Part shown: one piece after another, positions 1-64,000 of the stretch
How the letters are laid out: each line of letters starts with the position of its first letter
How positions within the stretch are numbered: the first letter of the stretch is position 1
Assembly: GCA_005893265.1 (NCBI GenBank)
Contig: VBOX01000087.1
Span: forward strand, 128-64,127
Length of the DNA: 64,000 nucleotides
Reading direction: 5' to 3'
DNA from: Candidatus Eiseniibacteriota bacterium
GTDB lineage: Bacteria > Eisenbacteria > RBG-16-71-46 > SZUA-252
Made by a program: the position numbers and the translations under genes
Notes under the pieces: model-generated
Told to the model about the DNA's origin: nothing
Databases searched by the model: none
The model's input: the letters and a program-made list of their open reading frames with translations, nothing else

Positions 1-163
1 ACCGAGGAGTGGGGAGCGAAGGTGTCGTAGTCTTCGAAGCCTAGCTCACTGGAAGTAACACGCGCCCCCGGTAGGCCAACAAGCCGCTGAGGGCCTTTTC
101 ATTTCCGTCATTTCGTCGCTTCAGTACGGCGAGACAGCGCGGTGCTCTGTGGTACTATCCTCC

Positions 164-203
164 GCCGCGCCCGGTCGGGGTTCGATTCCCTCCAGGCGCA
201 CCA
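164..203 (+). ncRNA. tRNA-like minihelix: GCGCC/GGCGC acceptor-like stem, T-arm (GGGG-TTCGATT-CCCT) and 3' ACCA. No D or anticodon arm is recognisable upstream
   Basis: GGTTCGATTCC T-loop consensus and CCA end read directly. No complete cloverleaf could be built from upstream sequence. A tmRNA 3' domain was considered, but the acceptor 3' strand CAGGCGC does not fit the usual tmRNA GGGG 5' end. Confidence 0.3.
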
Positions 204-220
204 ACCTACCTGTCATGTGC

Positions 221-296
221 GGTGGATGTAGCTCAATGGTAGAGCACTGGACTGTGGCTCCAGTGGTTGCGGGTTCGATCCCCGTCATCCACCCCA
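221..296 (+). tRNA. tRNA-His (anticodon GTG) with encoded G-1 and 3' CCA
   Basis: Manual cloverleaf: acceptor GTGGATG/CATCCAC, D-arm GCTC..GAGC, anticodon loop CTGTGGC (GTG), T-arm GCGGG-TTCGATC-CCCGT, discriminator C, CCA. The extra 5' G is typical of tRNA-His. Confidence 0.85.
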
Positions 297-330
297 ACCC
301 ATCGACGCTCGGCTAGCCGGTCGGCGTGAC

Positions 331-918
331 TTACTCCCTGAGCGCGCGCCTCAGACTCGCGGCTGCTCGAGCGCGGTGGCTGAGCGCGTTTTTCTCGGCG
401 GCGGGTAGCTCCGCGAGGGTCATGAGGTGCCCCTCGGGAATGAAGACGGGGTCGTAGCCAAATCCACCTGCACCGCGGGGGGCGTCCAGGATCCGGCCTT
501 CGCATACGCCCTCGGCGGAAATCTCATCCCCGTGTCCGCGGACGAGCGCGAGCACGCAGCGGAATCGCGCGGCTCTCCGCTCCCGCGGGACACCGGCAAG
601 CTCGCCGAGAAGGCGCTCGATGTTCGCGCGGTCGCTCGCATCCTCGCCGGCGTAGCGCGCGGAATGCAACCCCGGTGCCCCGGCGAGGACGTCCACCTCG
701 AGACCTGAGTCGTCCCCGATCGAGGGAACGCCGAGCGCGCGATAGACCGCCCGTGCCTTGGAGAGGGCGTTCTCTAGGTAATTGGATCCGGTCTCGGGCG
801 GAAGGCTGATGCCCGGGTACGCGCGAAGGGATTCGACGCGCGCGGCGATTCCGTGCAGCAGAACGGTCAGCTCGCGGGCTTTTCCTTCATTCCCGGTCGC
901 GAGAACGATCAGGTCCAA
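331..918 (-). CDS. rdgB: dITP/XTP pyrophosphatase (RdgB/Ham1 family)
   Basis: Motifs [23 protein letters not shown]. Lies downstream of rph as in many bacteria. Confidence 0.9.
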
Positions 919-1664
919 GTCTTGGGAAGCTGCCTCAGACCGAGCACGCGCTTTTGCGAGAGGATGAGCTTTCCCACCCCCGCCTTTCCGAGCGTCATCA
1001 TCGTGGCCATCTCGCGCTCGCTGAAAGCCTCCCCCTCCGCGGTGCCCTGGATCTCTACGATCCGGCCGGACCCGGTCATCACGAGGTTCATATCGACCTG
1101 GGCTTGGGAGTCCTCCGCATAGCAGAGATCGAGGCAGGGCCGGCCGTCCACGATGCCGACCGAGACAGCGGCGACGAAATCTCGGAGCGGCTCTGCCGCG
1201 AGGGTGGTGCGTTTCGCGAGCCAGCGGATCGCGTCCACCAGCGCCACGTAGGCACCCGTGATCGACGCCGTGCGGGTGCCGCCGTCCGCTTCGATCACAT
1301 CGCAGTCGATCAGGATCTGCCGCTCGCCGATCGCGCTCAGGTTCGTGACCGCGCGGAGCGATCGCCCGATCAGCCGCTGAATCTCGTGGGTGCGCCCGCC
1401 GGGGTGCCCGCGATTCACCTCACGCTGGATGCGCTCCGCCGAGGAGCGCGGGAGCATGCTGTACTCCGCGGTGACCCACCCGCGTCCGCTGTTGCGAAGG
1501 AAAGGGGGCACGCGCTCCTCGACGGTCGCCGCGCAGAGCACGCGCGTCCCGCCCATTTCGATGAGCGCCGAGCCCTCGGCATTTTTCAGATAGCCGCGCT
1601 TGATCGTGACCGGACGAAGCTCCGCCAACCGTCGGCCGTCCACTCGTTGGCTTGATTTGGTCAT
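909..1664 (-). CDS. rph: ribonuclease PH
   Basis: Near full-length match to RNase PH ([29 protein letters not shown]). Start placed at the [11 protein letters not shown] methionine. Overlaps rdgB by 10 nt. Confidence 0.9.
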
Positions 1665-2548
1665 GGAGATCCCTGGATCGGAGGGCGCTGAAACCACGGG
1701 AGATCATCTTGTGGAACGAGCCAGACGCGGCCCAGCCGCGATCCGAGGAACCGGCGTCCGATCGCCTCGAATTGCCGCGGGATGTCGGACACGTAGCACG
1801 TGAGCGATCCGCGGCCGCGCGGTGCCGGGTTCGAGTTCCGCTTGAGCGATCGCGCGAGGCGCCGTGCCGTCGCCTCGCCGGAGTCGATGAGCGTGACGCG
1901 CCGCCCGAGGACCGAGCGTATCGCGGGCTTGAATGGTGGATAGTGCGTGCAGCCGAGGATCAGGGTGTCGATGCGCTTCGCGCGCAACGGCGCCAGGTAG
2001 TCGCGGAGGACTTCCCGCGCGGCCCTGCTCCCTGCCAGCCCTTCCTCGGCAAGCGGCACCAGAAGCGGACAAGGCCGCGTGTGAACGCGAGCCTTCTTGC
2101 CCGCTCGATGGGCCGCGACGGCGATCGCGTGCTCGTACGCGCCGCTCGCGATCGTGGCGCGCGTGCCGATGACGCCGATCCGCCCGCTCCGCGTAGCTTC
2201 GACCGCGGCCTCTGCCCCGGGTTGGATCACGCCGGCCACGGGAAGCTCCTGAAACTCGCGCGTGAGATGACGGAGCGCGACCGCGGACACGGTGTTGCAG
2301 GCCACGACCAGATGGCTCACACCGAACTGGGTGAGAAAGCGGGCGGCTTCCCCCGCGAAGCGGCGCACGGTCGCATCGGACTTGGTTCCGTAGGGCACGC
2401 GCGCCGTGTCGCCAAAGTAGACGATGTCCCAGGCCGGCAGAAGCCGTCGGAGGTGGCGCACCACGGTGAGGCCGCCGATGCCCGAATCGAAAACGCCGAG
2501 CATGTGCTCGCGACGGCCGGCGGGACCGCTCCCGCCCCCGCCCTTCAT
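1661..2548 (-). CDS. murI: glutamate racemase
   Basis: [35 protein letters not shown]. Start at MKGGGG with a GAGGG RBS. ATGA overlap with the upstream GerM stop. Confidence 0.9.
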
Positions 2549-3102
2549 CGCCAATCCCTCACCAGAAGGGGCGAGAGCACGTCGAAATGCCCGCCGATCG
2601 TTTCGGCAGGCTCTCCCTCGACGAGAATCATCACTCGCTCGACGCCCGGGAGGTTCTCCCCCGCCGTGCGTACGATCGAGGCGATGAGAGCGTGCTCCCG
2701 CGCGCTCCCGCCGTGGAACCCTTGGGTGAGCGGACGGCTCCAATCGAGATAGAGCGTCCCGCGATCGGTCCAGTAGGTCTCCAGAAGCTCCGTTCCGTCC
2801 GGAAAAAGCGCGGTGTGTCCCTTCGAAGGCCCGGCAAGCAGCTCGCGGTAGATCGCGCGGACCTGATCCGCGGGCCGGTCCTTCACGACCACGTCGCGGT
2901 ATTCCGAAACGACGCTGTCCGCGCCGGGAACGCCGAAGTAGAGGTAGGCGCCGCGAATTCCCTCGAGCTCTGAAGCAAGCGGAACCAGGCGCTGTGGTTG
3001 GTTCCCTCCCTGAATCCTCACGCGGGCGATCCAGAAAAACCCTCCGAGGATCGCCACGCTACCCAGGACGCCGATGAGCCAACGCCGGTTCAGCCGATTC
3101 AC
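2545..3102 (-). CDS. GerMN-domain lipoprotein (spore-germination GerM-like)
   Basis: The GerMN-like C-terminal region lies downstream of the amidase, the usual genomic context. The GTG start overlaps the amidase TGA stop (GTGA). An N-terminal hydrophobic anchor is present. Confidence 0.6.
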   Translation of the reverse strand: MNRLNRRWLIGVLGSVAILGGFFWIARVRIQGGNQPQRLVPLASELEGIRGAYLYFGVPGADSVVSEYRDVVVKDRPADQVRAIYRELLAGPSKGHTALFPDGTELLETYWTDRGTLYLDWSRPLTQGFHGGSAREHALIASIVRTAGENLPGVERVMILVEGEPAETIGGHFDVLSPLLVRDWR

Positions 3103-4565
3103 GCCGGCCCCCGCGCCAAGTCCTGGACGGTCTGCGCCACGATCCGCGCGATCTCTCGAACCGAGTATCCCTGGAGACTCATGGCCTCCGGGCCGCCTCG
3201 GGGCGCGGGCGCGCATTCGATGAGAACCGCCGGCGATGCAATCGACTCGAGGACGCTCAGCCTCCCCGTTCGGAAGGCGACACTCGTCTGCGGAAAGTTG
3301 CGGGCGAGTGCGTCCGCGATCGCCTGACCGACCGCCATGCTCGTCCCCGTGGCCTGATTCTGCGCGGAGTCCCACGGATGCATCTCCGCCCCTCCGTCAC
3401 TTCCCAGCGTGACCGGCAGCCGGTCCGCCGCTCCGGGCGCGGGCGTGGGTGAGAGCGCGTAGACACGGAACCCACCCGCGCGAATCAGCCCTTCACCGTC
3501 GAAGTGGATGCTCAAGAAGAGCTCGCCCCCCGATTCGTTCGCGATCTCCGCGCGTCGAGAGAGCCGCACGTCGGTATCTCCCTCGCGCGTGAGCACGACG
3601 CGCACTCCGAGGCGATCTTGAAGCTCCGTGCGGAGCGCGCGTGCGAGGTCCAGTGCGGCCTCCTTCTCGGAGCCTCCCCTCGGGAGCGGCGCGCCCGGGT
3701 CGCTCCCACCATGGCCGGGATCGATCACGACGGTGCGTATCCGATGGTCCGGGCCGCCGAGCGCGAGCGGCTCCAGCTTGGAGAAGATTCCCGATTGAAC
3801 GAGGTCGTGATCATCGGTGACCGCGAGCTTCAAGCGGCTCGAGCTGACCGAGACAGAGTAGCCCTGCGCGCCCGGGGCGAGGACGAGCCGAATCTCGACG
3901 CCGTCGGACGTTTCCTGGATCGTGCCGCTCAAGACCGCGCCTCCCGAGAAGATGCGCGTCGAATCGAGCGTCCCCCCCTCGAAGAGAAGCCGGAGCTCAC
4001 TGGGGGTCGCGTAGATCAGGCGCGGCGAGAGCGTCTTGAGGAGGGTCGCGGAGACCTCGGTGACGCGCCCGCGGACCCAGAGCTGCGCCTGCCGCACGGT
4101 GTGCACCTGCGATCGGAATCGGATCGTGCGCGAGGGCACGTCCCAGGCCGCGTTCGTGACGAGTCCCCAGTCCATGAGGCCCCCGAGCACCGACTCCGGA
4201 ACGTACACCGCGCCCTGAACGAGACGCGGAGGCAGCACCAGATTCTTCGCCTCCTCGTCGACGAGCACGATCGGAGCATCGACCGTGAAGCGGATCGTGT
4301 GGTCCCCGAGGCGGAGGGATAACTTACGAACATCGGGGCGCCAATACTTTGTCGCGCGGAACACGCGCGCGAGATCGTTCGTCGAGATGTAGCGGGTCCC
4401 CGAGAGCGTGATGGGCGCGATCCGCTCCGGCGATTGCGGATCGGGGTAGATCACGTCGATCGAGGACCCAGCCTGGATTGCGAGCGCGGCGGGGATCGCG
4501 AGCCCGAGGAGGGAGGCCGTGAAGACGGCGACGAGGGCGCGGGTGGCGCCAGAGGCGCGGGTCAC
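3099..4565 (-). CDS. N-acetylmuramoyl-L-alanine amidase (Amidase_3, AmiC-like) with signal peptide
   Basis: VVIDPGHGG, RVVLTREGD, LFLSIHFDG in the C-terminal catalytic domain. Signal peptide at the N-terminus. Confidence 0.85.
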   Translation of the reverse strand: MTRASGATRALVAVFTASLLGLAIPAALAIQAGSSIDVIYPDPQSPERIAPITLSGTRYISTNDLARVFRATKYWRPDVRKLSLRLGDHTIRFTVDAPIVLVDEEAKNLVLPPRLVQGAVYVPESVLGGLMDWGLVTNAAWDVPSRTIRFRSQVHTVRQAQLWVRGRVTEVSATLLKTLSPRLIYATPSELRLLFEGGTLDSTRIFSGGAVLSGTIQETSDGVEIRLVLAPGAQGYSVSVSSSRLKLAVTDDHDLVQSGIFSKLEPLALGGPDHRIRTVVIDPGHGGSDPGAPLPRGGSEKEAALDLARALRTELQDRLGVRVVLTREGDTDVRLSRRAEIANESGGELFLSIHFDGEGLIRAGGFRVYALSPTPAPGAADRLPVTLGSDGGAEMHPWDSAQNQATGTSMAVGQAIADALARNFPQTSVAFRTGRLSVLESIASPAVLIECAPAPRGGPEAMSLQGYSVREIARIVAQTVQDLARGPA

Positions 4566-4599
4566 TCGGGACGCTCCGTGTCGGCACGGGCGATTCGGG

Positions 4600-5097
4600 T
4601 CACTCGGGGCGCTCCCCCCTCATGATGCCGCGGATTTCCTTGCGGCTTCGGCGCTCGTCCAGCTTCGCGCGCTTGTCGTAGGTCCTCCGCCCCTTCACGA
4701 TCGCCAGCTCGACCTTCACCCTGCCTCGGCGGAAGTAGAGCGAGAGCGGGACCATCGTGAGCCCCGATTCATCGAGCCGCGTTTGGAGCCGGCGGATCTC
4801 GGCGCGGTGCATGAGGAGCCGCCGCGTCCGCGTCGGCTCGTGGTTCGAGTAGCTGGCGGGATCGTAGATCGGGATGTGAGCGTTCCTGAGATAGAGCTGC
4901 CCACCCTCGACCATCGCGTAAGAGTCGACCAGCTGCGCCTTGGCGTCCCGAAGCGACTTGACCTCGGTGCCGCGAAGCTCGATCCCAGCCTCGAACGTCT
5001 CGATGATCGTGTAGTCGTGGCGTGCCTTGCGGTTGGTGGTGATGATCTGGCGCTCGTCATCGTCCTTGTGCGGCTTGGGTGCGCTGGGCCGCGCCAT
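4600..5097 (-). CDS. smpB: SsrA-binding protein SmpB
   Basis: ITTNRKARHDY and LYLRNAHIPIY motifs; ~160-aa length typical of SmpB. Confidence 0.9.
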   Translation of the reverse strand: MARPSAPKPHKDDDERQIITTNRKARHDYTIIETFEAGIELRGTEVKSLRDAKAQLVDSYAMVEGGQLYLRNAHIPIYDPASYSNHEPTRTRRLLMHRAEIRRLQTRLDESGLTMVPLSLYFRRGRVKVELAIVKGRRTYDKRAKLDERRSRKEIRGIMRGERPE

Positions 5098-5249
5098 GAG
5101 TCCTCCGTGGATGCGTCTGGGCGTTGTATCACGCGCGGTTGGCTAAATCAAGGCAGGCCAATTCGAAGCGCCGCTCCCGAATGGCGCATCCGGTTGATCG
5201 GTCGGGCATCCTAGTGTAGTTTAGTCGGCCCAGCCAGAACACTTTCGGT

Positions 5250-5336
5250 GCGGAAGTGGCGGAATTGGCAGACGCGCTGGGTTCAGGGTCCAGTGGGAGC
5301 AATCTCGTGGGGGTTCAAGTCCCCCCTTCCGCACCA
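5250..5336 (+). tRNA. tRNA-Leu (anticodon CAG), type II with long variable arm, CCA encoded
   Basis: Acceptor GCGGAAG/CTTCCGC, D-arm with GG, anticodon loop TTCAGGG, long variable arm, T-arm GGGGG-TTCAAGT-CCCCC, ACCA. Confidence 0.85.
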
Positions 5337-5362
5337 CGTTTTCGTAACTCTGCGCTTGCCCA

Positions 5363-5391
5363 TTGACTTCCGCGTGCACACGTCTTAATAT
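5363..5391 (+). promoter_or_regulatory. sigma70-like promoter: TTGACT, 17-bp spacer, TAATAT
   Basis: Near-consensus -35 and -10 hexamers read directly. Lies ~50 nt upstream of the SRPBCC-ArsR operon. Confidence 0.5.
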
Positions 5392-5407
5392 GCAACCATT
5401 GGGTTGC
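5392..5407. promoter_or_regulatory. perfect inverted repeat GCAACC-att-GGTTGC just downstream of the -10; candidate ArsR operator
   Basis: Palindrome seen in sequence. ArsR/SmtB repressors typically autoregulate through an inverted repeat overlapping their promoter. Confidence 0.4.
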
Positions 5408-5439
5408 GTATGGTGCGTGACCCAACTGGGAGAACGACG

Positions 5440-5904
5440 ATGAGCACGACAACCACGGATCGCATCACGAAGGAGATCTTGCTTAAAGCGCCACGGAGCC
5501 GCGTGTGGCGCGCGCTCACCGATTCGAAGGAATTCGGCACCTGGTTTCAGTCGGTTTTTACGGAGCCGTTTCGGCCGGGCGCCCGGCTCCAGGGGCGGAT
5601 CACCTATCCCGGCTACGAGCACCTGAAATTCGACCTCGTCATCGAGAAAATGGAGCCGGAGCGGCTCTTCTCCTTCCGGTGGCACCCCAACGCCGTGGAT
5701 CCGAGCCTGGATTACTCGAAGGAGCCCACGACGCTCGTGGAGTTCACGCTCGAAGAGATAGAAGGGGGCACCCTCCTCAAACTCGTGGAGTCGGGCTTCG
5801 ACGCGATCCCGCTAGCCCGCCGAGCTGACGCGTTGAAGGCGAACGAGGGTGGCTGGGCCGAGCAAATGGTCGCCATTGAGGCCTACCTGCGCCGGAACCC
5901 GTGA
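5440..5904 (+). CDS. SRPBCC-fold protein (AHSA1/activator-of-Hsp90-ATPase-like, polyketide cyclase/dehydrase superfamily)
   Basis: Length, composition and pairing with an ArsR regulator. Start placed at MSTTTTDRI with a GGAGAA RBS. Confidence 0.6.
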   Translation: MSTTTTDRITKEILLKAPRSRVWRALTDSKEFGTWFQSVFTEPFRPGARLQGRITYPGYEHLKFDLVIEKMEPERLFSFRWHPNAVDPSLDYSKEPTTLVEFTLEEIEGGTLLKLVESGFDAIPLARRADALKANEGGWAEQMVAIEAYLRRNP

Positions 5905-6248
5905 CGCCAGATCGTGACCCCGCGCGGCTCGAGAGCTCAGCTCCGATCTTCGCGGCGTTGGGGGACGCGACGCGTCTCAAACTGGTGGCCCGCCTCTGCC
6001 AGAGCGGGCCCCAGTCCATCGCGCGATTGACCCGGGGCACCCCGCTCACCCGCCAGGGAATCACGAAACATCTGCGCGTCCTCGCCGACGCCGGCTTGGT
6101 GCGCGGAAGGCGGCTGGGCCGCGAGAGTCGGTGGGAGTTGGAGCCCCAACAGCTGATCGTGGCTCACCGGTACCTCGATCTGATCTCGAAACGCTGGGAC
6201 GCCGCTCTACGCCGGCTGCAAGAGCTCGTCGAAGAGGGGTCCGCCTAA
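5901..6248 (+). CDS. ArsR/SmtB-family transcriptional regulator
   Basis: Winged HTH region FAALGDATRLKLVARLCQSGPQSIARLTR...TRQGITKHLRVLADAGLV. GTG start overlaps the upstream stop. Confidence 0.8.
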   Translation: MTPDRDPARLESSAPIFAALGDATRLKLVARLCQSGPQSIARLTRGTPLTRQGITKHLRVLADAGLVRGRRLGRESRWELEPQQLIVAHRYLDLISKRWDAALRRLQELVEEGSA

Positions 6249-6474
6249 CTCCATCTCCAACTTTTCGCGTCGCCGCCTGTACGTTATGTCAGAGAGGAGG
6301 CCAACGCCGGCGAAGTCGGGCACGACTTCTTCGCCCATCGAGGGGGTCGTCGCCACTGGCGCCAATGTCTGGGTGGTGTACCCGTCCCAAGCGAGGAGGA
6401 GCTCACCAATCGCGAAGATTCGCGTGAGAAGCTCCGTCCCGGATCGGTGTCGCCTGTCTGGATGTTGACCAAGG

Positions 6475-7077
6475 TCATGACTGATGACCCGGAGTGTTGG
6501 CCTCCGTTGCCGCTTCATTCGCTTCAAATGTGCTCTTCAAGAAGGCGGCAATCGCCCTCTCCTCGCCACGGCCGAGCCACCGCCCGAACATAACAAGCGC
6601 GACGCCAAAAGCCATCATGCAGAGCGGGACAAGAAGGAGAGGAACTCTGTCTTCTTGAACGCCCGGCCGCCCCATCGCGAGTTGGATCAGCGCGACCACC
6701 AAGTAGAATACAAGGAAGGAAAACCAGATGACTATGAATGCTCTCACGAATGGATGCATCCTGAACTCGCCCTCGATGACAGTACCGCGGTAGGCGCTGA
6801 CAAACCGCCCATAGAAAAACGGCGCGAACTCGTTGCGGTAATAACGCCGCTTCTGAAGCCGGAAGCCTGTCTCGCTAAACTTTCCAAGGATCGGCTTGGA
6901 GCCGGCATGACCGCTCCACGAAAACGCGAGCCTCTCCACATCGACGCCAGCGGCCAGCCGAGCCCTACACTCTTCGATTGGAATCTCGGTGCGAAGAGTC
7001 ACCGCGGGTCCAGCGGCACCCAACCAGCGCACGATTAGAGGGCGCCTCGCGCCGGTTTTCTCATCGCTTGATGCCAC
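6475..7077 (-). CDS. hypothetical integral membrane protein
   Basis: 200-aa ORF with two strong C-terminal TM segments. Lies in a lower-GC block. Confidence 0.45.
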   Translation of the reverse strand: MASSDEKTGARRPLIVRWLGAAGPAVTLRTEIPIEECRARLAAGVDVERLAFSWSGHAGSKPILGKFSETGFRLQKRRYYRNEFAPFFYGRFVSAYRGTVIEGEFRMHPFVRAFIVIWFSFLVFYLVVALIQLAMGRPGVQEDRVPLLLVPLCMMAFGVALVMFGRWLGRGEERAIAAFLKSTFEANEAATEANTPGHQS

Positions 7078-8509
7078 GAATGCGTGCCGCCTGCTTCATG
7101 AGCACTTCGGCCTCTGCAGCGCGATTCGTCGCTCGGTAGAGCGTTGCCATGTTCTCTAGGCTTGTGGCCACATCGGGATGGTCGGGGCCAAGGGCCTTCT
7201 CCATGATCGCCAGAGAGCGCACATAGAGCGGCTCGGCCTGCGCGTACTGTCCTTGGTCTCTGTAAAGCTCCGCGAGGTTGTTCAGGCTCGTGGCTACATC
7301 GGGATGGTCGGGACCAAGCGATTTCTCCTTGATCGCCAGCGAACGCTTGTAGAGCGACTCGGCCTGCGCGTACTGGCCCTGGCTGTGGTATAGCCCCCCC
7401 AGATTGTTCAGGCTCATCGCCACATCGGGATGGTCGGGACCAAGCGATTTCTCGCGGATCGCCAGCGACCTCTTGTAGAGCGGCTCAGCCCGCGCGTACA
7501 GGCCCTGCATTCTATAAAGCTCTGCCAGGTTGTTCAGGCTCATCGCCACATCGGGATGGTCGGGACCGAGCGATTTCTCCCGGATCGCCAGTGAGCGCAC
7601 GTAGAGCGACTCTGCCTCCGTATACCGGGCTTGGTAACTATAAAGCGACGCCAGGTTGTTCAGGTTGGTGGCCACTTCGGGATGGTCGGGGCCGAAGGAT
7701 TTCTCTTGGATTGCCAATGCGCGCTTGTACAGCGGCTCGGCCTGCGGATACCGACCTTGGATTTGATAGAGCCCCGCGAGATTCATCAGGGTCGAGGCCA
7801 CATCGGGATGGTCGGGGCCGAGCGTCTTCTCGCGGATTGCCAGCGCGCGCTTGTAGAGCGGCTCGGCCTCTGCGTACCGGCCTTGGGCGTAGTAGAGCCC
7901 GCCCAAATTGTTCAGGCTCGCGGCCACACTGGGATTATCAGGACCAAGCGCTTTCTCGCGGATCGCGAGCGAGCGTTTGTGGAGCGGCTCGGCCTCCGCG
8001 TACCGGCCCTCTGCGTGGTAGAGACCCGCGAGGTTGTTCAGACTCGTGGCTACATCGAGATGGTCGGGGCCAAACGCTTTTTCCCGGATTGCGAGCGCGC
8101 GCTTGTAGAGCGACTCTGCCTGCGTGTACTGCCCTTGGCGGTTGTAAACCAACGCGAGGTTATTCAGGCTCACAGCCACATCGGGGTGGTCGGGGCCAAG
8201 CGCTTTCTCGCGAATCGCCAGCGCCCGTTTATAGAGCGGCTCGGCCTGCGCATACTGGCCCTGGATTCTGTAAAGCGACGCCAGCTCGCTCAGGCTCGCG
8301 GCGACCGTGGGGTGATCGGGACCAGAACTCTTCTCCGCGACGTCCAGCGCCTTCTTGGCGACGATCACCGCGCGGCCGTAGTCGCCGATGCGGTAGAGGG
8401 ACATGATCTCGCGATTGAGAGCCTCCAACTCAGTACCCGGCGCAGGAGCGGATGCTGCCAAACCGCACATGAACAGAAGGCTGAGGAGTACGCTGGCTGC
8501 CGCTTTCAT
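7061..8509 (-). CDS. TPR-repeat protein (about 10 near-identical 42-aa TPR_10/12-like repeats) with signal peptide
   Basis: Repeated unit ...LYRIQGQYAQAEPLYKRALAIREKALGPDHPDVA.SLNNLA.. and N-terminal signal MKAAASVLLSLLFMCGLAASA. Start at the second methionine. Confidence 0.75.
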   Translation of the reverse strand: MKAAASVLLSLLFMCGLAASAPAPGTELEALNREIMSLYRIGDYGRAVIVAKKALDVAEKSSGPDHPTVAASLSELASLYRIQGQYAQAEPLYKRALAIREKALGPDHPDVAVSLNNLALVYNRQGQYTQAESLYKRALAIREKAFGPDHLDVATSLNNLAGLYHAEGRYAEAEPLHKRSLAIREKALGPDNPSVAASLNNLGGLYYAQGRYAEAEPLYKRALAIREKTLGPDHPDVASTLMNLAGLYQIQGRYPQAEPLYKRALAIQEKSFGPDHPEVATNLNNLASLYSYQARYTEAESLYVRSLAIREKSLGPDHPDVAMSLNNLAELYRMQGLYARAEPLYKRSLAIREKSLGPDHPDVAMSLNNLGGLYHSQGQYAQAESLYKRSLAIKEKSLGPDHPDVATSLNNLAELYRDQGQYAQAEPLYVRSLAIMEKALGPDHPDVATSLENMATLYRATNRAAEAEVLMKQAARIRGIKR

Positions 8510-8563
8510 GGTTTCGTTCTCTGCCGTGGTCGCCGAGCCCACAATGTCAGGAATGATGGCTGT

Positions 8564-8836
8564 TCAGCCCCTTCGTTTCCCCGCTCCCGTGGCAGGTCCG
8601 CGAAAATGGAGCGGATCTCTGAGGTTCTGCCATTCCCGATAATAATAGAGGGCGGTTGGCCGCTTTTTCTTGAACCTCAGCTTCTTTAGGAACTCGATCT
8701 CGTCCTCGGCAGCATCGCCGCTGAGGGAACGGTCACGAAGAAATTCCTTGAGCCCCGCCTCTTCCTCGGGCGGTTGGTCCGGCTCTCTCTCAACAAACTC
8801 AAACCTATGAGGATTCCCTGGGGCCGTTGAAGACAT
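8564..8836 (-). CDS. hypothetical small protein (acidic N-terminus, basic C-terminus) overlapping the XRE regulator gene
   Basis: ORF only. Overlaps the 3' end of the XRE gene by 32 nt, suggesting co-translation. Confidence 0.35.
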   Translation of the reverse strand: MSSTAPGNPHRFEFVEREPDQPPEEEAGLKEFLRDRSLSGDAAEDEIEFLKKLRFKKKRPTALYYYREWQNLRDPLHFRGPATGAGKRRG

Positions 8837-9368
8837 CGGCGTCCAGGAACTCGAGGACGAGGACCCGCATCTGCTTATAGCTGCGCCCGCTGAGCCTGGC
8901 TATCAGGTGGAGCCAGTTCTCACTCTCTAGCTCCTCCTTGGCAACCCTCTTGACCACGTCCAAAAGCTTTTGCGTGACGAGGCGTTCGACTTCGCCGAAG
9001 GGCTCCTTCTCAAAGATTTCGCGTACCTGTTTTTCCTTCGCGGGCGAACACTTGCGAAGAATCAGCTCGCGGACTTCTCGCAACAGAGGCAACGGCGGAT
9101 CACCAAGGGTTCTCTTCAATTCATCCTTGCGCTGAAGGTCCGCCAGCCTCGAAAGCGAGCCGCCTGGTACCTTCAAGAATCTCTCCATCTTGGCATAGAT
9201 GTCTGTGCGGTCTGGCGCGGGGGGCATTTTCTTTCGAGTGAGCACCTGGGAAATATAGGATTCCGTGACTTCAGCGGCACCCGCCAAATCCTTCTGATCA
9301 AGCCCCAATTCGTCGAGCCGTTGTCGGATCGCTAGAGAAACGTCCACAGAATGCCTCCACTGGATCAA
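8805..9368 (-). CDS. XRE-family (Cro/C1-type HTH) transcriptional regulator with C-terminal domain of unknown function
   Basis: HTH_3 signature LGLDQKDLAGAAEVTESYISQVLTRKK. Confidence 0.75.
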   Translation of the reverse strand: MIQWRHSVDVSLAIRQRLDELGLDQKDLAGAAEVTESYISQVLTRKKMPPAPDRTDIYAKMERFLKVPGGSLSRLADLQRKDELKRTLGDPPLPLLREVRELILRKCSPAKEKQVREIFEKEPFGEVERLVTQKLLDVVKRVAKEELESENWLHLIARLSGRSYKQMRVLVLEFLDADVFNGPRESS

Positions 9369-9391
9369 GCTCAGGACTGAGTATCCTCCGC

Positions 9392-9413
9392 TTGATTAAC
9401 TCAAATTGATTAA
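9392..9413. promoter_or_regulatory. two direct copies of TTGATTAA, 14 bp apart, in an AT-rich divergent intergenic region; candidate XRE operator
   Basis: Repeats read directly, 24-45 bp upstream of the XRE start codon. Confidence 0.35.
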
Positions 9414-9439
9414 GTAGTCAAAATCATTCTTCGCACCAC

Positions 9440-9468
9440 TTGACAAAACAAGAGAATTCACCTACTGT
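9440..9468 (+). promoter_or_regulatory. putative sigma70 promoter: TTGACA, 17 bp spacer, TACTGT
   Basis: Consensus -35 and acceptable -10 (TAnnnT) upstream of the 9560 gene. Confidence 0.35.
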
Positions 9469-9559
9469 AGTTAATGGACGAAGGGAGTCTTCAGGCAGGC
9501 TAAACTAGCTTGGGTTATCTGAAACAACCCCCCTTGGCCAGACAACCTAGGAGGTTGCC

Positions 9560-9880
9560 ATGTTTGCACGCAGAGTCTCCATGGAACTTAAGCCTAATAG
9601 CTCCTTGGAGTTGACGCAGAAGCTCGAGAAGGAAGTCATTCCGATGCTTCGGAAGCAGAAGGGTTTCCAGGATGAGATCACCTTCGTCGCCACGGGCGGC
9701 GCAAAGGCGTTCGGAATCAGTCTCTGGGACAAGTCGGAGAGCGCGGACACCTACAACCGCGAGACGTACCCGGAAGTCGTGAAGCTCCTGGCGAAGTTCG
9801 TTGAGGGGACGCCTCGGATTGATACCTACGAGGTTTCCAACTCGACGTTCCACAAGATCGCGGCTGCACTACCGGTCTAA
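9560..9880 (+). CDS. small ferredoxin-like-fold protein (ABM/Dabb-like monooxygenase-type domain), function unknown
   Basis: 106 aa, strong AGGAGG RBS, followed by a perfect hairpin terminator. Confidence 0.5.
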   Translation: MFARRVSMELKPNSSLELTQKLEKEVIPMLRKQKGFQDEITFVATGGAKAFGISLWDKSESADTYNRETYPEVVKLLAKFVEGTPRIDTYEVSNSTFHKIAAALPV

Positions 9881-9901
9881 GGTCGATCGGTTCATTTGCT
9901 T

Positions 9902-9931
9902 GAGGGGGGCGGGCCAGAGTCCGCCCCCCTC
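9902..9931. terminator. bidirectional hairpin terminator GAGGGGGGCGGG...CCCGCCCCCCTC between convergent genes
   Basis: Perfect 12-bp GC-rich inverted repeat followed by a T-rich tract. Confidence 0.6.
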
Positions 9932-9973
9932 GCATTTTCCCGGCCGATGCTTCAACGTGCATCAGGACCGACG

Positions 9974-10357
9974 CTAGCGTGTCCACGCCTCGGAAACCGC
10001 CCGTCCTTTCTCAAGGTCGTCCACCACAAGGATGAGCTGGTGGTCATGATCGCTGTATTGGACCTCGATATTGACGCCAGCGTCGGCCATCCGCCGCGAG
10101 ATCTTGCCGAGCTGGCCGGGCTCTCCCTGTCGGAGCCGCTGCACCAGGACTTCGCGTTCTTCGATGACGCGGATGCCGACCGCCTCGAGGGCCTTACGGG
10201 CCGCGGCCCCGTCCGCGAAGAGGAAATGGGCGACGCCGACGCCGTTGACGACAAATGCGCCTCCGCCCTCGACGCTCACCCCAGCACGGCCCAACGCCTC
10301 ACCCATCTCGGCCAACGCGCCGGGGCGATTCTCCAGCGCGATGGTTAGATCCTTCAT
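9974..10357 (-). CDS. ACT-domain protein (tandem ACT-like)
   Basis: 127 aa with the G-hydrophobic pattern of ACT ligand-binding domains (NRPGALAEMGEALGRAGV... and ...QLGKISRRMADAGVNI). Confidence 0.55.
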   Translation of the reverse strand: MKDLTIALENRPGALAEMGEALGRAGVSVEGGGAFVVNGVGVAHFLFADGAAARKALEAVGIRVIEEREVLVQRLRQGEPGQLGKISRRMADAGVNIEVQYSDHDHQLILVVDDLEKGRAVSEAWTR

Positions 10358-10584
10358 GGCAATCCTCCATGGACGGATCCGTGCGGGTCCGGGGGTTACG
10401 CGGCGGCTTGACGGCGGCGCGCGCCGGCCAGATAAACGATGAAAAGCGCGACCATCACCAGATCAATCGCGACGGCGAGACCCGCCTGGTAGCCGGGATA
10501 GTGGCTGCCGTACAAAAGCACAAGTCCGATGAAGCGGCGGGACCCTCCAGCGCATGATCCATTTCATCTTGGCGACAATCCAAT

Positions 10585-10959
10585 TCATGATTCCCCCAGG
10601 TTTGGTGGCGCACTCAGGTTTTGCGGCACGCTTTTGCGAAGAGAATCTACCGCCGACGGATCCAGCTCGATGACAATGGAGGTATGGCTGTCGATTAGGG
10701 AAACGATTTTCTCACGCGGGCCCTGCCGCCATTCGGGGCTTCCGTAGAAAGCATCCTGGCTCGATTGACGATGCTCGAGGCTGTCATAAGCTCGCACGAG
10801 ATAGTAGGAGTTATCGTCGTGAGGGGAGGGGCCAAAGGCGACCACATCAACACCCCAGCGCCTCAGCATGGGTAGAGACACTTCTACCACAAGGCGATGA
10901 AACTCGCCGCGGCTCCCGGGCTTCAAGTTATAGGAACGGATTTCAACCACCTTGTTCAT
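10585..10959 (-). CDS. NIPSNAP-family protein
   Basis: VEIRSYNLKPG..F......LP..R.GV..V.FG and the later ..Y.L.RAYDSLEHR pattern characteristic of NIPSNAP. Confidence 0.55.
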   Translation of the reverse strand: MNKVVEIRSYNLKPGSRGEFHRLVVEVSLPMLRRWGVDVVAFGPSPHDDNSYYLVRAYDSLEHRQSSQDAFYGSPEWRQGPREKIVSLIDSHTSIVIELDPSAVDSLRKSVPQNLSAPPNLGES

Positions 10960-11506
10960 GGTTTGTGGTCCGCGCCGAACGGGCGAGCTCTCGTAGCCGG
11001 TTCAAATCCAGGCGTCCTTTAGCGCCCCATCCTTTCACTCCCCGAGGCACCTCGGGGCGGAACTCCTCGTAGAGAGAAAAGCCGATCGACTCCAGCCGCT
11101 GTGGAGGATAGGCCTTGGCGAGCGCGCGCATCGCGGCCTCGACTTCCGCCAGGGCCGCGCCGAACTTCTGCTCCAGGTACCGCCGCACACTGTCCGGGCT
11201 CTCGATGCGGTTGTTCGCGGCGGCCAGCAGACCCTCCGGGGCCTTGACCACGGGTACGGCGCGTCCGAGAAGCAGGACCGTTCCGGAGACCGCCTTCGAA
11301 GACTTCTTGGGCGTCCGCCCGGGCGACGTCGCTGGACCCTCTTCGTAGATCCCGAGCCTGCGGCCTTTGGACTGGGCGTTTAGCCCGGCCACCGCTTTAC
11401 CGAGGGTCAGCGCGGTCGGCCGAGCGTAACCAAGCCGCTCGGCAACAATGCTCGCCCAGAGCGTCAAGACGGGAGAACGATTCACGAGGACAGACTTGGT
11501 TGGCAC
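10943..11506 (-). CDS. hypothetical protein
   Basis: 187-aa ORF, codon usage consistent with coding; no recognisable domain. Confidence 0.4.
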   Translation of the reverse strand: MPTKSVLVNRSPVLTLWASIVAERLGYARPTALTLGKAVAGLNAQSKGRRLGIYEEGPATSPGRTPKKSSKAVSGTVLLLGRAVPVVKAPEGLLAAANNRIESPDSVRRYLEQKFGAALAEVEAAMRALAKAYPPQRLESIGFSLYEEFRPEVPRGVKGWGAKGRLDLNRLRELARSARTTNHEQGG

Positions 11507-12036
11507 CGGTGCAGGGTAACAGAGGATTTAGGGGGTGCAGACTGATAATGGAACGAGGAGCGGGATCGAGCCGGATCGAAGAGATCGCGCGCGATGTCAG
11601 CCAAGAGGAACGTGCCCGACCAGGCGTAGTGACCGAGTCGGAGCACCCAGAGCGCGCCGTCTGCTCGGATCGGAAGCTCGAGCCTCCCGTGCTCTCCTGA
11701 GCCCGGCTGGCCCCCGCTCCTCGTTAGCGTCGCCCGCCTCGATCTTCGCCCAAGCCGGGGCTGGACGAGGCACGCGTTGTATGTGGGACCCGGCACTGAA
11801 AAGTGCCGGGTCCCCAACCGCCCAATACGGTCCCTTGGGGGAGGGTCTATGTCAATGCAACGGGACCGTAAGTGGGCGGATCCCCCATTTCGATACCCAG
11901 GGGGGAATGTTACGAAAACGTGCGCATCGCGAGAATCGGCGTTCCGCTGAATCTCGTGTCGGATTGCTACCTGGTTTCGTGTCAGACGGAATCGGACAGG
12001 GGATGGTGGGGAGTGAAAAAGGGCCGAGCCGGTCAG

Positions 12037-12669
12037 CTATTCGACGAGGTGGTTTCGGACCGCGTATACGGTCAGCTCGGCGTTCGTGCGGAGATTCATC
12101 TTCTCGAGGACGCGCGCGCGATAGGTGCTGACAGTTTTCACGCTGATGTGCAGGTCTTCGGCAACCTGCGAGACGGCGCGGCCGGATGCGAGAAGCCGGA
12201 ATACCTGGAATTCCCGCTCGGAAAGCTGATCGTGCGGTGACTGTTCGGCGTCGCGGTCGATCATGACGGCGAGCCGTTCCGCCTGCTTGGGACTCACGTA
12301 GCGCCCCCCCGCCACGACCTTCCGGACCGCTTGGACCAGCTCCTCCGGCGCGCTCTCTTTGGTGAGGTATCCGGAGGCTCCGGACCGGAGCGCCCGGACC
12401 GCGTAGTGATCCTCGGAGGCGATGGTCAGGATGAGGATCGGGAGTTTTGGGCGCTCGCGCTTGATTTCGCGGAGCAAGTCGAGGCCGTTCCCGTCGGGAA
12501 AGTTGAGATCGAGCACCACCACATCCCACTCGCCTTGCCGGAGCTTCGACAAGACCTCCCTGCAACTCCCCGCTTCGCCTCGAACGACCATGTCGCGCTC
12601 CTCGCTCAGCACGTCAGCCAGGCCACGGCGGAGGACGGCATGATCATCAGCGATGAGGACGCGAATCAT
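12037..12669 (-). CDS. two-component response regulator, NarL/FixJ family (REC + LuxR-type HTH)
   Basis: REC motifs IADDH, VVVLDLNFPDGNG, SGASGYLTKE. C-terminal LSEREFQVFRLLASG..VSQVAEDLHISVKTVSTYR. Confidence 0.9.
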   Translation of the reverse strand: MIRVLIADDHAVLRRGLADVLSEERDMVVRGEAGSCREVLSKLRQGEWDVVVLDLNFPDGNGLDLLREIKRERPKLPILILTIASEDHYAVRALRSGASGYLTKESAPEELVQAVRKVVAGGRYVSPKQAERLAVMIDRDAEQSPHDQLSEREFQVFRLLASGRAVSQVAEDLHISVKTVSTYRARVLEKMNLRTNAELTVYAVRNHLVE

Positions 12670-12821
12670 GATTCCGCCAGCTGCGCGTAAGCGACATGGA
12701 CAAGGAGCACCGCCCCGGTCACCGCCACCTCCCCTTCAAAACACCGAGAGCAAGATGCCGGGCAAGGAAGCGGTTACCCGACTCAGCCACACGACGATAA
12801 TTCTAGCATGAAATGTTCCCA

Positions 12822-13157
12822 TCACGCGCGGCGCGCCCCTTCGGCGTTGAGCTCTGCTGCGCGCACCCTCAAACGCGCCGCCCGGGTCGCGTCTGCTTCC
12901 AGCGCAGCTTCCTCGTCGAGCAGTTGGGCGAGCGCTTGAATCCTATCCGAAGAGCCGAGGAGCTTGGCGGCCGTGGATGAGTCGACCCGTCGGACAAGCT
13001 CGGTCTGCGACCCGAGCAGCATGGTGTACGACCGTTCCAGCTCCGCCTTGGCTTCTTCCATCTGGCCGGCCATTCGCAAACCGGCAATGCGGGCCAGCAT
13101 TGCGGCGATGCCCCTGATCTGGCGAAGGAGGCTGTCCTCGCGTTGGGAGCCGCTCAT
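12822..13157 (-). CDS. hypothetical protein
   Basis: ORF only; start placed at MSGSQRE. Confidence 0.35.
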   Translation of the reverse strand: MSGSQREDSLLRQIRGIAAMLARIAGLRMAGQMEEAKAELERSYTMLLGSQTELVRRVDSSTAAKLLGSSDRIQALAQLLDEEAALEADATRAARLRVRAAELNAEGARRA

Positions 13158-13534
13158 ACATCGGATTGGACCCCCAGCCAATCGAGGGCTGATTTGCAGT
13201 CGCGAAAAACCGCAGCCCTTACTCCGACAGCCTCGCTGTGTACACTCCCCATCTTGCTCAGACCGAAGTGCACATCGGTTCTCGCCACCACGGCGCAGCG
13301 GCCACCGATTCGCGCGTGATACGGGCCCAAGAACTGAGCGATGCGCCGGATCTCATGCGGTGCCCGCGTCTCCAGCGATTCCGAACGCGTCACGTCCAGC
13401 AAGAGAGCGACCCTGTTGGGGCAACTCGGATCCGCCAGCCCCGCAAGAAACTGCGCGACGATGTCTTTGGGGCGGTAATGGCCTTCAAGATCCAACTTGA
13501 GGAGAGGCCCTACCAGCGCATAGGTGACCGGCAT
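13154..13534 (-). CDS. hypothetical protein
   Basis: 126-aa ORF adjacent to the response regulator gene; no confident domain. Confidence 0.4.
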   Translation of the reverse strand: MPVTYALVGPLLKLDLEGHYRPKDIVAQFLAGLADPSCPNRVALLLDVTRSESLETRAPHEIRRIAQFLGPYHARIGGRCAVVARTDVHFGLSKMGSVHSEAVGVRAAVFRDCKSALDWLGVQSDV

Positions 13535-13588
13535 GTCAAGCGCCTCGCTTCCCTTGAAACCATGGAGTATGTGCAGCCGCCCAGGCGG

Positions 13589-14017
13589 CTAGTCGCCGCC
13601 GAGCTTGATCTTCGTCTTGGAGACCCAGGTAGGGGCAGAGTCAATGGTCTGGCGGAGCATGAGATTCAACTGTGCGGCGTGATGCTGAACGTGGCGCATA
13701 CTGTACAGGAGTAACTCCGACACCGTAACATCCGGCCGTTCGAACCCGCAGCGTTGGCCAGTATACACCCGTTCGGGAAGCAGCCCCGCTGGGTCCAGTT
13801 CGTCGAGCGTGAAGGGAGCCGGCGGAGTGAAACCCTCGGGCGAGTCCGACAAATAGAAGTCGAGAAAGAAGAGCGTGTGAAAAACGACATACCAGTACTC
13901 CGGTCGCCGCGAGCGGTCGTTCCAGAGCTCCTCGGGGCAAGCGAGCAGCGCGTTCTCCAGCATGTCGATGGCCGCCCCGAACTGCTGCCAAAGGATTGGC
14001 TTCCACGTAGCAATCAT
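13589..14017 (-). CDS. DinB/YfiT-like (DinB_2) metal-dependent protein
   Basis: C-terminal MRHVQHHAAQLNLML histidine motif and four-helix-bundle length. Confidence 0.55.
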   Translation of the reverse strand: MIATWKPILWQQFGAAIDMLENALLACPEELWNDRSRRPEYWYVVFHTLFFLDFYLSDSPEGFTPPAPFTLDELDPAGLLPERVYTGQRCGFERPDVTVSELLLYSMRHVQHHAAQLNLMLRQTIDSAPTWVSKTKIKLGGD

Positions 14018-14069
14018 TGGAGACGCCGTCCGCCGCTATGGTCTGCCGCGATTCCGGCGTCTGCGGAGG

Positions 14070-14345
14070 TCAACGGCGCTCCCAATGTCGCTGCGCCCAG
14101 GCGGCCAGCGACCGGACCAGCAGTGCATTGACGGCGATGCCGCCGACCACGATACCGGCCATGCCTGCCCAACCCAGACGCGACATCGGGTCCAGGCCGA
14201 GCGCGAGGCTCCACGGCATCGCGAGGAGCACGAGCTCAATCGCGTCAAGCCCAGGCATGTCTCCTGAGTTGCTCAGTCGGATTACGGCTGCGACGCCCGC
14301 TACCGCCACGAGCGCGAGGTACACCGACAGGACCAAGCGGGCCAT
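14070..14345 (-). CDS. small membrane protein (2-3 TM)
   Basis: Start placed at MARLVLSVYLALVAV. The upstream part of the longer ORF is Arg/Pro-rich and unlikely to be coding. Confidence 0.4.
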   Translation of the reverse strand: MARLVLSVYLALVAVAGVAAVIRLSNSGDMPGLDAIELVLLAMPWSLALGLDPMSRLGWAGMAGIVVGGIAVNALLVRSLAAWAQRHWERR

Positions 14346-14698
14346 GCTTGGAGGATACCAACAGCGGCGGGAACGCAAAAGAAGAGCAAGTGGCAGGTGC
14401 CAGCCCTCCGGTTGCCGCTCGTAGTGGACCCGAGGGAATTGGGGGATCTGTTTAGGTTTAGGTCGCCAGCGAGCGCTTACCGAGATGCTAGCGGTGCCTG
14501 CCACTTGCTGGGGAAGGTCGCTGAGGTAGACGGAGCGCGCCATCAGGGGGATTCTTCAAAAAGGGTAGGGAAAACCCTGACAGGCGCGCCCGGCGTGGTC
14601 GATCCAAGCCACGCCGCCGGCTTCGTGATATATTCGCGGATCCCCAACTCGCGTATGGGAGTAGGATTGGTACGGGGGTCCCTGAAGGGAGGCCCCAC

Positions 14699-16072
14699 AT
14701 GAAGCGGATCGCGAGCGCAGCGCTCCTCCTCGTTCTGGCATCCACTCTCGTTGCCGTCGCCGCGCAGCAACAGCCTGCCTATACCTCGATTCAAGGCACC
14801 GTCCACGCATTACAGCCGAAGACCGGATCCTTCGACGTGGTCACCGGTGTCGGCATGTCCCTGCGGATCGTGCACCTCGTGGCCCCGCCGGCCGGAGAAG
14901 CCGCGGTTCCGTTGAGCGCGAGGCCGGCGCCGGCCACATCGGTCCTCCTTCTCGTCGCCCTCGTCGCGAGCGGTTGCGCGAAGCCCGTGCACCCAGGCGA
15001 TCCGATCTCGGGTCTGACCGCCGAACAACGCGACCGGTTCCGGCGCGGCCGGGCGGTCTTCGACAGTGTCTTCACACCCGAAACGGGGCTTGGCCCGCTC
15101 TTCAACTCCGCCGCCTGCGGGGAGTGCCACGAGGATCCCGTGTCGGGAGGAAGCGGCGAGGAGGTGGAGGTACACGCCACCGCATTCCACGCCGACGGGA
15201 ACTGCGATCCGCTCGCCGACCAAGGCGGCCCCGTCATCCAACAGGACGCAACACCCGCGCTCAAGGCTGCCTTGGGTCTCGACAAGGAGCCCCTCCCCAA
15301 GGACGCCACCGGGCGCGGCCTCCGAACGTCGCTGGCGATTTTCGGTCGTGGTCTGCTCGATGCCGTGCCCGACTCGGACATCGTCTCCTATGCTGATCCC
15401 GATGACAGGAACCATGACGGGATTTCCGGGCGAGTAAACCGCTTTGTGGATGGACGCATCGGTCGGTTCGGGCGCAAGGCATTCGTACCGACGTTGAGCG
15501 AATTCAACGCGGGCGCATTCGTCATCGAGCAGGGCATCACGAATCCGGCCGTCCCGACCGAGGAATCGATCGGTGGAGGGCCAATTCCCGCGGGGGTCGA
15601 TCCCGCCCCCGACCCTGAGATCAACCAAGAGGCGCTTGATCTCACGACCGACTTCGTGCGCTTCCTGGCCCCGCCCTCGCCCTTGCGACAGACTGGGGCG
15701 GCCGGAAAGGGCCGCCATCTATTCGATCAAATCGGGTGCGCTTCGTGCCATTTACCGACGCTCCGCACGGGGAAAAACTCCATACGGGCGCTCGATCGAA
15801 AGCAATTCTTCGCCTATACCGATCTTCTCGTCCACGACATGGGCCCGGACCTGGCGGACATTTGCCTCGGCCTCGCGACACCGCCCGAGTTCCGGACCGA
15901 GCCTCTCGTCGGCGTGCGTCTCGCACACCATTTCCTCCACGATGGCCGCGCGGCCACGCTCGACCAGGCGATCGAGCTGCATGGAGGTGAAGGATCGGGC
16001 GCGCGGGACCGCTTCAAAGCGCTCACGCCGAAAGAGCGAGACGCGGTGATCGCGTTTCTGAAAACTCTGTAG
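14699..16072 (+). CDS. di-haem cytochrome c oxidoreductase / putative peroxidase (DUF1111, DHOR family)
   Basis: Two CxxCH motifs (CGECH, CASCH) and the conserved FGRK..VP and L.HD.G patterns. GGGAGG RBS. Contains both an N-terminal signal and an internal lipobox-like LVASGC. Confidence 0.75.
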   Translation: MKRIASAALLLVLASTLVAVAAQQQPAYTSIQGTVHALQPKTGSFDVVTGVGMSLRIVHLVAPPAGEAAVPLSARPAPATSVLLLVALVASGCAKPVHPGDPISGLTAEQRDRFRRGRAVFDSVFTPETGLGPLFNSAACGECHEDPVSGGSGEEVEVHATAFHADGNCDPLADQGGPVIQQDATPALKAALGLDKEPLPKDATGRGLRTSLAIFGRGLLDAVPDSDIVSYADPDDRNHDGISGRVNRFVDGRIGRFGRKAFVPTLSEFNAGAFVIEQGITNPAVPTEESIGGGPIPAGVDPAPDPEINQEALDLTTDFVRFLAPPSPLRQTGAAGKGRHLFDQIGCASCHLPTLRTGKNSIRALDRKQFFAYTDLLVHDMGPDLADICLGLATPPEFRTEPLVGVRLAHHFLHDGRAATLDQAIELHGGEGSGARDRFKALTPKERDAVIAFLKTL

Positions 16073-16112
16073 TCGGAGGGCGGGTGACGCGGGAGCGCGT
16101 CGATAAAGCGAG

Positions 16113-16676
16113 CTAGAGGCGCCGCCGACCGCTCGCGTCCTCTTCAAACCCCGGCCTGCCACCGGCCGGCAACGCGAAGCCCAAGAACGCGACGCCCGCC
16201 GCTCCGAGCAGCTGGACCAGCAGGCGAACGACATCGAGGCGCACTCCCTTGGGACCAAGAAGATCCCCGTTCTTGCGGATCGAGGACGCGGCGACGTTTT
16301 CCTCGAGCGGGCGCGGCTTTACAAAAGGCGCGATGACGGCGGGATTGGAGGTCGGGTCGTTCGGCTTCACCGAGTACTCGGCATAATCTTCTTTCGAAAT
16401 GTAGACCCCTTTGCGTTCTTGCTGAGCCTGGGAGAGAAATCGCGCGATTTCGTCGTCGGTGTGGCCCTCATCCCGGGCGGATTCGTAGTCGAACCAGCGT
16501 ATCTCGGACCGAGCAGGCTCGGGAGGAGCAGGCTCGGGCGGCGTGAAGATCCATTGGTAACCCGCCGGGCGGACGACGACGACCCCCGGAGACGGCGTGG
16601 CGACGCGCTCCCACGGGGGGAAGAGCGCCATGGCAACGACGAGAAGGCCGGCAATCGTAAGGACGAACCGCCTCAT
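16113..16676 (-). CDS. hypothetical membrane-anchored protein (N- and C-terminal TM)
   Basis: ORF with two hydrophobic helices. Confidence 0.4.
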   Translation of the reverse strand: MRRFVLTIAGLLVVAMALFPPWERVATPSPGVVVVRPAGYQWIFTPPEPAPPEPARSEIRWFDYESARDEGHTDDEIARFLSQAQQERKGVYISKEDYAEYSVKPNDPTSNPAVIAPFVKPRPLEENVAASSIRKNGDLLGPKGVRLDVVRLLVQLLGAAGVAFLGFALPAGGRPGFEEDASGRRRL

Positions 16677-16690
16677 TCAGATCTCCAGTG

Positions 16691-16972
16691 CTAGAGCGAC
16701 GGCCCAACCCGCTCGACGGCCTCTGGCGAGGTGATGACGGGATACACCTCGAAATCCACCAGGTCACTCCAGCGGGCGATCCACGTGTCCAGCAGGGCTC
16801 GATCGGTGGTCCGCATCAGCTGAAAACACCGCTCGAGCTTGTCGTCGATCCAGCTTGCGACATAGTCGAGCCCCTCCGGAGTCATCCGGCCCTGATCCCG
16901 AAAGCGACGATAAATTGGTTTCGGGTCCTTGTTCTTGAAGCACTCGACCACCATGTACAGGGTCTCGGGCAT
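16691..16972 (-). CDS. DUF3303-family small protein
   Basis: MPETLYMVVECFKN...YRRFRDQGRMTPEGL.YV.SW....L.RCFQLM resembles the DUF3303 consensus as I recall it. Start placed at MPETLYM. Confidence 0.5.
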   Translation of the reverse strand: MPETLYMVVECFKNKDPKPIYRRFRDQGRMTPEGLDYVASWIDDKLERCFQLMRTTDRALLDTWIARWSDLVDFEVYPVITSPEAVERVGPSL

Positions 16973-17025
16973 TCGCGGCACTCTACCCGGCCTCGGGCCG
17001 CCGATCAATGGCGCGCGCACCGCAC

Positions 17026-18560
17026 CTAATATACGTACTTCCGTGGGCTTCTCGGCGGCGGATCCGATCGACTCTGTCGGACAAAAACGCACATCTTGTC
17101 CCGGGCAGAAACCGTGTTGTGAGCCAATTGAACCAGAAAGAGAGGGGAGTACTTGTGCGTTGAATCAGCGTCGTAATAGCAGAACGTTTCGTCTCCGGGC
17201 GACCCATAGGCGGCATACCTGCGGAACCAGTTTGGAAAGATGATGAGCAGGCGAGGCTTGTATAGAGTCAGATTCTCAGGTAACGGTCTTAGGGGTGAGA
17301 TGAGGCCCATGAGATCGACGATGTACCGATCACTGAAATACCCGATCGCACCGATGTCGTTGACTGCAAGTGCATCACCAGGTCGGGTGATGCTTCTCGC
17401 GATCTCGCCGATCCGTCTCTGCATGCTGTTGATGTTCTGAACATTCCATGCGTGGTCCTCGGCCCGCCGGAGTGCCCCGATGCCTTCGGGGATGAGGATA
17501 GTCCCCACCAAGCAGGTGAGTGCTAGACGGCGCAAATTCCGCGGGGTTCTGTCCGCCAAGGTCACCATGCCGATTCCGATGAGTATGGCCCCTGGACCGA
17601 TGACGTACAGGATGTAGCGCGATCCGGCACCGGCTGACCCCGCGACTAGGGTCCACGCGATGGGAAGGCCAAACGGGTACAGGGGCAGTAGTGGAAACCT
17701 ACGGAGGGTGACCGCTCCTCCAACTACCATCAGAACGATCGGGAGAGCCGAGCCTGCTATTAGGGGAATGGAGGTGCTGGGAACGCCCCAAAGGGCAGCC
17801 CATTCCCCCAGGATTCGCGTCAACCGAGGAATCAAGGCAGCCGTCAAGGACGCCTTGGCGGCTACGCTACCGGGAAGAATCGCGTGCCCCACCCCATAAT
17901 TGAATGCGGCGTAAGCGACGACGATCGATGCCAGCAGGAGGAGCCTCCGAAAGGCCCCCTCTCGACTTGATGCTACTCCAGCGAATGCTAGGAGTATTCC
18001 CTCGGGTCGCACCCAGATGCCCAGACCCCAGACGAGGGTCGCCGGAAGCAGACGGCGGCTCACATAGAAGTAAAAACCAACGGATACGATGCACAGATAG
18101 AATGGGATTTCCATTCCTGAAAGCGATGCCCACAGCAGGGGCGGAGACATCCCGACAATCAGGGCGGCTGTCAGCTGGGCGTACGTCTTCGCAGGCTCCA
18201 AGATGCGCATCGTCTTGAAAACTACAACGGTAGTGACGCACTGAAAGACAATGCCTACAGCCTTTGCGCCCCAAACGATGTCTCCAATGGCGCGGTACAC
18301 AAGAGCCAATAGCAGTGTGTAGAGCGGGGCCGTTGAGAGCCCCCAACCAGTTCTCCACGATTGAAGGAGTAGCCGTATCCCGAGGCAAGGTTCCTGGCGA
18401 TTGTCGCGTGGATCCAGGAATCATCCAGCGAGAATCCCCATCGTGCCGCGATCTGTTTCTCCGCCGCTATGAAGAGGGCTTCGGCGGCTAGGACGGCGCA
18501 CAGCAGGAGGGAGTAGGATCTCCAATTCTTCTTAGCCGTGCCGGTGGCTGCATCGGGCAT
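17026..18560 (-). pseudogene. polytopic membrane glycosyltransferase (GT39/PMT-like, DDSWIHA..ARNLASGYGYSFNRGE N-motif) interrupted by a -1 frameshift at a G5 run near 18320
   Basis: The N-terminal 18255..18560 frame ends in junk. The frame of 17026..18309 reads STAPLYTLLLALVYRA directly after ...NRGELVGGS, so the two frames join at ggttgggggctctc. Confidence 0.6.
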
Positions 18561-18569
18561 CGGCGCCTT

Positions 18570-19079
18570 CTATTCACCGGGCGCCTGTTCGGCGGCTGCC
18601 CGCGCGACTTCCAGCGCCGCCAGGGTCGTCAGGCCGAAGAGGAAGAGCGGATTCCCGAGCCAGCCGTAGCCGATCAGGAGACGGTTGAAGGCGTCATACA
18701 GGAGAGGGTCATTCGCCGGCGCGCCGCGCGCCACGAGGAAGTGCATCACCCAACCATTGATCAGGGCGACTCCGGCGAAGAAGGTCATCCCGACCGTCAT
18801 CGCGCCCCAGGCTAGAGCGAGACCCCAGCGTCGCGTGAGGCTGCCCCCGGCGACGAGCATGAGAAGCGTGCCCAAGACGCAAAGCACGAACCCGCCGGCG
18901 ATGGCCACATGGATCGGCCCCCACCAGGGCGTGTTTTGGAGGACCGAAGGCTTCTCCTCGAACCCCCCCGCGGGGACCGGATGAAAAATGAGCCCGATCG
19001 CCACGAGGACGGTGGCGGCGGCTAGGACGTACCCGCCGGCCCGGGCAGCCCCCGGATCACGGAATAGATTTCCTGACAT
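18570..19079 (-). CDS. hypothetical integral membrane protein (4 TM)
   Basis: ORF with hydrophobic helices. Confidence 0.45.
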   Translation of the reverse strand: MSGNLFRDPGAARAGGYVLAAATVLVAIGLIFHPVPAGGFEEKPSVLQNTPWWGPIHVAIAGGFVLCVLGTLLMLVAGGSLTRRWGLALAWGAMTVGMTFFAGVALINGWVMHFLVARGAPANDPLLYDAFNRLLIGYGWLGNPLFLFGLTTLAALEVARAAAEQAPGE

Positions 19080-20044
19080 CAGCGCCTGACGATCCCAATC
19101 ACGTTCCCTGTGGCGCAGTCCAGGCGCAGAAGCTCTCCCTTGCGAACTCCGTAACGGGCGACGGGAACCTGATAGTCGCCTTGCCCACCGGCAGACCGGA
19201 TCAGGATCAGAGGAGCGCCGTCCCGCGGATCAATCATTGGGGTGCGGCAGCCCTCGCCGGGGGTAGGTTCCACCGCCCGGCCGTCGGGTCCACGGACCTG
19301 AAAATGGGTCGGAGCATCGATCGCGGGATGTAGCCCGGTGCCAGCCGCACAGCCGCCGGCGGCACACACCATGACTAGGAGCGCGGAGACGGCGGATGCC
19401 TGTCTCAGGCGCGGCGGCCGCTCCAGCATTCGAATCACCAGCGCGAAGACCGCGTAGGCCACCAGCGCTGTGACCGCGGCCGCCTTGCCCGAGGGGGGAG
19501 GCGGACCGAAGAACACATACACCTGCACGCCGAGCATGATCAGGCCCAACACGACGAACGCGGTCCGCCGCGCCGCGCCGCTCCGGAAATACAGCCACAT
19601 CCCACCAAAAAGAAGGACGGCCTCCAGGCCGAGAGCCAGGGCGGGGAAATTCCAAAGCCCGAGGCCCATCTTCGCGGTGTTGTCGTAGAGTGGCAGATCC
19701 GGCCTGTGGACGACAAGGTCGAGGACCCAGTGGGAGAAAACGGCGGCGCCGACGAGGAGCGCCGACCAGGCTCTCTTGCCTGGCGCGACCAGTCGATACA
19801 CGGCAAACGCGGCGGCGGACCAGAGCAGCGCCGCAACCAGGCTGTGCGTGTACGGCATGTAGTAGAGATCGAGCGGATTCGTCGCCGTGAATCCCGGCAC
19901 GATGCGCACCTTCTCGATTCCAAGAAGGACGAACGGCGCCCAGGCGACGTCGAGCAGCTGAACCGCGATGAAAAGCACCCAGAGAGGGATGGATCGATCG
20001 CCGCTCTTCGCGGCGAAGCTCACACCATAGTGACCGATGAACAC
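19079..20044 (-). CDS. integral membrane protein (YdjM/metal-dependent-hydrolase-like N-terminal TM domain) with C-terminal extracytoplasmic domain
   Basis: MFIGHYGVSFAAK start and multiple TM helices; family assignment tentative. Confidence 0.45.
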   Translation of the reverse strand: MFIGHYGVSFAAKSGDRSIPLWVLFIAVQLLDVAWAPFVLLGIEKVRIVPGFTATNPLDLYYMPYTHSLVAALLWSAAAFAVYRLVAPGKRAWSALLVGAAVFSHWVLDLVVHRPDLPLYDNTAKMGLGLWNFPALALGLEAVLLFGGMWLYFRSGAARRTAFVVLGLIMLGVQVYVFFGPPPPSGKAAAVTALVAYAVFALVIRMLERPPRLRQASAVSALLVMVCAAGGCAAGTGLHPAIDAPTHFQVRGPDGRAVEPTPGEGCRTPMIDPRDGAPLILIRSAGGQGDYQVPVARYGVRKGELLRLDCATGNVIGIVRR

Positions 20045-20056
20045 GGACGCGATCTC

Positions 20057-20599
20057 CTAGGTTGATCGAGCGCGGATGAGCCCGCCAATGGCCGCGAGGT
20101 GATGATCGTCGTGCTCGGCGACGAAGAAGAAGTGGTCGATCACGCTCATGGGCTGGGCGAGACGTGGATGAAGGGCCGTTCGATCCAGGTCGGCCTGCCC
20201 CAGTGCCTCGAGCCGCTCGACCGTGGTGAGGCGAGCGCTCCGGAACGCGGACAAGAGGTCCTCGAGCGGCCGCTCGTTGTGCCGAGCCTCGTGCGTTTTC
20301 CGATTCTGAAGATCCGCCGTGCGGAGCTGCTTGGCCCCCTGCAAGAAGTCATCGAGCCGGCCGGCCCACAGCCCCTCGAGATCAAAAAGATGCCCGACGT
20401 TTTCTTGAATCGACCAAGCTTCGCCGATCCGACGAACCAGCACACTCGCCGTCAGGCCTCGCACGCGCTCTTCGAGACGTGCGGGAGTGCCACGAACGCG
20501 CTCGAGAATGTCCGGGAACGCCTCCCGCGGGAGCCCGAGCTCGAATCGGCGATCGAACCAGCGCCGGCGTGGCGAGGAATGGACTTCGCTCGGGCTCAT
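20057..20599 (-). CDS. DinB-family (DinB_2) protein
   Basis: C-terminal FFFVAEHDDHHLAAI His motif. Confidence 0.55.
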   Translation of the reverse strand: MSPSEVHSSPRRRWFDRRFELGLPREAFPDILERVRGTPARLEERVRGLTASVLVRRIGEAWSIQENVGHLFDLEGLWAGRLDDFLQGAKQLRTADLQNRKTHEARHNERPLEDLLSAFRSARLTTVERLEALGQADLDRTALHPRLAQPMSVIDHFFFVAEHDDHHLAAIGGLIRARST

Positions 20600-20603
20600 C
20601 GCG

Positions 20604-22097
20604 TTATCGACGGACCGATTCGCCCATGATCTTATGCCCTCGCTCGATGACCTCGCGCACGAGCAGTTCGAGGTCTTCGCGGCGGGTGCGGTGGTTGCAA
20701 ATGCAGACCCGGAGCGCGAGCCGTCCGCCCAAGCGGGTCGAGCTGGGAACCGCCGTTCCGCTCTCCTGCAGACCGAAGAGGATCTCCTCGTTCGCCTTGT
20801 CGAGGCGGCCGCCGTCCGTTCCCCGAGGCGCGAAGCGAAAGCACACGATGTTGAGCGGTACGGGCGCCATCAGCTCCAGCTCCGGACTTGCGGTCACGAG
20901 CGCGGAGAGGTACTGCGCCTGCTCGCAATTCTGCGCCACGAGACGTCCGTACTTCGAGACGCCGTGCTCCTTGATCGACATCCATACCTTGAGCGCCCGG
21001 AAGCCGCGCGAGAGCTGCACGCCATACTCGCTGAACCAGATCGGGCCGGCGGGAAGGCCGCGTTCCAAGTGGGCGAGGTAGTCCGCGGGCGAGACGAACG
21101 CCGCACGATGCTGCTCGGGCCAACGAACGAGAGCGCATCCGACCTCGTAGGGCATGTACATCCATTTGTGGAGGTCGAACGCGAGCGAGTCGGCGCTCTC
21201 CATCCCTCGGACGAGCGGCTTGAGCCGCGGTGCTAAGGCGGCGAGCGCGCCGAAGGCGCCGTCGACGTGGAACCAGAGATTTTCAGCCGCGCAGATCTCA
21301 GCGATCGCGGATAGATCGTCGATCGCGCCGGTGTTGACGGTGCCGGCGTTGCCCACGACGCAGAACGGATGCCGTCCGGCCTTGCGATCCTCGTCGATCG
21401 CCCGGCGCAACGCCGCAAGATCGATCTGGTAGTCATCGTCCACCGGGATCTCCCGCAGTGCCGAGCGCCCGAGCCCGAGGAGCGAAACGCTTTTCCTTAC
21501 GGAGTTATGGGTCTCCGCCGACGCGTAAAGCGTCATGGAGCGCCTCGCCGCGGCGACCCCCTCCTGCGCGATATCCGCCTCCGCCTTGGCATTCCTCGCC
21601 ACCGCGAGGCCGACCAGATTCGCCATCGAGCCGCCGCTGACCAAAAGCCCGCTCGCGGCTTCCGGATAGCCGAGCATCTCCTTGAGCCAGTTCAGAACTT
21701 GGAGCTCGACATAGTTCGCGCCCTGGTCGCCGCCCCCGATGTTCGGGTTCATGGCGGCGCCCAACATGTCGGCGAGAGCGCCGAGCGGTGTCCCGGTCCC
21801 GATCACCCAACCCCAAAAACGAGGGTGGACGTTCCCCATTCCGTGCGGGAACACCGTGCGGCGGAAATCCTCGTACACCGCTCCGGCACCCTGCCCCTCG
21901 ACCGGAAGCGGAGAGCGCAGTGCGGCCTTGACGTTTTCCGGAACAGGTCGCCATACCGGACGCTCGCGGACACGTTCGAGGTAGTCCATGGCGTCGTCCA
22001 CCATGCGATGGCCCAGGCGACGCATGTCGCCCCAGTCTTGCGGATCGAGCGTTTCCTCTTCGGTCAGGCGGGCTTTCTCGTCGAGCTTCTGATTCAC
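20604..22097 (-). CDS. pyridoxal-phosphate-dependent group II decarboxylase (aromatic-L-amino-acid/glutamate decarboxylase family)
   Basis: SGGSMANL, HVDGAFG, DLHKWMYMPYEVG (PLP-lysine). Confidence 0.85.
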   Translation of the reverse strand: MNQKLDEKARLTEEETLDPQDWGDMRRLGHRMVDDAMDYLERVRERPVWRPVPENVKAALRSPLPVEGQGAGAVYEDFRRTVFPHGMGNVHPRFWGWVIGTGTPLGALADMLGAAMNPNIGGGDQGANYVELQVLNWLKEMLGYPEAASGLLVSGGSMANLVGLAVARNAKAEADIAQEGVAAARRSMTLYASAETHNSVRKSVSLLGLGRSALREIPVDDDYQIDLAALRRAIDEDRKAGRHPFCVVGNAGTVNTGAIDDLSAIAEICAAENLWFHVDGAFGALAALAPRLKPLVRGMESADSLAFDLHKWMYMPYEVGCALVRWPEQHRAAFVSPADYLAHLERGLPAGPIWFSEYGVQLSRGFRALKVWMSIKEHGVSKYGRLVAQNCEQAQYLSALVTASPELELMAPVPLNIVCFRFAPRGTDGGRLDKANEEILFGLQESGTAVPSSTRLGGRLALRVCICNHRTRREDLELLVREVIERGHKIMGESVRR

Positions 22098-22115
22098 CGG
22101 GGATGACTCCAGTTT

Positions 22116-22727
22116 TTACGGGACCGGTTCCACGGCGGCCGCAGCGCCGCCGAGCCAATCGCGAACGCGGTCGGCCGAATCGACGACAGGGAATTCCTGC
22201 ACGACCGGCTCGGGGAAGTTCGCCTCCCACCGTGCACCAGGAGGGTAGCACGCCACCCAGTCCCACACGATCTTCAGCGGTCCTCCTCGAACGGGGTACT
22301 TCCTCGTCCACGGGGATCGAAGAATCTCTTCTGACAGGCTCCTGTTCGGGTCCCACCAGTGGGTGGCTCGCGCGTCGGAGACGTAGCATGCCAGCACGTC
22401 ACCGGACGGGGGGAACGCGTCGGTCCAGAGGACCGGCTCCCACACCACGAACGCGCGGACAGGCGCGCCCGCGCGGGTCTTGAGGATCGCCGCCACCGCG
22501 GAGGCCCCCCGCACACACGTCCCTCAGGTCGGCGAGAGCATTACTAGGATTCTAGGTCGATCGATCGCCGCGTTGAAGGAGTCGCGGAGGGCGGGAAGCG
22601 TGGTTCGGTCGAGGCGGGCCAGTTTCCCCGGTTCCCCTCCACGGCCCCACCGGCCTTCGTGCGACTTGGAGCATGAGAGCGTCACGAGAGCTAAGACGAA
22701 CACGAACGCTGGCAGAGAACGGCTCAT
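22116..22727 (-). CDS. thioredoxin-fold lipoprotein with in-frame TGA at the CxxC position (candidate UxxC selenoprotein; alternatively a pseudogene)
   Basis: ORFs 22524..22727 and 22116..22514 are in the same frame, separated by TGA at 22524-22526. Read-through gives ...RILVMLSPT-U-GTC-VRGAS..., a beta1-[C/U]GxC-alpha1 thioredoxin motif. A lipoprotein signal (LVTLSC) is present. Confidence 0.45.
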
Positions 22728-23182
22728 GGATTACCCCCTGACCCGATGGGCTCACTCGGCGCATCGGCTTGTTTCCAGATCAGCCAGCAGTTCAGGTACG
22801 AGAGAGGCCAGAGCACGACAATGTAGCCCATGAATGTGAGTCCCCACAGGAATCCCACCGCCGACTGCAGGATTACCGCGCTTGGGATACGGTGCGAGCC
22901 TTCGCCGCGATTCACGCCTGTCACGAGATCGCCCAGCCCAACCGCGAGTCCGAACAGATAGGTGGCACCGTAGAGTGCCACGAGCGAGAAGAAGACACGG
23001 CCGCCGGCCGGCAGCTTGCGAAGCCGTGCCGCAACCAAGCCCACGAGGATCCCGATCAAGGGCGAGACCAGCACGCCCCCCCAGATGCCTTTTCCTACCA
23101 TATGACCCGCGAGCAGATAGGCAATCGCCCCCCATGCACCACCCGACGCCGCCGAGAGAAAAGCTGTCCGTCTGACGCTCAC
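22724..23182 (-). CDS. hypothetical integral membrane protein
   Basis: 152-aa ORF with 4 TM helices; overlaps the downstream gene by 4 nt. Confidence 0.45.
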   Translation of the reverse strand: MSVRRTAFLSAASGGAWGAIAYLLAGHMVGKGIWGGVLVSPLIGILVGLVAARLRKLPAGGRVFFSLVALYGATYLFGLAVGLGDLVTGVNRGEGSHRIPSAVILQSAVGFLWGLTFMGYIVVLWPLSYLNCWLIWKQADAPSEPIGSGGNP

Positions 23183-23230
23183 GCGATGGGGAGGATTGCG
23201 TCCGCGGCGGTCACAGAGGGCGGGCCCGGG

Positions 23231-23767
23231 CTATTTAGGCGGCCATATGCCGAGGGAGCGCCGGACGAGTACCAGCTGACCTATGTGGTAGGCGTTGTGG
23301 TCGGCGACGAGCAGCAGCTCGCGCAAATACGTCTGCCCCGTGCCGTGCGGAATCCGCGCGAATAGATCCAAAGCAGGGTCCGCGGCCAGCTGCTTCAGCT
23401 CCTCTCGCTCCCGTCGAAACGCAGCGACGCTTTCATCCCACGCCGCCGCTGTAGGGGGGCCCGCGCTCGACGGCCAGTAATCCTCCGGCCACGCGCGCTC
23501 CGAATACGCCGGGTTCCGGCAGAAATCGAGGATGTCGTGCTGCGTGAGGCGCAAGTGCTCGAGAAGCTGCCACGGGGAGTGAGGCATGCCGTGCGGCGCG
23601 ACGCCTCGGAGGGCGGCGTCGACCCCTTCCACCACTGCTTCGAACCCGACGTGCGCGTCTTCCCAGTCGAGGAGCTTCGTCAGGTGTTTCCGAAGCGGCT
23701 CGTCTCGAGCCATCGACTGACCCTCCATGGTTAGCCCTTGGGGAGGAATCGACCCGGGAACGAACAA
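23231..23767 (-). CDS. DinB-family (DinB_2) protein
   Basis: C-terminal ADHNAYHIGQLVLVRR motif. The true start may be the internal MEGQSM or MARDEP. Confidence 0.55.
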   Translation of the reverse strand: MFVPGSIPPQGLTMEGQSMARDEPLRKHLTKLLDWEDAHVGFEAVVEGVDAALRGVAPHGMPHSPWQLLEHLRLTQHDILDFCRNPAYSERAWPEDYWPSSAGPPTAAAWDESVAAFRREREELKQLAADPALDLFARIPHGTGQTYLRELLLVADHNAYHIGQLVLVRRSLGIWPPK

Positions 23768-24080
23768 AATTTTATTCCCAGGCGATTCTCACCGGAGAGC
23801 GAAAGGACTACCAGGCGAAATCTCAGGGTTATTGCCTACCGCACCGTACCGGGAGACACACGACGTGCCCTCATCTGTGCGTCCCTCGGGGCTCAAGAGG
23901 CGACGATTCCGAAAAGCGCCCCGCTCGCGATCCGGCGTAGGGCGCGTAGTTACATATGGGACTGGCACTTTGGGAGCCGGGGACCCCTCCAGAGCCTCCC
24001 CTGGCACGCTCCCTGCGAAAGGCATGGGTTGGGAGGCCCGAGTCCCATCGAGCCCCCAATACTAGCCCGGGGCAGTCTAT

Positions 24081-24125
24081 GGGACAGCCGCCATGTGAAC
24101 GGACTCACGGGACGGCTGCCATGTG
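24081..24125. repeat. imperfect direct repeat GGGAC[A/G]GC[C/T]GCCATGTG x2 (15/17 identical, 28-bp period) in a 490-bp noncoding gap
   Basis: Read directly; lies next to a TTGACA hexamer. Confidence 0.4.
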
Positions 24126-24258
24126 GGCCGACCCGGTTGACATAGATGTCCCTTCGACGAGAGCGAGGGGACGCTAGGAAGGGACGCCTCTGGCAGGGCA
24201 GCAAGCGGCCAGGGGCGTCTTCCATTGTTTGGCCGATTGCGTCGGGGATGGACGGCGC

Positions 24259-24948
24259 TCAGCTCACCGTGGGCCTGGTGACTTCAGACGATTCCAAGGG
24301 CACGATGCCACGTTGGAGGGCGAATCGGACGAGATCGGTGCGGCTCCGGAGACCGAGCTTGCGCATGAGATTCGCGCGGTGGCTCTCGGCGGTGCGCGGG
24401 CTGATGAACAAGCGCCGCGCGATGTCGCTGCTGGTGAGCCCCTCCGCGACGAGGTGGAGCACCTCGCGTTCGCGCGCCGTGAGGGTGCCGTATGGATCGA
24501 CGGCCATGGGTCGCTTGAGATAGGAATCGATCCGGTCATTGGAGAACGGGGTGCTCAGGTAGCGTCGGCCGGCGGCTGCTTCGTGAATCGCCGTCATGAG
24601 TTCCTCCGCGCTTGCATCCTTGAGGACATAGCCCGAAGCCCCGCTCCGTAGAGCCTCGACGACGTGCGCCTCGCTCGAGTACATGGACAGGATCACGACG
24701 CGCGTCTTGGAGAACCGCTTCGCCACGCGCCGAGTAATGTCAAACCCGCCTAGACCAGGCATCATGAGGTCCAGGACCAAAACATCCGGTTTCAGTCGCT
24801 CGACCAGACTAAGAACCCTGAGCCCGTCCGCGGCTTCGCCGATCACGGCGAATCCGGGATCAGCCTCCAGTAGCGCCCGTAGCCCCCGGAGAACAATCTT
24901 GTGATCGTCTCCCAAAACAATCGTCGTAGGTGAGCTCCCAAGGTTCAT
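24259..24948 (-). CDS. two-component response regulator, NarL/FixJ family
   Basis: REC (VLGDDH, VLVLDLMMPG, SGASGYVLKD) plus LuxR HTH (LTAREREVLHLVAEGLTSSDIARRLFISPRTAESHRANLMRKL). Confidence 0.9.
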   Translation of the reverse strand: MNLGSSPTTIVLGDDHKIVLRGLRALLEADPGFAVIGEAADGLRVLSLVERLKPDVLVLDLMMPGLGGFDITRRVAKRFSKTRVVILSMYSSEAHVVEALRSGASGYVLKDASAEELMTAIHEAAAGRRYLSTPFSNDRIDSYLKRPMAVDPYGTLTAREREVLHLVAEGLTSSDIARRLFISPRTAESHRANLMRKLGLRSRTDLVRFALQRGIVPLESSEVTRPTVS

Positions 24949-24952
24949 ACGA

Positions 24953-26044
24953 TCAATCCCCCGACTCCGAGCGCTCCCGAAGCGGCAACTCCGCCGTGAC
25001 CTGCGTGCCCGCCCCGGGGAAAGAGTCGATTCTGAGATGCCCTCCGACCAGGAGCGCCCGCTCCTGCATGCCGGTCAGGCCCGCGGAGCAGCCCGCAGAC
25101 GCCGCTTTCATATCAAACCCCGAGCCCCTGTCCGCCACACGTAGCATCAAGGATGCCGAATCGGCCCTAACATCTACATCAAGGGTCTCGATGCCTGCAT
25201 GGCGAGCCGCATTGGTGAGGGCCTCCTGAATGATGCGAAATAATGCGGTCTCCACCGCCCTGGGAAATCGGGCATCGATGCCTCTATGGCTGAACGAGAC
25301 GCGTACCCGGGTCTGTTCGGTGAAACGCTCAAAATGCCAGGCGAGCGCCGGGAGGAGGCCCAGCTGATCCAGCATCAGCGGCCGCAAATCCATCGATATG
25401 CTTCGGGTGCGTCCCATCAGCTCGTTGACGACCTGCAGCATCTCATCGCGGCGCGATCCCGCGGGGTCCGCCAATCCCAGAGGGTCCTGCCCGTCCGCGC
25501 TGAGCATGAGCTTGAGTCCCGTCAAGAGCTGCCCTATCTCGTCGTGAAGCTCGCGCGCGATCTCCGCTCGCTCGGTCTCCTGGAGCTCCACGAGCCGCCG
25601 CGAGAGGGCTCCGAGGCGCTCACGGTCGTTCCCCGTTTCCTGCTCCGGGAGCGCGGAATCGGCTGTGAGGAGAATCGCGCGCACCCCGTCGAATGGAATG
25701 GGGCTCCATGCTGCGACAACATCGAGCAGGGCTCCCCTTTTTGTCTTATGGCGCCAGACGCAGGTCCCGGGCGAAGCCGATTGCCCGTTGGTCAATCTCT
25801 CCTTCACGACTGGCGCATCCCCGGGAAGATGAATATCCAGGTAGGACATGTTGCGGAATTCATCCAACGAGTAGCGATACTTGGAAACCGCCGCTTCGTT
25901 TGCCGCGAGGAAGCGCAGCGTGGCGAGGTCAAGAACCCATGCGGGGTGCGGGAGCTTCTCGAAGATAACCCGGTACCGATCGCCGCCCAGCTCGGGGCGG
26001 CTCAGCTTCGAGGCAGAGTTCGAATCGCTACGTTCGTGCTGCAT
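24953..26044 (-). CDS. sensor histidine kinase (PAS + HisKA_3 + HATPase_c), cognate to 24259..24948
   Basis: H-box ELHDEIGQLLTGLK; N, G1 and G2 boxes (EALTNAARHA, DRGSGF, GLTGMQERA). Start placed at the internal MQHERSD. The ORF stays open to 26287, so an 81-aa N-terminal extension is possible. Confidence 0.75.
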   Translation of the reverse strand: MQHERSDSNSASKLSRPELGGDRYRVIFEKLPHPAWVLDLATLRFLAANEAAVSKYRYSLDEFRNMSYLDIHLPGDAPVVKERLTNGQSASPGTCVWRHKTKRGALLDVVAAWSPIPFDGVRAILLTADSALPEQETGNDRERLGALSRRLVELQETERAEIARELHDEIGQLLTGLKLMLSADGQDPLGLADPAGSRRDEMLQVVNELMGRTRSISMDLRPLMLDQLGLLPALAWHFERFTEQTRVRVSFSHRGIDARFPRAVETALFRIIQEALTNAARHAGIETLDVDVRADSASLMLRVADRGSGFDMKAASAGCSAGLTGMQERALLVGGHLRIDSFPGAGTQVTAELPLRERSESGD

Positions 26045-26311
26045 GGCGCGATCCCGTTTCTCGTGTGGCACAGGACCCCCTCCCATTGATACACCATCGG
26101 CCACCGGAGGTGCGACGATACAAAACATCCATGGGTGGGATGATATAAGCGCCTGGCGGTCCATCGATTGCGTCAGGGCGCTATATATCATTGCGGGGGT
26201 CCCGATTGCGGCACACCTTGACGCTAGAATGGTACGCCCGGTTTTCAAGGGAGTCAAGGTCCCCGACGGGCTCGCGTGGCGGACCACGCGCGGGTCGTCC
26301 GTTGCGATGCA

Positions 26312-26980
26312 TCACTGATATAGCCTCTTGATCGCCCCCCACGTCTCGGAGCCCACGTGCGTCGTGCACCCGTTCACGCCTCCCGGCGTGGGCGAACAGC
26401 CCGTTCCCGCCGGCGTCCCGCTCCCGGTGTAACGATTCAGTGAGTCGAAGAGAATCCAGTCCTCGCTCCCCGTGCTCGCGCGACCCACGGACCGGTCGCT
26501 TCCACCCTCGATGCTTCCGTACGTGTGGGTATCGACGGTCGTCGTGTCGGGTCCCGTCACGCGCAGCAGGTACACCTGGTCTCCGGAATTGTTGAGGCTC
26601 AACCCTGCCGTGGTAAGCCCCCGCGAGCGCTGCCACGCCACCGCCGCGCTCCCTACGATGAGCTTCACCTCACCCGGGGCGATCGTTCCCGAGAAGCCGA
26701 AACGGACCGTCCTGACCCCGTCGCCAAGACGGTACTCGTCCATCGCGAGCACGTCCGGGCCTGCGTTTTGGATCTCGACCCACTCGTCGTCCTTCGAATC
26801 GTAGAGCCCGTCTCCGTCCCAATCGCGCGCCGGAGCCGCGAGGATCTCATTGAGCCTGAGGCCAGGCGCGGCCCGCCCGTCTCCCTCCGCATGACGCACC
26901 GATACCGCCTCGATCGCGACCGCCGCGGCGACGGCGATGACGAGCGCCCACACGACACCTCCCCAACGAACCATGTGCAT
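26312..26980 (-). CDS. secreted lamin-tail-domain (LTD) protein
   Basis: LNEILAAPARDWDGDGLYDSKDDEWVEIQNAG...RLGDG matches the LTD consensus; N-terminal signal/anchor. Confidence 0.65.
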   Translation of the reverse strand: MHMVRWGGVVWALVIAVAAAVAIEAVSVRHAEGDGRAAPGLRLNEILAAPARDWDGDGLYDSKDDEWVEIQNAGPDVLAMDEYRLGDGVRTVRFGFSGTIAPGEVKLIVGSAAVAWQRSRGLTTAGLSLNNSGDQVYLLRVTGPDTTTVDTHTYGSIEGGSDRSVGRASTGSEDWILFDSLNRYTGSGTPAGTGCSPTPGGVNGCTTHVGSETWGAIKRLYQ

Positions 26981-27043
26981 TCTCCTTGCGCCGAAGCGCG
27001 GTTTCGTCGGGGCGTCTTTTGAACCAGCGGGTCGAACGAACGA

Positions 27044-28099
27044 TCAGAACGTTTCGCGATGCCGAGTACGCCAGAGGGCGCGGGGGGCTCCTTGATCGGG
27101 GAGAAGACGGGGCAGATTCCACAAAACCGGAAGCACGAGCAGCAACGAAACCGCCGTCCCCCACCGGGGATCGCCAAGCGAGACGAGGGTCCCCGGCGCG
27201 TTGAGCCAAAGGGCGAAGGCGACCGACGCCACGAGGACGCCTCGGACGCTTCCCAAGCCATAGAATGCGATCGTGATCCCGGCGAATGCGAGCGGGAAAG
27301 GCCAGCGTTCGAGTGCGACGGCCGGGTGCGTCCAGAGTTGGAGCGCCCCGGTGAGCCCCGCGCAAGCTCCGCCGGCGGCCAGCATCCAGAGCTGAACCAA
27401 GTCCACGTCCACGCCGGCCGCAACCGCCGCGAGCGGGTTCGAGCCGACCGTCCTGAGATCGAATCCGTGGGCGGACGTGCGCAGAACGTGCGCGAAGACA
27501 AGCGCGATGAGAAGGCCGAGCGCGAGGACCAGAATCCCCCACGTCAGCAGGAAGGTATGCCCGAGACCGAGGCCTGGGGTCCACTGGAGGAGAACGGGAG
27601 CATGGCTCCACTCGAACGCGAGCGCGGGGAGCGCGGCCGGTACCGGGGAGACCGTCCGCGCGATTGGAATCATCGCGCCTCCGAGCAGAAGCCCGCTCAT
27701 GACCTCGTGAACCGCGAACCGCCGACGCAACCAAAGCATGACGGCTCCCGTCAGCGCCCCCGCGCCCGCCCCAGCGGCGAGCGCGAGCCCCGCCCGGGCG
27801 GCCGGATCAATCGAGGGAGTCCGAACGATCGCCGCGGCCACGGCGAACCCGGCGAGAAACTGCGCGTGGATCCCAAGGTTCAGGACACCGGCGTGGAGCG
27901 GCATGAGAAAACCGAGCCCCAAGAAAAGAAGGCCCGCCGCGACGAAAACGAAATCGCCGGCCCATGGGGCGGCCCACGCGGCCGGATTCCACGCCGCGGC
28001 TTGGCGCGCAAGGAACTGGGTGCCGGCGGCCAGCAAGACAAATGCGGCCACGTTGGCGAGGAGAGACCATACGCCGCCCCGGCAGCGACCCGGGATCAC
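27044..28099 (-). CDS. ABC transporter permease (BPD_transp_2, branched-chain/sugar type)
   Basis: 8-10 TM helices and the family's conserved permease loop motif. Confidence 0.7.
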   Translation of the reverse strand: MIPGRCRGGVWSLLANVAAFVLLAAGTQFLARQAAAWNPAAWAAPWAGDFVFVAAGLLFLGLGFLMPLHAGVLNLGIHAQFLAGFAVAAAIVRTPSIDPAARAGLALAAGAGAGALTGAVMLWLRRRFAVHEVMSGLLLGGAMIPIARTVSPVPAALPALAFEWSHAPVLLQWTPGLGLGHTFLLTWGILVLALGLLIALVFAHVLRTSAHGFDLRTVGSNPLAAVAAGVDVDLVQLWMLAAGGACAGLTGALQLWTHPAVALERWPFPLAFAGITIAFYGLGSVRGVLVASVAFALWLNAPGTLVSLGDPRWGTAVSLLLVLPVLWNLPRLLPDQGAPRALWRTRHRETF

Positions 28100-28127
28100 G
28101 GACGCCCCCGCACGACGCCCGTGGCGA

Positions 28128-29690
28128 TCACGCCGCCGTTCCCGACATTTCGTCGATGATCGCCTCGCGGGTGAGCGTCTCGGTCACGGGAAGCCACACG
28201 AGCTTGCCCGCCGCAAGGACTGCGAGCCGATCGGCCACCCGAAGCGCCTCCTCGGGATCCTCGGAGAGCCAGAGAAGGCCGCTCCGTCGCTCACATTGCA
28301 GCACCAGCGCCTTCCGTAGGTATTCCTGGGCCTCAAAACTCAGCCCCTGCGCGGGGGACCGCGCGACGAGGAGCACCGGATCGCGCAGCACCTCCCGCGC
28401 GATCACGATCCGCTGCCGCGCGCCTAGGCTCAAGCGGGCGAATCGGTCGCGCGGCTTGGCGTCCGGCACCTCGAAATCGCTGAGGGAGCGGACCGCGTTC
28501 CCTCGGATCGACTCGAATTTGAGCCAGCCGCGCCTCGCGAAGGGGCCGCGGCGGGTCTGGCCCAGGATGAGGTTTTCCTCGACGGAGAAATTCCCCAGCG
28601 ACTGATCGCGTGCGTGCGGTGGGCTCACGAAGCTCACGCCCGCTTCGACTCGCTGGCGGCGGTCGGTGGCCACCAACTCCTTGCCCAGAAACTGGATCGA
28701 TCCGCGATCCGGTTTGCGATGGCCAAGCAACACGTCGTGGAGCAGATCAAGGCCGTCCGCCGGGGCTCCCACGATCGCAAGGACTTCTCCAGAGCGCACC
28801 TCGAACGCGACGCCCGCGAGCGAGGTCTCGCGGCCGCGCCCTTCGAGAACGATGTTCTCGATGCGAAGCAACGCATCGCCGGCGGAGTGGGGTCCTGTCG
28901 GCGCCCTGCGGAGCCCGCCCCCCGTCCATCGATCAACCAGAGCAGACTCGGTGACGTCAGCGGTCGAAACCGTCGCTGGGGCCTGGCCCTGCCAGAGGAT
29001 GGTCACCGCGTCGGCGTCCGGGTAGCCGTCACGCGCCCACGTGCTCGTGAATACGACCGGGACCCCGTCGTCCCGCGCGATCGCGTGGGTCACCGCCAGT
29101 AAATGCCGTGCCTCATGGGGACCCAGCTCGCTCGTCGGCTCATCGAGAAACACGGCGCGGGGGGATTCGCTGAACGCCGCGGCGAGCTCGAGCAGTCTCC
29201 GCTCGAGCGGACGCAGGGCCTCGACCGGGACGTCGAGAAGAGCCTCGAGCCCCACGCGCTTCGCGAGCGCTCGGGCGTACTCCTCCGCCTTGCGACCGTG
29301 GATCGCGATCCCGAACCGCCGCGGAGGACGAGCGACGAGCAGCCGCTCGCGGATCGACAGTTGCGTCGCGTCAAGGTCGCGGGGCAGGAATCGTGTGCCG
29401 CGACGCCGATCGCGCAGGGAGGCATCGTCATCGCCGAGCCTGACCGTGCCGCGTTCCTCGCGGCGCAGTCCGGCCAGGGTCTCGAGCAACGCCGTCTTCC
29501 CCGTATCGCGCTCTCCCAAGACCATGTGCACGGTCCCGGGTTTCACTTCAAAGTCGAGATCGCGCACAAGCCAGCGCGATCCATCGGGCACCGTGAGGCC
29601 CTTCACCCTGAGTCCGGCGCTTCTCCCGCTCACTCCCGACCCCCTTCCCACGTCCCTGCCCGACCCGCCCGCGAACTGGGCTCGCTTCAA
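28128..29690 (-). CDS. ABC transporter ATP-binding protein with tandem NBDs (second Walker A degenerate)
   Basis: NBD1 Walker A GERDTGKT, signature-like LSIRERLLVA, Walker B VFLDEPTS. NBD2 has GAPADGLD (no Lys) and LSLGARQRIVIAREVL. Confidence 0.75.
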   Translation of the reverse strand: MKRAQFAGGSGRDVGRGSGVSGRSAGLRVKGLTVPDGSRWLVRDLDFEVKPGTVHMVLGERDTGKTALLETLAGLRREERGTVRLGDDDASLRDRRRGTRFLPRDLDATQLSIRERLLVARPPRRFGIAIHGRKAEEYARALAKRVGLEALLDVPVEALRPLERRLLELAAAFSESPRAVFLDEPTSELGPHEARHLLAVTHAIARDDGVPVVFTSTWARDGYPDADAVTILWQGQAPATVSTADVTESALVDRWTGGGLRRAPTGPHSAGDALLRIENIVLEGRGRETSLAGVAFEVRSGEVLAIVGAPADGLDLLHDVLLGHRKPDRGSIQFLGKELVATDRRQRVEAGVSFVSPPHARDQSLGNFSVEENLILGQTRRGPFARRGWLKFESIRGNAVRSLSDFEVPDAKPRDRFARLSLGARQRIVIAREVLRDPVLLVARSPAQGLSFEAQEYLRKALVLQCERRSGLLWLSEDPEEALRVADRLAVLAAGKLVWLPVTETLTREAIIDEMSGTAA

Positions 29691-30667
29691 TCCCGAACGA
29701 TCCGGGTTCCCGCCGTCCCTTCCAAAGCCTCGCGGATCTTCTCCGGCGAGGTGATGAAAACCGAGCCTCCCCCACTACGCACGAACTCGATCGCGGCTTG
29801 GATCTTCGGACCCATGCTCCCCTGAGGAAAATGCCCCTCGGCCATGAATCGTTCAAGCTCCGATGCGGTGGCGGTCGTGAGATCCCGCTGGTCGGGCTTT
29901 CCGAAATGGACAGCGACGCGGTCCACTCCGGTCACGATCAGGAGCGCCTCCGAGTCGAGCAACCTCCCCAGGAGCGAGGACGCGAGGTCCTTGTCGATGA
30001 CCGCCTCGACGCCGTGGAGCGTTCCGTCCCACTGGCGCGAGACAGGGATCCCGCCGCCCCCGGCCGCGATTACAACGTTTCCATCCTGCACGAGCTTCCG
30101 GATCGCGGCGATCTCCACGATCTCGAGCGGCTTCGGGGAAGGAACGACGCGCCGGTACCCCCGCCCCGCATCCTCCACCACGGTCCACCCCTTCTCCTTC
30201 GCCAGGGTTCGCGCGCGCTCGTGGGAGTAGAAGGGACCAATCGGCTTCGTGGGGCGGCGGAACGCCGGGTCCCGCTCGTCCACGATCACCTGCGTCACCA
30301 TGGTGACGACCGGGCGGTGGATGCCGATCCGGTGAAGCTCGTTCTGGAGCGTCTGCTGCATCATGTAGCCGATCCCGCCCTGCGAATCGGCACCGCATAC
30401 GTCGAGGGGCATCGGCGGGATCTGATCCCGCGCCGCCTCGTTTCGGATCAGAATGTTTCCGACGATCGGCCCGTTGCCGTGGCTCAGCACCACGGTGACC
30501 CCCTCGTGGATCAGCCGCGCGATCGGCTCCATCGTCACGCGGGTTATCGCAAGCTGCTCTTCGAACGTGCCCGTCCCGCGGGCGGGCAGAATGGCATTCC
30601 CGCCGAGCGTGATCACGGCGGACCGGGGTAGCTTGTTTGCGCGCGGCTCGACTTCGCGCGGCGTCAT
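29687..30667 (-). CDS. arcC: carbamate kinase
   Basis: ITLGGNAI, SHGNGP.VG, IAAGGGGIPV; length 326 aa. Confidence 0.85.
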   Translation of the reverse strand: MTPREVEPRANKLPRSAVITLGGNAILPARGTGTFEEQLAITRVTMEPIARLIHEGVTVVLSHGNGPIVGNILIRNEAARDQIPPMPLDVCGADSQGGIGYMMQQTLQNELHRIGIHRPVVTMVTQVIVDERDPAFRRPTKPIGPFYSHERARTLAKEKGWTVVEDAGRGYRRVVPSPKPLEIVEIAAIRKLVQDGNVVIAAGGGGIPVSRQWDGTLHGVEAVIDKDLASSLLGRLLDSEALLIVTGVDRVAVHFGKPDQRDLTTATASELERFMAEGHFPQGSMGPKIQAAIEFVRSGGGSVFITSPEKIREALEGTAGTRIVRD

Positions 30668-30670
30668 CCG

Positions 30671-31849
30671 TCAGCGCGCGGCCCGAATCTGGCTCTGGAC
30701 CCAGGCGCCGATGCGGCGGAGCGCCTCGCGTATGTTCTCGACCGAGTTGGCGTAAGAGAAGCGCATGTAACCCTCGCCGTGCGAGCCGAACGCGGTCCCG
30801 GACAGCGCCGCGACGCCGGCCTCCTCGAGGAGGATCCGCTCCGCGTCGGCGCTCGTCATCTGGAGCGCCTGAATATTCGGGAACACGTAGAAGGCGCCCG
30901 CCGGCTTCAAACATCGGATCCCGGGGATCGCGTTCAAGCCCTGGACGATCTCGTCGCGCCGCCGATGGAACTCGGTGACCATGCTTCCGACTTCACTCTG
31001 GGCCCCGCCCAGCGCCACGATCGCCGCCCGCTGCACGAACGAGGTCGCGCAGGAATAGACGTTCGTGGCGAGCCGCGCGACGTGCTTCGCGAGCGTCGGA
31101 TTCATGATCCCGTATCCGAGGCGCCAGCCGGTCATCGCGTAGGTCTTCGAGAATCCGTCGAGGAGGATTGTCTTCTCGGCCATTCCCGGACGGGTGGCGA
31201 TCGACTCGTGGACCCCATCGTAGAGAATCTTGGAATAGATCTCGTCGGATAGAACGAAGATCTCGCGGTCGCGCAGCAGTGCGGCGATCTCGTCGAGATC
31301 CTTGGGCGTGAGGACCGAGCCTGTCGGGTTGTGCGGCGAGTTGAGCACCACCATCCGCGTCTTCGGCGTGAGCAGGGGCTCGAGATCCTCGGCGCCGACC
31401 CGGAATCCGCGGTCTTCGCGCAGCACCATGGGAACGGGCTTCGCGCCGATGAACCGGACGACCGATTCGTAGATGGGAAAGCCCGGATTCGGCACGATGA
31501 CTTCGTCCCCCGGGTTCACGCACGCCATGATCGCGAACGTGAGCACGGGTTTTCCTCCCGGGGTCACGACCACCTGGTCCGGGGCTGTCTTGAGTCCCCG
31601 GTCGCGGGTGATGAAGGCCGCGATCGCCTCGCGCACCTCGGGCAGCCCCGCCGAGGGACCGTAGTGCGTGAACCCCTCGTCGAGGGCACGCGCCGCCGCC
31701 GCGCGGATCGAAGCCGGGGTATCGAAGTCGGGCTCTCCGATTTCGAGGTGCACGATCGACCGGCCCTGGGCCTCCAGGGCCCTCGCCTTCGCGAGGACCT
31801 CGAAGGCCGTTTCGGTGCCGAGCTGATTCATCCGGTCCGCATATCGCAT
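30671..31849 (-). CDS. class I/II pyridoxal-phosphate aminotransferase (aspartate aminotransferase family)
   Basis: VVLNSPHNPTG, GFSKTYAMTGWRLGY (PLP-Lys). Confidence 0.85.
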   Translation of the reverse strand: MRYADRMNQLGTETAFEVLAKARALEAQGRSIVHLEIGEPDFDTPASIRAAAARALDEGFTHYGPSAGLPEVREAIAAFITRDRGLKTAPDQVVVTPGGKPVLTFAIMACVNPGDEVIVPNPGFPIYESVVRFIGAKPVPMVLREDRGFRVGAEDLEPLLTPKTRMVVLNSPHNPTGSVLTPKDLDEIAALLRDREIFVLSDEIYSKILYDGVHESIATRPGMAEKTILLDGFSKTYAMTGWRLGYGIMNPTLAKHVARLATNVYSCATSFVQRAAIVALGGAQSEVGSMVTEFHRRRDEIVQGLNAIPGIRCLKPAGAFYVFPNIQALQMTSADAERILLEEAGVAALSGTAFGSHGEGYMRFSYANSVENIREALRRIGAWVQSQIRAAR

Positions 31850-31857
31850 CGTGTCTC

Positions 31858-33384
31858 CTAGGGTGACCGATTCAACCTGAGCCAGAGCGTTCCGCTCCAG
31901 GGTCTGGCGCCGCCCGAGTCCTCACCCCGCTCGAGCGCGTATCCGAACTGCCAGAGCCGGGGCCCAAACCCACCGCGCGCGGAGACCCAGAGGCCCGGCT
32001 TCGATCGCGTTCGCAACGTAGTGTCGCCGGACGGCGTGAGCCCGATGCCCCATGCCGATGCGCCTTTCCGGATCCGCGTCGCCTCGACCAGCAGCGAGTG
32101 CCGGCCGAGCTTTCGCATGCGCAGGTCGAGCCTCGAACCGAATGTCGTGCTCGACGCGCTCGATCCGGCGTTTCTGGAGCCGCGTTTCAGCACGTGCACG
32201 GCGAGGCTGCGCCGGTCGTCGCGGGCGAGGGTCGCATCGGCGAGCCCGTAGGACTCGAGTGCCGTGGGCCGATTGCCCACGCGCCCGAGGCCGGCGGTCC
32301 CCACTCGCAGCCGCAGGGGCGCGCCGTCGCCTCGCGACCTCGTCACCTCCAGCTCCAGGAGCCCGTCGTCGGCCGTCGCGTTGCCCGACCAGGAACGCCA
32401 CGTCACGCGGGCCCGCGAAGCGGAGCCGATCGTTTCCGCGCTCAGCTCTGCGGCAACCTGCCTCGCCGTCCAAGAGCGATACCGCCAGCGCGCGGAGAGA
32501 AACGCGTTCCCGCTCCGTCTCCCGACTTCCGCTAGGAGCGCGCGTCCATCACGGCAGTCGAGCGCTTCCAGCGCCACGTTCCCGCTTTGGGCTCGTCGTA
32601 CGACGGTGATCGAGCCGCAGCGCAAAGGTGGAACCGAGGCCCCGCCCCCAGCCGTCTTCGTCTCCGCATCCGCGGCCCGGCCGCGCAAGTCCGCGCCGAA
32701 CGCCGCCACGGCGCGGGTTCGCCCCCATGCAGCCCCTAGCCCCACGCCCCCGATCGGCTCGCGGGTCTCGCTTCGGAACCCGGCGAACGCCCAGATCGCC
32801 TGGGGCCCGTTCCACGTGAATGCGCCTCCGTCGAGCGCTCCGGCCGAAGCGCCAAGCGAGGGCTGTGCGCGCGCCGTGCCCGTCCTCGGCCCCAGCAAGC
32901 GGCGGCCGCCCCGCGTGATGCGCATCGCTTCCGCGAATAGCGCGGGGCCGCGCGTCACGCTCACCCGGCCTCCAGCCAACACGAGGCGCTCCCCGCCGAC
33001 CGTCAAACGGGCTCCCGGCCTGAACCGCCGCTCGTCCACGAGGAAGCCAAGCTCGCCGCGCGCGCCCCGGCGCTCATCGAGCACGCCGATCCGCCGCAGC
33101 CGAAACTGCCCGCGGGTGACCGCGCCCCGAAACAGCGCGCAGGGCCGCAGGGGCGCCCGCTCCTCCTCCAAGGGCTCTGTGGTCTCGAGATCCTCTTCCG
33201 GGGCCGGCAACCACGCATCGCCGCCATCCGTGGAATCCGGCTCCGCCGGCGCCTGGCTCGCCCCATCCAGAACAGCCGCATCCGCCGCCGCGCATCTCAC
33301 CGACGTCGCCATCAAGGGCATGCCGGCGGCGAACACGAAGCACAGATGCCTTGAAAATGGCGCGAGCCGAGTGCGCCGGCGCAT
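31858..33384 (-). CDS. hypothetical secreted/outer-membrane protein (beta-rich; 3' segment of the 1882-codon open frame)
   Basis: N-terminal signal-like MRRRTRLAPFSRHLCFVFAAGMPLMA after a 360-bp divergent intergenic region. Alternating hydrophobic beta-strand pattern. Ends 6 nt upstream of the aminotransferase start. Confidence 0.4.
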   Translation of the reverse strand: MRRRTRLAPFSRHLCFVFAAGMPLMATSVRCAAADAAVLDGASQAPAEPDSTDGGDAWLPAPEEDLETTEPLEEERAPLRPCALFRGAVTRGQFRLRRIGVLDERRGARGELGFLVDERRFRPGARLTVGGERLVLAGGRVSVTRGPALFAEAMRITRGGRRLLGPRTGTARAQPSLGASAGALDGGAFTWNGPQAIWAFAGFRSETREPIGGVGLGAAWGRTRAVAAFGADLRGRAADAETKTAGGGASVPPLRCGSITVVRRAQSGNVALEALDCRDGRALLAEVGRRSGNAFLSARWRYRSWTARQVAAELSAETIGSASRARVTWRSWSGNATADDGLLELEVTRSRGDGAPLRLRVGTAGLGRVGNRPTALESYGLADATLARDDRRSLAVHVLKRGSRNAGSSASSTTFGSRLDLRMRKLGRHSLLVEATRIRKGASAWGIGLTPSGDTTLRTRSKPGLWVSARGGFGPRLWQFGYALERGEDSGGARPWSGTLWLRLNRSP

Positions 33385-33744
33385 GATAGCAGAGGGTCCC
33401 GGGGGCAACAACGCCGCCATGGACCGCCGCGATCGAGCCCGGCGCGAGCCTCGCAACGATGCGACAAACCCAACAGCCCAGGCGATTTCGGTGGAAGTGA
33501 CCTCGCCGATCGAGTATAATACTTCACGCCGCTTCCGAGTGGCTGTCGCGGTCGGGGAGCGGATGTCGCAAACATCCAGCATGCGAGGTCTCCCCGAGGC
33601 GACATGCCCAGCCCGTGCCGGTCTGCCGTCAGATGTCGCGCCGTGCCTGGCCTGTCCTTCGCCCCGGAGCGCCCTCGAGATCGGGCATCGATTCGAATCC
33701 ACCTTCTTTCCGCACCAGTCGATCGATCCAGAAGGAGCTCCCCT

Positions 33745-36594
33745 ATGCGACGTAGTGCTACTGCGCTGATCGTGTCTCTCTTTCTCTCGGCATCCCTCTC
33801 CGGCGGCTCTGTCGCCTCCTCGAGCGTGCCCGCGCCGTCCGGTGAGACGGTCCTCCCGGGTGTGGTCCCGACCCAGATCCCCGAGAGCGGGCCCGAAGTC
33901 GGACAGCCCCCGGCTCGCGCTGGGCGTTCGATGCGTACGGCTGCTACCGGAGAGACGGTCTGGGTTTTCATCGACAGTCTCGAGACGCGCACGAGCCCTA
34001 ACAACGAGGGAGGGTGGACCCACTACGACGCTTCCGCGAAGCCGACCGCGTGGCACATCGATACCTTCCTCGGGTGCCAGAACCATTCGTGGTGGTGCGG
34101 GGTCATCGACTCTTCCTGGATTTACGACTCGAATCGCGCCGGGTACGACAACGACTGGACTCAATACCTCCAGAACTCGTTCCCCTCGAGCGCCGCACCG
34201 GCGGGAAGCCAGGTCACGATCAGCTTCAGGCACCACTTCGACGCCGAGCCCCTTTATGACTTTGGGTACGTCGAAGTGAACGATCTCGATAACAACTGGC
34301 AGCAGCTCGCTTTCTTCACGGGAAAGGTTCCGAATAGCTCCCTTTGCGACACCTTCACGGTGAACGTTCCAGATTCCATCGTCGCGAAGTGGCGCGCTGG
34401 GAACGACGGCACCGGCACGAACCCCCTTCCGGTGCCGTTCCGGTTCAATTTCACGAGCGATATCGGCTATTCCTCGGCGGACGGCCTTTACAACGGAGAC
34501 GGCTGGATCATCGACAACGTCACCGTCAAGTCGGGCTCGAACGTCATCTTCTCCGACAACGTGGAAAACGGGATGGGTAACTGGCAGCGGTCCACGTTCC
34601 CCGGCGTGGGCGACTTCTTCTACCTCCAAAGCAACGTCCTGACCGAGGACGTGTGTTCCTCGAATCAATCGAAGGTCTGGACCGACTGGAACCAGGCCAC
34701 CCTGACCCTGGTTCCCCGTCTGGACAACTTCGTCGTGACCCCACCGGTCGCGACGAACCGGGCGAGCACGGTCTTTGTCAATTTCGATGTCTACCGAAAC
34801 CTTCCGCTCAACTCGTGCTTCTACTACCACACGAATTTCCGAACGAAGAACATCGGTGACGCCCAGTGGGGAAACTGGATCGACCCGACTTTCTTTGTTT
34901 ATTACGGGGGAAACAAAGACTGGATCCGCCAGGCGATCTCGCTGCCTGGGGCGGGCGGCAAGGATTCCGTGCAGGTGGAGTTGGGCCTCCGGGATTACGC
35001 CATCGTCTTTTGCGGCGGCAACTCGTCCTCCTCCAACACATATGGGTTGTTCGACAACGTCGCGATCGGAGTAATCGGCCAGACCGGCCCCGGCTTCATC
35101 GTGCGCGACATAGACCTTTTCAACGACACGTTCCAGACGACCCCGTTCTTCCGAGACGACAACTTCAACAGCCCGCTCGGTGACACCACGGTCGTGCAGG
35201 TCAGCGCGTCGCACGGGTACAAGAACGGCTTCATGTATTACAGATTTAATGGCGGGTCGTTCAACTCGGTCCCACTCCAGCACGTGGCGCCGGCGCTCCC
35301 GACCCATTTCTTCGCCGACGTTCCTCCCGGGAGCTACCCGGCAAACACGACCCTGGAGTATTACTTCGCGGCGACGGACAGCCAGAACGTCACCGCCTAT
35401 TTCCCGGTCGACGCGATCACGAACCAGCGCTATCGCTCGGCTTCGATCCTGCCTGTGAAGACGGCCATCAATCTGCCGATGGGGTGCAGCGACAGCCTCG
35501 CCTCGATCCTCTTCGTGAATCACTTCTCGGGGCGCGAGCCGCAAGCGTACACCGCGTCCGCGCTGACCGCGCTCGGGTTCAAGTACGACACATGGGATGT
35601 GAACGGCCCGACGAGCGGAATCGGAAACTGCCTCGGCGGCTCCGACCCGACCGATATCCAGTACCACTGGCCGGTGACGGACGTCGGCAAGCTGCTTCAG
35701 TACTCCACGATCATCTGGCACTCGGGGGATCTCTCCTCGTTCACCATCACGCCTCAGGATCAGGCGGTGATCCAGTCCTGGATCCAGCAGCCGGGGAAGG
35801 ACCGCAACTTCTGGATCTCCGGGGACGACGTTGGCTACGATCTCATGGCAAACAGCGGCGCGAATAACTACAACGGCTTCCTGGGGTTCACGTGCGGCGT
35901 GCTCTGGCTGCGGAACAACTGGGAGAACACCCCTCAGGACACGCTCCATCCGGTCGTGAAAGGGGTGCCCGGGGGTCCCGCGGCGGGGCGGTTCATGCAC
36001 CTGAACGGGGGTTGTCCCATCATCAATCAGTTTGATCTGGTCACACTTTCCTCGGCCGCGAACCAGGGCAAGTCGGGCAACCTGCTCACGTACCCCAACA
36101 GTTTCGCCGCCGCGACGCGTTACGCCACCGATTACAACACCTTCAGCCCGACCGACAGCGCGAGGTCCGTCTTCTGCGGGTTCGGCTTCAACGCGATCGA
36201 GGAGGGGGGCGAAAGGCTCCAGCTCACGAACGCGATCGTCCACAACTACTTCAAGGAAAACGCCTGCTACACGGCTACGGGGGTGGAGGAGGGATCGGGT
36301 GAGGAAGCTCCGACGTTCCGGAGCAGCCTCGGGCAGAACATGCCGAACCCGTTCAACCCCGAGACCGCGATCCACTACTCTGTGGCGCGCGCGGGCCAGG
36401 TTGATATCCGCATCTACAACGTAAGCGGGGCCCTTGTGCGCACTCTGGTGAGTCACGTTCAGCCTCCCGGCGAGTACGTCGCGCGCTGGAACGGGGCGGA
36501 TGATCAGGGGCACCAGCTCCCGAGCGGAGCCTACTTCTACGTGCTCGATACGAAGGGATTCCGGGCTTCGAAGAAGCTGATCCTCCTCCGTTAG
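33745..36594 (+). CDS. large secreted protein (949 aa) with C-terminal FlgD-Ig/T9SS-type sorting domain; function unknown; markedly lower GC than flanks
   Basis: GAAGGAG RBS, signal peptide MRRSATALIVSLFLSASLSGG, Asn/Trp/Tyr-rich ectodomain. C-terminal NPFNPETAIHYSV..GQVDIRIYNVSGALVRTL...GAYFYVLDTKGF; strong terminator follows. Confidence 0.8.
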   Translation: MRRSATALIVSLFLSASLSGGSVASSSVPAPSGETVLPGVVPTQIPESGPEVGQPPARAGRSMRTAATGETVWVFIDSLETRTSPNNEGGWTHYDASAKPTAWHIDTFLGCQNHSWWCGVIDSSWIYDSNRAGYDNDWTQYLQNSFPSSAAPAGSQVTISFRHHFDAEPLYDFGYVEVNDLDNNWQQLAFFTGKVPNSSLCDTFTVNVPDSIVAKWRAGNDGTGTNPLPVPFRFNFTSDIGYSSADGLYNGDGWIIDNVTVKSGSNVIFSDNVENGMGNWQRSTFPGVGDFFYLQSNVLTEDVCSSNQSKVWTDWNQATLTLVPRLDNFVVTPPVATNRASTVFVNFDVYRNLPLNSCFYYHTNFRTKNIGDAQWGNWIDPTFFVYYGGNKDWIRQAISLPGAGGKDSVQVELGLRDYAIVFCGGNSSSSNTYGLFDNVAIGVIGQTGPGFIVRDIDLFNDTFQTTPFFRDDNFNSPLGDTTVVQVSASHGYKNGFMYYRFNGGSFNSVPLQHVAPALPTHFFADVPPGSYPANTTLEYYFAATDSQNVTAYFPVDAITNQRYRSASILPVKTAINLPMGCSDSLASILFVNHFSGREPQAYTASALTALGFKYDTWDVNGPTSGIGNCLGGSDPTDIQYHWPVTDVGKLLQYSTIIWHSGDLSSFTITPQDQAVIQSWIQQPGKDRNFWISGDDVGYDLMANSGANNYNGFLGFTCGVLWLRNNWENTPQDTLHPVVKGVPGGPAAGRFMHLNGGCPIINQFDLVTLSSAANQGKSGNLLTYPNSFAAATRYATDYNTFSPTDSARSVFCGFGFNAIEEGGERLQLTNAIVHNYFKENACYTATGVEEGSGEEAPTFRSSLGQNMPNPFNPETAIHYSVARAGQVDIRIYNVSGALVRTLVSHVQPPGEYVARWNGADDQGHQLPSGAYFYVLDTKGFRASKKLILLR

Positions 36595-36628
36595 CGCGCC
36601 TCGCTCGCGGTGGAGCTTCGAAGACTCG

Positions 36629-36664
36629 CGGGGGCCCGCCTTCTCGGCGGGCCTCCCCCTTTTC
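36629..36664. terminator. rho-independent terminator (GGGGGCCCGCC-ttctc-GGCGGGCCTCCCCC-TTTT)
   Basis: GC-rich 11-bp stem followed by a T-run, immediately after the 33745..36594 stop. Confidence 0.65.
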
Positions 36665-37497
36665 CCGGACGCGAGGCCCAAACGAATGCCCGTGATCGTT
36701 CCCCCGAACGCGTAGTCGAGCCTTCCCCAGGACGCCTCGATATTCCCTGTCCTCACTTCGAGCGCCGCCCCGATCCTGCCGGGGGCCGAGCCGCGTCCCA
36801 GCCTTAGGCGCAACGCCTCCCCGAACGGAACCTCGAGCGCCATGCGCGGGCCATGGGTCCCGTCCGGCTGCCAACGGTCCACGATCGCTACGCGCGCTGA
36901 TCCCGCGCTAAGCGAGGCGCCCAGCTCCAAGGCGGCGCGGACGGCCCCCCGCTCCAGCGCTCGGGTTCTCAGAATCCGGTCGCCACCGATCCACACATCC
37001 AGCCGCCCACCCGCTGCGCCGCGGGCGCATCCGCCGAGCGCCCAGCCACCCCAGGCTTCCGAGCCCTCGGGGAGAAAATCGAGGCGCTCCACGCGGAGGG
37101 CCAAAGCGATCGGGCGTGCGGCACGTTCCCTGACCTCAAGACGGACCGACGACTCGCCCGTCCCCGGGCCGGAGAGCGCAGCGTATTCAAGGCGGAACGC
37201 ATGAGTCTTTTGCTGCAGGGAGATGTCGAGCTGGTTCAGCGACAGGGCATCGGCGCCGAAGGGGGACGCGCGGGTTGCCCCAGCGCGCCACGAAAGTCCG
37301 GTCATGCCAGCCGACGCGGAGTCTGCGGGATCACCTGACGCCTCCGGGCTGGAACCACCATCGAAAGTGCGCCATGCGCCGTCGGTGGAAGCGGTGCCCA
37401 ACGCGTCCGGGCTGGCGTCCCGGAGCTCGAACGCTGCCCAGGCGTGGGGCAACGGCACCGCCGCGCTCCACAGGAGAAAGGCCGCGACGAACCTCAT
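36640..37497 (-). CDS. putative outer-membrane beta-barrel protein (signal peptide; 3' end undefined because the frame has no stop before entering the antisense of the convergent gene)
   Basis: ATG overlaps the TGA of the upstream LTD gene (ATGA). Signal MRFVAAFLLWSAAVPLPHAWA, then amphipathic beta-strands (AFRLEYAALSG, RLDYAFGGTITGIRLGL). The 36640 end is an arbitrary placement. Confidence 0.3.
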
Positions 37498-39251
37498 CGC
37501 GTCCACCGATCCACCACGGAGAGGGTAAGGGCTGCGCTCCTGATCGGCTCGCGGTCGTCCGGAATCGTTTCGGCCCGCACGATGTAGATCCCGGCCGGCA
37601 CGGGACTACCCTGGTCGTCGCGGCCGTCCCAGAGAAACGCTCCTTCACCCAGGATTCGCTGCCCGTCGACGAGGAGCCGCCGCGGGCGGCCCAGGAGGTC
37701 GTGCACGAAGACGCGGACCCGGCTCCCGCGCGCCTCCTCGCTGAATCGCAACACGACCGGGGCGGCCGGCAATCCGGGCGCCCGCCGAACCACGCGCGCG
37801 CTTGCGATGAGAAGCGAGCCGCGGCGTCCCACGCCCGTACCCGGGGCCGGGGCCTGAATGGAGTTCGGCCGAGCCGGCGTTCCCGATCGAGGGTCGATCG
37901 ATTCCGTCCAGGAGCTCGCCGACGCGCTGGGGAGCATCGTCCCGAGGCGCTCGAGCGATCCGTCTCGCGCGGTGTACCCCGCGCGATAGGGGACGACATC
38001 GGATGGCGTGCCGGACGCATCCACGACGCGCACACGGTCGGCGAAACCGTCCTCGCCGTCGGCGTCGTTGAGGGCCGCCCAGCCTCCGAGGCATCCTAGG
38101 ACCGCGCTGTCCGGCAGCGAGTAGCTCCTGCGCAACATCTCGGGGGACTGCGCGATGACAATGATCGCCCCCGCGTGAGCCGGGCGCGGTGTCGGCCCCC
38201 GATCGATCGCGTAGGCGCGGCCGCCCGCGTCGGAAAGCGCGAAGAACCCGACGTCCGCGACCTCTTCACGAGCCATCACCTCGACCCATTCCCCCGCCCC
38301 TCGATCCCGGAACGCGATTTCGTTCACGACGAGCGGGCCGGCCGTCGACCGCGCCTCAAGGAGCGCGGTGTCCGCGACGGCGGACCCATATGTGAATGGC
38401 TCAACGCCGAGATCGCGCAGGTAGAGCCGGAGACCGAACCTCCCGGGCGGAGGCGTGAAGAGCGCGCAGTGCACGCTCGCGCTTTCTCCCGGAGCGACGG
38501 TGGAGCCTGGGCTGATCCCCACCGGCGCGGCGGACCACGGGCTATCCGGCCTGTCCCCGACGCGCACGACAACCTCGGCTTGCCATCGAGCCGCCGGGAC
38601 CAACTGGCGCCCGAGGTTCTTCACGGTCGCCCGCAAGGTCGCGACATCCCCGGGCCATGGCACATCCGGCACGAGACGGGCGCTTCCGCGCGTGAAGGAG
38701 AGCCGGATGTCGGGATGGTTCGCGAGCCCCGGCGTGGGGCTCGGTTCGGGCGCCCAGTCCGCCGCGTTCCACTGGGTGTCCACACCGTCCGCAATCCGAG
38801 AGAGAGATTGTCCGGAGGATACGTCCGCGGCGGGCGCGCCCTCAAAGAGCTCGCGGGCGGTGAGCGTCCCGTAACCCAGGAGGTCGAGCACGATGCCCGC
38901 GCGGGTCAGACGAATCGCGTCCGGACCGTTCTGGAGGGGAGCGAGAAGGGAAGACCCCGGGATCAGAAACGCGTGCCGGGGAGACACCGAATCGCCGACC
39001 GCGCCCACGTAGACCGGGGTCCAAACCCCCGGTCGTGAGCCGTCGCCAGACTCCACCGCGATCCCGACCAGCGAAAGGGCGACGGTGTCCGGATTCCAGA
39101 GCTCCACGAACTCCGATCCCTCATCGATCCCCTCGGGGTCGTACAACACCTCGTTCAGGAGGATTTCGGCGTCGGAACGCGAAACGTGCGCGGCGAGCAA
39201 GACGAGAGCGGCGAGACAGAACGCGGGCTTGCGCCCGAACATGCGCGGCAT
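37494..39251 (-). CDS. secreted protein with two lamin-tail domains and C-terminal FlgD-Ig/T9SS-type sorting domain
   Basis: Start MPRMFGRKPAFCLAALVLLAAHVS with an AGGGGG RBS. ILLNEVLYDPEG.DEGSEFVELWNP and LVVNEIAFRDRGAGEWVEVM. C-term ..GEGAFLWDGRDDQGSPVPAGIYIVRAET. Confidence 0.7.
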   Translation of the reverse strand: MPRMFGRKPAFCLAALVLLAAHVSRSDAEILLNEVLYDPEGIDEGSEFVELWNPDTVALSLVGIAVESGDGSRPGVWTPVYVGAVGDSVSPRHAFLIPGSSLLAPLQNGPDAIRLTRAGIVLDLLGYGTLTARELFEGAPAADVSSGQSLSRIADGVDTQWNAADWAPEPSPTPGLANHPDIRLSFTRGSARLVPDVPWPGDVATLRATVKNLGRQLVPAARWQAEVVVRVGDRPDSPWSAAPVGISPGSTVAPGESASVHCALFTPPPGRFGLRLYLRDLGVEPFTYGSAVADTALLEARSTAGPLVVNEIAFRDRGAGEWVEVMAREEVADVGFFALSDAGGRAYAIDRGPTPRPAHAGAIIVIAQSPEMLRRSYSLPDSAVLGCLGGWAALNDADGEDGFADRVRVVDASGTPSDVVPYRAGYTARDGSLERLGTMLPSASASSWTESIDPRSGTPARPNSIQAPAPGTGVGRRGSLLIASARVVRRAPGLPAAPVVLRFSEEARGSRVRVFVHDLLGRPRRLLVDGQRILGEGAFLWDGRDDQGSPVPAGIYIVRAETIPDDREPIRSAALTLSVVDRWTR

Positions 39252-39360
39252 GGGATTCCCCCTTGAAGAGGAGGCGGGGGGAGTGTCGGTAGGATCGGCG
39301 GCGCTCGGGGAGCGCCCTCGCTCTCGGGGTACGTTGGAAGCCGGCGGGTCGGGTGACGCC

Positions 39361-41523
39361 CTAAAGCAAATGGAACCTCTTCCGCAAAACCCATTCCGCG
39401 GTCGCACCGAGGACGAGCACGAGGAAAAGCGGGACGTTGTGGAAAATATCCAGCTCGATGATGCGAGCCCTGGCGATGTCGGGCGAGCGCAGCCTCGCGA
39501 GAACCGGTCCCGAGCGGGCAAGGGGCGCGGCAACGCCTCCCGAGCGCGAGGCGAGCCGCTCGAGCACGGAAGGCTCCGCGCCAAGCGATTCAAATTCGAC
39601 TCCCTGCTCACCCACCGCGACCTGAAGGCTGTCGGTGCCCACCAATCGGCCCGCGCGCTCCACGCGCCCCACGAGCCAATAGACCCCCTCCGGAAGCGCG
39701 ATGGAGCCCGCGAAATCGCCCTGGATCGAGGCGCTGAGGCGCCCTTCACCGGCTACACCGCCGGCGCTCCGCCGCGCCCGCACGGTCGCCCGCGCCCCGG
39801 TGCCGACGGCGCCGTTCGCGAGCGCGAGCCGCACCGGGACCGCTCGCTCGGCCGGCGTCAGGTCGGGAGCGGAGATCCGAACCGGCCGGTCGTCCGCGCT
39901 CTGCGAGAGCCAGGCGTTGAGCCCTCCGAAGAAAGACGGCTCGATGCCGGCTCCGCCCCCCAGCCCGGCCGCCGTCAGGCCCCAGCGATAGACGCCCGCC
40001 GCGTTCAATACAGCGACACGGCCGGATCCGACCCGTCCGGCCAAGAGAAGTGGCGTGGTTTCGGTTCCGTAGCGCGCCTCGAGGAGGGGCGTGAGGGCAC
40101 TGCCTTTCAGGTTCAGGATGAGCGGCGACTGAATCGGCGGGAGCGAGCGCCAGGTGGCGACCGCGGTGGCGGCGTCCCCCCCGAGAAGCGAGACTTCGTG
40201 CGCCCTGCCGGCTTGAGACAGCTCCACCCCCGTGCTGGGCCCGGTCGCTCTGCCGAAGTCGCGCCACTCGAGGCCAAGAGCGTTCGTGAGAGGACCCGGG
40301 GCCGGGGGCCGATTGACCGGGTCGATCCAGAACAGCACGCCCCCTCCGCGATTGAGAAAACTTAGAGCCTCCGCGCTCCGCTCCGGGGTGAGCGTGCGGG
40401 AGTCGAATCGAAGGACAAGGACGTCTGCGTCGCGCAGCGCCTGCGCGAAGCTCTGTGGCGCGCCACCGGGGGCTCCAACGGAGGAGGATCCCGACGGAGC
40501 CCATCGCTGGATGGCCCAGGACGTGTCCTCCTCCACGCCGCGCGCGAAGGAGCGAAGGTCCCAGTCCCATGCCGTCGCCACAAGAGGTACCAGGCGTTTC
40601 GCCGGGCGTGCGGTGACCGCGATCAACCTCCTCTTGTTCTGTGTGATGGGATCCCCGGGCAAGCTGTCGAGCTTCACCGCGAGGAAATGCTTACCGCGTT
40701 CTCCGAGGGTGAAGGGGATCGTGACACGGCTCACCGAGCCGGGTCGCTCCAACGCGAACGAAGCGCGGCCCAGCTCCCGCGAGCCCTCGCTCAGGCGCGC
40801 GACCCCACGCGTCGCGGGGCGAGCCCCGTGGCGGACCGTCACGGAGAGCGTCGCCGGCCGACCGATGACGACCTCGCTCGGAGCATCGATCCCGCCGATG
40901 CCGGCCGTGGGAGGATCGCCTGTTGAGCCCACGACGAGCGCGAAGGCGGGTACGGTCGATGCCAGGGCGCGCTCCGGGTCCTCCCCGCGATTCACCGCGC
41001 CGTCGCTCAAGACAAGCATCGCCGCGAGCGAATCCGGATCCAGGCGGTCGAGCCCCTCGCGGATCGCATCCCCAAGCGCGGTCTCCCCCGCACCGCGCGT
41101 TTGGGTCGCGGCTTTCCACGACGAAGGTTTTCCAATCGGCCCCAACGAGGCATCGAAAGGCGCCAGCCGCACGTCGTACCGTCCCGAAAACCCACTCGCG
41201 ATCGCCGTCGCGGCGCTGTCCACAACCTCGCGCCGCGTTCGTCCCGCCGAGTCGCCGTCCCGGACCTCCATGCTTCCGGAATGGTCAACCAGGATGAGCA
41301 TCCGGTTCCGTTCGCGTGCTGCGCTCGAATACCGAACCACCGGGGCGAGCGAGGCGAAGAGGAGCGCCAGCAGCGTGGCGGTGCGGACGGCCGTGAGAAT
41401 CGCGCGGCGTCGCGGGAGGAGCGCCGGATACCGCGTGAGATAGAGCGAGAGCCCGAGAGCAAAGGCCGCCGCCAGGAGTACCAGCGCGACGATGTTGGGC
41501 GATGACGAGAGTGAGAAATTCAA
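39361..41523 (-). CDS. von Willebrand factor A (VWA) domain membrane protein (BatA-like; N- and C-terminal TM anchors)
   Basis: MIDAS motif MLILVDHSGSM..., two N-terminal TM helices, C-terminal TM VPLFLVLVLGATAEWVL. Confidence 0.65.
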   Translation of the reverse strand: MNFSLSSSPNIVALVLLAAAFALGLSLYLTRYPALLPRRRAILTAVRTATLLALLFASLAPVVRYSSAARERNRMLILVDHSGSMEVRDGDSAGRTRREVVDSAATAIASGFSGRYDVRLAPFDASLGPIGKPSSWKAATQTRGAGETALGDAIREGLDRLDPDSLAAMLVLSDGAVNRGEDPERALASTVPAFALVVGSTGDPPTAGIGGIDAPSEVVIGRPATLSVTVRHGARPATRGVARLSEGSRELGRASFALERPGSVSRVTIPFTLGERGKHFLAVKLDSLPGDPITQNKRRLIAVTARPAKRLVPLVATAWDWDLRSFARGVEEDTSWAIQRWAPSGSSSVGAPGGAPQSFAQALRDADVLVLRFDSRTLTPERSAEALSFLNRGGGVLFWIDPVNRPPAPGPLTNALGLEWRDFGRATGPSTGVELSQAGRAHEVSLLGGDAATAVATWRSLPPIQSPLILNLKGSALTPLLEARYGTETTPLLLAGRVGSGRVAVLNAAGVYRWGLTAAGLGGGAGIEPSFFGGLNAWLSQSADDRPVRISAPDLTPAERAVPVRLALANGAVGTGARATVRARRSAGGVAGEGRLSASIQGDFAGSIALPEGVYWLVGRVERAGRLVGTDSLQVAVGEQGVEFESLGAEPSVLERLASRSGGVAAPLARSGPVLARLRSPDIARARIIELDIFHNVPLFLVLVLGATAEWVLRKRFHLL

Positions 41524-41722
41524 GAGTCGAGTCTCGGGAGAATCGGAATCCCGATGGGTTCCCTAACGGGCTCAGTGTTGTGAAGGCGGGGTCGAGTCAC
41601 GGGAGATTGCGGCTGCGCTGCAGGAGGCCGTGACTCGAAGGTAGTGTGTCGAGCGTTTCCGGTCAAGCCGGAAAAGTGAAGGCCCCGCGTCTCGAGAGGC
41701 GCGGGGCCGAGAAACCTACGTG

Positions 41723-42317
41723 TCAGCTTCTGGTCGGGCTCGAGCTGGCCGTCGGGGCGTCTCCCTTGGCGAACGCTTCGCGGCGCTCGCGCGTGTCGAG
41801 CTCGAGCTTGCGGAGGAGCACGTAGAGCTGAACAGGGTTCATCTCGCGCCCGCCGCGCTCCGGTTTCCGCAGATCCTTCTGGATTCTCATGAGGCCGTAA
41901 TCGGGGTGCTGGCGGACGATCTCGCGCACGAGGTCCTCGTCGGAAAGAACCGTCTCGCTACGTTGTGAGCCATGGGACTCGGTTCCCGAATGAGGCGCCC
42001 CTGCGACAGCGCCCGGAATCGTGGAGGTATTCGCCGGCACGATCGGTCCAAAGGAGGCGACCGCGAGGTCGGCGTCCGTATACGCCTGCAAGATGTTCTC
42101 GAACTCGAGAAGGTCGAAGACCTCCTTGACGTCGGCAGCCATCCCGGCGAGCTTCAGGTCTCCGCCGTGCTCACGGATTTCGCGGATTTCGCTGATGCGC
42201 TTGGAGACGCCGCTCCAGATCGGGGCTCGTCGTGGTGTCCACGTAGCCGGAGACGCGCAGAATCGACACCCCTTGGTTTTTGGACGCCTCTTCGACGTAG
42301 ACGTCGATTCCCTTCAT
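41723..42317 (-). pseudogene. anti-sigma-factor antagonist (STAS/SpoIIAA-like) gene disrupted by an internal out-of-frame deletion at a 9-bp tandem repeat; 3' part carries an HTH_21-like (IS3 transposase-type) segment
   Basis: GGAGGGGGAG RBS + ATG at 42317. N-part MKGIDVYVEEASKNQGVSILRVSGYVDTTTSPDLERRLQ aligns to the SpoIIAA N-terminus and stops at TGA. The +1 frame continues ISEIREIREHGGDLKLAGMAADVKEVFDLLEF (SpoIIAA C-terminus). The beta3/phospho-Ser (DSSG) segment is missing. Junction at CGAAATCCGCGAAATCCG. Confidence 0.5.
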
Positions 42318-44776
42318 TCTCCCCCTCCTTGTCCTTCTGGAGCGCGGTCGGCCCGGGCAGCCCCCGAGAGCGCCTGGGCCAGCCTTGCCATACGTCTATC
42401 GGTTCCGTTTTGGGCGAACTCGAGCCTTTTTTCCTTCGTGTTAAGTCCGTGGCGCCTTAGCGTTGCGTAGACAGCGGCCGGGGTCAAATTGGGGCCCGAG
42501 CGGCCCGTCGCGCGGAGCAGCTCCGCGACCCGTTTGGCCCCCATGAGAGGCTCCGCTTTCACGAGCGAAAGGATGGCCGCCTCTTCCTCGAGACTCGCCC
42601 TCGCGAGCCCTGAGCGGGGGCGAATGCTCTTCAAGCCCTCCTCCCCTCCGACTTCGGCCACCCGGCGGCGATAGCGGTAGTACGTCGACTGCGCCACCTG
42701 CAGCCGGTCACACGCTTCGGCGACGGGCACACCCTCCTGCTCGACGAGCCGGAAAAGCTCGCGCCGCGTCGACTCGATGCGCTGTTCGGGCTGCACCTTT
42801 TCCTTGATCGCGACCAGCGTGATGTCGTCGTTCTGGAGCGCGCCCGCGGTGAACTCATGGATCTCCCGGTCCAGCGCTTCCGAGAACTCCTGCGCGGTGA
42901 GATGCGCGTGCCTTTTGATCGCGCCGAGAAGCCTCGCCTCGCCGAACTGCTCCCGATTGGGATTCATGGCCTCGGTGATTCCATCGGTGTAGATCACGAT
43001 CATATCTTCCTGCTTGAGCGTCAGCCGCTCGACGCTGATGGTGCGGCGGAAGAGATCCGCGTCCGGCGCGTCGATCCCCACGGGAATCCCTTTCGGTTTC
43101 AAGAAGTAGGTCGCGTCCGACTCGCCGCGGTAGAGGATCATCGGATTGTGCCCCGCGCTGGCGTAGGTCACGACGCGGTTCACCGAATCGAGCACCACGT
43201 AAAACATCGTCACGAACATGCCCTTCTTCATGTCCTCGGTGACGAACGTGTTCATTCGGGCCATGACGTCCGATGCGGACCGATTCCCGCGCGCCTCCAT
43301 GCGGAGAGCGGTCCGGATCATCGTCATGACGAGCGAGCCGGGGACTCCTTTGCCCGACACGTCCGCGACCACGACGCCCACCGTCCGCTCGTCGACTTGC
43401 ACGAAATCGTAATAGTCCCCTCCGACCTCCTTGGCCGCGCGGTAGAGCGCCCCGATCTCGTAGCCCTCCAGCTCCGGCACGCTCCTGGGAAGGAGGCTCT
43501 GCTGGATCTCCTGCGCGACCTGCATCTCCTTCTGGAGCCGCTCCTGTTCGACGAGATTGCCCTGCGCCGCGCGGAACTTGGCGGTGATCTCGTTGAACGC
43601 GCGCGCGATCTCGTCGATCTCCTCGTTCCCGGAAGCGCCCACATCGGCCACCATCGTTCCTTCGCCGATCGCGCGCACGCTGTCGGAGAGCGCCTGGATC
43701 GGCCGCACGAAGATCCCGATCAGGATCATCGAGAGAACGCAGCCGAGAAAGAGCGTGAGAAGCGCGATCCCCGCAAGCTCGGCGCGCGCCGCCGCGATTC
43801 GTGCGCCGATCACCTGCTCGCTGATGCCGATCTGCACGTAGCCGATCACGGTCGCGAGGGCTTTCCCCGTTGAGCCCGCCCGCACGGGCTCGACGATGGT
43901 GCCGACCCCGTTGTTCACGAGGTAGCGGGGGGGCGCCCACTGGTTGCCGAGGCCCGCTCCGGATCCCTGCCGGAGCCCGCTCCGCTCCGTGGTGAAGAGC
44001 TCCTCGAATCGGTTGCTGCCCCATACGCGCCCGGCCGTGTCGAGGACCCGCGCCGACACGTATTCCGGGTTCGCCCGGAGCGCGGCGCGGATGGACTGGT
44101 TCAGGAGCGTCTGCTCGATCGACATCGGTTCGGGCCGCGAGAGCACCTCGGCCGCCGGGAGCGCGAGCCCGCGCGCGACGCTTCGGGCATGCGATATCGC
44201 TTCTCCCTGGATGCTTTGCATCTGCCGCGCGTGGATCACGCCGAAGGCAACCGCGACGAGGAATGTCATCGCGCCGAACGCCTGCAGGGTGTAGGCGAAA
44301 CGGAGCGAGCGGGGACGCCCGCCCCCTCCGACCCTCCGACGCCCTCGCCCGAGGCGCTTTGACATCGTGAGGACGTTTCCGTCCGGGCCCCCGCGATAGC
44401 GGACGTCGTCCATGAGCTGATTCATCAGGAAGACGCCGAGCCCGCCGCGCTTCCTCGTCTCCACGTACATCTTGAGATCGGGGCTCTTGACGTTGCGGAG
44501 GTCGAAGCTCTCGCCCTGGTCCCGGATCTCCATGGAGAACTCGCGCTGGTTTCCCGTCACCACGACTTCGATGAAGCCGGTCTTCCCCTTGTAACCGTGC
44601 TTCACGATGTTGGTGCAGGCTTCGTCTACCGCGAGCTTCGTGTTGGCGAGGATCTTTCCGGGTATCTGAATCTTCTCGCCGACGTCCTGGATGAAGTCGC
44701 GGATCTCGGCGAGATGGCGGTCCTCGGCAGGAACCTGGAGCCGGAAACGGCGGGTCGGTCCAGCCCTGGGACTCAT
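42314..44776 (-). CDS. multidomain partner-switching regulator: RsbW-like anti-sigma Ser kinase (HATPase_c_2), TM/sensor, HAMP, PP2C (SpoIIE/RsbU-type) phosphatase, C-terminal IS3-transposase-type HTH domains
   Basis: N-term LAVDEACTNIVKHGY...GGLGVFLMNQLMDDV. HAMP around IGEGTMVADVGASGNEEIDEIARAFNEITAKF. PP2C GGDYYDF, VVADVSGKGVPGSL, YASAGHNP, IYTDGITEA, NDDITLVAI. C-term ELFRLVEQEGVPVAEACDRLQVAQSTYYRYRRR and ..EEEAAILSLVKAEPLMGAKRVAELL..LTPAAVYATLRRHGL. Confidence 0.8.
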   Translation of the reverse strand: MSPRAGPTRRFRLQVPAEDRHLAEIRDFIQDVGEKIQIPGKILANTKLAVDEACTNIVKHGYKGKTGFIEVVVTGNQREFSMEIRDQGESFDLRNVKSPDLKMYVETRKRGGLGVFLMNQLMDDVRYRGGPDGNVLTMSKRLGRGRRRVGGGGRPRSLRFAYTLQAFGAMTFLVAVAFGVIHARQMQSIQGEAISHARSVARGLALPAAEVLSRPEPMSIEQTLLNQSIRAALRANPEYVSARVLDTAGRVWGSNRFEELFTTERSGLRQGSGAGLGNQWAPPRYLVNNGVGTIVEPVRAGSTGKALATVIGYVQIGISEQVIGARIAAARAELAGIALLTLFLGCVLSMILIGIFVRPIQALSDSVRAIGEGTMVADVGASGNEEIDEIARAFNEITAKFRAAQGNLVEQERLQKEMQVAQEIQQSLLPRSVPELEGYEIGALYRAAKEVGGDYYDFVQVDERTVGVVVADVSGKGVPGSLVMTMIRTALRMEARGNRSASDVMARMNTFVTEDMKKGMFVTMFYVVLDSVNRVVTYASAGHNPMILYRGESDATYFLKPKGIPVGIDAPDADLFRRTISVERLTLKQEDMIVIYTDGITEAMNPNREQFGEARLLGAIKRHAHLTAQEFSEALDREIHEFTAGALQNDDITLVAIKEKVQPEQRIESTRRELFRLVEQEGVPVAEACDRLQVAQSTYYRYRRRVAEVGGEEGLKSIRPRSGLARASLEEEAAILSLVKAEPLMGAKRVAELLRATGRSGPNLTPAAVYATLRRHGLNTKEKRLEFAQNGTDRRMARLAQALSGAARADRAPEGQGGGE

Positions 44777-44801
44777 CGACGCGTCCCGTCGCCGCCTGCG
44801 G

Positions 44802-46745
44802 TCATCGGCGCGCCTCCGACTTCATCCGCTCCCTCGCTTCGAGCACGTTCCGCCGGGCGCTCTCGTTCAGAGGATCGAGCAGGAGGATCTGCTCCCAGTT
44901 CCGGAGCGCCTCGCGGTAGTCGCCCGCGGTGAACGCCTCCATGCCCTTGATGTAGAGCTGCTTGATCCGCGCATCGAGCTCGGGCTTGGGCGTCGTGAGC
45001 CTGCGCTGGATTCGGTCGCGCCAGTCCCGCGCTTCGGGGCTCGTGGGATCCAGCGCGAGCGACCGTTCGACCGCCGCCTTCGCCTCCGCATACCGTCCTT
45101 CCGCGAACGCCCGCGCCACCTCGTTCAGTGCGCCGAGAGCGGCCAGCTTCCGGCTCAAGGTCTGCGCTTCCGATGCGCTCTTGCCGAGCGAGGTCTGGAG
45201 AGCGTCCCACAGGGTTCGTGCGCGCGGATCGTCGGGCTTGAGCCTCAGCGCGAGCGCCACCTGGCCCGCGGCGTCGAGGAGTCGCCCTCGTGCCTGAAGC
45301 GAGTCGGCGCGGGAGAGCGCGCGCTCGGCGGCACGGTCGCGCGCGGCGGCGACGTCCCGGACAAGGGCCGCGAGGGTGTCCTGGGACGCGCCGTCCGAGC
45401 CGCCCCCCGTTGAGATCCCGCGCAAGAGACCCGCCGCTTCCTCGGCGTCCCCCCGCGAGAGCGCCTGGCGGGCCATCTCCGCGAGCGTTGACCTGAGCCG
45501 CCGCCCGCTCTCCGAGGCGATCGCCGCCTGGGCGTTCCGCTCGATCTCGACACGCGCCCGCCCGGCGCGCTGGCTGTAGCTCGGCTCGCCGGGATCCGCG
45601 CGCTGGAGAACCTCCCAGAGCACAAGCGCGGTCTCCCAGTCACCCGAGCTCTCCGAGGTGTCCGCCTTCTTGCGGTCGCGTGCGATCTCGCCCGCGCGTT
45701 CCGCGCGGATGGAATCCTCCGCCGCCCGCCGAAGCTCGACCATGCGGCGCGATTCGTACTTGCTGATCGGCTCGCCCCACGCCATGCGCACCGCGAACTG
45801 CTGGGTCGCCTCGACGCTTCCGCTCTGGTAGGCGTAGTCGAAGCCGTAGCGCCGGAAGCGGAACCCTAGGCCGAAAATAGGATCCCCGTTCGAAATCCCG
45901 GCGCGAACGGCGCCCAGCCCCGCGCGCGTGAACTCGAGGCCGACGCGCGGCTTCATCCCTTCCCTCCCGCGGGTCCCGACGTCGAGCACGACCCTTCCTG
46001 CGCTCATTGGGTTCAGGCGCCATTCGGGGCTTCCGAGCCCTAAGCGGAACGATCGGTCAAGCGTCGAAGACGCACCGCCCAGGTCGAGCGAGCCCGCGAC
46101 GACGTTTTGCGCCGACACGCCGACTTGACCACCGCGGAGCACGGCCGGGCGGTAGAGGAAGCCCACGTCGAGCGCCGGGGCCGAAGCCGAAACGTCGCCG
46201 AGCGACTGGCCCAAGATCTTGAAGGTGAGCCCGCCCCAGATCGGCCCGCGCACGCGTCGCGCGACGCTGGCGGCCGCCGCCGTCTCGCGGTAGACGATCG
46301 AGCCGAGCGGCCGGTTCCCCGCGTCGTAGGCGTCGATTCCGCCGGTTCCGATCCGCGCAAAGCCAAGACCGACGCCTCCCAGGCCAGGAACGGGATAGGA
46401 GACGGCGGCAAGGTCCCAGGTCGTGGAGAACTGGAGCATTCCGTGGTGGACCAAGAAGGAGCGCTCATCCTGCGCCGCCAGGCCGGCCGGGTTCATGTAG
46501 ATCGCGAGCGGATCGAGCGCCACGCCCGTGAAGCCGCTCGCGGCGCCCGTGCTCGGCCAGCCCGCCGGCGTGGAAAGAAGGTCCGACGTCCCCGCGGTCT
46601 GGCCCGCGGCGCGCGCGCGCGTCCCGAAAAACGCGGCGAGGAGAAGCGACGCGGCGCAGATGGCACGGATCAGCCGCTGGGCGTTGATCCGGCGAAGTTG
46701 GCGGCGCAGGACGCGCCGGTTACGGAAGCATCGCCGCATTCTCAT
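44802..46745 (-). CDS. PorV/FadL-like outer-membrane beta-barrel fused to a C-terminal TPR-like domain
   Basis: Start MRMRRCF with a GGTGGGGGTG RBS; ATGA overlap with the giant upstream gene. Signal peptide; FTGVALDPLAIYMNPAGLAAQ resembles the PorV/FadL N-motif. C-terminal TPR-like helices (YIKGMEAFTAGDYREALRNWEQILLLDP). Confidence 0.6.
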   Translation of the reverse strand: MRMRRCFRNRRVLRRQLRRINAQRLIRAICAASLLLAAFFGTRARAAGQTAGTSDLLSTPAGWPSTGAASGFTGVALDPLAIYMNPAGLAAQDERSFLVHHGMLQFSTTWDLAAVSYPVPGLGGVGLGFARIGTGGIDAYDAGNRPLGSIVYRETAAAASVARRVRGPIWGGLTFKILGQSLGDVSASAPALDVGFLYRPAVLRGGQVGVSAQNVVAGSLDLGGASSTLDRSFRLGLGSPEWRLNPMSAGRVVLDVGTRGREGMKPRVGLEFTRAGLGAVRAGISNGDPIFGLGFRFRRYGFDYAYQSGSVEATQQFAVRMAWGEPISKYESRRMVELRRAAEDSIRAERAGEIARDRKKADTSESSGDWETALVLWEVLQRADPGEPSYSQRAGRARVEIERNAQAAIASESGRRLRSTLAEMARQALSRGDAEEAAGLLRGISTGGGSDGASQDTLAALVRDVAAARDRAAERALSRADSLQARGRLLDAAGQVALALRLKPDDPRARTLWDALQTSLGKSASEAQTLSRKLAALGALNEVARAFAEGRYAEAKAAVERSLALDPTSPEARDWRDRIQRRLTTPKPELDARIKQLYIKGMEAFTAGDYREALRNWEQILLLDPLNESARRNVLEARERMKSEARR

Positions 46746-49700
46746 CGCAGCACCCCCACCTTGACCTGCTCGCTCACCCCCGGTCCTTCGATCCGGGCGA
46801 CGTAGACACCGGGGCGCACGACCTCCCCTTTGCCGTTCCGTCCGTCCCAACGCACTTCGTTCAAGCCGCTCGCGCCGCCCACCCCTCCCGAAGGGAGCGA
46901 CAGCTCCCGCACCAGGTCGCCAAGGAGCGTGTAGATGGAAACCTTGACCGAAGCGTCCTGGCCAAGAACGTAGGAGAGAAGGACCGCTTCGCTCCCGGCG
47001 TGGAAGGGATTCGGATAGCCGTGCGGCCGGTCGAAGAACGTGATCTCGCGGGAGGCGAGCGCCGTGAATGGAAGCCCGCCGCCCCCCACGATGGGCACAC
47101 GGGTCCCGGTGAGCCCGTCCAGGGCCACGAGGTCGTTCGCCTGCGCGACCTGGAGCGCGACGCGGACGGCGGGCGAGCCAGGGCGGAACGCGACATCGAC
47201 GAAGAGCGATTCCGGCCCGTTCGTCATGATGAGCGGCTGGGTAAGGCTGAGCGTGAAGGGATTCGGCGCGCCCGGAGGCGGCGCCCCTTGCGCGAGGAGC
47301 GCGCCCACGCGATCGCGGAGCGAGATCGAGGACACCGAGGACGCGGGCGGGAGGCCGGTGGAGCCGTCCGCGACGATGGTGATCGCGACCGACGTCAGCG
47401 AATCCTTCGTCGAAACGCCGGTCTGGACGAGCGGCAAGAGCTCGAGCCCCCACGCGCGGATCGGCGGCCCGCCCCGCGCGAGCTGGACCGGCACGGCGGC
47501 GTCGAGGCCGCGGACCTGGATCGCGGCGAGCTGCCCGAGCACGGTGAGCTCGCTGTCGGGAGAGGTAGCGGCGGCGCTCGCGGCCAGCGCCCATTCGGTC
47601 CCGCCGATCGCGAGGTCCACCCGATAGGGCTGGCTCGCCATCGCCGCGGGGACGAGAACACCCGGGAACACCAGCGCGGCCTGGGTGCTCGGTGCGAGCA
47701 GAAAGGCGGGGCCGGAGGCGAGGCCGGTCATGACCTCGCTGCCGTCGCTCAAGGTGAAGCGCGTCTGGGCGGGATCGATCACGAAGGGGGACCCCCCGCT
47801 GTTCTGAACATCGAGGGTGAGATCCACCGTCTGGCCCGGACGTACTTGGCTCGGCGCGGTCGAGCGCCCGACGAACTGAAGCAGCGCCGGCGGCATCGCG
47901 TGGAGCGTGCCCCCGGGGAGGCTCTGGGCGCGCGCGACGCCGTCTTCGATGCCGAACACGTCGAGCGTCGCCGCGGCGTTCCCAGGCGAGGCGGGCGAGC
48001 CCAGAGGACCGCCGGTGAAGGCAAGGTTGAGCGACTGGCCCGGGTTCACGGTGGGCGAGGCGCTCAGGGTGCGCGTGACCGACACCGGGGCGCCGAGCTT
48101 GAGCACGGTTGCGGGGTCGAGTGCCATGGGCACGTCACCGTCGTTCCGGAGCGTGAGCGACACGGGACGCGATTGCCCCGCGCTCACGGTGTCCGGAGCG
48201 AGCGACCCGGCAACCACCGTGAGGAGCGCGGGGTCGAGAACGTCGATGCTGTCGGGCGCCGAGGGAACGGTGTCGGCAAAGGCCTGTCCGGATTCCGTGC
48301 CGTCGAGGAAGAGACGCGCGCGGTAGCGCCCCTTGGGCACGCCGACCGCAGGCACCGCGAGCGAGTCGAATGCGAGGGTCGCCTGGTCGGAAGCGAGGAC
48401 GGCGGTGTTCGCGGATAGCGCCGTCGTGAGCGTCGTCCCGCCCGCATCGAGCTCGAGGCGCGTGGTGTTTCGATTGAGGGTGACCGCCGCGGCGCCCGTG
48501 TTCGCGACGCGCACGGTGGGAGCGAACGTCCGCCCGCGCAGGAGACGCTGCGGCGTCCCGCTGCCCGCGACCGCGACGACGCGAGCGGCCGAGATCACGC
48601 GGAAGCTGAGCGGGATGGAGTTCGACGCGACCACCGGCGTGCCCGCGAAGGTGACCGTCGCCTGGAGCGTCGAGTTGATCGTCGTCCCGGAAGGGATCCC
48701 ACCCGACGGCACCGCGACCGGAAACGTGAACCGGGTGGTTCCGCCTGCCGGGATGGTCGTCCCGAGCGGAGGCGTCGGCGCTCCGCTGATGAACGCCCCG
48801 GTCGAGTAGCTCAAGCTGCCGCCCGTGATGTCGCCCGGCGTCCCGGATAGATTCGCGACGTCGAAGACCAGTGAGAGGTTCTGGTATCCGAGCGGCGCGG
48901 GATCGGGCGAGGCGCTGACTTTGGCGACGCTCAATCCGAGCACGCTCACCTGCGACCCGGCGAGGCTCAGGTAGAAGTCGAAGGCGTCCCCGGTGGCACC
49001 CGTGCCGACCGCCCGAAAGCTGGGCGCGTACGCGCCGGGGGTCAGCGCGGCGGGGGCGGCCCCGGCGGCGAACGTCAGCGTCGTCGTGGCGCCCGCACCG
49101 ATCGCGGCCGTTGAGCCGAGCGCCGCCGTGAAGGTGGTCGCGCCCGAGCCGAACGAGAAGAGGGATCCGGTACCGAGCTGGATCGCGCCCGCGCCCGTGT
49201 TCCGCGCCTGGAGCGCGAACGTGACGCTTCCCCCGGGGATCACGGCTCCCGGCGCCAGCGAGCCGGCGACGTAGGCCAGCGAAGGAGGCGGCACGTAGGT
49301 GAAGGCGTGGCTTCCCGCGGCGGATCCGGCGCGGGAGGCGGCGGTGAGGGTATCGGGACCGGGCGCGCCCGGAGCGATCAGGATCAAGGATGCCCTGCCG
49401 TCCGCGGCCGTCGCCAGGTCGAGGCCCGGGAAGAGCGCGCTGGCGTCCGAGGCGAGCAGGGTCCCCGCAAGCGCGCTCACGCCCACGAGCGTCCCAGCGC
49501 TGACGAGGTTCCCGAACGCGTCCCGCACCGGCCCGAGCACGACGGTGGACGCGCTCCTGCCGTCGGCCGTCAAGCTGTCGCGGGTCGCCGCGACGGGGAT
49601 CGCGCCGGAGGGCGCGGCGGGGGACACCGTCGCCGTGCCGCCGGTCCCGCTGCCGCCGCCTGTGCGGTCGGCCCCGATCGCGAACGACTGCGCCACAGTG

Positions 49701-52700
49701 TCCCGTCCGGTGGAGACGAACCGGCCCGCGACGAGCGGGCCCGAGGCCGGGCCCCACACGACCGAGCCAGCTCCGCGCATCGTGACCGGCGCTCCGTCCG
49801 TCACGACAACGTTCCCGAACGAATCGACGGCCTCCACGAGCACGCTCTCTGGCACACCGGCCGTCCAGCTCAGCGACTTGGGCGACACGCGCAGCGCGAT
49901 GGTCGCGCCGGGAGCCGTCGCTGCGCGGATCCCGACCGGACCGAGCGAGCCGCCGCTCGCGAAGATCGAATCCGCCGCGGGGGCCGCGTTCGGCGCCCGA
50001 TAGCGGACCGCGAGCTGGCCCGAGCCGTTCGTGACGCCACCTTGTGACCCCGGACCCCCGGAGGTTGACCCGAGGGATTCGAGAGAACCCATAGCGCTCG
50101 GCCCCCCAAGGAACACGGTGAGCGCGAGACCGGAGATCGGATTGCCCTGGCCGTCGCGCGCGGTGACGGTCACGGTTCCGGTTTGTGCCGGGGTGAGCGA
50201 GAGCGAGCCGGGGGACATCGTGAGGGCCGCCGGCGGGTTCACCGCGACCGGCCCGTAGGTCACCGAGCGCGGGCCGTCGCTCACGACAATCGTGAGGGGG
50301 CTCGCAAGCGTCGGGGTCACGGGAATCGAGGCTGAGCCCGCGGCGAGGATGACCGAGTCGGGGACGGTGGCGCCCCCCGAGGTCACTGTGGGCCGGAGCA
50401 CGTTCCCGTTCTGGCCGGGCAGGGAGTTCCCGAACGAATCGTGCGCGTTAATCGTCAAAATGACGCCGGAGCCCGCCGTCAAAGGTGGCGCAGGGCCCGC
50501 GACCGTGTAGTGGTCGAGCGGTCCTGGCTGGAAGACGATCCCGGGCTCCGCGGCAAGGGGGATCCCCCGTGCCGTGACATGGACGGAACCGGTGTCCGGG
50601 ATCGTGGCCGTGGCGCGGAAATCGATCCTGCCCCCGGAATCGGTCGCGGAGGCCAGCGGCGTGGTGCTTGCCGATGCGCCAACCACCGTGACCACGACCG
50701 AAGCCGCCTGGACGCCGCCGAGAGGATGGTCCTGGCCATCCCGGAGGGTAATCGCCACCACGCTCCCGGAAGCGCCGACCGGAACGGGCGAATCCGCCGT
50801 GACGGTCGAACGCGACGCGCTCACGGCCCCGGGTACGAGGCGGATGCCCAGGGTCCCGGTCGAGGAGCCGTTGCGCAGCGCGGTCGCGATGACCTGCGCT
50901 GTCCCCAACGAATCACCTCCGAAGAGCGAGAGGGTGATCCCGCCGGCGGAAGCAAGGACCTGGACGCCGGGCGCCGGATCGGCGTCGGCGTTCTGAATCG
51001 CGCCGAGCGTGGTCGAGACCGTGTATTTCTCGCCGTTCTCCACCTGGTTGCCGTTCGCGTCGTGGAGGCCCGCCGCACCGAGGGTCAGCGTCGCCAGGCT
51101 GTCCGCCGCGAGGGAGTCCGGGGAAGCGGAGAGGGTGATCGCGCCGGAGGGTGCGCCGGCGCGAAGACGAATCGGAGCGGCGCCGGTAGCGCTTCCCCGC
51201 TCGGATTGAACCGTAGCCCCGCCCAGGCCGGCCGTGACTCCGACCCTGAGGTAGCCGCGTACGGCACCCGTGGAGTCGGCGAGCAGCTGCGCGCCTCCGG
51301 TCCCGGGATCCTGGTCGGTGACCTCGGTGAGCAGGGCGCCGCCGTCGAACGCGAAGCGCTCTCCCAGCGCGACGGCATTCCCGAACGAATCGAGGGCCGC
51401 GCCCGAGACGAGAACCGAATCGACCCCATTGGCGACGAGCGTGTCGGGCGTCGCGGTCAGCGCGACCACGGCCGGTACGTTCGGCCCGGTGAAGACAGGC
51501 GCGCCGGCCGTTCCGAGGAACGGGGAGTTACCGTTCGCGTCGATGGCGCGGACGCGCCCCTCGGCCGTCGTCCTCTGTGTGTCTCGGAAGCGAAAACGCG
51601 CGGAGTCAGAGAACGCCGGAATCGTGATCTCGAAGATCGTGCTCGTGCCCGCGACGCTCTGGAAGGTGGCCGCTGGGCGATCGGTCCAGAGCGTGAGCGT
51701 CTCGGGAGCCGGGACCGGGGAACGATTCCCGAACGCGTCTACAACGCGCACGCTGACCGTGTCGGGGACGCCGGCCGTGAGCTTCAAGGTATCGGGCTCG
51801 AGCGCGATCCGGTCGGGGCCTCCTGGGGAAACGGCGACGCGATGCCTGCTCGACACGTATCCCGCCGTCGAGTCGATCACGGAAAAGTAGAACGCCCCTG
51901 CCTTCCGAGCGAACGCGATGTAGGTAAGGGATGCGGCCGATCCCGGGCCGTCGGTGATCGTGTTCCCGTCCGCGTCCCGCGAGCCCGCGGTTACCGGGAA
52001 CGCGGTCCCCGCGGCGGCGGACCCGGGCGCGGTCATCGCAAGCCCTGCGTAGGCCCCATGGACCACCGAGATCGCTCCCGTCGAATCGGACCACACCCCG
52101 CTGTCCGCGATGGCGTACGCCGTTCCAGGCGTGTCGAGCCTGAGCACCGTGCGGGTGCCGTTGCTCGGCACGGGCGCTCCGACTCCGCCGGTCAGGGTCC
52201 AGTTCGCCCGGATCAGGCGCGTCAGGTTCCCGTACTTGTCGTAACCGCGCAGGAAGAGCTGCGTCGAGTCCTGATCGGTCGTGCGCGTCAGGGGGCCGAC
52301 CACCGCGTTGGCTCCGTCGACGACCTTCGCGGAGGCGACCCGGCCGGGAACCACCGAAACCCACGGGGAGAACTGAATGGCAGCCGGCGATCCGGTCAGC
52401 GTGGGATCGCTCCGGACGCGAAAGTAGACGGTGTCCTGCGCCGTCGTCTGGGGGTGCGCCGATGCGTGCCCGCCTCCCGCCCCGTAGATAACACTGACCG
52501 ACCCGCCCGTCTGAAACGGATCTTTGGGCGGCGCGCCCAGGAGGAGACGAATCGTGTCCCCGACGGTGACCACGGAGTTCACGTAGTTGTCGTCGGTCCA
52601 GCTGACATAACCCGGCGAGATCGGGCTCGAGGTCTGCGGCGGGGTCCACCCGGAAGGAATGACGACGTCGACCGACCCGCCCGTGACGGAGAAATCCTCG

Positions 52701-52921
52701 GTCGGCGCGTATTGAATCGTCCAGATACTGCTGTCCGTCACCGCTACGGGGCTCGGGCCCAGGATGATCGCCGTGCCGGTGCCGGGGCCCGCGAGCGCGG
52801 GCCGCGCCAGAGTGAATCCAAGCAACGCCATCGCGACGACCGCCCCGCGGAAAGCGGACGCACGGGTGCGTCGGCGCTTTGTATTCGCGCGGCTCTCGCG
52901 TGGCTGGGCTGTTTCCTGCAT
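46742..52921 (-). CDS. giant (2059 aa) secreted surface protein with repeated Ig-like/invasin-like modules and C-terminal FlgD-Ig/T9SS-type sorting domain
   Basis: Signal peptide (..AVVAMALLGFTLARPALA). Thr/Ser/Gly/Ala-rich beta-repeat composition throughout. C-term FFDRPHGYPNPFHAGSEAVLLSYVLGQDASVKVSIYTLLGDLVREL...GVYVARIEG. Confidence 0.75.
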   Translation of the reverse strand: MQETAQPRESRANTKRRRTRASAFRGAVVAMALLGFTLARPALAGPGTGTAIILGPSPVAVTDSSIWTIQYAPTEDFSVTGGSVDVVIPSGWTPPQTSSPISPGYVSWTDDNYVNSVVTVGDTIRLLLGAPPKDPFQTGGSVSVIYGAGGGHASAHPQTTAQDTVYFRVRSDPTLTGSPAAIQFSPWVSVVPGRVASAKVVDGANAVVGPLTRTTDQDSTQLFLRGYDKYGNLTRLIRANWTLTGGVGAPVPSNGTRTVLRLDTPGTAYAIADSGVWSDSTGAISVVHGAYAGLAMTAPGSAAAGTAFPVTAGSRDADGNTITDGPGSAASLTYIAFARKAGAFYFSVIDSTAGYVSSRHRVAVSPGGPDRIALEPDTLKLTAGVPDTVSVRVVDAFGNRSPVPAPETLTLWTDRPAATFQSVAGTSTIFEITIPAFSDSARFRFRDTQRTTAEGRVRAIDANGNSPFLGTAGAPVFTGPNVPAVVALTATPDTLVANGVDSVLVSGAALDSFGNAVALGERFAFDGGALLTEVTDQDPGTGGAQLLADSTGAVRGYLRVGVTAGLGGATVQSERGSATGAAPIRLRAGAPSGAITLSASPDSLAADSLATLTLGAAGLHDANGNQVENGEKYTVSTTLGAIQNADADPAPGVQVLASAGGITLSLFGGDSLGTAQVIATALRNGSSTGTLGIRLVPGAVSASRSTVTADSPVPVGASGSVVAITLRDGQDHPLGGVQAASVVVTVVGASASTTPLASATDSGGRIDFRATATIPDTGSVHVTARGIPLAAEPGIVFQPGPLDHYTVAGPAPPLTAGSGVILTINAHDSFGNSLPGQNGNVLRPTVTSGGATVPDSVILAAGSASIPVTPTLASPLTIVVSDGPRSVTYGPVAVNPPAALTMSPGSLSLTPAQTGTVTVTARDGQGNPISGLALTVFLGGPSAMGSLESLGSTSGGPGSQGGVTNGSGQLAVRYRAPNAAPAADSIFASGGSLGPVGIRAATAPGATIALRVSPKSLSWTAGVPESVLVEAVDSFGNVVVTDGAPVTMRGAGSVVWGPASGPLVAGRFVSTGRDTVAQSFAIGADRTGGGSGTGGTATVSPAAPSGAIPVAATRDSLTADGRSASTVVLGPVRDAFGNLVSAGTLVGVSALAGTLLASDASALFPGLDLATAADGRASLILIAPGAPGPDTLTAASRAGSAAGSHAFTYVPPPSLAYVAGSLAPGAVIPGGSVTFALQARNTGAGAIQLGTGSLFSFGSGATTFTAALGSTAAIGAGATTTLTFAAGAAPAALTPGAYAPSFRAVGTGATGDAFDFYLSLAGSQVSVLGLSVAKVSASPDPAPLGYQNLSLVFDVANLSGTPGDITGGSLSYSTGAFISGAPTPPLGTTIPAGGTTRFTFPVAVPSGGIPSGTTINSTLQATVTFAGTPVVASNSIPLSFRVISAARVVAVAGSGTPQRLLRGRTFAPTVRVANTGAAAVTLNRNTTRLELDAGGTTLTTALSANTAVLASDQATLAFDSLAVPAVGVPKGRYRARLFLDGTESGQAFADTVPSAPDSIDVLDPALLTVVAGSLAPDTVSAGQSRPVSLTLRNDGDVPMALDPATVLKLGAPVSVTRTLSASPTVNPGQSLNLAFTGGPLGSPASPGNAAATLDVFGIEDGVARAQSLPGGTLHAMPPALLQFVGRSTAPSQVRPGQTVDLTLDVQNSGGSPFVIDPAQTRFTLSDGSEVMTGLASGPAFLLAPSTQAALVFPGVLVPAAMASQPYRVDLAIGGTEWALAASAAATSPDSELTVLGQLAAIQVRGLDAAVPVQLARGGPPIRAWGLELLPLVQTGVSTKDSLTSVAITIVADGSTGLPPASSVSSISLRDRVGALLAQGAPPPGAPNPFTLSLTQPLIMTNGPESLFVDVAFRPGSPAVRVALQVAQANDLVALDGLTGTRVPIVGGGGLPFTALASREITFFDRPHGYPNPFHAGSEAVLLSYVLGQDASVKVSIYTLLGDLVRELSLPSGGVGGASGLNEVRWDGRNGKGEVVRPGVYVARIEGPGVSEQVKVGVLR

Positions 52922-53207
52922 GGGCCTCGGGTCGATGGGATGTCTCGGCGCTGCGCTCTACCCTTGAATCGCAGAGACTTAGCGCCGGCTTGGACCGCAA
53001 GAGGCATGCCACGGATGGGCCCCGCGCTCGCGCCACGTCGGCTCACTAACTCGGCAAGCCGGACCCGTTTGCAAACGCGTCGGTGGCCGCACCTTGCGGC
53101 GCCCACGCGGAAGACGGGAGCGTCATGCAGATTGCAAACCAGAATCGAATTTGCCCTGCGGGAGTGGCGGGATTCGAGCCGGCCGGTCGAGACTCAGCCG
53201 GGGGGTG

Positions 53208-54164
53208 TTACCGGGGACCCCGGATCTCGCCGACGACCTTGGCGGGGAGCCCGTCTGGTGGGCGGAGCACCTCGGCAGCGGGGAAGACTTCCTCGACCTC
53301 GGGCGCGAGGTTCCGGTTCGCGAGGCCGATGAACACGACCTGGATGATCGTAGCCAGCCCCATGACCCCGAGGCCCACGTCGAATACTTCCTTCAAGCTG
53401 CGGCGTGTCGCCTCATTCCACCACGAGAGGCCGAGCAGCAGGAGGCCGAGTAAAACCGAGGTCAAGACCCCGGTTAGTTTTCCGAACAGGGTCGGCTTGA
53501 TCCGAACGGGACCGTAGAAGAAATACAAATACACCGTCCCTCCGACGAGAAGCGCGTAGCGCGTGAGCATGAGGGCGGTGACCCACCAGGGAACGACCTC
53601 CACCGCGAGGAGCGCGATGAAGATCGCGGAGTTGAACGTCACGTCGGTCAGCGGATCCAGGAGGGCCCCGACCCGCGTCTCCACGTGAAGCGCACGCGCA
53701 AGGACGCCGTCCAGGACGTCCGTGAGCGCGCTCGCCGCGAAGAGCCAGACGACCGCCTCCCAGCGTCGGTTCAGGATGAGCAGCACGATCGCGGGGATCG
53801 ATACGAACCGGAGCATCGTGATCGCGATGGGAAGCGGCATCCGGATCACCCGCTGCCCGTCGCGCGAGCTCAGCAGGAGCCCCACGTGCGTGAGAACCCA
53901 GAAGGAAATGAACAGGAGCATCACGCTGGAGGCGATCAGGTAATCCCCCCCCACGTCGCGCCCGACATGGACCGAGAGCAGGACGGCGGTCACAAACTGG
54001 AGGGCGAAGAGTCCGAGCGCCGTCGCGGCGATCGGCCGCACCAGCTCAGGGTGCTGGGGAAGACCGCGCGACACTCGGGCGAGGCTCACCCGGCAAAAAC
54101 GCCAGATCGCGCCCAAGGTGTAGCCTTCCCTGCGGATTTCGCGGAGCAGATCGGAGGGCGGCAT
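53208..54164 (-). CDS. CDP-alcohol phosphatidyltransferase family protein (PgsA/PssA-like)
   Basis: ALTDVLDGVLAR........GALLDPLTD (D-G-x2-A-R...G-x3-D-x3-D) plus multiple TM helices. Confidence 0.75.
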   Translation of the reverse strand: MPPSDLLREIRREGYTLGAIWRFCRVSLARVSRGLPQHPELVRPIAATALGLFALQFVTAVLLSVHVGRDVGGDYLIASSVMLLFISFWVLTHVGLLLSSRDGQRVIRMPLPIAITMLRFVSIPAIVLLILNRRWEAVVWLFAASALTDVLDGVLARALHVETRVGALLDPLTDVTFNSAIFIALLAVEVVPWWVTALMLTRYALLVGGTVYLYFFYGPVRIKPTLFGKLTGVLTSVLLGLLLLGLSWWNEATRRSLKEVFDVGLGVMGLATIIQVVFIGLANRNLAPEVEEVFPAAEVLRPPDGLPAKVVGEIRGPR

Positions 54165-54198
54165 GGCTGCTACGGTAGGGTTTTCGAGCGTGCCTTGT

Positions 54199-55392
54199 CT
54201 AGGGATTCTGGACTTGTAGCGTAGCCCGCGCCACGAGCCGCTCGTCGCCGTAGGTGTCCTCGGGCAGGCCGTAGGCGTGGATGGTCTCGGGGCGGGCGCG
54301 ACGATAGAGGAGCTGCGCCTCGAGGCGGAGCGGACCCTTCGCCTCAGGCATCGGGATCTCGAACCGCGATTGCGCCGTGGCGCCGGCCTGGATACGCCGA
54401 TCCGAAAGCACCTTGCTTGCGTTCCAGGTCTCGGCGGGGTAGACGCCCAGGTCGTTCGCGAGAAGGAGCCCGAAGACCGAGCTGTCCCAATCCTGGAACG
54501 GGTCGTTCTCCCATAGGATGTGATCGCCCGTGTCGGTAAGGCGCAACCGAAGCAGAAGCAGGTGCTGGTCGTTCCCGGTCGGAATGGCGTGCCCCGCGCC
54601 GACGTTGGTCACGACCGCGAAGCACCGGAGCGTGTCCCCGCTCCGCTTCCCCAAACGTAGCGCGAGGGTCGCCGCGTCCCGGAGGGCTCGGTTCTGCACC
54701 GGGCCCGGGAAGGAGTGATCTGCGACCCGCGGCCGGACAGGGCCCATCGATGAGACCCGTCCCGGACCGCCCGGCATGTGGCACTGCTGGCACGTGACGC
54801 CCTGCTTCGCGTACTTCGAGCGCTTCCACTCTCCGAACGTGTCGCTGATGAGGACTCCGTTTTGATTCTGGTATTGGTGGCACCCGCCGCAGTAGTCCGA
54901 TTTGGTGATGAAATCGCTGTAGCCAGACACGTGATCATTCACCTTCACCGCCTGGCGGATCGGCCCGTGATAGGGACCTAGCAGGAGCGTGAAGGGCGGA
55001 ACCGCCGCGGGCGGCCCCGTCCCGGTGATAGCGTGACAGTAGACGCAGGTCACGCCCTCGGTACTCACGTCACGGAGTTTTTCGAAGTCGTTCGACACGA
55101 ACGAAGCCGTTTCGTGACATGGGCCGCACTTCACCATGGTCGCGCCGCGGGTCTCCTTGAGCGAGGTGAAGTACATCCGCCCGAAGAGAGGATTGGATTT
55201 TCTGTCGGCCGAGGCGTGCGCGGAGGTCGTCCACTGCTCGGTGATGTCGACGTGGCATCCGCGGCAGGTCAGCCCCGACTGAAAGTTTATGTCCGTGTGG
55301 AGGAGCGGCGGAGGCGTGTAGGCCGAGGCCGCGAGGGCAAAGGCAACGAGAGCAAGCCGATGGAGGATCGTGGTCGCGCGAGAGCAGGCCAA
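54199..55392 (-). CDS. multihaem c-type cytochrome (five CxxCH motifs) with signal peptide
   Basis: CRGCH, CGPCH, CVYCH, CGGCH, CQQCH. A likely TTG start precedes the signal TTILHRLALVAFALAASA. The long upstream extension to 55818 is Arg/Gly-rich and probably non-coding. Confidence 0.7.
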   Translation of the reverse strand: MACSRATTILHRLALVAFALAASAYTPPPLLHTDINFQSGLTCRGCHVDITEQWTTSAHASADRKSNPLFGRMYFTSLKETRGATMVKCGPCHETASFVSNDFEKLRDVSTEGVTCVYCHAITGTGPPAAVPPFTLLLGPYHGPIRQAVKVNDHVSGYSDFITKSDYCGGCHQYQNQNGVLISDTFGEWKRSKYAKQGVTCQQCHMPGGPGRVSSMGPVRPRVADHSFPGPVQNRALRDAATLALRLGKRSGDTLRCFAVVTNVGAGHAIPTGNDQHLLLLRLRLTDTGDHILWENDPFQDWDSSVFGLLLANDLGVYPAETWNASKVLSDRRIQAGATAQSRFEIPMPEAKGPLRLEAQLLYRRARPETIHAYGLPEDTYGDERLVARATLQVQNP

Positions 55393-55427
55393 GGTGCAGC
55401 CATGGTACCCCCGCGTCCGAAGGGGGG

Positions 55428-56189
55428 TCAAGATGGTGTGCCCCGGCGAGAAGTGCCGCCAGGCTGACCCGAGGCGCCCGAGACAGGGGGCCCATGGGAC
55501 ACGTAGTCCGCGACGATGGTTCCCAGGATCTTCAGGCCCGCCCGGAGCGACCCACCCACCGTGCCGGAGATTTTCGACCGGCCCAAGCGCCTGCGGTACC
55601 GGACCGGGACCTCGACATGCCGTAGCCCCATGCGTGCCGCCTTGACCTGCATCTCGATCGTCCAGCCAAAATCGCGATCCGCCATTCCGAGCTTTCTCAG
55701 CGATTCGTACCGGATGGCCCGGAACGGTCCCAGGTCGGTATAGCGAGCCCCGTAGAGCACCTTGAGGAGACGAGTCGCGATCCAATTCCCGAACCGGGCG
55801 TGCGGCGTGAGGGCCCACCGCTCCCGCGCCCCCGAGGTCCTGGATCCGACCACAAGATCCGCGCGCCCTTCCAGAATCGGGCCGAGCAAGGCCCCGGCCT
55901 CGGTGGGGTCGTCGCTCAGATCAGCGTCGAGGAACAGGACCACGTCGGGAGGATCGTGAGCGAGCGCCTCGATCCCCTTGAGGCAGGCGGCACCGTAGCC
56001 ACGACGCGGCTCGAGGACCGTCGTGGCTCCGTGGTCGCGGGCGATACGGGAGGTCGAATCGGTCGAGCCGTTGTCGGCCACGATGACGCGGCGCACCGGC
56101 GGCGAGGGGAGCAGGTCGAGCACTCTTCCCAGGGATTCGGCCTCATTCAGCGCGGGGATGATCGCGTCGACCCGGAGCGGGGTGATCAT
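55428..56189 (-). CDS. family 2 glycosyltransferase (DPM1-like)
   Basis: IPALNEAESL, VIVADNGSTD, DAD; ATG overlaps the ppdK stop (ATGA). Only the 3' 253 codons of the 691-codon ORF look coding. Confidence 0.75.
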   Translation of the reverse strand: MITPLRVDAIIPALNEAESLGRVLDLLPSPPVRRVIVADNGSTDSTSRIARDHGATTVLEPRRGYGAACLKGIEALAHDPPDVVLFLDADLSDDPTEAGALLGPILEGRADLVVGSRTSGARERWALTPHARFGNWIATRLLKVLYGARYTDLGPFRAIRYESLRKLGMADRDFGWTIEMQVKAARMGLRHVEVPVRYRRRLGRSKISGTVGGSLRAGLKILGTIVADYVSHGPPVSGASGQPGGTSRRGTPS

Positions 56190-58969
56190 TTCCGGTGCAG
56201 GGCGGCGCGGGCCGCGGCAAGACGCGCGAGCGGAACTCGAAACGGGCTGCATGAGACGTAATCCAGCCCGACCTCCTCGAAGAGATCGATCGAAGCGGGA
56301 TCGCCGCCGTGCTCGCCGCAGACGCCGACCTTGAGCCCGGGCTTGCTTTTCCGCCCCGCGAACGTGGCGCGCCGGACCAAAGCGCCCACGCCGGGCACGT
56401 CGATCGAGACGAAAGGGTCGTTCGGGAGGATCCCCGCGCGCACGTACTCCGGCAGGAAGCGCCCCGAATGGACCTCGATCATCGTCCCGATCGTATGCGG
56501 CACATCGACGCCGAGGCGCCGGGTCACCTCCGCCGCGACCGATTCCACCTCGGCCCGCTGCCGGCCCAGCTCCTCCGGGTCGCCCACGAGGGGGATCATG
56601 ATCTCGGGAATCACCCTCTTCCCGAGCCGGATTACGCTGGCCGCGGCTTCGAAGATGGCGCGAGCCTGCATTCGCGTGATCTCGGGGTGGAGGATCCCCA
56701 GCCTGCACCCGCGGAACCCGAGCATCGGGTTGAACTCGTGGAGCTCCTCGACCCGCGTGAGCGTGGCTTCGAGGAGCTTCCTTCGCGCGCGGGAGCGGGC
56801 GCCGGGCTTCAACCCCGCGAGCTCGCGCAGGAGGTGCTCGCGCTTCGGCAGAAACTCGTGGAGCGGCGGATCGAGCGTCCGGATCGTGACCGGGCAACCC
56901 TCCATCGCGAGGAAGAGCCCGCGGAAATCCGCTCGCTGAAGCGGGAGGAGCTTCTTCAGCGCGCCTTCGAACGCACGGATCGGCCCTCTCCCCGTGCGCT
57001 GGGTTTCCTTGAGCTCGCGCGTCAGGCGAGGACGCTCCGACCGAGCCGCGTCCTTCAGCTCCCCGGAAAGCCGTTCGATCGTGAGCTTCGCCTGCCGCGC
57101 CTCTTGCGCGTTCAGGATCATCGTCACGACGTACGGAATCCGCTCCTCCGCGAAGAACATGTGCTCTGTCCGGCATAAACCGATTCCCTCCGCGCCGAGT
57201 TGTCGGGCGAGCCGCGCGTCGTGCGGCACGTCGGCGTTCGCGCGCACGCGAAGCCGCCGCACCTCGTCGCACCACTGGGTCAGCCGCTCGAAGCGCTGGT
57301 ACAGCGGCGCCCCCTCGGGCTTGAGCTTTCCCCTCAGCACGCGAACCACCTCGGAATCGGTCGTGGGCGCATCCCCAAGTAGAACCTCTCCCGTGGAGCC
57401 GTCGAGCGAAACGAAGGTCCCCTCGCGCAGTATCCGGCCGCCGACGCGCAGGACCCTCCTTCCCTCGTCGATCGATAGCGCCGTGCAGCCGGCCACGCAG
57501 CACTTGCCCATGCCTCGGGCGACGACGGCCGCGTGCGACGTCATCCCTCCGGTCGCGGTCAGGATTCCACGGGCCGAGCTCATGCCCGCGATGTCGTCGG
57601 GGGAGGTCTCGGCGCGGACCAGGATCACGCGCTCGGACTTTCCCCGGCGCACCGCCTCCTCGGAGGTGAACACGATCACGCCCGCCGCCGCGCCGGGAGA
57701 AGCGGGAAGGCCGCGGGCAAGCAGCGCGTGCTTCTTGCGCTCGGCCGGGTCGAGCACGGGATGGAGCACCTGGTCTAAGTGCTCCGGGTCCACGCGCTCG
57801 ATCGCCTCCCTCTTGGTAAGCAGTCCCTCGTCCACCATGTCGACCGCGATCCTCAGCGCCGCTTGGCCGGTGCGCGCCGCCCGCCGCGTCTGGAGCATGA
57901 AGAGGCGCCCCTCTTCGATCGTGAACTCGAAGTCCTGGACGTCGCGGTAGTGCTGCTCGAGTCGTGATGTGATCTCGCGGAGGGCCGCGTAGGCTTCCGG
58001 CAGCTCCCGCTCCACCTCGTTGATGGGACGGGGGGTGCGGATTCCGGCGACGACGTCCTCGCCCTGGGCGTTCAGGAGATATTCGCCGTAGAAGCGCGGC
58101 TCCCCGGTTGCGGGATCGCGGGTGAACCCCACCCCAGTCGCGGACCGGGGACCGAGATTTCCGAAGACCATCGCCTGGACCGTGACCGCCGTGCCCAGGT
58201 GCTCCGGAATGTTGTTCAGCCGTCTGTAGTGCACCGCTCGCTCGGTGTGCCAGGAGCGAAATACGGCATCACGCGCCCGCGCGAGCTGCTCCCGCGCCTG
58301 TTGCGGAAAATCGTGGCCGATCTCGCGGCGCACGAGATGCTTCATCCGCTCGACCAAGCTTCGGAGGCGCTTCTCATCGAGCCCGGTGTCGTCCGTGACG
58401 CGGGCGCGCTTCTTGGCGAGGGTGAGCTCCTCCTCGAAGATCTCCCGCGGGATCCCGAGCACGACGTCGGAGAACATCTGGATGAATCGGCGGTAGCTGT
58501 CGAACGCGAAGCGAGGGTTCCGGCTCTTGCCCGCGAGCCCCTCGACCGTTTGATCGTTCAGGCCCAGGTTCAAAACGGTGTCCATCATCCCGGGCATGGA
58601 CACAGGAGCGCCCGAGCGAACCGAGACTAAGAGCGGATTCGCGGGATCGCCTAAGCGGCGCCCCAAGAATTGCTCCAGCCTATGAAGGGCCTGCTCCTCC
58701 GCTTCGACGATCGAATCCAGGAGGCGGCCGCCGGCCTCGAAGAACTGCCGGCAAGCTTCGGTGGTGATCGTGTACCCGGGCGGGACCGGGATGCCGGCGT
58801 TCACCATCTCGGCGAGACCGGCCCCCTTCCCGCCGAGGAGATCGCGCATGCGCGCGTTTCCTTCGGCTTGACCGTCGCCGAAGAAATAGACCCAGCGGTG
58901 GCGGTGTCCCGGAGAAGGCTCCGCGGGCGGAGCGGCCGCGGCGACCGCGGAGTCCCGTTCCCCCCTCAT
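56186..58969 (-). CDS. ppdK: pyruvate, phosphate dikinase
   Basis: WVYFFGDG.AEG, LLGGKGAGLAEM, the GGMTSHAAVVARG His-domain, the CRTEHMF PEP-utilising motif; length ~920 aa. Confidence 0.9.
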   Translation of the reverse strand: MRGERDSAVAAAAPPAEPSPGHRHRWVYFFGDGQAEGNARMRDLLGGKGAGLAEMVNAGIPVPPGYTITTEACRQFFEAGGRLLDSIVEAEEQALHRLEQFLGRRLGDPANPLLVSVRSGAPVSMPGMMDTVLNLGLNDQTVEGLAGKSRNPRFAFDSYRRFIQMFSDVVLGIPREIFEEELTLAKKRARVTDDTGLDEKRLRSLVERMKHLVRREIGHDFPQQAREQLARARDAVFRSWHTERAVHYRRLNNIPEHLGTAVTVQAMVFGNLGPRSATGVGFTRDPATGEPRFYGEYLLNAQGEDVVAGIRTPRPINEVERELPEAYAALREITSRLEQHYRDVQDFEFTIEEGRLFMLQTRRAARTGQAALRIAVDMVDEGLLTKREAIERVDPEHLDQVLHPVLDPAERKKHALLARGLPASPGAAAGVIVFTSEEAVRRGKSERVILVRAETSPDDIAGMSSARGILTATGGMTSHAAVVARGMGKCCVAGCTALSIDEGRRVLRVGGRILREGTFVSLDGSTGEVLLGDAPTTDSEVVRVLRGKLKPEGAPLYQRFERLTQWCDEVRRLRVRANADVPHDARLARQLGAEGIGLCRTEHMFFAEERIPYVVTMILNAQEARQAKLTIERLSGELKDAARSERPRLTRELKETQRTGRGPIRAFEGALKKLLPLQRADFRGLFLAMEGCPVTIRTLDPPLHEFLPKREHLLRELAGLKPGARSRARRKLLEATLTRVEELHEFNPMLGFRGCRLGILHPEITRMQARAIFEAAASVIRLGKRVIPEIMIPLVGDPEELGRQRAEVESVAAEVTRRLGVDVPHTIGTMIEVHSGRFLPEYVRAGILPNDPFVSIDVPGVGALVRRATFAGRKSKPGLKVGVCGEHGGDPASIDLFEEVGLDYVSCSPFRVPLARLAAARAALHRK

Positions 58970-60027
58970 CGGCTCACCCGCTTCAGGTCGAGCGCGGGTC
59001 GGATCTCGCCGGCCACGAGCCCAGCGTAGCTTTTCAGGATTCTCTCCTCGGCGGGCTGGAGCGCCTCGAGATCCTCCTCGGTGAGGAGCGCGAGCTGGGC
59101 GAGCACGGCGAGCACCGCCGGCTTGAGCGCGCGGCGGCTGCCGTCCGAGATCTTGACCGCGATCCCGATCCCGCGCTTTACGTGGGCGATTGCGTGCATG
59201 CCCTCGGCACCCGCTTTCGAGACCACGACCCCTTGCAAGCGGCGCATGAGGACCGTGTCGAGCCGCCCCTCGCTCGCAACGTGCTCGGGATGCGCCGCCA
59301 TGGCGTTGCGGATCTCCACGAGTCCCGGCACCGCTCCCCCATCGGCGTCCATGCCCGCCGAAAAGAGGGCGAAGGCGCGGGCGAGCGCCAGGAGCGGAAG
59401 CCGAGGGGTAGGAGCGCTACAACCATCGATCGCTGGAACCGAGTCTTCGAACGGGCGGCCCAGGAGCGCGGCGAAGCGATCGAAGATCAGCCGCTGGACC
59501 GGGTGCGCGGGATCGATGTAGCTCTCGAGCGGCTCACCCATCGCCCTCGCCAGGAGGAGCATCCCCGCGTGTTTTCCCGAGCAGTTGTGGCGGAGGGCGG
59601 TCGGCGCCTCCCCCCTCGCGCGGAGCGCCTTCGCGGTGGGCTCGTCGTAGGGCTCGTGAACACCGCACCGCAGCGCGGAAGGATCCGCCCCCGCGGCGCC
59701 CAGGATCGAACGGACCAGCGCGACCTGATCGTCCGTACCGCCATGCGAGCCCGCGATCAGGGCGAGGGCCTCCGGTCCGAGTCCGGTTCGGGAATAGACG
59801 CCCGACTCAACGAGCGGCAGGGCCTGAAAGGGTTTGAACGCGGAGCGGGGGAAAACGGAGGCGCGGGGGTCGCCGGCCCAGGCCAGGAGCTTTCCGCGCG
59901 GATCGACGACCGCCACGTGACCGTAGTGGACGCTTTCGACGTACCCGCCCCTCAGAAAATGCACGAGCGGGGCGGGGCGCGACGGTGCCGCCACCTCACG
60001 ATCCACGAGGGTTCTGGTCTCCGGCAT
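58966..60027 (-). CDS. L-asparaginase II family protein (Rhizobium-type, PF06089)
   Basis: HNCSGKHAGML and overall length/composition. Confidence 0.75.
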   Translation of the reverse strand: MPETRTLVDREVAAPSRPAPLVHFLRGGYVESVHYGHVAVVDPRGKLLAWAGDPRASVFPRSAFKPFQALPLVESGVYSRTGLGPEALALIAGSHGGTDDQVALVRSILGAAGADPSALRCGVHEPYDEPTAKALRARGEAPTALRHNCSGKHAGMLLLARAMGEPLESYIDPAHPVQRLIFDRFAALLGRPFEDSVPAIDGCSAPTPRLPLLALARAFALFSAGMDADGGAVPGLVEIRNAMAAHPEHVASEGRLDTVLMRRLQGVVVSKAGAEGMHAIAHVKRGIGIAVKISDGSRRALKPAVLAVLAQLALLTEEDLEALQPAEERILKSYAGLVAGEIRPALDLKRVSR

Positions 60028-60059
60028 GGTCGAGACGACGCGCGCCTTGACGCGCGACC

Positions 60060-61607
60060 TCAGCGGTCGATCTGCGCCTTTTGGAGTCGGCCGCTATAGT
60101 CGATGTAAACAGACTTCCATTCGGTGAAGGCGTCGATCACGGTCGGACCGCCTTCCCGGTGCCCGTTCCCCGTCTCCTTCACCCCACCGAACGGAAGCTG
60201 CACTTCCGCGCCGATGGTGGGGCCGTTCACGTAGGTGATCCCCGCCTCGATGTCCCGGACCGCGCGCATGGCGCGGTTCACGTCCCGGGTGTAGATCGAG
60301 GAGCTGAGCCCAAAGGGCGTTCCGTTCAAGACCTGGATCGCCTCCTCCAGGGAGGAAACCGTGATCACCGAGAGCACGGGGCCGAATATCTCCTCCTGGG
60401 CGATCCGCATCGTCGGCTTCACACCGTCGAAGATGGTGGGGGGATAGAATGCGCCCTCCCCCAGCGCGCCCTGATCGGCCGGCGCGCCTCCCAGGACGAG
60501 CGTGGCGCCTTCGGCTTTGCCGATCTCGACGTAGGAGTGCACGCGGTCACGCTGGGCGCGATTAATGAGCGGACCGACCTCCGACCCGGGCTCGAGGCCG
60601 TCTCCCAACCTGAGCTTCGAGGCGCGCTCCCGGAGCCTTCGCAAGACCTCGTCGTGGATCTCCTTCATCACGATAAGCCGGCTCGTCGCGGTGCAACGCT
60701 GCCCTGTCGTGCCGAAGGCGCCCCACAGAGCGCCCTCGACCGCGAGGTCGAGATCGGCATCCTCCATGACGATTTGCGCGTTCTTTCCGCCCAGCTCGAG
60801 CGAGACCCGCTTCAAGGTTTTCGCGGAACGTTCGGCGATGGTCTTGCCGACGTCGGAAGAGCCCGTGAAGGAGATCATCTTCACGTCCGGATGCGTGACG
60901 AGCGGAATCCCCACCGTGCTTCCGCCCCCATGGACGATGTTCACCACGCCGTCGGGGACGCCGGCCTCGACCAGCGCTTCGACCAAGTGGTGCGCTGAGC
61001 CCGGCGTGTCGCTCGCCGGCTTGATCACGACGGTATTGCCGCAGACAAGGGCCGGAAAGATTTTCCAGGAAGGGATCGCCATCGGGAAATTCCACGGCGT
61101 GATGAGGCTGCAGACGCCAAGCGGCTGCCGCACCGACATCGCGAACTTATTCGGCAGCTCGGAGGGTACGGTCACGCCCGCAAGCCTTCGGCCTTCGGCG
61201 GCGATGTAGTAAGCCATGTCGATCGCTTCCTGGACGTCGCCGCGGGTTTCCGCAAGGACCTTGCCCATCTCCCGGGTCATGAGGCGCGCGAGCTCTTCCT
61301 TCCGCTCGCGAAGGATCTCGGCAACGCGGAAGATGAGCTCCCCTCGCCGGGGCGCGGGCAGGAGGCGCCAGGACGTAAAGGCACGTGAAGCGGCCTGGAC
61401 AGCCGAATCCACGTCCTCAGGCCCGGAATCGGGGAAGGTTCCGATCAGGTCGGAGGTACGGGCAGGATTTCGGTTTTCGAAGCTTTTCCCGGATCGGGAA
61501 GGAACCCACTTTCCCCCGATCAAGTTCAGGTATTCCCGGGGGGCCGATTCCGATGCGCGGGTTCGGGCCTGAGAAAGGGCAGCAGGCGTTGCGGTGGGGG
61601 CGCTCAT
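60060..61607 (-). CDS. NAD(P)-dependent aldehyde dehydrogenase
   Basis: FTGSSDVG, ELGGKNA, catalytic GQRCTA, PFGG. Confidence 0.85.
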   Translation of the reverse strand: MSAPTATPAALSQARTRASESAPREYLNLIGGKWVPSRSGKSFENRNPARTSDLIGTFPDSGPEDVDSAVQAASRAFTSWRLLPAPRRGELIFRVAEILRERKEELARLMTREMGKVLAETRGDVQEAIDMAYYIAAEGRRLAGVTVPSELPNKFAMSVRQPLGVCSLITPWNFPMAIPSWKIFPALVCGNTVVIKPASDTPGSAHHLVEALVEAGVPDGVVNIVHGGGSTVGIPLVTHPDVKMISFTGSSDVGKTIAERSAKTLKRVSLELGGKNAQIVMEDADLDLAVEGALWGAFGTTGQRCTATSRLIVMKEIHDEVLRRLRERASKLRLGDGLEPGSEVGPLINRAQRDRVHSYVEIGKAEGATLVLGGAPADQGALGEGAFYPPTIFDGVKPTMRIAQEEIFGPVLSVITVSSLEEAIQVLNGTPFGLSSSIYTRDVNRAMRAVRDIEAGITYVNGPTIGAEVQLPFGGVKETGNGHREGGPTVIDAFTEWKSVYIDYSGRLQKAQIDR

Positions 61608-61646
61608 GAACTTCCTCCGAGCCGCCCTCCTGCTCGGGATGGCGGC

Positions 61647-62579
61647 TTAGCGAATGACGACGAAATGTCCTTTGGTGTGATGGCCTTGCGGCGATTCTAC
61701 CTGATAGATGTAGATTCCGGAGACTACCTTTCGCCCATCTGAGTTCTTCAGGTCCCACTCGAGGTCCCCGGTCACGCCTCCGGGGTTCGCATTCGGGTTT
61801 TGGGTCAGGACCCGGACCAGCTCGGCGTTGGACGTAAAGATCCGGACCGTCGAGCCCGCCGGGAGATGGATGAAGTGCACGCGGTTCTGCCCGGGCGCCG
61901 GATCCCACTCCGCGGATGCCCTGAAGGGATTTGGCACCACCCCCACGCGCTCGAGGTTACTCTCCGGAGGATCGGAGGGTTGGACCGTGACGATCTCGCT
62001 GGAATCGACCGGGCTTTCCGTGAAGTCGTTCGCCGTCAAGTGGAGGGTATCGATCGAGGTAACCGCGTAACGCGAGGTGAAACCTCCCAGATTCCCCTGA
62101 TCCACGAAGACCCGGCAGCTATCACAGCTGTCCACCGGAGCGCCTGGCGGGTAATCGATTATGTACTGGCCACCTGCGAGGTTGTTCCTGAATCCCTTGA
62201 AGAAGAGTCCTCTCCCATAGAAATGGAACTGCGATAGGTCGCAGGGCACCGCGCTGGCAAGGCAGGCGCCGGTGACTCTATCGCGTGCCCTATACTCTCC
62301 GATGAGCTCGAGCGGGGTCGGAGAGATGCCCTTGATCGTGCGCCGGACTCGGTAACCCGTCCAGACGCTATCTGTCTCGACCTGGGCTCCGCTCCAAACG
62401 ACGAGAACCGTGTTTGCCCCGCTGCGGGGGGTGAAGTAGGCCCTCACCGCATTGGGACTACGTGGGATGGCTATCTGCGCGCTCGCCACGGCCGCTGGCC
62501 CGGTGCTTACGAAGGCGGCCAGGAGAAGGAAGGCTAATCTCTTAGCTGGCAAAGGCATTAACGACCCCTTCGTACGCAA
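61647..62579 (-). CDS. secreted protein with C-terminal FlgD-Ig/T9SS-type sorting domain; function unknown
   Basis: Signal peptide; C-term VPNPFRASAEW...VHFIHLPAGSTVRIFTSNAELVRVL...VSGIYIYQVESP. Confidence 0.6.
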   Translation of the reverse strand: MRTKGSLMPLPAKRLAFLLLAAFVSTGPAAVASAQIAIPRSPNAVRAYFTPRSGANTVLVVWSGAQVETDSVWTGYRVRRTIKGISPTPLELIGEYRARDRVTGACLASAVPCDLSQFHFYGRGLFFKGFRNNLAGGQYIIDYPPGAPVDSCDSCRVFVDQGNLGGFTSRYAVTSIDTLHLTANDFTESPVDSSEIVTVQPSDPPESNLERVGVVPNPFRASAEWDPAPGQNRVHFIHLPAGSTVRIFTSNAELVRVLTQNPNANPGGVTGDLEWDLKNSDGRKVVSGIYIYQVESPQGHHTKGHFVVIR

Positions 62580-62782
62580 GTCTGCCCCGGCGTGACGTCG
62601 TGTTCGTGAGTTTGGCCAATTGGGGGGGAAGTGCTACATTCCGGCCCGTTGGAAATCCCGGCCGGGCCAACCCGGCGCCCACCTCCCTGCCCGGGTCGAA
62701 TGGAAAGGCAGCCTAGGGGCCAAGTGGTGGGGTGTCAAGGCCTTTTTGAACATCACAAATCGCCGTAAGTTCCAAAAATCGC

Positions 62783-62812
62783 TTGACACTGCGGGTCCTG
62801 GTCACGTATACT
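62783..62812 (+). promoter_or_regulatory. sigma70-like promoter: TTGACA, 18-bp spacer, TATACT
   Basis: Consensus -35 and near-consensus -10 in an AT-richer 400-bp intergenic region, ~180 nt upstream of the 62993 start. Confidence 0.5.
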
Positions 62813-62992
62813 CTATCAAGTAAATTAATGACGTCCGCTCTTCCGATTGTGAGACCACACTTCAATTTAGCTCGGCCAGAATCACGATGACTAAGGAGGT
62901 GATAGGGCTCGGAGTGTTGTTATCCTTATCCTCTTGAGGGTGTCTTCTCGCTTTTACCTGCGTTAGAGAGGAGATGAATGGAATGAAGAGAA

Positions 62993-64000
62993 TACTAAGC
63001 GTTGTCGCAATCTTGATGCTGGCGGCTTCGCTGCTCCCGGTGAAGGGTCAAGCCGGCCTCCGCGGCGCGTACGACCCGATCACGATCGGCGATCCGCTGA
63101 TCAAGGCAAAGTTCTCGCCCAGCTTGAGGGGAGGCAATACCCGTGGGGCAGGAAGTGCCTCGAGCGCCAAGCTGGAGAATTGGATCGCGTTTGTCGCGGG
63201 CAGCCAGGTGTTTGGTTTCGAGAGCACGGGCGAGATTTGGGCCCAGGTGAACATCGACCAAGCGTTCGTTCGTGGATTCGCCCCGGTTCCGCTGGAAGTG
63301 GACCCCACGGCGGCCGTGTCGTACATCGACCCGGCCTGGAGCAAGGACGGGAAGTGGCTCGCGTACGTCCAGACGGACAACTTCGTGTCGTCTGCAAGCA
63401 TCTATGTTCAGCAATTCGCAATCGGGGGTAACCCCCTGGCGGGAGGCGAGCACGGCGACAAGCTCGGCTCCCCGATCCTGATCGCCAACGGCGCAGGCGG
63501 CAAGCACCACCGCCATCCGGCCTGGAACGCGAACCACACCCAGATCGCGTATGATTCCGACCAGTTCGGCAGCTCCATCGACCTCTGGACGGTGAACGTC
63601 AACCTCGACGAGACCGCCCATACGGGCAGCGTCGATGAGCTTTCGCGCACGCGTCACCAGATCGGTCTCGAAGGCGATCCGGGTATTCTTAATGGCAAGG
63701 CCGAGTTCAAGCCTGCGTACAGTCCGGATGGCACCAAGATCGCCTTCGTCACGAATCGATTTGGCGCGTTCCAGATCGTCATTCTGAATCCGACCAGCAG
63801 TGGTCTCGGAGAGACCACCGTCCTCCCGGAGACGAACCCGGCGCCCATCACGCACGACAATCCATCCTGGTCCAGTGATGGGCAGTCGCTTTACTACGAC
63901 GCGCCGTCCAACGAGGATGCCGCGAATCCTCAGGACATCTGGAAGCTCGACCTACCTACGGGGCAGAAGTGCGGAATCAGCGTGGACCTGGCGGGCGATA
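62993..64000 (+). CDS. TolB-like periplasmic beta-propeller protein (PD40/WD40-like repeats), 5' partial: runs off the window end
   Basis: GAGAGGAG RBS 10 nt upstream, signal MKRILSVVAILMLAASLLPVKG. Repeated DPAWSKDGKWLAYV, HPAWNANHTQIAYDS, KPAYSPDGTKIAFV, NPSWSSDGQSLYYD. Not in the ORF track because no stop occurs before the window end. Confidence 0.7.

Follow-up and report, generated by a model that had tools for sequence, protein, structure and literature searches.

Which protein, if any, is encoded by a stop-free frame of 1882 codons that encloses another long ORF on the opposite strand, and where does the gene at its upstream end terminate? This question is raised by the window analysed here (the whole stretch of 64,000 nucleotides from a Candidatus Eiseniibacteriota bacterium, GCA_005893265.1 VBOX01000087.1:128-64127), in which the ORF listing confirms a minus-strand ORF at 31858..37506 (1882 aa, GTG start) with a plus-strand ORF of 996 aa (33604..36594) nested within it. 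A Pfam search of the 1882-aa product found no Pfam families.

Anatomy of the locus

The GC content of third codon positions (GC3) and homology show that four parts make up the 1882-codon frame: gene A, the antisense of gene B in register with it, the B–C intergenic region and gene C. In the per-phase GC plot, the GC-rich third position (0.80–0.89) lies in the plus-strand frame from ~33850 to 36550, and in the minus-strand frame at 31900–33400 and 36550–37450. The plus-strand frame of B and the minus-strand frame are codon-aligned antisense to each other, minus position 1 corresponding to plus position 3. An earlier, sequence-only reading of this DNA had described the frame as two real minus-strand genes joined through a stretch antisense to a real convergent gene on the plus strand, and these data bear it out. 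The features are as follows:

37494..39749, minus: LTD / FlgD_ig-tail secreted protein ORF, upstream operon member
36670..37497, minus: core of gene A (3' edge approximate), with signal peptide, AFELRDASP motif and predicted 14-strand barrel, residues 1–276
36595..36669, minus: stop-less tail of gene A, crossing the terminator hairpin of B and a 17-codon spacer to the stop codon of B
36630..36663, plus: intrinsic terminator of gene B, a hairpin followed by TTTT
33745..36594, plus: gene B (B1), encoding a secreted protein of 949 aa whose C-terminal domain is FlgD_ig / T9SS type A
33745..36594, minus: codon-aligned antisense frame of B, stop-free and continuous with the frame of gene A
33385..33744, no strand assigned: B–C divergent intergenic region with promoter-like elements in the B direction
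31858..33384, minus: gene C, 508 aa, signal peptide, predicted large beta-barrel
30671..31849, minus: class I/II aminotransferase, conserved downstream operon member

Gene B, the sole plus-strand gene among the 17 real-looking genes of the window, proved as genuine as had been claimed. Its start lies at 33745, from which homologs of 947–951 aa cover 100% of the query; it is preceded by a Shine-Dalgarno sequence (AAGGAG at 33732–33737) and encodes a signal peptide. Its C-terminus matches FlgD_ig (38.1 bits, cutoff 27) and the T9SS type A sorting domain TIGR04183 (28.7 bits, cutoff 23), and by the latter match B is assigned a T9SS type A C-terminal domain; Pfam Por_Secre_tail scores 20 bits, under its cutoff of 27. 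The terminator (GGGGGCCCGCC-TTCTC-GGCGGGCCTCCCCC, then TTTT) has a hairpin kept in all B-containing loci compared, and since its T-run is on the B strand only, minus-strand transcription is not expected to stop there. The GC content of B is 0.58–0.63 vs ~0.70, which originates from codon positions 1 and 2 (0.55 and 0.48), while GC3 (0.82) is as in the neighbours; the plus-strand GC skew is negative. As B belongs to a core Eisenbacteria family with homologs at 54–91% identity, its lower GC is, judged by composition and homology, no sign of foreign DNA, and the foreign origin that its earlier "low-GC" label might suggest is not sustained. The homolog search with B gave at least 235 matches.

The start of gene C was placed at 33384 by alignment, and a 98% identical protein (P0142) has 508 aa. 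The AlphaFold model of C (pLDDT 71) has ~26–28 strands, and that of A (pLDDT 83, pTM 0.79) has 14, so that A and C are both predicted to be signal-peptide beta-barrels, in agreement with the sequence-only reading. The window holds other long shadow ORFs, for example 32264..33769 on the plus strand (501 aa), antisense to C. The aminotransferase, which we used as a control gene, begins 8 nt downstream of the stop codon of C. At the other end, the ATG of A (37497) overlaps the TGA of the LTD ORF (end at 37494) in an ATGA arrangement, the coupling that had been noted from the sequence; the LTD homologs are only 577–611 aa long, and the true LTD start is therefore probably further downstream.

The order LTD-A-[B reversed]-C-aminotransferase occurs in 14 lineages. 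In relatives without B, C directly follows A: the stop of A and the ATG of C overlap by 4 nt or lie 5–6 nt apart. L002 retains a scar of B in the tail of A. The B–C intergenic region, 95% identical to that of locus L006, contains GTGGAA (33491–33496) and TATAAT (33515–33520) in the B direction, as well as the invariant half-sites TGTCGC…GCGACA (33564–33605). This region of the window happens to be stop-free in the frame of A, and for this reason the ORF runs on into C. Past the start codon of B, the frame of A ends about where chance would place a stop, and the gap from this end to the ATG of C ranges from 52 nt to ~500 nt across loci, which gives no sign of selection for bringing ribosomes right up to C.

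Gene A and its missing stop codon

Gene A carries a signal peptide and the conserved AFELRDASP motif, and the best PDB matches of its model are OmpG (E ~1e-8, TM up to 0.72); we predict that it is an OmpG-like 14-strand outer-membrane beta-barrel. A C-terminal beta-signal with an aromatic last residue is absent from the family in the B-less homologs examined, in which 10–30 non-aromatic residues follow the last strand before the protein ends. Judged by its dN/dS of 0.24 vs L006, which indicates purifying selection, and by the confident barrel model, gene A is functional.

The comparison of orthologous loci, which had been recommended for locating the end of A, revealed no stop codon of its own in any of the 14 independent Eisenbacteria lineages with B at this locus. 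The tail passes through the terminator hairpin of B (GKRGRPAEKAGPR) without a stop; across the 14 loci it contains 0 stops in the frame of A, compared with 3 and 8 in the remaining two. The spacer between this tail and the stop codon of B (17 codons here) is non-conserved and has 15, 17 or 18 codons across loci, with at least 3 indel events, all of them multiples of 3. This register is kept at identities down to 35–37% for A and 61% for B. The tail of L006 is 98% identical to that of the window and gap-free.

The practical risk had been seen in a false 1882-aa gene call; what the annotations have instead is B kept and A dropped. Where A lies, ~860–920 nt are left without any gene call in L026–28 and L032, and L033 has a 293-aa call in the wrong frame. 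A protein search with the A family returned none of 10 B-containing contigs.

Depletion of stop-making codons in gene B

The only codons of B that give stops in the aligned antisense frame are TTA, CTA and TCA. Gene B of the window has none of them, and its antisense consists of 949 sense codons plus CTA, the complement of the stop codon of B. Other real-looking genes of the window have 54 in 9,968 codons, from which ~5 would be expected in B (P ~0.006). The 14 B genes at this locus contain 4 such codons in 13,151, and 11 of the 14 contain none, whereas 11 occur in the 5,537 codons of six independent B paralogs from another locus, each of which has at least one (Fisher p = 6e-4 per codon, 0.002 per gene); this is a small sample of 14 loci vs 6 paralogs from metagenome-assembled genomes, in which paralog L025 shares its MAG assembly with L018. 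Aligned-antisense stops per 100 codons amount to 0.03 in B, 0.20 in paralogs and 0.15–0.40 in neighbours. At the paralog rate, 11 or more of the 14 genes would lack such codons with a probability of 3e-7; with the aminotransferase alone as reference, the most conservative choice, the figure is 2e-5.

The depletion is specific for both frame and codon. The two B classes, at this locus and at the paralog locus, differ only in the aligned antisense frame (ratio 0.15), with ratios of 0.86–1.6 in the other four frames, and only Ser-TCA and Leu-CTA/TTA are affected: the TCA share of Ser is 0.006 in B vs 0.020 and 0.030 in the comparison genes, and CTA makes up 0 of 842 Leu codons vs 0.010 and 0.012. 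TCT and CTT are normal in B, as are the A-ending codons of Pro, Ala, Thr, Val, Gly and Arg, and (TCA+CTA):(TCT+CTT) is 4:108 vs 65:228 (p = 1e-6). Paralogs of equal or higher GC3 all contain TTA/CTA/TCA. Exceptions within the locus are one antisense stop mid-gene in L007, a stop ~140 nt before the start of B in L021 and L033, and a frame stop 33 nt before it in L018. By these counts, the openness of the antisense frame of B exceeds the background codon usage of the same genomes, gene family and codon families.

The antisense peptide itself is rich in V/R/G/E, with a composition that mirrors B (V 15.5%, R 14.8%, aromatics nearly absent). Purifying selection on the antisense-encoded protein was not seen in any of three measures: the dN/dS of this frame is 1.12, which indicates no amino-acid constraint, the dS of B is normal (0.256 vs 0.21–0.29 in neighbours), and four-fold sites are near saturation (identity 0.43–0.49 vs a chance value of 0.39), as in control genes. 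Such near-saturated sites indicate that the lineages are independent. What has been selected is apparently the openness of the frame across B and not the peptide sequence, and the view of the middle segment as a mere non-translated shadow does not accommodate the specific purging of stops from its antisense frame.

Discussion

We suppose, with a probability of roughly 0.55, that ribosomes continue from A along the antisense of B for ~950 codons, that uninterrupted translation is what has been selected, and that it serves a noncontiguous operon. The arrangement is no accident of this genome: within one Candidatus Eisenbacteria clade, B lies reversed between A and C, which are coupled neighbours in B-less relatives. 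With B present, A lacks its own stop, its frame is codon-aligned to the antisense of B and the stop-making codons are purged from B; ribosomes translating A may thus run on over B. LTD-A…C-aminotransferase would then form a noncontiguous operon, with a transcript that has to run antisense through B. A cover of ribosomes could protect this transcript against Rho-dependent polarity, attack by RNases or pairing with the B mRNA, so that C and the downstream genes are still expressed. Rho loading is blocked by translating ribosomes (PMC5021804, PMC12360218). The read-through transcription, the translation and its benefit are what we infer from the comparative pattern. Several points count against the proposal: RNA antisense to B is rich in G and not in C, which makes it a poor classical Rho substrate; C might possibly be transcribed from the conserved promoter-like B–C region; a ~1000-aa unstructured C-terminal extension on a 14-strand barrel would be costly and would need trimming; and antisense stops occur within B in three of the 14 lineages.

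The antisense-B stretch could otherwise be a working part of protein A, either as a domain or as a disordered periplasmic extension or tether whose sequence does not matter, with a long protein being needed. The same stop avoidance and frame register would fit, selection seems not to reach C and to be limited to the tail plus the overlap with B, and a function set by length or composition only would agree with a dN/dS near 1. We consider this improbable in view of the antisense dN/dS of 1.12, the undepressed dS of B and four-fold sites as free as in controls; the stretch has no Pfam match, its composition merely mirrors B, the extension is broken in L007, and relatives that lost B end A 10–30 residues past the last strand and evidently function. 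It is also unlikely, in our opinion, that we deal with an ordinary shadow ORF, in which high GC3 makes stops rare, the insertion of B removed the stop of A in register by chance, and the state was inherited with junk translation tolerated. In GC-rich genes, the codon-aligned antisense is generally more open than any other frame (reviewed in PMC7457138), the window has further long shadow ORFs such as that antisense to C, the background is very low in some genomes (the L010 and L018 controls hold 1 target codon in ~1,700–1,900), and the antisense dN/dS near 1 would be expected. This does not account for the paralogs of equal or higher GC3, all of which have such codons, nor for a depletion confined to the aligned frame and to TCA, CTA and TTA. 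With synonymous sites saturated, a stop-free state that was simply inherited would be expected to have eroded. Stops in the tail, which would make a useless product shorter, number 0 in 14 lineages vs 11 in the other frames, and the indels seen are all in-frame.

The end of A might be a non-canonical one near the hairpin of B, by programmed frameshifting at the A-run or by stalling and rescue on a transcript ending there. In most loci, the last barrel strand is indeed followed closely by an A-run and then a very stable GC hairpin, and the +1 frame of the window has its stop at 36593–36591, overlapping the stop codon of B. Across the B-containing loci, neither a conserved slippery heptamer nor a conserved shifted-frame stop was found: the A-run, the plain complement of the terminator T-run of B, is missing in L010, L011 and L021, and the first +1/+2 stops vary from -84 to +241 nt from the stop of B. 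Such an ending, which we regard as highly improbable, also leaves the purging of stops over 950 downstream codons unexplained. The earlier suspicion of a lost stop in this genome, whether an indel from sequencing or assembly or a mutation that recently made A a pseudogene, draws on nothing beyond the absence of a stop in a single sequence. The comparative data reject it, leaving it a negligible chance: the identical stop-less architecture and register recur in 13 other independent assemblies, including L006 with its gap-free, 98% identical tail, and A is under purifying selection.

The proposed crossing of B by ribosomes can be compared with several known systems. Noncontiguous operons are an established architecture (PMC11034616), and in them and in excludons, such as the S. 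aureus menE operon (PMC11034616, PMC7154746), co-oriented linked genes are split by an opposite-strand gene, which is, in sequence, also the arrangement here. Synteny shows A and C directly coupled when B is absent; the spanning transcript is our supposition. In the described cases, the embedded gene is crossed as untranslated antisense RNA, with mutual repression via RNase III as the hallmark, whereas the crossing segment here continues the upstream reading frame in register and is stop-free for ~2.85 kb. The genes olg1 and olg2 of Pseudomonas aeruginosa (957 and 1536 nt; PMC8850804, reviewed in PMC7457138) are likewise long antisense ORFs in conserved genes of a GC-rich bacterium, with comparative evidence beyond a chance shadow; unlike the present stretch of 2,850 nt, which has no start of its own, a dN/dS of 1.12 and only stop avoidance, they are genes in their own right that have starts of their own, and their antisense proteins are under purifying selection. 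With shadow ORFs of GC-rich genomes our stretch shares the frame relation, the three codons, the mirrored composition and the lack of independent homology, but its openness is above codon-usage expectation and tied to a stop-less upstream gene.

The proposed benefit, ribosomes keeping Rho and nucleases off the nascent RNA for distal genes, resembles translational coupling and Rho polarity in operons (PMC5021804, PMC12360218), and the B-less relatives have the classical ATGA-type or few-nucleotide A–C coupling of translationally coupled operons. Known cases of this kind concern normal sense ORFs, in contrast to the antisense track proposed here, and neither the literature searched nor our general knowledge offered a description of a 950-codon ribosome track made of another gene's antisense. 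Noncontiguous operons are considered not predictable computationally (PMC11034616); if our interpretation is true, the purging of stops would represent a sequence-level predictor of them.

Anatomy of the composite frame

In the window, whose GC content is about 70%, the ORF listing contains a stop-free minus-strand frame of 1882 aa (31858..37506) that encloses a plus-strand ORF (33604..36594). In the per-phase GC plot, the GC-rich third position (0.80–0.89) belongs to the plus-strand frame over ~33850–36550 and to the minus-strand frame over 31900–33400 and 36550–37450. The features at this locus are as follows.

37497 to ~36670, minus strand: gene A, ATGA-coupled to the upstream LTD gene
36630–36663, plus strand: terminator of gene B, a hairpin with a T-run, from the sequence
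33745..36594, plus strand: gene B, with an AAGGAG Shine-Dalgarno sequence, a signal peptide and a FlgD_ig / T9SS type A C-terminal domain
33384 to 31858, minus strand: gene C, of a ~500-aa family, a large beta-barrel by predicted structure

The sequence-only reading of this frame as two real minus-strand genes joined through the antisense of a real gene is supported by per-phase GC, domains and homology. The ribosome-binding site, signal peptide, sorting domain and terminator that it ascribed to gene B were recovered, as was the coupling of gene A to the LTD gene. The low GC that it stressed for gene B carries less meaning, since GC3 is normal and the deficit is confined to codon positions 1 and 2. 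Gene B represents a core family (~947 aa) of Candidatus Eisenbacteria, which is very well conserved (54–91% identity, 235 matches). Members of the gene A family have ~265–298 aa, and the structure is confidently predicted as a 14-stranded barrel resembling OmpG. Pfam and NCBIfam searches of gene A, gene C and the entire 1882-aa product gave no families, and exact look-up of the window's 1879-/1882-aa ORF, B and C in a protein collection gave no match.

The other real-looking genes between 912 and 61646 (at least 243 codons, GC3 criterion) are all on the minus strand (16/16), gene B being the sole plus-strand one. The 751-aa LTD ORF (window 39330–39749) begins with a GTG at 39749, inside the 3' end of the upstream 720-aa ORF 39361..41523; its true start is probably near 39300, because LTD homologs have only 577–611 aa. 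Further long shadow ORFs (277–501 aa; plus strand, 32264–33769, 29798–30631 and 39085–40365) lie antisense to real minus-strand genes and are typical of this GC-rich genome; their host genes, unlike B, do carry TTA/CTA/TCA elsewhere.

Missing stop codon of gene A

Gene A homologs terminate 10–30 residues past the last strand, and the window has no stop codon at that point. A lost stop or an indel near the 3' end had been suggested; however, the same stop-less state and the same register recur in all 14 B-containing lineages, where the frame of gene A runs up to B without a stop and continues as the codon-aligned antisense of B. Comparison with the other loci led us to reject an assembly error or indel as the cause, and likewise a programmed frameshift at the A-run and hairpin. 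The tail of gene A crosses the conserved terminator hairpin of B, translated as KRRPAxxAGRR. The spacer between the tail and B is non-conserved (15, 17 or 18 codons), and all its length changes are multiples of three; it contains no stop in A's frame at any locus, versus 3 and 8 in the other two frames.

Beyond the spacer, the frame is open across at least 95% of antisense B in 11 of the 14 lineages. It ends 160–175 nt past the B start codon in five lineages, 141 nt past it in L032 and 42 nt past it in L026. In three cases (the window, L006 and L010) it runs on by chance into C, in frame. A stop occurs 33–147 nt short of the B start codon in L018, L021 and L033, and mid-gene in L007. The gap between the frame end and the C start ranges from 52 nt to ~500 nt.

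Depletion of antisense stops in gene B

Because the minus frame is the codon-aligned antisense of the plus frame, it is open exactly where gene B has no TTA, CTA or TCA codons. These are absent from B in 11/14 lineages and number 4 in 13,151 codons overall; the window rate (54 per 9,968 codons) predicts ~5 in B. As a control we used six independent B paralogs from a different locus, which adjoins acyl-CoA dehydrogenase and usually the 2-oxoglutarate dehydrogenase genes and has no gene A in the vicinity; one of the six shares a MAG assembly with L018. Despite equal or higher GC3, each of the six contains TTA/CTA/TCA, 11 in a total of 5,537 codons (against the A-adjacent copies, Fisher p = 6e-4 per codon and 0.002 per gene). 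Aligned-antisense stops occur at 0.03 per 100 codons in B versus 0.15–0.40 in neighbouring genes at the same loci. Compared frame by frame, A-adjacent copies and paralogs of B differ solely in the aligned antisense frame (ratio 0.15); ratios in the remaining four alternative frames are 0.86–1.6.

The depletion affects Ser-TCA (0.006 vs 0.020 and 0.030) and Leu-CTA (0/842 vs 0.010 and 0.012), and was not detected in B for TCT, CTT or the A-ending codons of six other families; the ratio (TCA+CTA):(TCT+CTT) is 4:108 vs 65:228 (p = 1e-6). Four-fold sites are near saturation across lineages (identity 0.43–0.49 vs 0.39 by chance; control genes alike), so that the lineages represent nearly independent samples, and under the paralog rate at least 11 of 14 stop-free genes would be expected with a probability of 3e-7, under the lowest control rate with one of 2e-5. 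Five controls thus argue that the openness of antisense B is not merely a product of codon bias.

Selection on the peptide was estimated as dN/dS for one pair, the window versus L006.

dN/dS between the window and L006
Gene A: 0.24
Gene B: 0.21
Gene C: 0.31
LTD: 0.25
Aminotransferase: 0.12
Antisense-B frame: 1.12

The dS of gene B (0.256) is similar to that of its neighbours (0.21–0.29). The antisense-B peptide is a compositional mirror of B (V 15.5%, R 14.8%, aromatics almost absent), and a family search with it gave no match. Together with the dN/dS pattern, these data indicate that gene A is functional and that the frame beyond it is kept open with its amino-acid sequence left free.

History of the locus

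The B-less order LTD, A, C, aminotransferase, AA kinase occurs in L003–L005, L015–L017 and L019, and L020 also has it; in the first seven of these loci, the A stop overlaps the C ATG or precedes it by a few nt (5–6 nt in L015–L017). Thirteen further lineages (L006–L012, L014, L018, L021, L026, L032, L033) have the window order with B reversed between A and C; nine contig look-ups of B homologs were made. In neighbour-joining trees of LTD and A, B-containing loci are found in both deep clades, and some B-less loci are nested among them. In B-less L002 (10769–10834), the A tail consists of the left arm of the B terminator joined to TTA CCG GAG CAG GAT GAG CTT CTT, the exact antisense of the B stop codon and last seven codons, which identifies it as a deletion scar of a B once present there. 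An unrelated plus-strand gene then stands in place of gene C.

The nested B-less loci and this scar indicate that the arrangement is old and was lost several times, and they led us to revise the idea, drawn from L003, that the A–C operon had received B as a lineage-specific insertion. A foreign or recent insertion in the window genome was also rejected: B belongs to a core family with normal GC3, the arrangement is present in both deep clades, and no repeats were found flanking B. The nearest relative of gene A in the protein database (P0001, 84% identity; L001 1280–1579) departs from the family at about residue 250 and has an early stop; the convergent gene after it is an unrelated one, not B. 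Either the same site was rearranged once more, or this 1.6-kb metagenome contig is a chimera.

The B–C intergenic region

The B–C intergenic region is 95% identical to that of L006, although synonymous sites are only ~78% identical. In B's direction (window 33491–33605, all B-containing loci) it carries GTGGAA and TATAAT separated by 18 nt, at a conserved position ~233 nt ahead of the B ATG. The half-sites TGTCGC and GCGACA of an inverted repeat are invariant and always 29 nt apart, the interior varies and covariation is absent, which speaks for a DNA operator rather than the RNA stem that we had considered; the element looks like an operator or a regulated promoter. An Rfam search of the region at E up to 1 found no known RNA family, and a simple promoter/terminator scanner reported no promoter-like site and missed the bulged hairpin of B. 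In five lineages the stop of the long ORF (TGA or TAG) sits within this element.

Directly before the C ATG (window 33385–33420 and other B-containing loci of both deep clades) there is a conserved GCGTTGTTG…CCCTCTGCTATC element with no Shine-Dalgarno sequence; its end, CTGCTAT-ATG, is also found in B-less L003 as the 3' end of gene A. The long leader, inverted repeat and strong Shine-Dalgarno sequence that mark the A-adjacent copy are absent from the B paralogs (L022, L023, L025, L029, L030, L031, ~4460–4500). In several of them a TATAAT-like box stands merely ~15 nt ahead of the ATG, which suggests that their mRNAs are very short or leaderless; the two types appear to be regulated quite differently.

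Discussion

To judge from a frame that is kept open free of peptide constraint and that continues a stop-less gene, what matters in antisense B would be translation itself rather than its product. By synteny, A and C form one tightly coupled transcription unit interrupted by B, and minus-strand polymerases are not expected to stop at the B terminator because its T-run is on B's strand only. We suggest that ribosomes that have finished the A barrel would translate onward across antisense B and so may protect the operon transcript against Rho-dependent polarity or attack by RNases (PMC5021804, PMC12360218), or keep it from base-pairing with B mRNA, the track being maintained only through selection that removes three codons from gene B. 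Clade-wide, the 2.85 kb of B would then be translated on both strands in one register, the antisense reading being no gene in its own right but a continuation of the stop-less porin gene that serves as a ribosome track for the interrupted operon. We give this reading a probability of roughly 40%.

Several observations speak against operon continuity as the purpose: openness of the frame is not maintained as far as the C start, three lineages tolerate stops, the antisense RNA of B is G-rich, the B–C interval holds a conserved promoter-like region, and a ~1000-aa tail on a barrel is costly. An alternative is that the tail represents a sequence-independent extension of protein A. Neutral inheritance of the open frame and non-canonical termination of A at the hairpin both fit the data poorly.

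The frame geometry of antisense B is that of ordinary shadow ORFs; its openness, however, is not explained by background codon usage. In length and conservation it resembles the long antisense overlapping genes known from P. aeruginosa (957 and 1536 nt, PMC8850804), but it shows neither protein-level purifying selection nor a start of its own. The gene arrangement is that of a noncontiguous operon (PMC11034616), to which this locus adds an in-register, stop-purged frame across the embedded gene. We found no description of such a frame in the literature; on the comparative evidence it would be new, the noncontiguous operon architecture itself being known.

The practical risk foreseen in the sequence-only reading was a false 1882-aa call, but in B-containing contigs gene callers actually retain B and drop A. 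L026–28 and L032 have an empty gap of ~860–920 nt at A, and L033 has a 293-aa call in the wrong frame. Of ten B-containing contigs compared, none contributes a protein to the A family, while B-less contigs do. Gene callers cannot call a stop-less gene that overlaps a strong gene, and therefore the gene A family is silently absent from protein catalogues in every genome with the B arrangement.

Gene B is barred from three sense codons over 949 positions by events on the opposite strand. If our reading is true, this would represent a new way to keep a noncontiguous operon functional, the longest in-register antisense translation known, and a case of selection on reading-frame openness without peptide constraint; it would also link operon architecture, antisense transcription and transcription–translation coupling in a testable way. 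Noncontiguous operons are said to be unpredictable from sequence (PMC11034616). Antisense frames that are in register and purged of stops could provide a signature by which to detect and predict them.

Follow-up and report, generated by a model that had tools for sequence, protein, structure and literature searches.

Low GC due to amino-acid composition, and an antisense frame kept free of stops, in a predicted surface-protein gene of Candidatus Eisenbacteria

The closest known class for the protein described here is the type A cargo of the type IX secretion system (T9SS; TIGR04183 / Por_Secre_tail), represented by the gingipain adhesin modules and PPAD of Porphyromonas gingivalis. In fold and in a weak sequence signal its first domain, with a GDGWxIDN-type last strand, is like the MAM domain of immune inhibitor A (M6) peptidases (PF20773) and CBM-type jelly rolls, and its class I glutamine amidotransferase-like (GATase1-like) domain is akin to the non-catalytic GH42 middle domain, ThuA-like, STM3548 and IFT52/OST48 'GIFT' domains. 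For the strand opposite to the gene, the nearest parallels are long antisense ORFs: two overlapping ones of 957 and 1536 nt in Pseudomonas aeruginosa, termed 'exceptionally long' (PMC8850804), and the clade-specific antisense ORF asp of HIV-1 (PMC8781085). A sceptical view of long antisense ORFs has also been published (bioRxiv 10.1101/724807). Their meaning in GC-rich bacteria is disputed, and the antisense result reported here matters more than that on the surface protein.

The present locus departs from each of these systems. Unlike the described type A cargo, the target protein belongs to a non-Bacteroidota lineage; its tail scores best as FlgD_ig, and about 790 ectodomain residues are without a curated family. 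In contrast to M6 peptidases, it has neither an M6 catalytic domain nor an HExxH motif, and its match stays below the Pfam cut-off (17 vs 26.9 bits). Its GATase1-like domain shares 8-15% identity with the known non-catalytic ones, is predicted to be extracellular, is joined to jelly rolls and a sorting tail, and carries an invariant D/H/C/E set of its own. The antisense frame resembles the P. aeruginosa ORFs and asp in that a frame within an established gene is stop-free in one clade and not in its sister clades. However, it is about 2.8 kb long, covers the whole gene, is continuous with an operon gene that lost its stop, and shows no purifying selection on its sequence.

The features of the locus are listed in Table 1 with their positions in the window, that is, the whole stretch of 64,000 nucleotides that was analysed. 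The explanation that we find best as a whole, and rather probable, combines a composition-driven low GC, a surface glycan binder, an old insertion and an antisense frame held open by selection.

Table 1. Coordinates of the target gene, its domains and the surrounding elements in the window
Feature	Positions	Strand	Basis
Uninterrupted frame of 1882 codons: conv, hairpin, codon-aligned antisense of the whole target, intergenic region, next operon gene	31858..37506	-	
up508, next operon gene, normally directly after conv; signal peptide, no family match	31858..33384	-	
Inserted cassette, approximate extent: promoter, leader, gene, half of hairpin	33393..36641	+	junction comparison with uninterrupted L165
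Promoter-like site: TGGAAG, 17-nt spacer, perfect TATAAT (33515-33520)	33492..33520	+	read in sequence
5' leader: CCGCTT/GAGCGG and TGTCGC/GCGACA pairings, invariant GGCGACATG core	33529..33606	+	alignments, RNAalifold
Shine-Dalgarno AAGGAG, 7 nt before ATG	33732..33737	+	
Target CDS, 949 aa, predicted secreted multidomain protein with T9SS-type sorting domain; ATG at 33745, TAG at 36592-36594	33745..36594	+	ORF and translation
Sec-type signal peptide (about residues 1-25) and variable low-complexity linker (to residue 70)	33745..33954	+	sequence
Domain 1, MAM-like jelly roll, residues 71-285	33955..34599	+	
Domain 2, second jelly-roll / CBM-like beta-sandwich, residues 293-454	34621..35106	+	
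Domain 3, Ig-like beta-sandwich, residues 481-567	35185..35445	+	AF2 model; secondary structure alone
Domain 4, class I glutamine-amidotransferase-like alpha/beta, non-catalytic type, residues 588-835	35506..36249	+	
C-terminal sorting domain, residues 862-949	36328..36591	+	profile matches
Terminator hairpin, 11-bp stem, 5-nt loop, T tract	36630..36663	+	
conv, convergent operon gene, about 279 conserved aa, signal peptide, no stop codon of its own	36661..37497	-	translation; kept in about 29 loci

Full-length homologues of the target form more than 120 clusters at 55-91% identity, mostly from Candidatus Eisenbacteria MAGs, with a mean column identity of 62% across the family; all of these sequences come from uncultured MAGs or metagenomes. 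The protein is predicted to be secreted, and is strongly conserved and specific to a Candidatus Eisenbacteria-type lineage. It defines an uncharacterised, highly conserved surface-protein family, a candidate for binding glycans or for adhesion, in a soil phylum that is widespread and uncultured. A scan of contigs for relatives was dominated by the tail pattern QNxPNPFNP, mostly in unrelated cargo of other phyla, and yielded one distant full-length relative (L005). Modules of the target are also found joined to beta-helix, BNR, Laminin_G, FG-GAP and cohesin domains in other sorting-domain proteins, a sign of module shuffling. The signal peptide MRRSATALIVSLFLSASLSGGSVASSS was recognised by direct reading of the translation and is conserved at the start of the homologues; residues 16-70 have AF2 pLDDT values below 50 and are poorly conserved in the family alignment.

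The earlier note had suggested a glycan-binding or degradative protein in which no catalytic motif could be recognised, and the predicted structure agrees with the binding part: MAM/CBM-like jelly rolls are followed by a GATase1-like domain without the Cys nucleophile. Domain 4 has the fold of class I glutamine amidotransferases and lacks their Cys-His-Glu triad, in which the Cys sits at the nucleophile elbow that follows strand 4. Here strand NFWISG (688-693) leads into the turn G693-D694-D695 in 105-106 of 106 sequences, the elbow being placed from the secondary structure of the model and not by residue-level superposition. Five residues of the domain (D694, H752, C757, E820 and E823) are invariant, so an unrecognised active site is possible. 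The protein could then be an enzyme acting on a surface polysaccharide or peptide, with its active site in this domain or between the jelly rolls, and we consider this unlikely, if still a reading to be reckoned with. Against it, no catalytic family was matched in Pfam, NCBIfam or PDB sequence searches, the top structural matches of the domain belong to the non-catalytic subgroup, and the canonical nucleophile position is occupied by Asp instead of Cys. Identity with immune inhibitor A or another M6 metallopeptidase was rejected, as Peptidase_M6 gave no match, the translation lacks HExxH and the MAM-like domain is the one shared feature.

Most likely, then, the target protein would be a binder of surface glycans or glycoconjugates rather than an enzyme. 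The Sec signal peptide would carry it over the inner membrane, the type A sorting domain would direct it into a type IX-like pathway that displays it at the cell surface, and the ectodomain, made of two jelly rolls, an Ig-like spacer and the GATase1-like domain, would bind its glycan or glycoconjugate ligand without catalysis.

In related genomes without the target (L163, L164, L165 and L167), the two genes that flank it form an uninterrupted, co-directional operon in which they adjoin within 4 nt or overlap. About 29 loci have the target between the flanking genes, and L168 carries the cassette. Since the flanking genes are contiguous in these relatives, the comparison of loci shows the target, together with its promoter, leader and terminator, to be an old insertion on the opposite strand of the operon. 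The start of conv overlaps the stop of an LTD/FlgD_ig gene as ATGA (37494-37497), and conv homologues that have a stop measure 264-298 aa. Profile searches of Pfam, NCBIfam and PDB with conv and up508 gave no match. The ends of the cassette carry no transposon-like terminal repeats, just chance 7-mers common to both, and its content is a single gene with no mobility genes.

The gap upstream of the target (33385-33744) measures about 360 bp, as had been reported, and the ribosome-binding site ascribed to the gene is confirmed by AAGGAG with a 7-nt spacer, kept together with the start codon in about 30 homologous loci. The -10 box of the promoter-like site is conserved in a similar number (about 30); its -35 box has 3 of 6 consensus matches and is hence unlisted by the consensus scanner. 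The terminator had also been correctly recognised: an 11-bp GC stem (36630-36640/36646-36656) is followed by CCCTTTT, whose T tract of four T only explains its absence from the scanner output. The T tract stands 3' of the stem in the plus direction only, which makes it a one-way terminator. In the leader, the covariation score from pair counts is modest (0.236, where shuffles give 0.135 and slid partners 0.136 at most), the fold of the single sequence does not surpass those of shuffles (z -0.18) and an Rfam search gave no match. The leader may be an RNA element or an operator.

In the clade that bears the cassette conv has lost its stop codon, and its frame runs on, in phase, across the hairpin and then along the antisense strand of the target. 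Entry is in phase 0 in 18 of 19 loci, and the spacers between conv and target (63-87 nt) show eight different lengths, all multiples of 3. Through the hairpin the minus-strand frame reads K-R-x-R-P-A...A-G-R in all loci. Two loci break the pattern, L153 with an early stop and L168 with an in-frame stop within conv. The open frame ends 86-503 nt before the ATG of the next gene or is fused to that gene in frame, a variability that is hard to square with tight translational coupling. Just 5' of up508 lies a conserved block that could be that gene's own promoter, and read-through would then be unnecessary.

The target has no TTA, CTA or TCA codon. Among the targets of the cassette clade there are three such codons in 22,729, against 57 expected from neighbouring genes of the same loci (Poisson 6e-21), and by their position these three appear to be the antisense stops near codon 47 at which the frame ends in three loci. 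Clade A has 0-1 antisense stops in 14,424 codons, clade B 21 in 12,785 and clade C 14 in 5,341 (Fisher p = 1e-5 to 2e-7 for the depletion in clade A), the p-values for stop depletion overstating independence because the loci share phylogeny. The effect is specific to one frame, as the codon-aligned antisense frame of clade A has 0 stops and the two remaining antisense frames have 29-43 each. The frame is therefore open beyond what codon usage predicts: TTA, CTA and TCA have been removed from the target by selection, which keeps the antisense frame open. At equal amino-acid identity, four-fold sites are 0.45-0.48 identical in clade A and 0.45-0.59 in clades B and C (random, 0.41). Synonymous sites are thus without extra constraint, and it is openness that is selected and not the sequence of an antisense protein.

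To account for this we tentatively propose a 'translational bridge', possible though short of probable, in which the operon, split by the insertion, would be joined by ribosomes that read about 950 stop-free antisense codons, selection acting on openness only and by way of the synonymous codons of the target. Ribosomes in the antisense frame would keep the read-through transcript of the operon covered. Such cover would prevent Rho-dependent polarity, or duplex formation between this transcript and the target mRNA, and the downstream genes of the operon, among them up508 and the aminotransferase, would stay expressed.

The stop-free frame could instead encode a real protein, conv with a C-terminal extension of roughly 950 aa, which would make it a gene-length antisense overlapping gene. 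The conserved phase, the spacers in multiples of 3 and the clade-specific stop depletion would all fit such a protein; however, purifying selection on the product is absent, as judged from the synonymous sites of the target, the product is a 'shadow' sequence rich in Arg, Val, Glu, Asp and Gly, its end point varies and those conv homologues that have a stop measure only about 280 aa. We regard this candidate gene as improbable.

We also disfavour, as having little probability, the reading of the open frame as an unselected by-product of shared ancestry and of the strong codon bias of a highly expressed gene. Long codon-aligned shadow ORFs are indeed common in GC-rich genomes, other genes in the window have shadows of 300-960 codons, and antisense stops are also lacking in 5 of 11 genes of clade B. 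Yet other rare Leu and Ser codons and other A-ending codons occur at equal rates in clades A and B, well-adapted neighbouring genes of the same genomes hold 0.8-3.3 TTA, CTA or TCA per 1000 codons, and codon bias leaves the invariant phase and the multiple-of-3 spacers unexplained; also set against it is that four-fold sites are near saturation in most pairs.

What distinguishes the locus is a gene-length frame that is open in just those lineages where the upstream gene reads into it, with neighbouring genes and sister clades as controls. As the frame is open while the sequence it encodes is unconstrained, a need for translation can here be told apart from a need for the protein. If the translational bridge over a convergent gene is true, its antisense frame would exceed in length all conserved ones so far described in bacteria, with natural controls in the sister clades and the uninterrupted operons.

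The FlgD-Ig-type tail described in the earlier note is well supported by FlgD_ig (PF13860; 38.2 bits, cut-off 27), and TIGR04183 also scores above its cut-off (28.8 bits against 23), as expected of T9SS type A cargo, for which the Sec signal peptide read from the sequence is a second mark. PF18962 (Por_Secre_tail) remains under its cut-off (20.1 against 27) and CHU_C is likewise sub-threshold; these related models disagree on the target and match 42-44 of 44 family members. In a PDB profile search with the family, the tail matched FlgD and the PorU tail and no other part was matched; a PDB sequence search with the single protein gave no match. Four further copies of the domain had been counted nearby, of which the domain HMM finds three in the window (46742-52921, 61647-62579 and 37494-39749, all on the minus strand) and not the fourth. 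A phylogeny of the copies had been suggested as a check; the four copies in the window are 23-38% identical with no closer pair, which says nothing on origin. Among the scanned proteins of the 64-kb window, NCBIfam T9SS components gave no match beyond the tail, and a search for papers that connect Eisenbacteria with type IX secretion, or that treat FlgD-Ig tails as sorting signals, found nothing. That the target is a PorU/PorZ-like part of the secretion or attachment machinery instead of cargo is suggested by a Foldseek match to PorU 6za2 (E 3.7e-7), by the likeness of its tail to the PorU model and to the PorU tail in PDB and by its high conservation and good codon adaptation; we hold it very improbable, and identity with PorU itself (the T9SS sortase, NF033707) was rejected, there being no full-length match and no gingipain-like (C25) catalytic domain.

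The lower GC of the gene, which had first drawn attention to it, is real: 1-kb windows give 0.589-0.62 in the target and 0.68-0.73 immediately beside it, within surroundings of about 0.66-0.70, and the GC of the CDS is 0.614, where 41 other ORFs average 0.661 (sd 0.028). So is its richness in Asn, Tyr, Trp and Phe, which make up 20.3% of residues against 9.0%, the next-highest gene having 14.8%; Asn alone reaches 7.5% against 2.2% (z +5.9). With GC1/2/3 of 0.544/0.466/0.834, the dip lies entirely at codon positions 1 and 2 (GC1 0.544 vs 0.689), and the third positions match the GC-richness of the best-adapted native genes. The target is low in GC because of its amino-acid composition, the codons of Asn, Phe, Tyr, Ser, Thr and Ile having A or T at positions 1-2. 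Purifying selection maintains these codons despite the GC pressure of the genome.

The earlier note had offered two origins for the dip, horizontal acquisition or a very different constraint, and had named GC3 and codon usage in line with the genome mean as the finding that would speak against a foreign gene. No deviation was found: GC3 is 0.834 and averages 0.789 in other genes (z +0.77), a CAI-like index is 0.736 against 0.66 (z +1.13), and the GC predicted from the amino acids and pooled codon usage is 0.600 for an observed 0.614. The dip is present in 33 of 33 homologous loci with GC3 following each host, target GC is below flank GC in every locus (mean difference 0.083; 4 + 33 homologous loci), and the synteny and identity of the target co-vary with those of the neighbouring genes. 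The idea of acquisition holds in so far as the gene was inserted at this site, presence/absence polymorphism as in genomic islands being seen there (4 loci without, about 29 with); it does not hold as the source of the low GC, the insertion being old and fully ameliorated and atypical GC3 or codon usage, another mark of genomic islands, being absent. A very different constraint fits well, as the gene encodes a strongly conserved, beta-rich ectodomain rich in Asn and aromatic residues.

A recent horizontal acquisition from a lower-GC donor, with the dip as leftover donor composition, might be read from the dip itself, from the strand opposite to all neighbours and from the absence of the target in four related loci, and is scarcely credible given its native GC3, CAI-like index and expected-versus-observed GC, a dip limited to GC1 and GC2 in every homologue whatever its locus, identities that co-vary with those of the neighbours, and mobility genes and terminal repeats that were not found. 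A GC dip by itself is therefore no sign of foreign DNA, and codon-position GC together with the comparison of orthologues settles the origin. Regions with a GC lower than that of the target occur elsewhere in the window, at 8.8-9.9 kb, 17.0-18.3 kb and 62.5-63 kb.

The target gene (33745-36594, plus strand) lies in a GC trough, as the earlier note had described, with 0.589-0.62 in 1-kb windows against 0.68-0.73 alongside. Its codon-position GC values were 0.544 (GC1), 0.466 (GC2) and 0.834 (GC3), compared with means of 0.689, 0.506 and 0.789 for the other ORFs, and a CAI-like index gave 0.736 (mean 0.66). If the amino acid sequence of the target were encoded with the synonymous usage pooled from the other genes, its GC would be 0.600; the observed value was 0.614. 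Based on GC3, the CAI-like index and this agreement, the target shows native, fairly well-adapted codon usage, and its GC dip is an amino acid effect. The amino acid bias noticed previously was borne out: Asn reaches 7.5% versus 2.2% (z +5.9), and Asn, Tyr, Trp and Phe together 20.3% versus 9.0%. The earlier note had considered foreign DNA and had named native GC3 and codon usage as the outcome that would speak against it; this is what was found, so that its other proposal, a differently constrained gene, is the one that stands. The low-GC effect is a property of the whole target family. In four loci fetched via homologues and 33 metagenomic loci, GC1 of the homologues is always about 0.52-0.59 and GC3 is at host level (0.82-0.93), and in 33/33 metagenomic loci the homologue has a lower GC than its flanks (average gap 0.083). 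The lowest-GC stretches of the window are located elsewhere, at 8800-9900, 17000-18300 and 62500-63000, with GC under that of the target and down to 0.50. Unlike the target, their ORFs, among them an HTH protein (8805-9368) and a 427-aa ORF without family (17026-18309), have a GC3 of only 0.65-0.70, and atypical or foreign DNA would more plausibly be sought in these stretches than in the target.

The gene order around the target is repeated in the homologous loci L001 and L004, whose targets show 78 and 64% identity: SpoIIE-type phosphatase, STAS, a 720-aa protein, an LTD/FlgD_ig protein, the gene conv (36661-37497, minus strand, about 280 aa), the target on the opposite strand, up508 (31858-33384, minus strand, about 500 aa; 508 in the window), aminotransferase, amino-acid kinase and ABC transporter genes. 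On the minus strand, the genes appear to form a single operon coupled through translation, in which surface proteins occur together with a SpoIIE/STAS partner-switching module and genes for arginine-type biosynthesis; the up508 stop is placed 8 nt before the aminotransferase start (31849-31860). The 720-aa (39361-41523, minus strand), conv and up508 proteins are conserved across the clade; none matched Pfam or NCBIfam, and PDB profile searches with the last two, both with signal peptides, found nothing. In four loci of conv homologues with a stop codon of their own (L163, L164, L165 and L167) the operon has the identical layout on a single strand, the target gene is missing, and the gap from conv to up508 is 4 nt or an ATGA overlap. 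These uninterrupted loci, together with the ATGA by which the LTD/FlgD_ig stop overlaps the conv start in the window (37494-37497), show that the target and its promoter, leader and terminator form a cassette (~33393-36641) that lies on the opposite strand and splits a tightly coupled operon.

In L165 the neighbours resemble those of the window as closely as the neighbours in cassette-bearing loci do (aminotransferase, 86%), and half of the terminator hairpin is still present at its junction, which suggests a secondary loss of the cassette. The other three uninterrupted loci are as distant as the deepest cassette-bearing loci and may represent the ancestral state. Target identities follow those of the neighbours, falling between cytoplasmic enzymes and other secreted proteins. 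The more distant homologues, at 55-59% identity, occur in another context, conserved among themselves. No terminal repeats or mobility genes were identified in the cassette or at its ends. The insertion event is old: amelioration of the target is complete, and the target and its hosts have diverged together.

conv has no stop codon in the window. Its frame forms an ORF of 1882 codons (31858-37506) that continues from conv through the hairpin and along the entire target in codon-aligned antisense, and then across the intergenic region and up508. The frame is open through the target because the latter lacks TTA, CTA and TCA, which read as stops on the opposite strand: its 60 Leu and 84 Ser codons include none, against 5.35 expected from the other genes (P(0) = 0.005). 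Other cassette-bearing loci show the same. There, each of the other two antisense frames contains 29-43 stops. The conv frame is in phase with the target stop codon, read as its reverse complement, in 18/19 loci, with spacers of 63, 66, 69, 75, 78, 81, 84 or 87 nt, all multiples of three; conv homologues that end at their own stop codon measure 264-298 aa. TTA, CTA and TCA number 0, 1 and 0 in 14,424 target codons of the cassette-bearing loci (clade A), against 1, 9 and 11 in 12,785 codons of clade B (55-59% identity) and 0, 2 and 12 in 5,341 codons of clade C (44-48% identity), with Fisher p of 1e-5 to 2e-7; the clades do not differ in their use of other rare Leu, Ser and A-ending codons. Within cassette-bearing loci, antisense-stop codons have a frequency of 2.5 per 1000 in neighbouring genes and of 0.13 in the target, where 3 were observed and 57 expected at the neighbour-gene rate. 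Judging by position, those three appear to be antisense stops near codon 47, at which the frame terminates in three loci. The end of the open frame varies: it lies 86-503 nt short of the up508 ATG, or the frame is continuous with that of up508. Exceptions are L153 (early stop or frameshift) and L168 (in-frame stop within conv). Public conv calls are inconsistent, and gene callers evidently struggle with a stop-less conv: it is called in another frame in L001 (12604-13383, GC2 0.815), stops just inside the target antisense in L166 (6001-6834), and in L168 terminates at the in-frame stop (6001-6696, 231 aa).

As to why the frame would be kept open, the operon transcript would have to cross the inserted target, and translation of the crossing stretch would shield it from either Rho or duplex formation with the target mRNA. 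The terminator reported earlier was recovered as an 11-bp GC stem followed by CCCTTTT; its T tract is 3' of the stem in the plus direction only, which fits an operon transcript crossing the target. Alternatively, the antisense frame could encode a real fused protein. However, when proteins of equal identity are compared, the four-fold sites of the target show no higher conservation in clade A than they do in the other two clades, so the antisense amino acid sequence is unconstrained and openness alone is kept. A chance by-product is the other rival, disfavoured by the invariant phase and spacers and by the stop content of neighbours in the same genomes. The longest antisense ORFs found in the searchable literature measure 957 and 1536 nt and are "exceptional" according to their authors (PMC8850804), and a sceptical analysis of long antiparallel ORFs has been published (bioRxiv 10.1101/724807). 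For HIV-1 asp, a clade-specific open antisense frame is likewise the argument used (PMC8781085). The unusual part here is the locus, in which an antisense insertion in an operon is combined with a gene-length stop-free antisense frame.

The target ORF is listed as 33604-36594, its practical start being the ATG at 33745. This ATG and the AAGGAG 7 nt before it are both kept in ~30 homologous loci, in agreement with the RBS already described; the upstream intergenic region measures ~360 bp. Also conserved in about 30 loci are an extended -10 box (TATAAT, 33515-20) and a leader in which GGCGACATG (33598-33606) is invariant; promoter and leader are missing from the other clades. Predicted leader pairings join 33529-34 with 33557-62, with compensatory changes, and 33564-69 with 33599-604, almost invariant; covariation support is modest, the fold energy is not unusual and an Rfam search gave no family. 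The leader may be either an RNA element or an operator. The up508 start codon, lacking a Shine-Dalgarno sequence, lies within the block at 33381-33413, which could also be read on the minus strand as a promoter (TTGTTG, 17 nt, TATCAT); uninterrupted operons retain only CTGCTAT(C/G)ATG of it.

Regulatory elements flanking the target gene (nucleotides) and AlphaFold domains of its product (residues)
Feature	Position	Strand	Remarks
Promoter and 5' leader	33492-33606	+	TGGAAG, 17 nt, TATAAT; conserved in ~30 loci of the 62-91% clade
CGCATGATAGCAGAGGG-N8-CCAACAACG block	33381-33413		near-invariant in cassette-bearing loci; includes up508 start codon
Beta-sandwich	71-285		AlphaFold
Beta-sandwich	293-454		AlphaFold
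Ig-like sandwich	481-567		AlphaFold
Alpha/beta domain	588-835		AlphaFold
Sorting tail	862-949		AlphaFold

The target product, of 949 aa, has a Sec-type signal peptide as read from its sequence, and its AlphaFold model has a pLDDT of 69.5 overall and 90.8 in the last globular domain. The sorting-type C-terminus was upheld, as FlgD_ig (38.2/27) and TIGR04183 (28.8/23), the T9SS type A sorting domain, both reach the curated score; the tail HMM yields three other copies in the window, not the four counted before. More than 120 clusters contain full-length homologues (55-91% identity, ~945 aa), from Candidatus Eisenbacteria MAGs where named, and none is annotated beyond the tail. An alignment of 44 members gave a mean column identity of 62%. 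In the complete set of 50%-identity cluster representatives, only two full-length entries stand for the tight family, and about 250 further proteins, more distantly related and roughly 1000 aa long, have two or three target modules in common. These pair the modules with beta-helix, BNR, Laminin_G, FG-GAP or cohesin domains, always with the sorting tail.

Judging from sequence and model, we take the target to be a probable surface-displayed glycan-binding or adhesive protein. The main rival is an unrecognised enzyme: the family has further invariant residues (H752, C757-P758, E820/E823), but, in line with the earlier remark that no catalytic motif is recognised, Pfam, NCBIfam and PDB sequence searches detected no catalytic family, and the nucleophile-elbow position of the alpha/beta domain is an invariant Gly-Asp-Asp instead of Cys. 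A PorU-like role was rejected by membership tests. Distant relatives (26-29% identity) occur in four loci (L005, L009, L026 and L072), one of full length and the remainder with only a GATase1-like half and the tail; since their MAGs are labelled Ignavibacteriaceae and Caldithrix, besides "uncultured bacterium", the module set extends past Eisenbacteria. The target is a new, uncharacterised member of a modular sorting-domain cargo class. Another large sorting-domain cargo of the window is a 2059-aa protein (46742-52921, minus strand, GC 0.713) with Invasin_D3 and Big_1 repeats and a FlgD_ig/T9SS-type tail.

Follow-up and report, generated by a model that had tools for sequence, protein, structure and literature searches.

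A sorting-tail surface protein coupled to a PorV/PorQ-like barrel-TPR protein in Candidatus Eisenbacteria: a possible variant of type IX cargo anchoring beside partner-switching genes

The DNA analysed here, hereafter the window, is a 64-kb stretch from a soil Candidatus Eisenbacteria. Its minus strand carries an open reading frame with an ATG start for a giant secreted repeat protein of 2059 aa (46742..52921 (-)), which we take to be the module's cargo or surface protein, followed by a gene for a barrel-TPR fusion protein of 647 aa (44802..46745 (-)). Direct reading of the sequence placed the TGA of the giant gene and the ATG of the barrel-TPR gene on four shared nucleotides, ATGA (46742..46745 (-)), within ctgcgATGAgaatg, just as the original prediction had stated. 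A 930-aa open reading frame in the same frame (44802..47594) was rejected as the downstream gene, since the homologues of the barrel-TPR protein, at least 144 at 57% identity or more, are nearly all between 600 and 700 aa in length and their alignment begins at the ATGA start.

The giant protein begins with a signal peptide region (residues 1-44, including AVVAMALLGFTLARPALA; 52790..52921 (-)) containing a hydrophobic segment at residues 21-44; a putative cleavage site was placed by reading the sequence. Internal repeats were found by self-comparison of 110-aa segments and fall into two families. Family A, at approximately residues 310-1210 (49292..51994 (-)), was recognised by self-comparison together with Pfam and consists of Ig-like, Big_1/Invasin_D3-like repeats. 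Family B, at approximately residues 1195-1800 (47522..49339 (-)), was recognised by self-comparison and comprises CARDB-like modules, about five in number and 110-115 aa in length; faint CARDB matches occur at the orthologous position in locus L009. In Pfam, Invasin_D3 reached 45.8 bits on the giant protein, and Big_1 and FlgD_ig stayed below threshold. The open reading frame, the hydrophobic segment and the Invasin_D3/Big_1 matches agree with the earlier description of a signal-peptide protein of 2059 aa built of Ig-like modules. Orthologues of 2100-2380 aa occupy the same position in Eisenbacteria contigs, and over all loci the passenger ranges in length between about 230 and more than 4954 aa, with the tail conserved.

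The C-terminal sorting tail (residues 1969-2059; 46745..47017 (-)) was studied with TIGR04183 on the isolated tail, an AlphaFold model, Foldseek and tail-to-tail scores. A FlgD-Ig/T9SS-type tail had been proposed, and this held for the isolated last 120 aa, which scored 25.0 bits with TIGR04183 (cut-off 23), but not for the protein searched as a whole, where the tail region stayed below both cut-offs (FlgD_ig 25.7 bits against 27, TIGR04183 19 against 23). TIGR04183 was matched by 35 of 35 homologous tails. The AlphaFold model is a seven-strand sandwich whose pLDDT exceeds 90 between residues 30 and 120 of the modelled fragment. In Foldseek it matched FlgD (E 4.9e-4) and, among T9SS structures, the C-terminal domains of PorZ (5m11, 1.3e-3) and PorU (6za2, 3.3e-3); in NCBIfam the tail also aligned with the PorU and PorZ models at their C-terminal ends. 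With a seven-strand beta-sandwich at the extreme C-terminus and an N-terminal hydrophobic signal segment, the protein has the architecture of type A tail proteins, and an orthologous fragment carries the NCBI name 'T9SS type A sorting domain-containing protein'. Models of PorP/SprF or of type B tails gave no match in either protein at E up to 0.1.

The tail of the giant protein represents a subtype of its own within the T9SS type A / FlgD-Ig domain. Against the tails encoded beside barrel-TPR genes in other phyla it scored 52-94 bits, and against the other sorting tails of the window 12-22 bits. The proteins bearing the latter are three in total (33604..36594 (+), 37494..39749 (-) and 61647..62579 (-)), one fewer than the original count of four. 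Across phyla, conservation of the upstream protein is limited to the tail. Since the tail is far closer to distant barrel-linked tails than to those of its own genome, tail and barrel appear to be a dedicated pair.

The barrel-TPR protein was assigned from its homologues, its AlphaFold model (mean pLDDT 80.7) and its match to the PorV/PorQ model NF033709 (E 3.4e-15), which at 56.4 bits stays below the curated cut-off of 90 and aligns residues 67-236 to model positions 15-201 of 326. The N-terminal half consists of a hatch with a conserved YxNPAGL motif (residues 56-94) and a 14-strand beta-barrel (residues 95-323; hatch and barrel together 45777..46580 (-)), that is, the FadL-type barrel with N-terminal hatch by which PorV and PorQ are recognised structurally. 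The rest (residues 327-647; 44805..45767 (-)) is helical throughout in the model and exceeds the cut-offs of TPR_2 (33.4 bits) and TPR_14 (29.3 bits). Hence the resemblance to PorV/FadL in the N-terminal half was upheld, whereas the TPR-like part, described at first as the C-terminal third, makes up half of the protein. The strand number of the barrel is even, and the TPR domain is therefore predicted to be periplasmic. The barrel loops are very short, 14 residues at most. The most conserved parts of the fusion are the last TPR and the hatch, with 15 columns at 90% conservation or more in the last 60 residues across relatives that are 25-40% identical. Some relatives of the fusion are named as PorV/PorQ family by NCBI and UniRef; we treat the protein as a divergent relative that may work like this family, not as a curated member.

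Relatives consisting of the barrel only scored 100-129 bits with NF033709, above its cut-off, and were found in related candidate phyla and on a contig with 68% GC. PorU was absent beside the barrel-only PorV-like genes at two loci, L011 and L012. At L012 a gene for a PorZ-like tail protein is followed by two tandem PorV/PorQ barrel genes.

Two further systems were considered for the pair and rejected on fold scores and on their defining architecture, which was not found here. These are the exopolysaccharide TPR-porins (PgaA, BcsC, PelB), in which a 16-18-strand barrel follows an N-terminal TPR region, and the inverse autotransporters (intimin/invasin, type Ve), in which a 12-strand barrel and a Big_1/Invasin passenger form one polypeptide.

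Loci were collected with a degenerate pattern of about 53 bits, built by hand from the C-terminal TPR motif. At 105 species-representative loci from Eisenbacteria, Krumholzibacteriota, Latescibacterota, UBP1 and unlabelled MAGs the same order recurred, namely a tail protein, the barrel-TPR protein and a membrane RsbW/Cache/HAMP/PP2C protein; a TA06 homologue came from a separate protein search. The tail protein preceded the barrel-TPR gene in 62 of the 76 loci where this could be tested, and the kinase/phosphatase lay directly downstream of it in 84 of 98. Exceptions belong almost all to a weakly similar side group. The order is kept among relatives that are only 25-40% identical. The arrangement had been called unusual for a genome of this kind; on the contrary, such pairs are standard in Eisenbacteria and related candidate phyla. 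Pattern matches titled 'Spirochaetota', which were either stand-alone barrel-TPR proteins or TPR-only proteins with kinase/phosphatase and STAS genes, were excluded from the triad.

Both genes are present at 64 loci of other species; the 4-nt overlap of the window is repeated at 38 of these, and at 63 the genes lie no more than 20 nt apart, so that a chance arrangement can be set aside. One alternative is that the barrel-TPR protein has nothing to do with the giant protein, being a FadL-like uptake channel, a BamG-like BAM accessory or a TPR-porin like PgaA, BcsC or PelB, and that their co-location is regulatory; we give this proposal little credence.

Another alternative is that the barrel-TPR protein is the general PorV of these phyla, serving all tail cargo, and that its place beside the giant gene is a matter of operon history. 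Nearly all pattern-matched genomes have one such locus, annotation pipelines label the protein PorV/PorQ, and in Flavobacterium one PorV serves all type A tails (PMC12618676). We consider it unlikely, however, because the adjacent tail is of a cross-phylum subtype to which tails of the same genome are much less similar, and because the translational coupling is conserved. In addition, the barrel-only PorV/PorQ proteins that pass the family cut-off in related phyla make a separate general PorV plausible.

The genes of the tail protein and the barrel-TPR protein stand at the head of a more extensive conserved cluster, in which the kinase/phosphatase is the most constant third member. In the window this is an 820-aa transmembrane partner-switching protein (42314..44776 (-)), identified from its Pfam domains and membrane segments. 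It consists, in order, of an RsbW-like HATPase_c_2 domain, a transmembrane segment (residues 163-181), a periplasmic Cache-like loop (182-338), a second transmembrane segment (339-357), HAMP, PP2C (SpoIIE) and HTH. The Pfam matches were SpoIIE (172 bits), HATPase_c_2 (109 bits), HAMP, HTH_23 and a weak sCache_3_2. The next gene encodes an RsbV-like STAS protein (41723..42318 (-)) and is broken: with the intact 224-aa STAS product of locus L001 as tblastn query, residues 1-40 and 68-224 were found in different frames of the window, and DNA alignment revealed an apparent 80-nt deletion, at 42197-42199, relative to the intact orthologous loci. The three components of a partner switch, a HATPase_c_2 kinase, a SpoIIE/PP2C phosphatase and an adjacent STAS gene, are thus all present, the STAS copy of the window with its 80-nt deletion. 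Further on lies a gene for a 720-aa membrane protein of vWA type (39361..41523 (-)), recognised from its translation and membrane segments, with two N-terminal transmembrane segments, a VDHSGSM MIDAS-like motif and one C-terminal transmembrane segment; it had no family match in the Pfam and NCBIfam scans. Its homologues follow the STAS gene in Eisenbacteria, several Krumholzibacteriota and unlabelled loci, so that it is a frequent downstream member of the cluster. The C-terminal HTH is carried by the kinase/phosphatase in Eisenbacteria. In other phyla this protein has fused STAS domains, and genes for a ParA/MinD-like ATPase and TPR proteins come next. With a membrane partner switch as the third constant member, the likely function of the module shifts towards anchoring plus signalling.

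To our knowledge, research on type IX secretion has been almost wholly based on Bacteroidota. Our literature searches gave nothing on T9SS in Eisenbacteria, Krumholzibacteriota, Latescibacterota or related candidate phyla, and nothing relevant on PorV together with TPR or partner-switching. We favour, at somewhat better than even confidence, the explanation that in Candidatus Eisenbacteria the module is a cognate cargo-anchor unit, part of a T9SS-like pathway for surface proteins, and it is probably coupled to envelope signalling. The giant Ig-repeat protein would be exported via Sec, cross the outer membrane by way of its C-terminal sorting tail, presumably with the help of a T9SS translocon, and then be anchored on a PorV/PorQ-like 14-strand barrel dedicated to it, the product of the overlapping gene. 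This would resemble PorU and PorZ, which retain their tails and are seated on PorV and PorQ, and the holding of type B cargo on cognate PorP/SprF barrels. The co-inherited tail subtype lends indirect support to a putative binding of the tail by the barrel. The helical/TPR arm of about 320 residues would extend on the periplasmic side, and the transmembrane RsbW-kinase/PP2C-phosphatase would act upon the STAS protein. The strong conservation of the last TPR and the hatch would fit a partner in the periplasm. The arm may contact the sensor and couple the partner switch to the surface protein's occupancy or state, or the switch may control the module; gene order is the one observation that points to such a coupling.

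Several observations speak against this explanation. Firstly, Pfam and NCBIfam scans of the approximately 40 open reading frames of the window found none of the core genes SprA, GldK/L/M/N or PorU. Secondly, the barrel falls short of the NF033709 cut-off, and PorV-style tail binding, judged from the PorV structure, leads one to expect long surface loops, which the barrel lacks. Finally, the partner-switch genes may merely regulate the operon and not receive a signal, and the STAS gene of the window is broken. The two genes could also be a self-contained, T9SS-independent system, in which the barrel helps to export or insert the Ig-repeat protein in a manner similar to split type V secretion. 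Arrays of Big_1/Invasin_D3 are the passengers of type V intimins and invasins. We hold such a self-contained system to be improbable. The 'Spirochaetota'-titled side group, lying outside the triad, has no bearing on independence from T9SS.

The cargo-anchor module shares features with four known systems. With PorV-PorU and PorQ-PorZ of the Porphyromonas/Flavobacterium T9SS it has in common a 14-strand FadL-type barrel and a partner with a type A-like beta-sandwich tail. It differs from them in that the barrel is fused to the predicted periplasmic helical/TPR domain, has very short loops and stays below the family cut-off, in being translationally coupled and outside Bacteroidota, and in having an Ig-repeat surface protein as partner where those systems have a sortase or an LPS-delivery protein. 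The type B/PorP-SprF systems (SprB-SprF; PorE-PorP-PG1035) likewise link a cargo gene to the gene of a dedicated outer-membrane barrel, cognate shuttles being known for type B tails (PMC12618676). There too a giant repeat adhesin sits on its own barrel, and a TPR protein, PorE, is the periplasmic partner, with a PorE-PorP-cargo complex on record (PMC12618676, PMC9143113). In the present module, however, the barrel is PorV/PorQ-like, the tail is type A-like and the TPR is fused to the barrel, which places it outside that class. In the PorA-PorY/PorX-SigP system of P. gingivalis, a PorV-bound tail protein is the ligand of an inner-membrane sensor, the tail of PorA signalling to PorY (PMC12152298), which sets a precedent for a sorting tail coupled to signalling. 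In the module, the place of the two-component histidine kinase would be taken by an RsbW-kinase/PP2C-phosphatase partner switch that has STAS as its substrate. As in RsbU/RsbV/RsbW and SypE-SypA, an RsbW-like HATPase_c_2 and a PP2C domain are combined in one polypeptide with STAS encoded adjacent, and we take the 820-aa protein to be similar to SypE-SypA and to membrane RsbU proteins. Unlike these, the switch of the module is fixed beside an outer-membrane barrel-TPR protein and a sorting-tail protein.

A more far-reaching reading, which we put forward tentatively and regard as possible at best, is that the triad serves FCB candidate phyla as an outside-in signalling device, one not recognised before. 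The TPR arm would relay the state of the barrel-docked surface protein to the loop that the kinase/phosphatase has in the periplasm, and this would set the phosphorylation of STAS and an output through the HTH in Eisenbacteria, or through the ParA-like ATPase and TPR proteins elsewhere. If so, the sorting tail would be a signalling ligand as well as an address label.

In Bacteroidota, a single PorV is common to all type A tails, and private PorP/SprF shuttles occur only for type B. The module has the look of a type IX cargo-anchoring variant that has not been described before and may be wired to signalling; if the cargo-anchor explanation is true, it would be the first case in which a type A-like tail has a PorV-family barrel to itself, the barrel being fused to a predicted periplasmic TPR arm. 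Its conservation extends over at least four uncultured phyla that are common inhabitants of soil and sediment, and the approximately 60 natural tail/barrel pairs in hand make it a concrete system for studying tail-barrel matching and co-variation. The fixed link to a partner switch suggests a route for trans-envelope sensing or control of surface-protein display.

Two reading frames with an ATGA overlap had been proposed from the nucleotide sequence, and the window sequence bore them out. The ORF at 46742..52921(-) encodes a giant protein of 2059 aa, and the ORF at 44802..46745(-), directly downstream, a 647-aa protein combining a barrel and TPRs (barrel-TPR). At ctgcgATGAgaatg the TGA of the giant gene shares bases with the ATG of the barrel-TPR gene. 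For the latter, a longer ORF in the same frame (930 aa) was rejected, since 144 homologues of the protein were approximately 600-700 aa long and their alignments began at the ATGA start. Almost all named homologues came from Candidatus Eisenbacteria, and soil metagenome contigs carried an identical protein. The GC content of the window was 57-73%.

The giant protein has a hydrophobic signal segment (residues 21-44), followed by Ig-like Big_1/Invasin_D3 modules (approximately 310-1210), about five CARDB-like modules (approximately 1195-1800) and a C-terminal sorting domain, the tail. In the whole-protein scan the tail was sub-threshold for both FlgD_ig (25.7, cut-off 27) and TIGR04183 (19, cut-off 23); the isolated last 120 aa passed TIGR04183 (25.0), which also matched 35 of 35 homologous tails. 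The AlphaFold model of the tail, built from 35 sequences, had seven strands with pLDDT >90. Its best Foldseek match was FlgD (E 4.9e-4), followed by the C-terminal domains of PorZ (5m11, E 1.3e-3) and PorU (6za2, E 3.3e-3). One orthologous fragment is labelled by NCBI as "T9SS type A sorting domain-containing protein".

The barrel-TPR protein matched the NCBIfam PorV/PorQ family model with E 3.4e-15 and 56.4 bits, which is below the cut-off of 90, and the PorQ model more weakly; TPR_2 and TPR_14 were above their cut-offs at residues 546-627. The AlphaFold model, with 44 orthologues as input and a mean pLDDT of 80.7, consisted of a signal region, a hatch with a conserved YxNPAGL motif (residues 56-94), a 14-strand barrel (95-323) and an all-helical half (327-646). 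Type V barrel and polysaccharide TPR-porin identities were both rejected, with scores of only 10-14 and Foldseek in agreement. PorV-style tail binding is expected from the PorV structure to need long surface loops; the longest loop of this compact barrel has at most 14 residues, and such loops are therefore lacking. Barrels with an even strand number have both termini in the periplasm, which would place the TPR half there. The most conserved regions of the fusion were the hatch and the last TPR, which suggests a conserved periplasmic partner.

The third gene (42314..44776(-)) encodes an 820-aa kinase/phosphatase with an RsbW-like kinase domain (109 bits), two transmembrane segments (residues 163-181 and 339-357) enclosing a Cache-like loop of approximately 155 residues, and, C-terminal to these, HAMP, PP2C/SpoIIE (172 bits) and HTH domains. 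In orthologous loci it is followed by a STAS gene. The RsbV-like STAS gene of the window (41723..42318(-)) has an 80-nt deletion relative to locus L001 (12652..13326), by which the EYISSAGWG core is lost and the frame shifted. On L001, an otherwise identical contig, STAS is intact and it is the kinase/phosphatase that is broken, into pieces of 464 and 380 aa; these breaks represent either population variation or assembly error. Further downstream (39361..41523(-)) lies a membrane protein of approximately 720 aa with three transmembrane segments, two N-terminal and one C-terminal, and a vWA/MIDAS-like motif, VDHSGSM. It matched no family in Pfam or NCBIfam, and its homologues are encoded after STAS in Eisenbacteria as well as in several loci from Krumholzibacteriota or without a label.

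Within Eisenbacteria, the contigs of barrel-TPR orthologues P0073, P0078 and P0011 (59-76% identity to the window protein) shared one gene order: pyruvate phosphate dikinase, GT2 (3 of 4 contigs), multihaem cytochrome (3 of 4 contigs), CDP-alcohol phosphatidyltransferase, giant tail-bearing protein (2100-2380 aa), barrel-TPR, the 820-aa HATPase_c_2/HAMP/SpoIIE protein, STAS, the ~720-aa protein without family match, and an LTD plus tail protein of ~600 aa. Searched alone against the full library, the barrel gave 2234 cluster representatives at E <=0.001. Among the top 150, 78 of 149 tested, mostly 540-720 aa long, also matched the C-terminal helical/TPR region, which makes the fusion an old architecture rather than a local event. 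Three relatives at 25-35% identity (L008-L010) kept the tail-bearing protein, the barrel-TPR and a kinase/phosphatase of 867-1417 aa, with fused STAS domains in two of the three, followed by ParA/MinD-like ATPase, STAS and TPR genes.

One genome per species was scanned with a degenerate DNA pattern of ~53 bits, derived from invariant C-terminal TPR residues. The 105 loci found were titled Eisenbacteria/Eiseniibacteriota (31), Krumholzibacteri- (20), Spirochaet- (16), Latescibacterota (4), UBP1 (2) and other names (7), with 25 unlabelled. By local HMM searches, 84 of 98 testable loci had the kinase/phosphatase directly downstream of barrel-TPR, and 62 of 76 had a tail-bearing ORF directly upstream. 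In each count, 12 of the 14 exceptions fell in a side group of weak similarity, for the most part Spirochaet-titled; in the other two (L092 and L104) the barrel-TPR ORF was broken, yet adjoined a tail ORF. Where both genes were present, they overlapped by 4 nt in 38 of 64 loci and were <=20 nt apart in 63. The original prediction was largely right on domain identities and pairing, but wrong in holding the arrangement to be unusual for such genomes; the T9SS assignment is putative.

Seven GenBank MAG records (L016, L028, L032, L039, L085, L090, L110) bore the titles Omnitrophota, Acidobacteriota, Hyphomicrobiales, Limnocylindrales, Patescibacteria, Dormiibacterota and Binatia, likely through bin contamination or mislabelling. 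Six had a locus near-identical to that of Eisenbacteria in sequence and architecture; L085 had the same architecture, but similarity only at the level of distant relatives. Three Spirochaetota-titled MAGs, L100 (CP070841.1), L087 and L114, encoded a protein of TPRs only, which shares the C-terminal TPR motif and has no barrel match; it is full-length in L100 and cut by the locus edge in the others. A weaker homologue of the kinase/phosphatase comes next, and in L100 and L087 STAS as well. Stand-alone barrel-TPR genes with neither neighbour adjacent occurred in L025, L064, L076 and L113, also Spirochaetota-titled.

Four other sorting-domain proteins had been counted in the window; we found three, which with the giant protein makes four tail-bearing proteins in 64 kb. 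All three have PNPF...WDG-type tails: a 996-aa protein with an InhA-like MAM match (33604..36594(+)), an LTD-domain protein (37494..39749(-)) and a 310-aa protein (61647..62579(-)) whose tail aligns to the PorZ and PorU model ends. A 493-aa TPR protein (7061..8542(-)) matched the FxSxx-COOH system TPR model at 242 bits, below the cut-off of 300, and weakly the PorW/SprE and gliding-motility TPR lipoprotein models. Outside the window, Marinimicrobia JAFGXZ010000280.1 (L012 1950..5384) carries a gene for a protein of 529 aa with a tail like that of PorZ, followed by a tandem pair of PorV/PorQ-family genes that encode barrels only (304 and 299 aa) and both score above the cut-off of the family. 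It is a further case, from an FCB candidate phylum, of a tail-bearing protein beside barrels of the PorV/Q type.

Across phyla, the protein upstream of barrel-TPR was conserved only in its last ~100 residues, and passenger size ranged from ~230 to >4954 aa. The largest such upstream protein, of >4954 aa with many Big_1/Invasin_D3 modules, was that of a distant relative from an unlabelled MAG (L008 1..10001, 249-kb contig); its counterpart in L010 had only 303 aa in all. The window tail gave 52-94 bits against tails adjoining distant barrel-TPR genes, whereas two of the other tail-bearing proteins of the window gave 22 and 12 bits and the third was unmatched; therefore, a distinct tail subtype travels with barrel-TPR. 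A cognate tail/barrel pair predicts this, and a general shuttle does not. Accounts in which barrel-TPR is a general PorV, or an unrelated envelope barrel, fit less well, since a co-inherited tail subtype is better explained by a cognate module, and the same applies to a T9SS-independent two-gene system.

The reading with the best support is that of a cognate cargo-anchor module in a T9SS-like pathway. The tail of the giant protein would direct export and then dock on its own PorV/PorQ-like barrel, while the periplasmic TPR arm would tie the module to the partner-switching sensor, or the sensor may regulate the module. We infer the tail-barrel and TPR-sensor contacts from gene order and conservation only. 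No SprA, GldK/L/M/N or PorU was found within the 64-kb window, and we found no literature on T9SS in Eisenbacteria, Krumholzibacteriota or Latescibacterota. Precedents for such a module exist. PorU and PorZ, which are seated on PorV and PorQ, retain their tails. Cognate PorP/SprF barrels are linked to type B cargo, with PorE, a TPR protein, as a binding partner of PorP (PMC12618676, PMC9143113); the PorY sensor is activated by the PorA tail (PMC12152298). Four features are novel: a type A-like tail with a PorV-family barrel of its own, the fusion of that barrel to TPRs, a partner switch fixed as the neighbour, and an occurrence beyond Bacteroidota.
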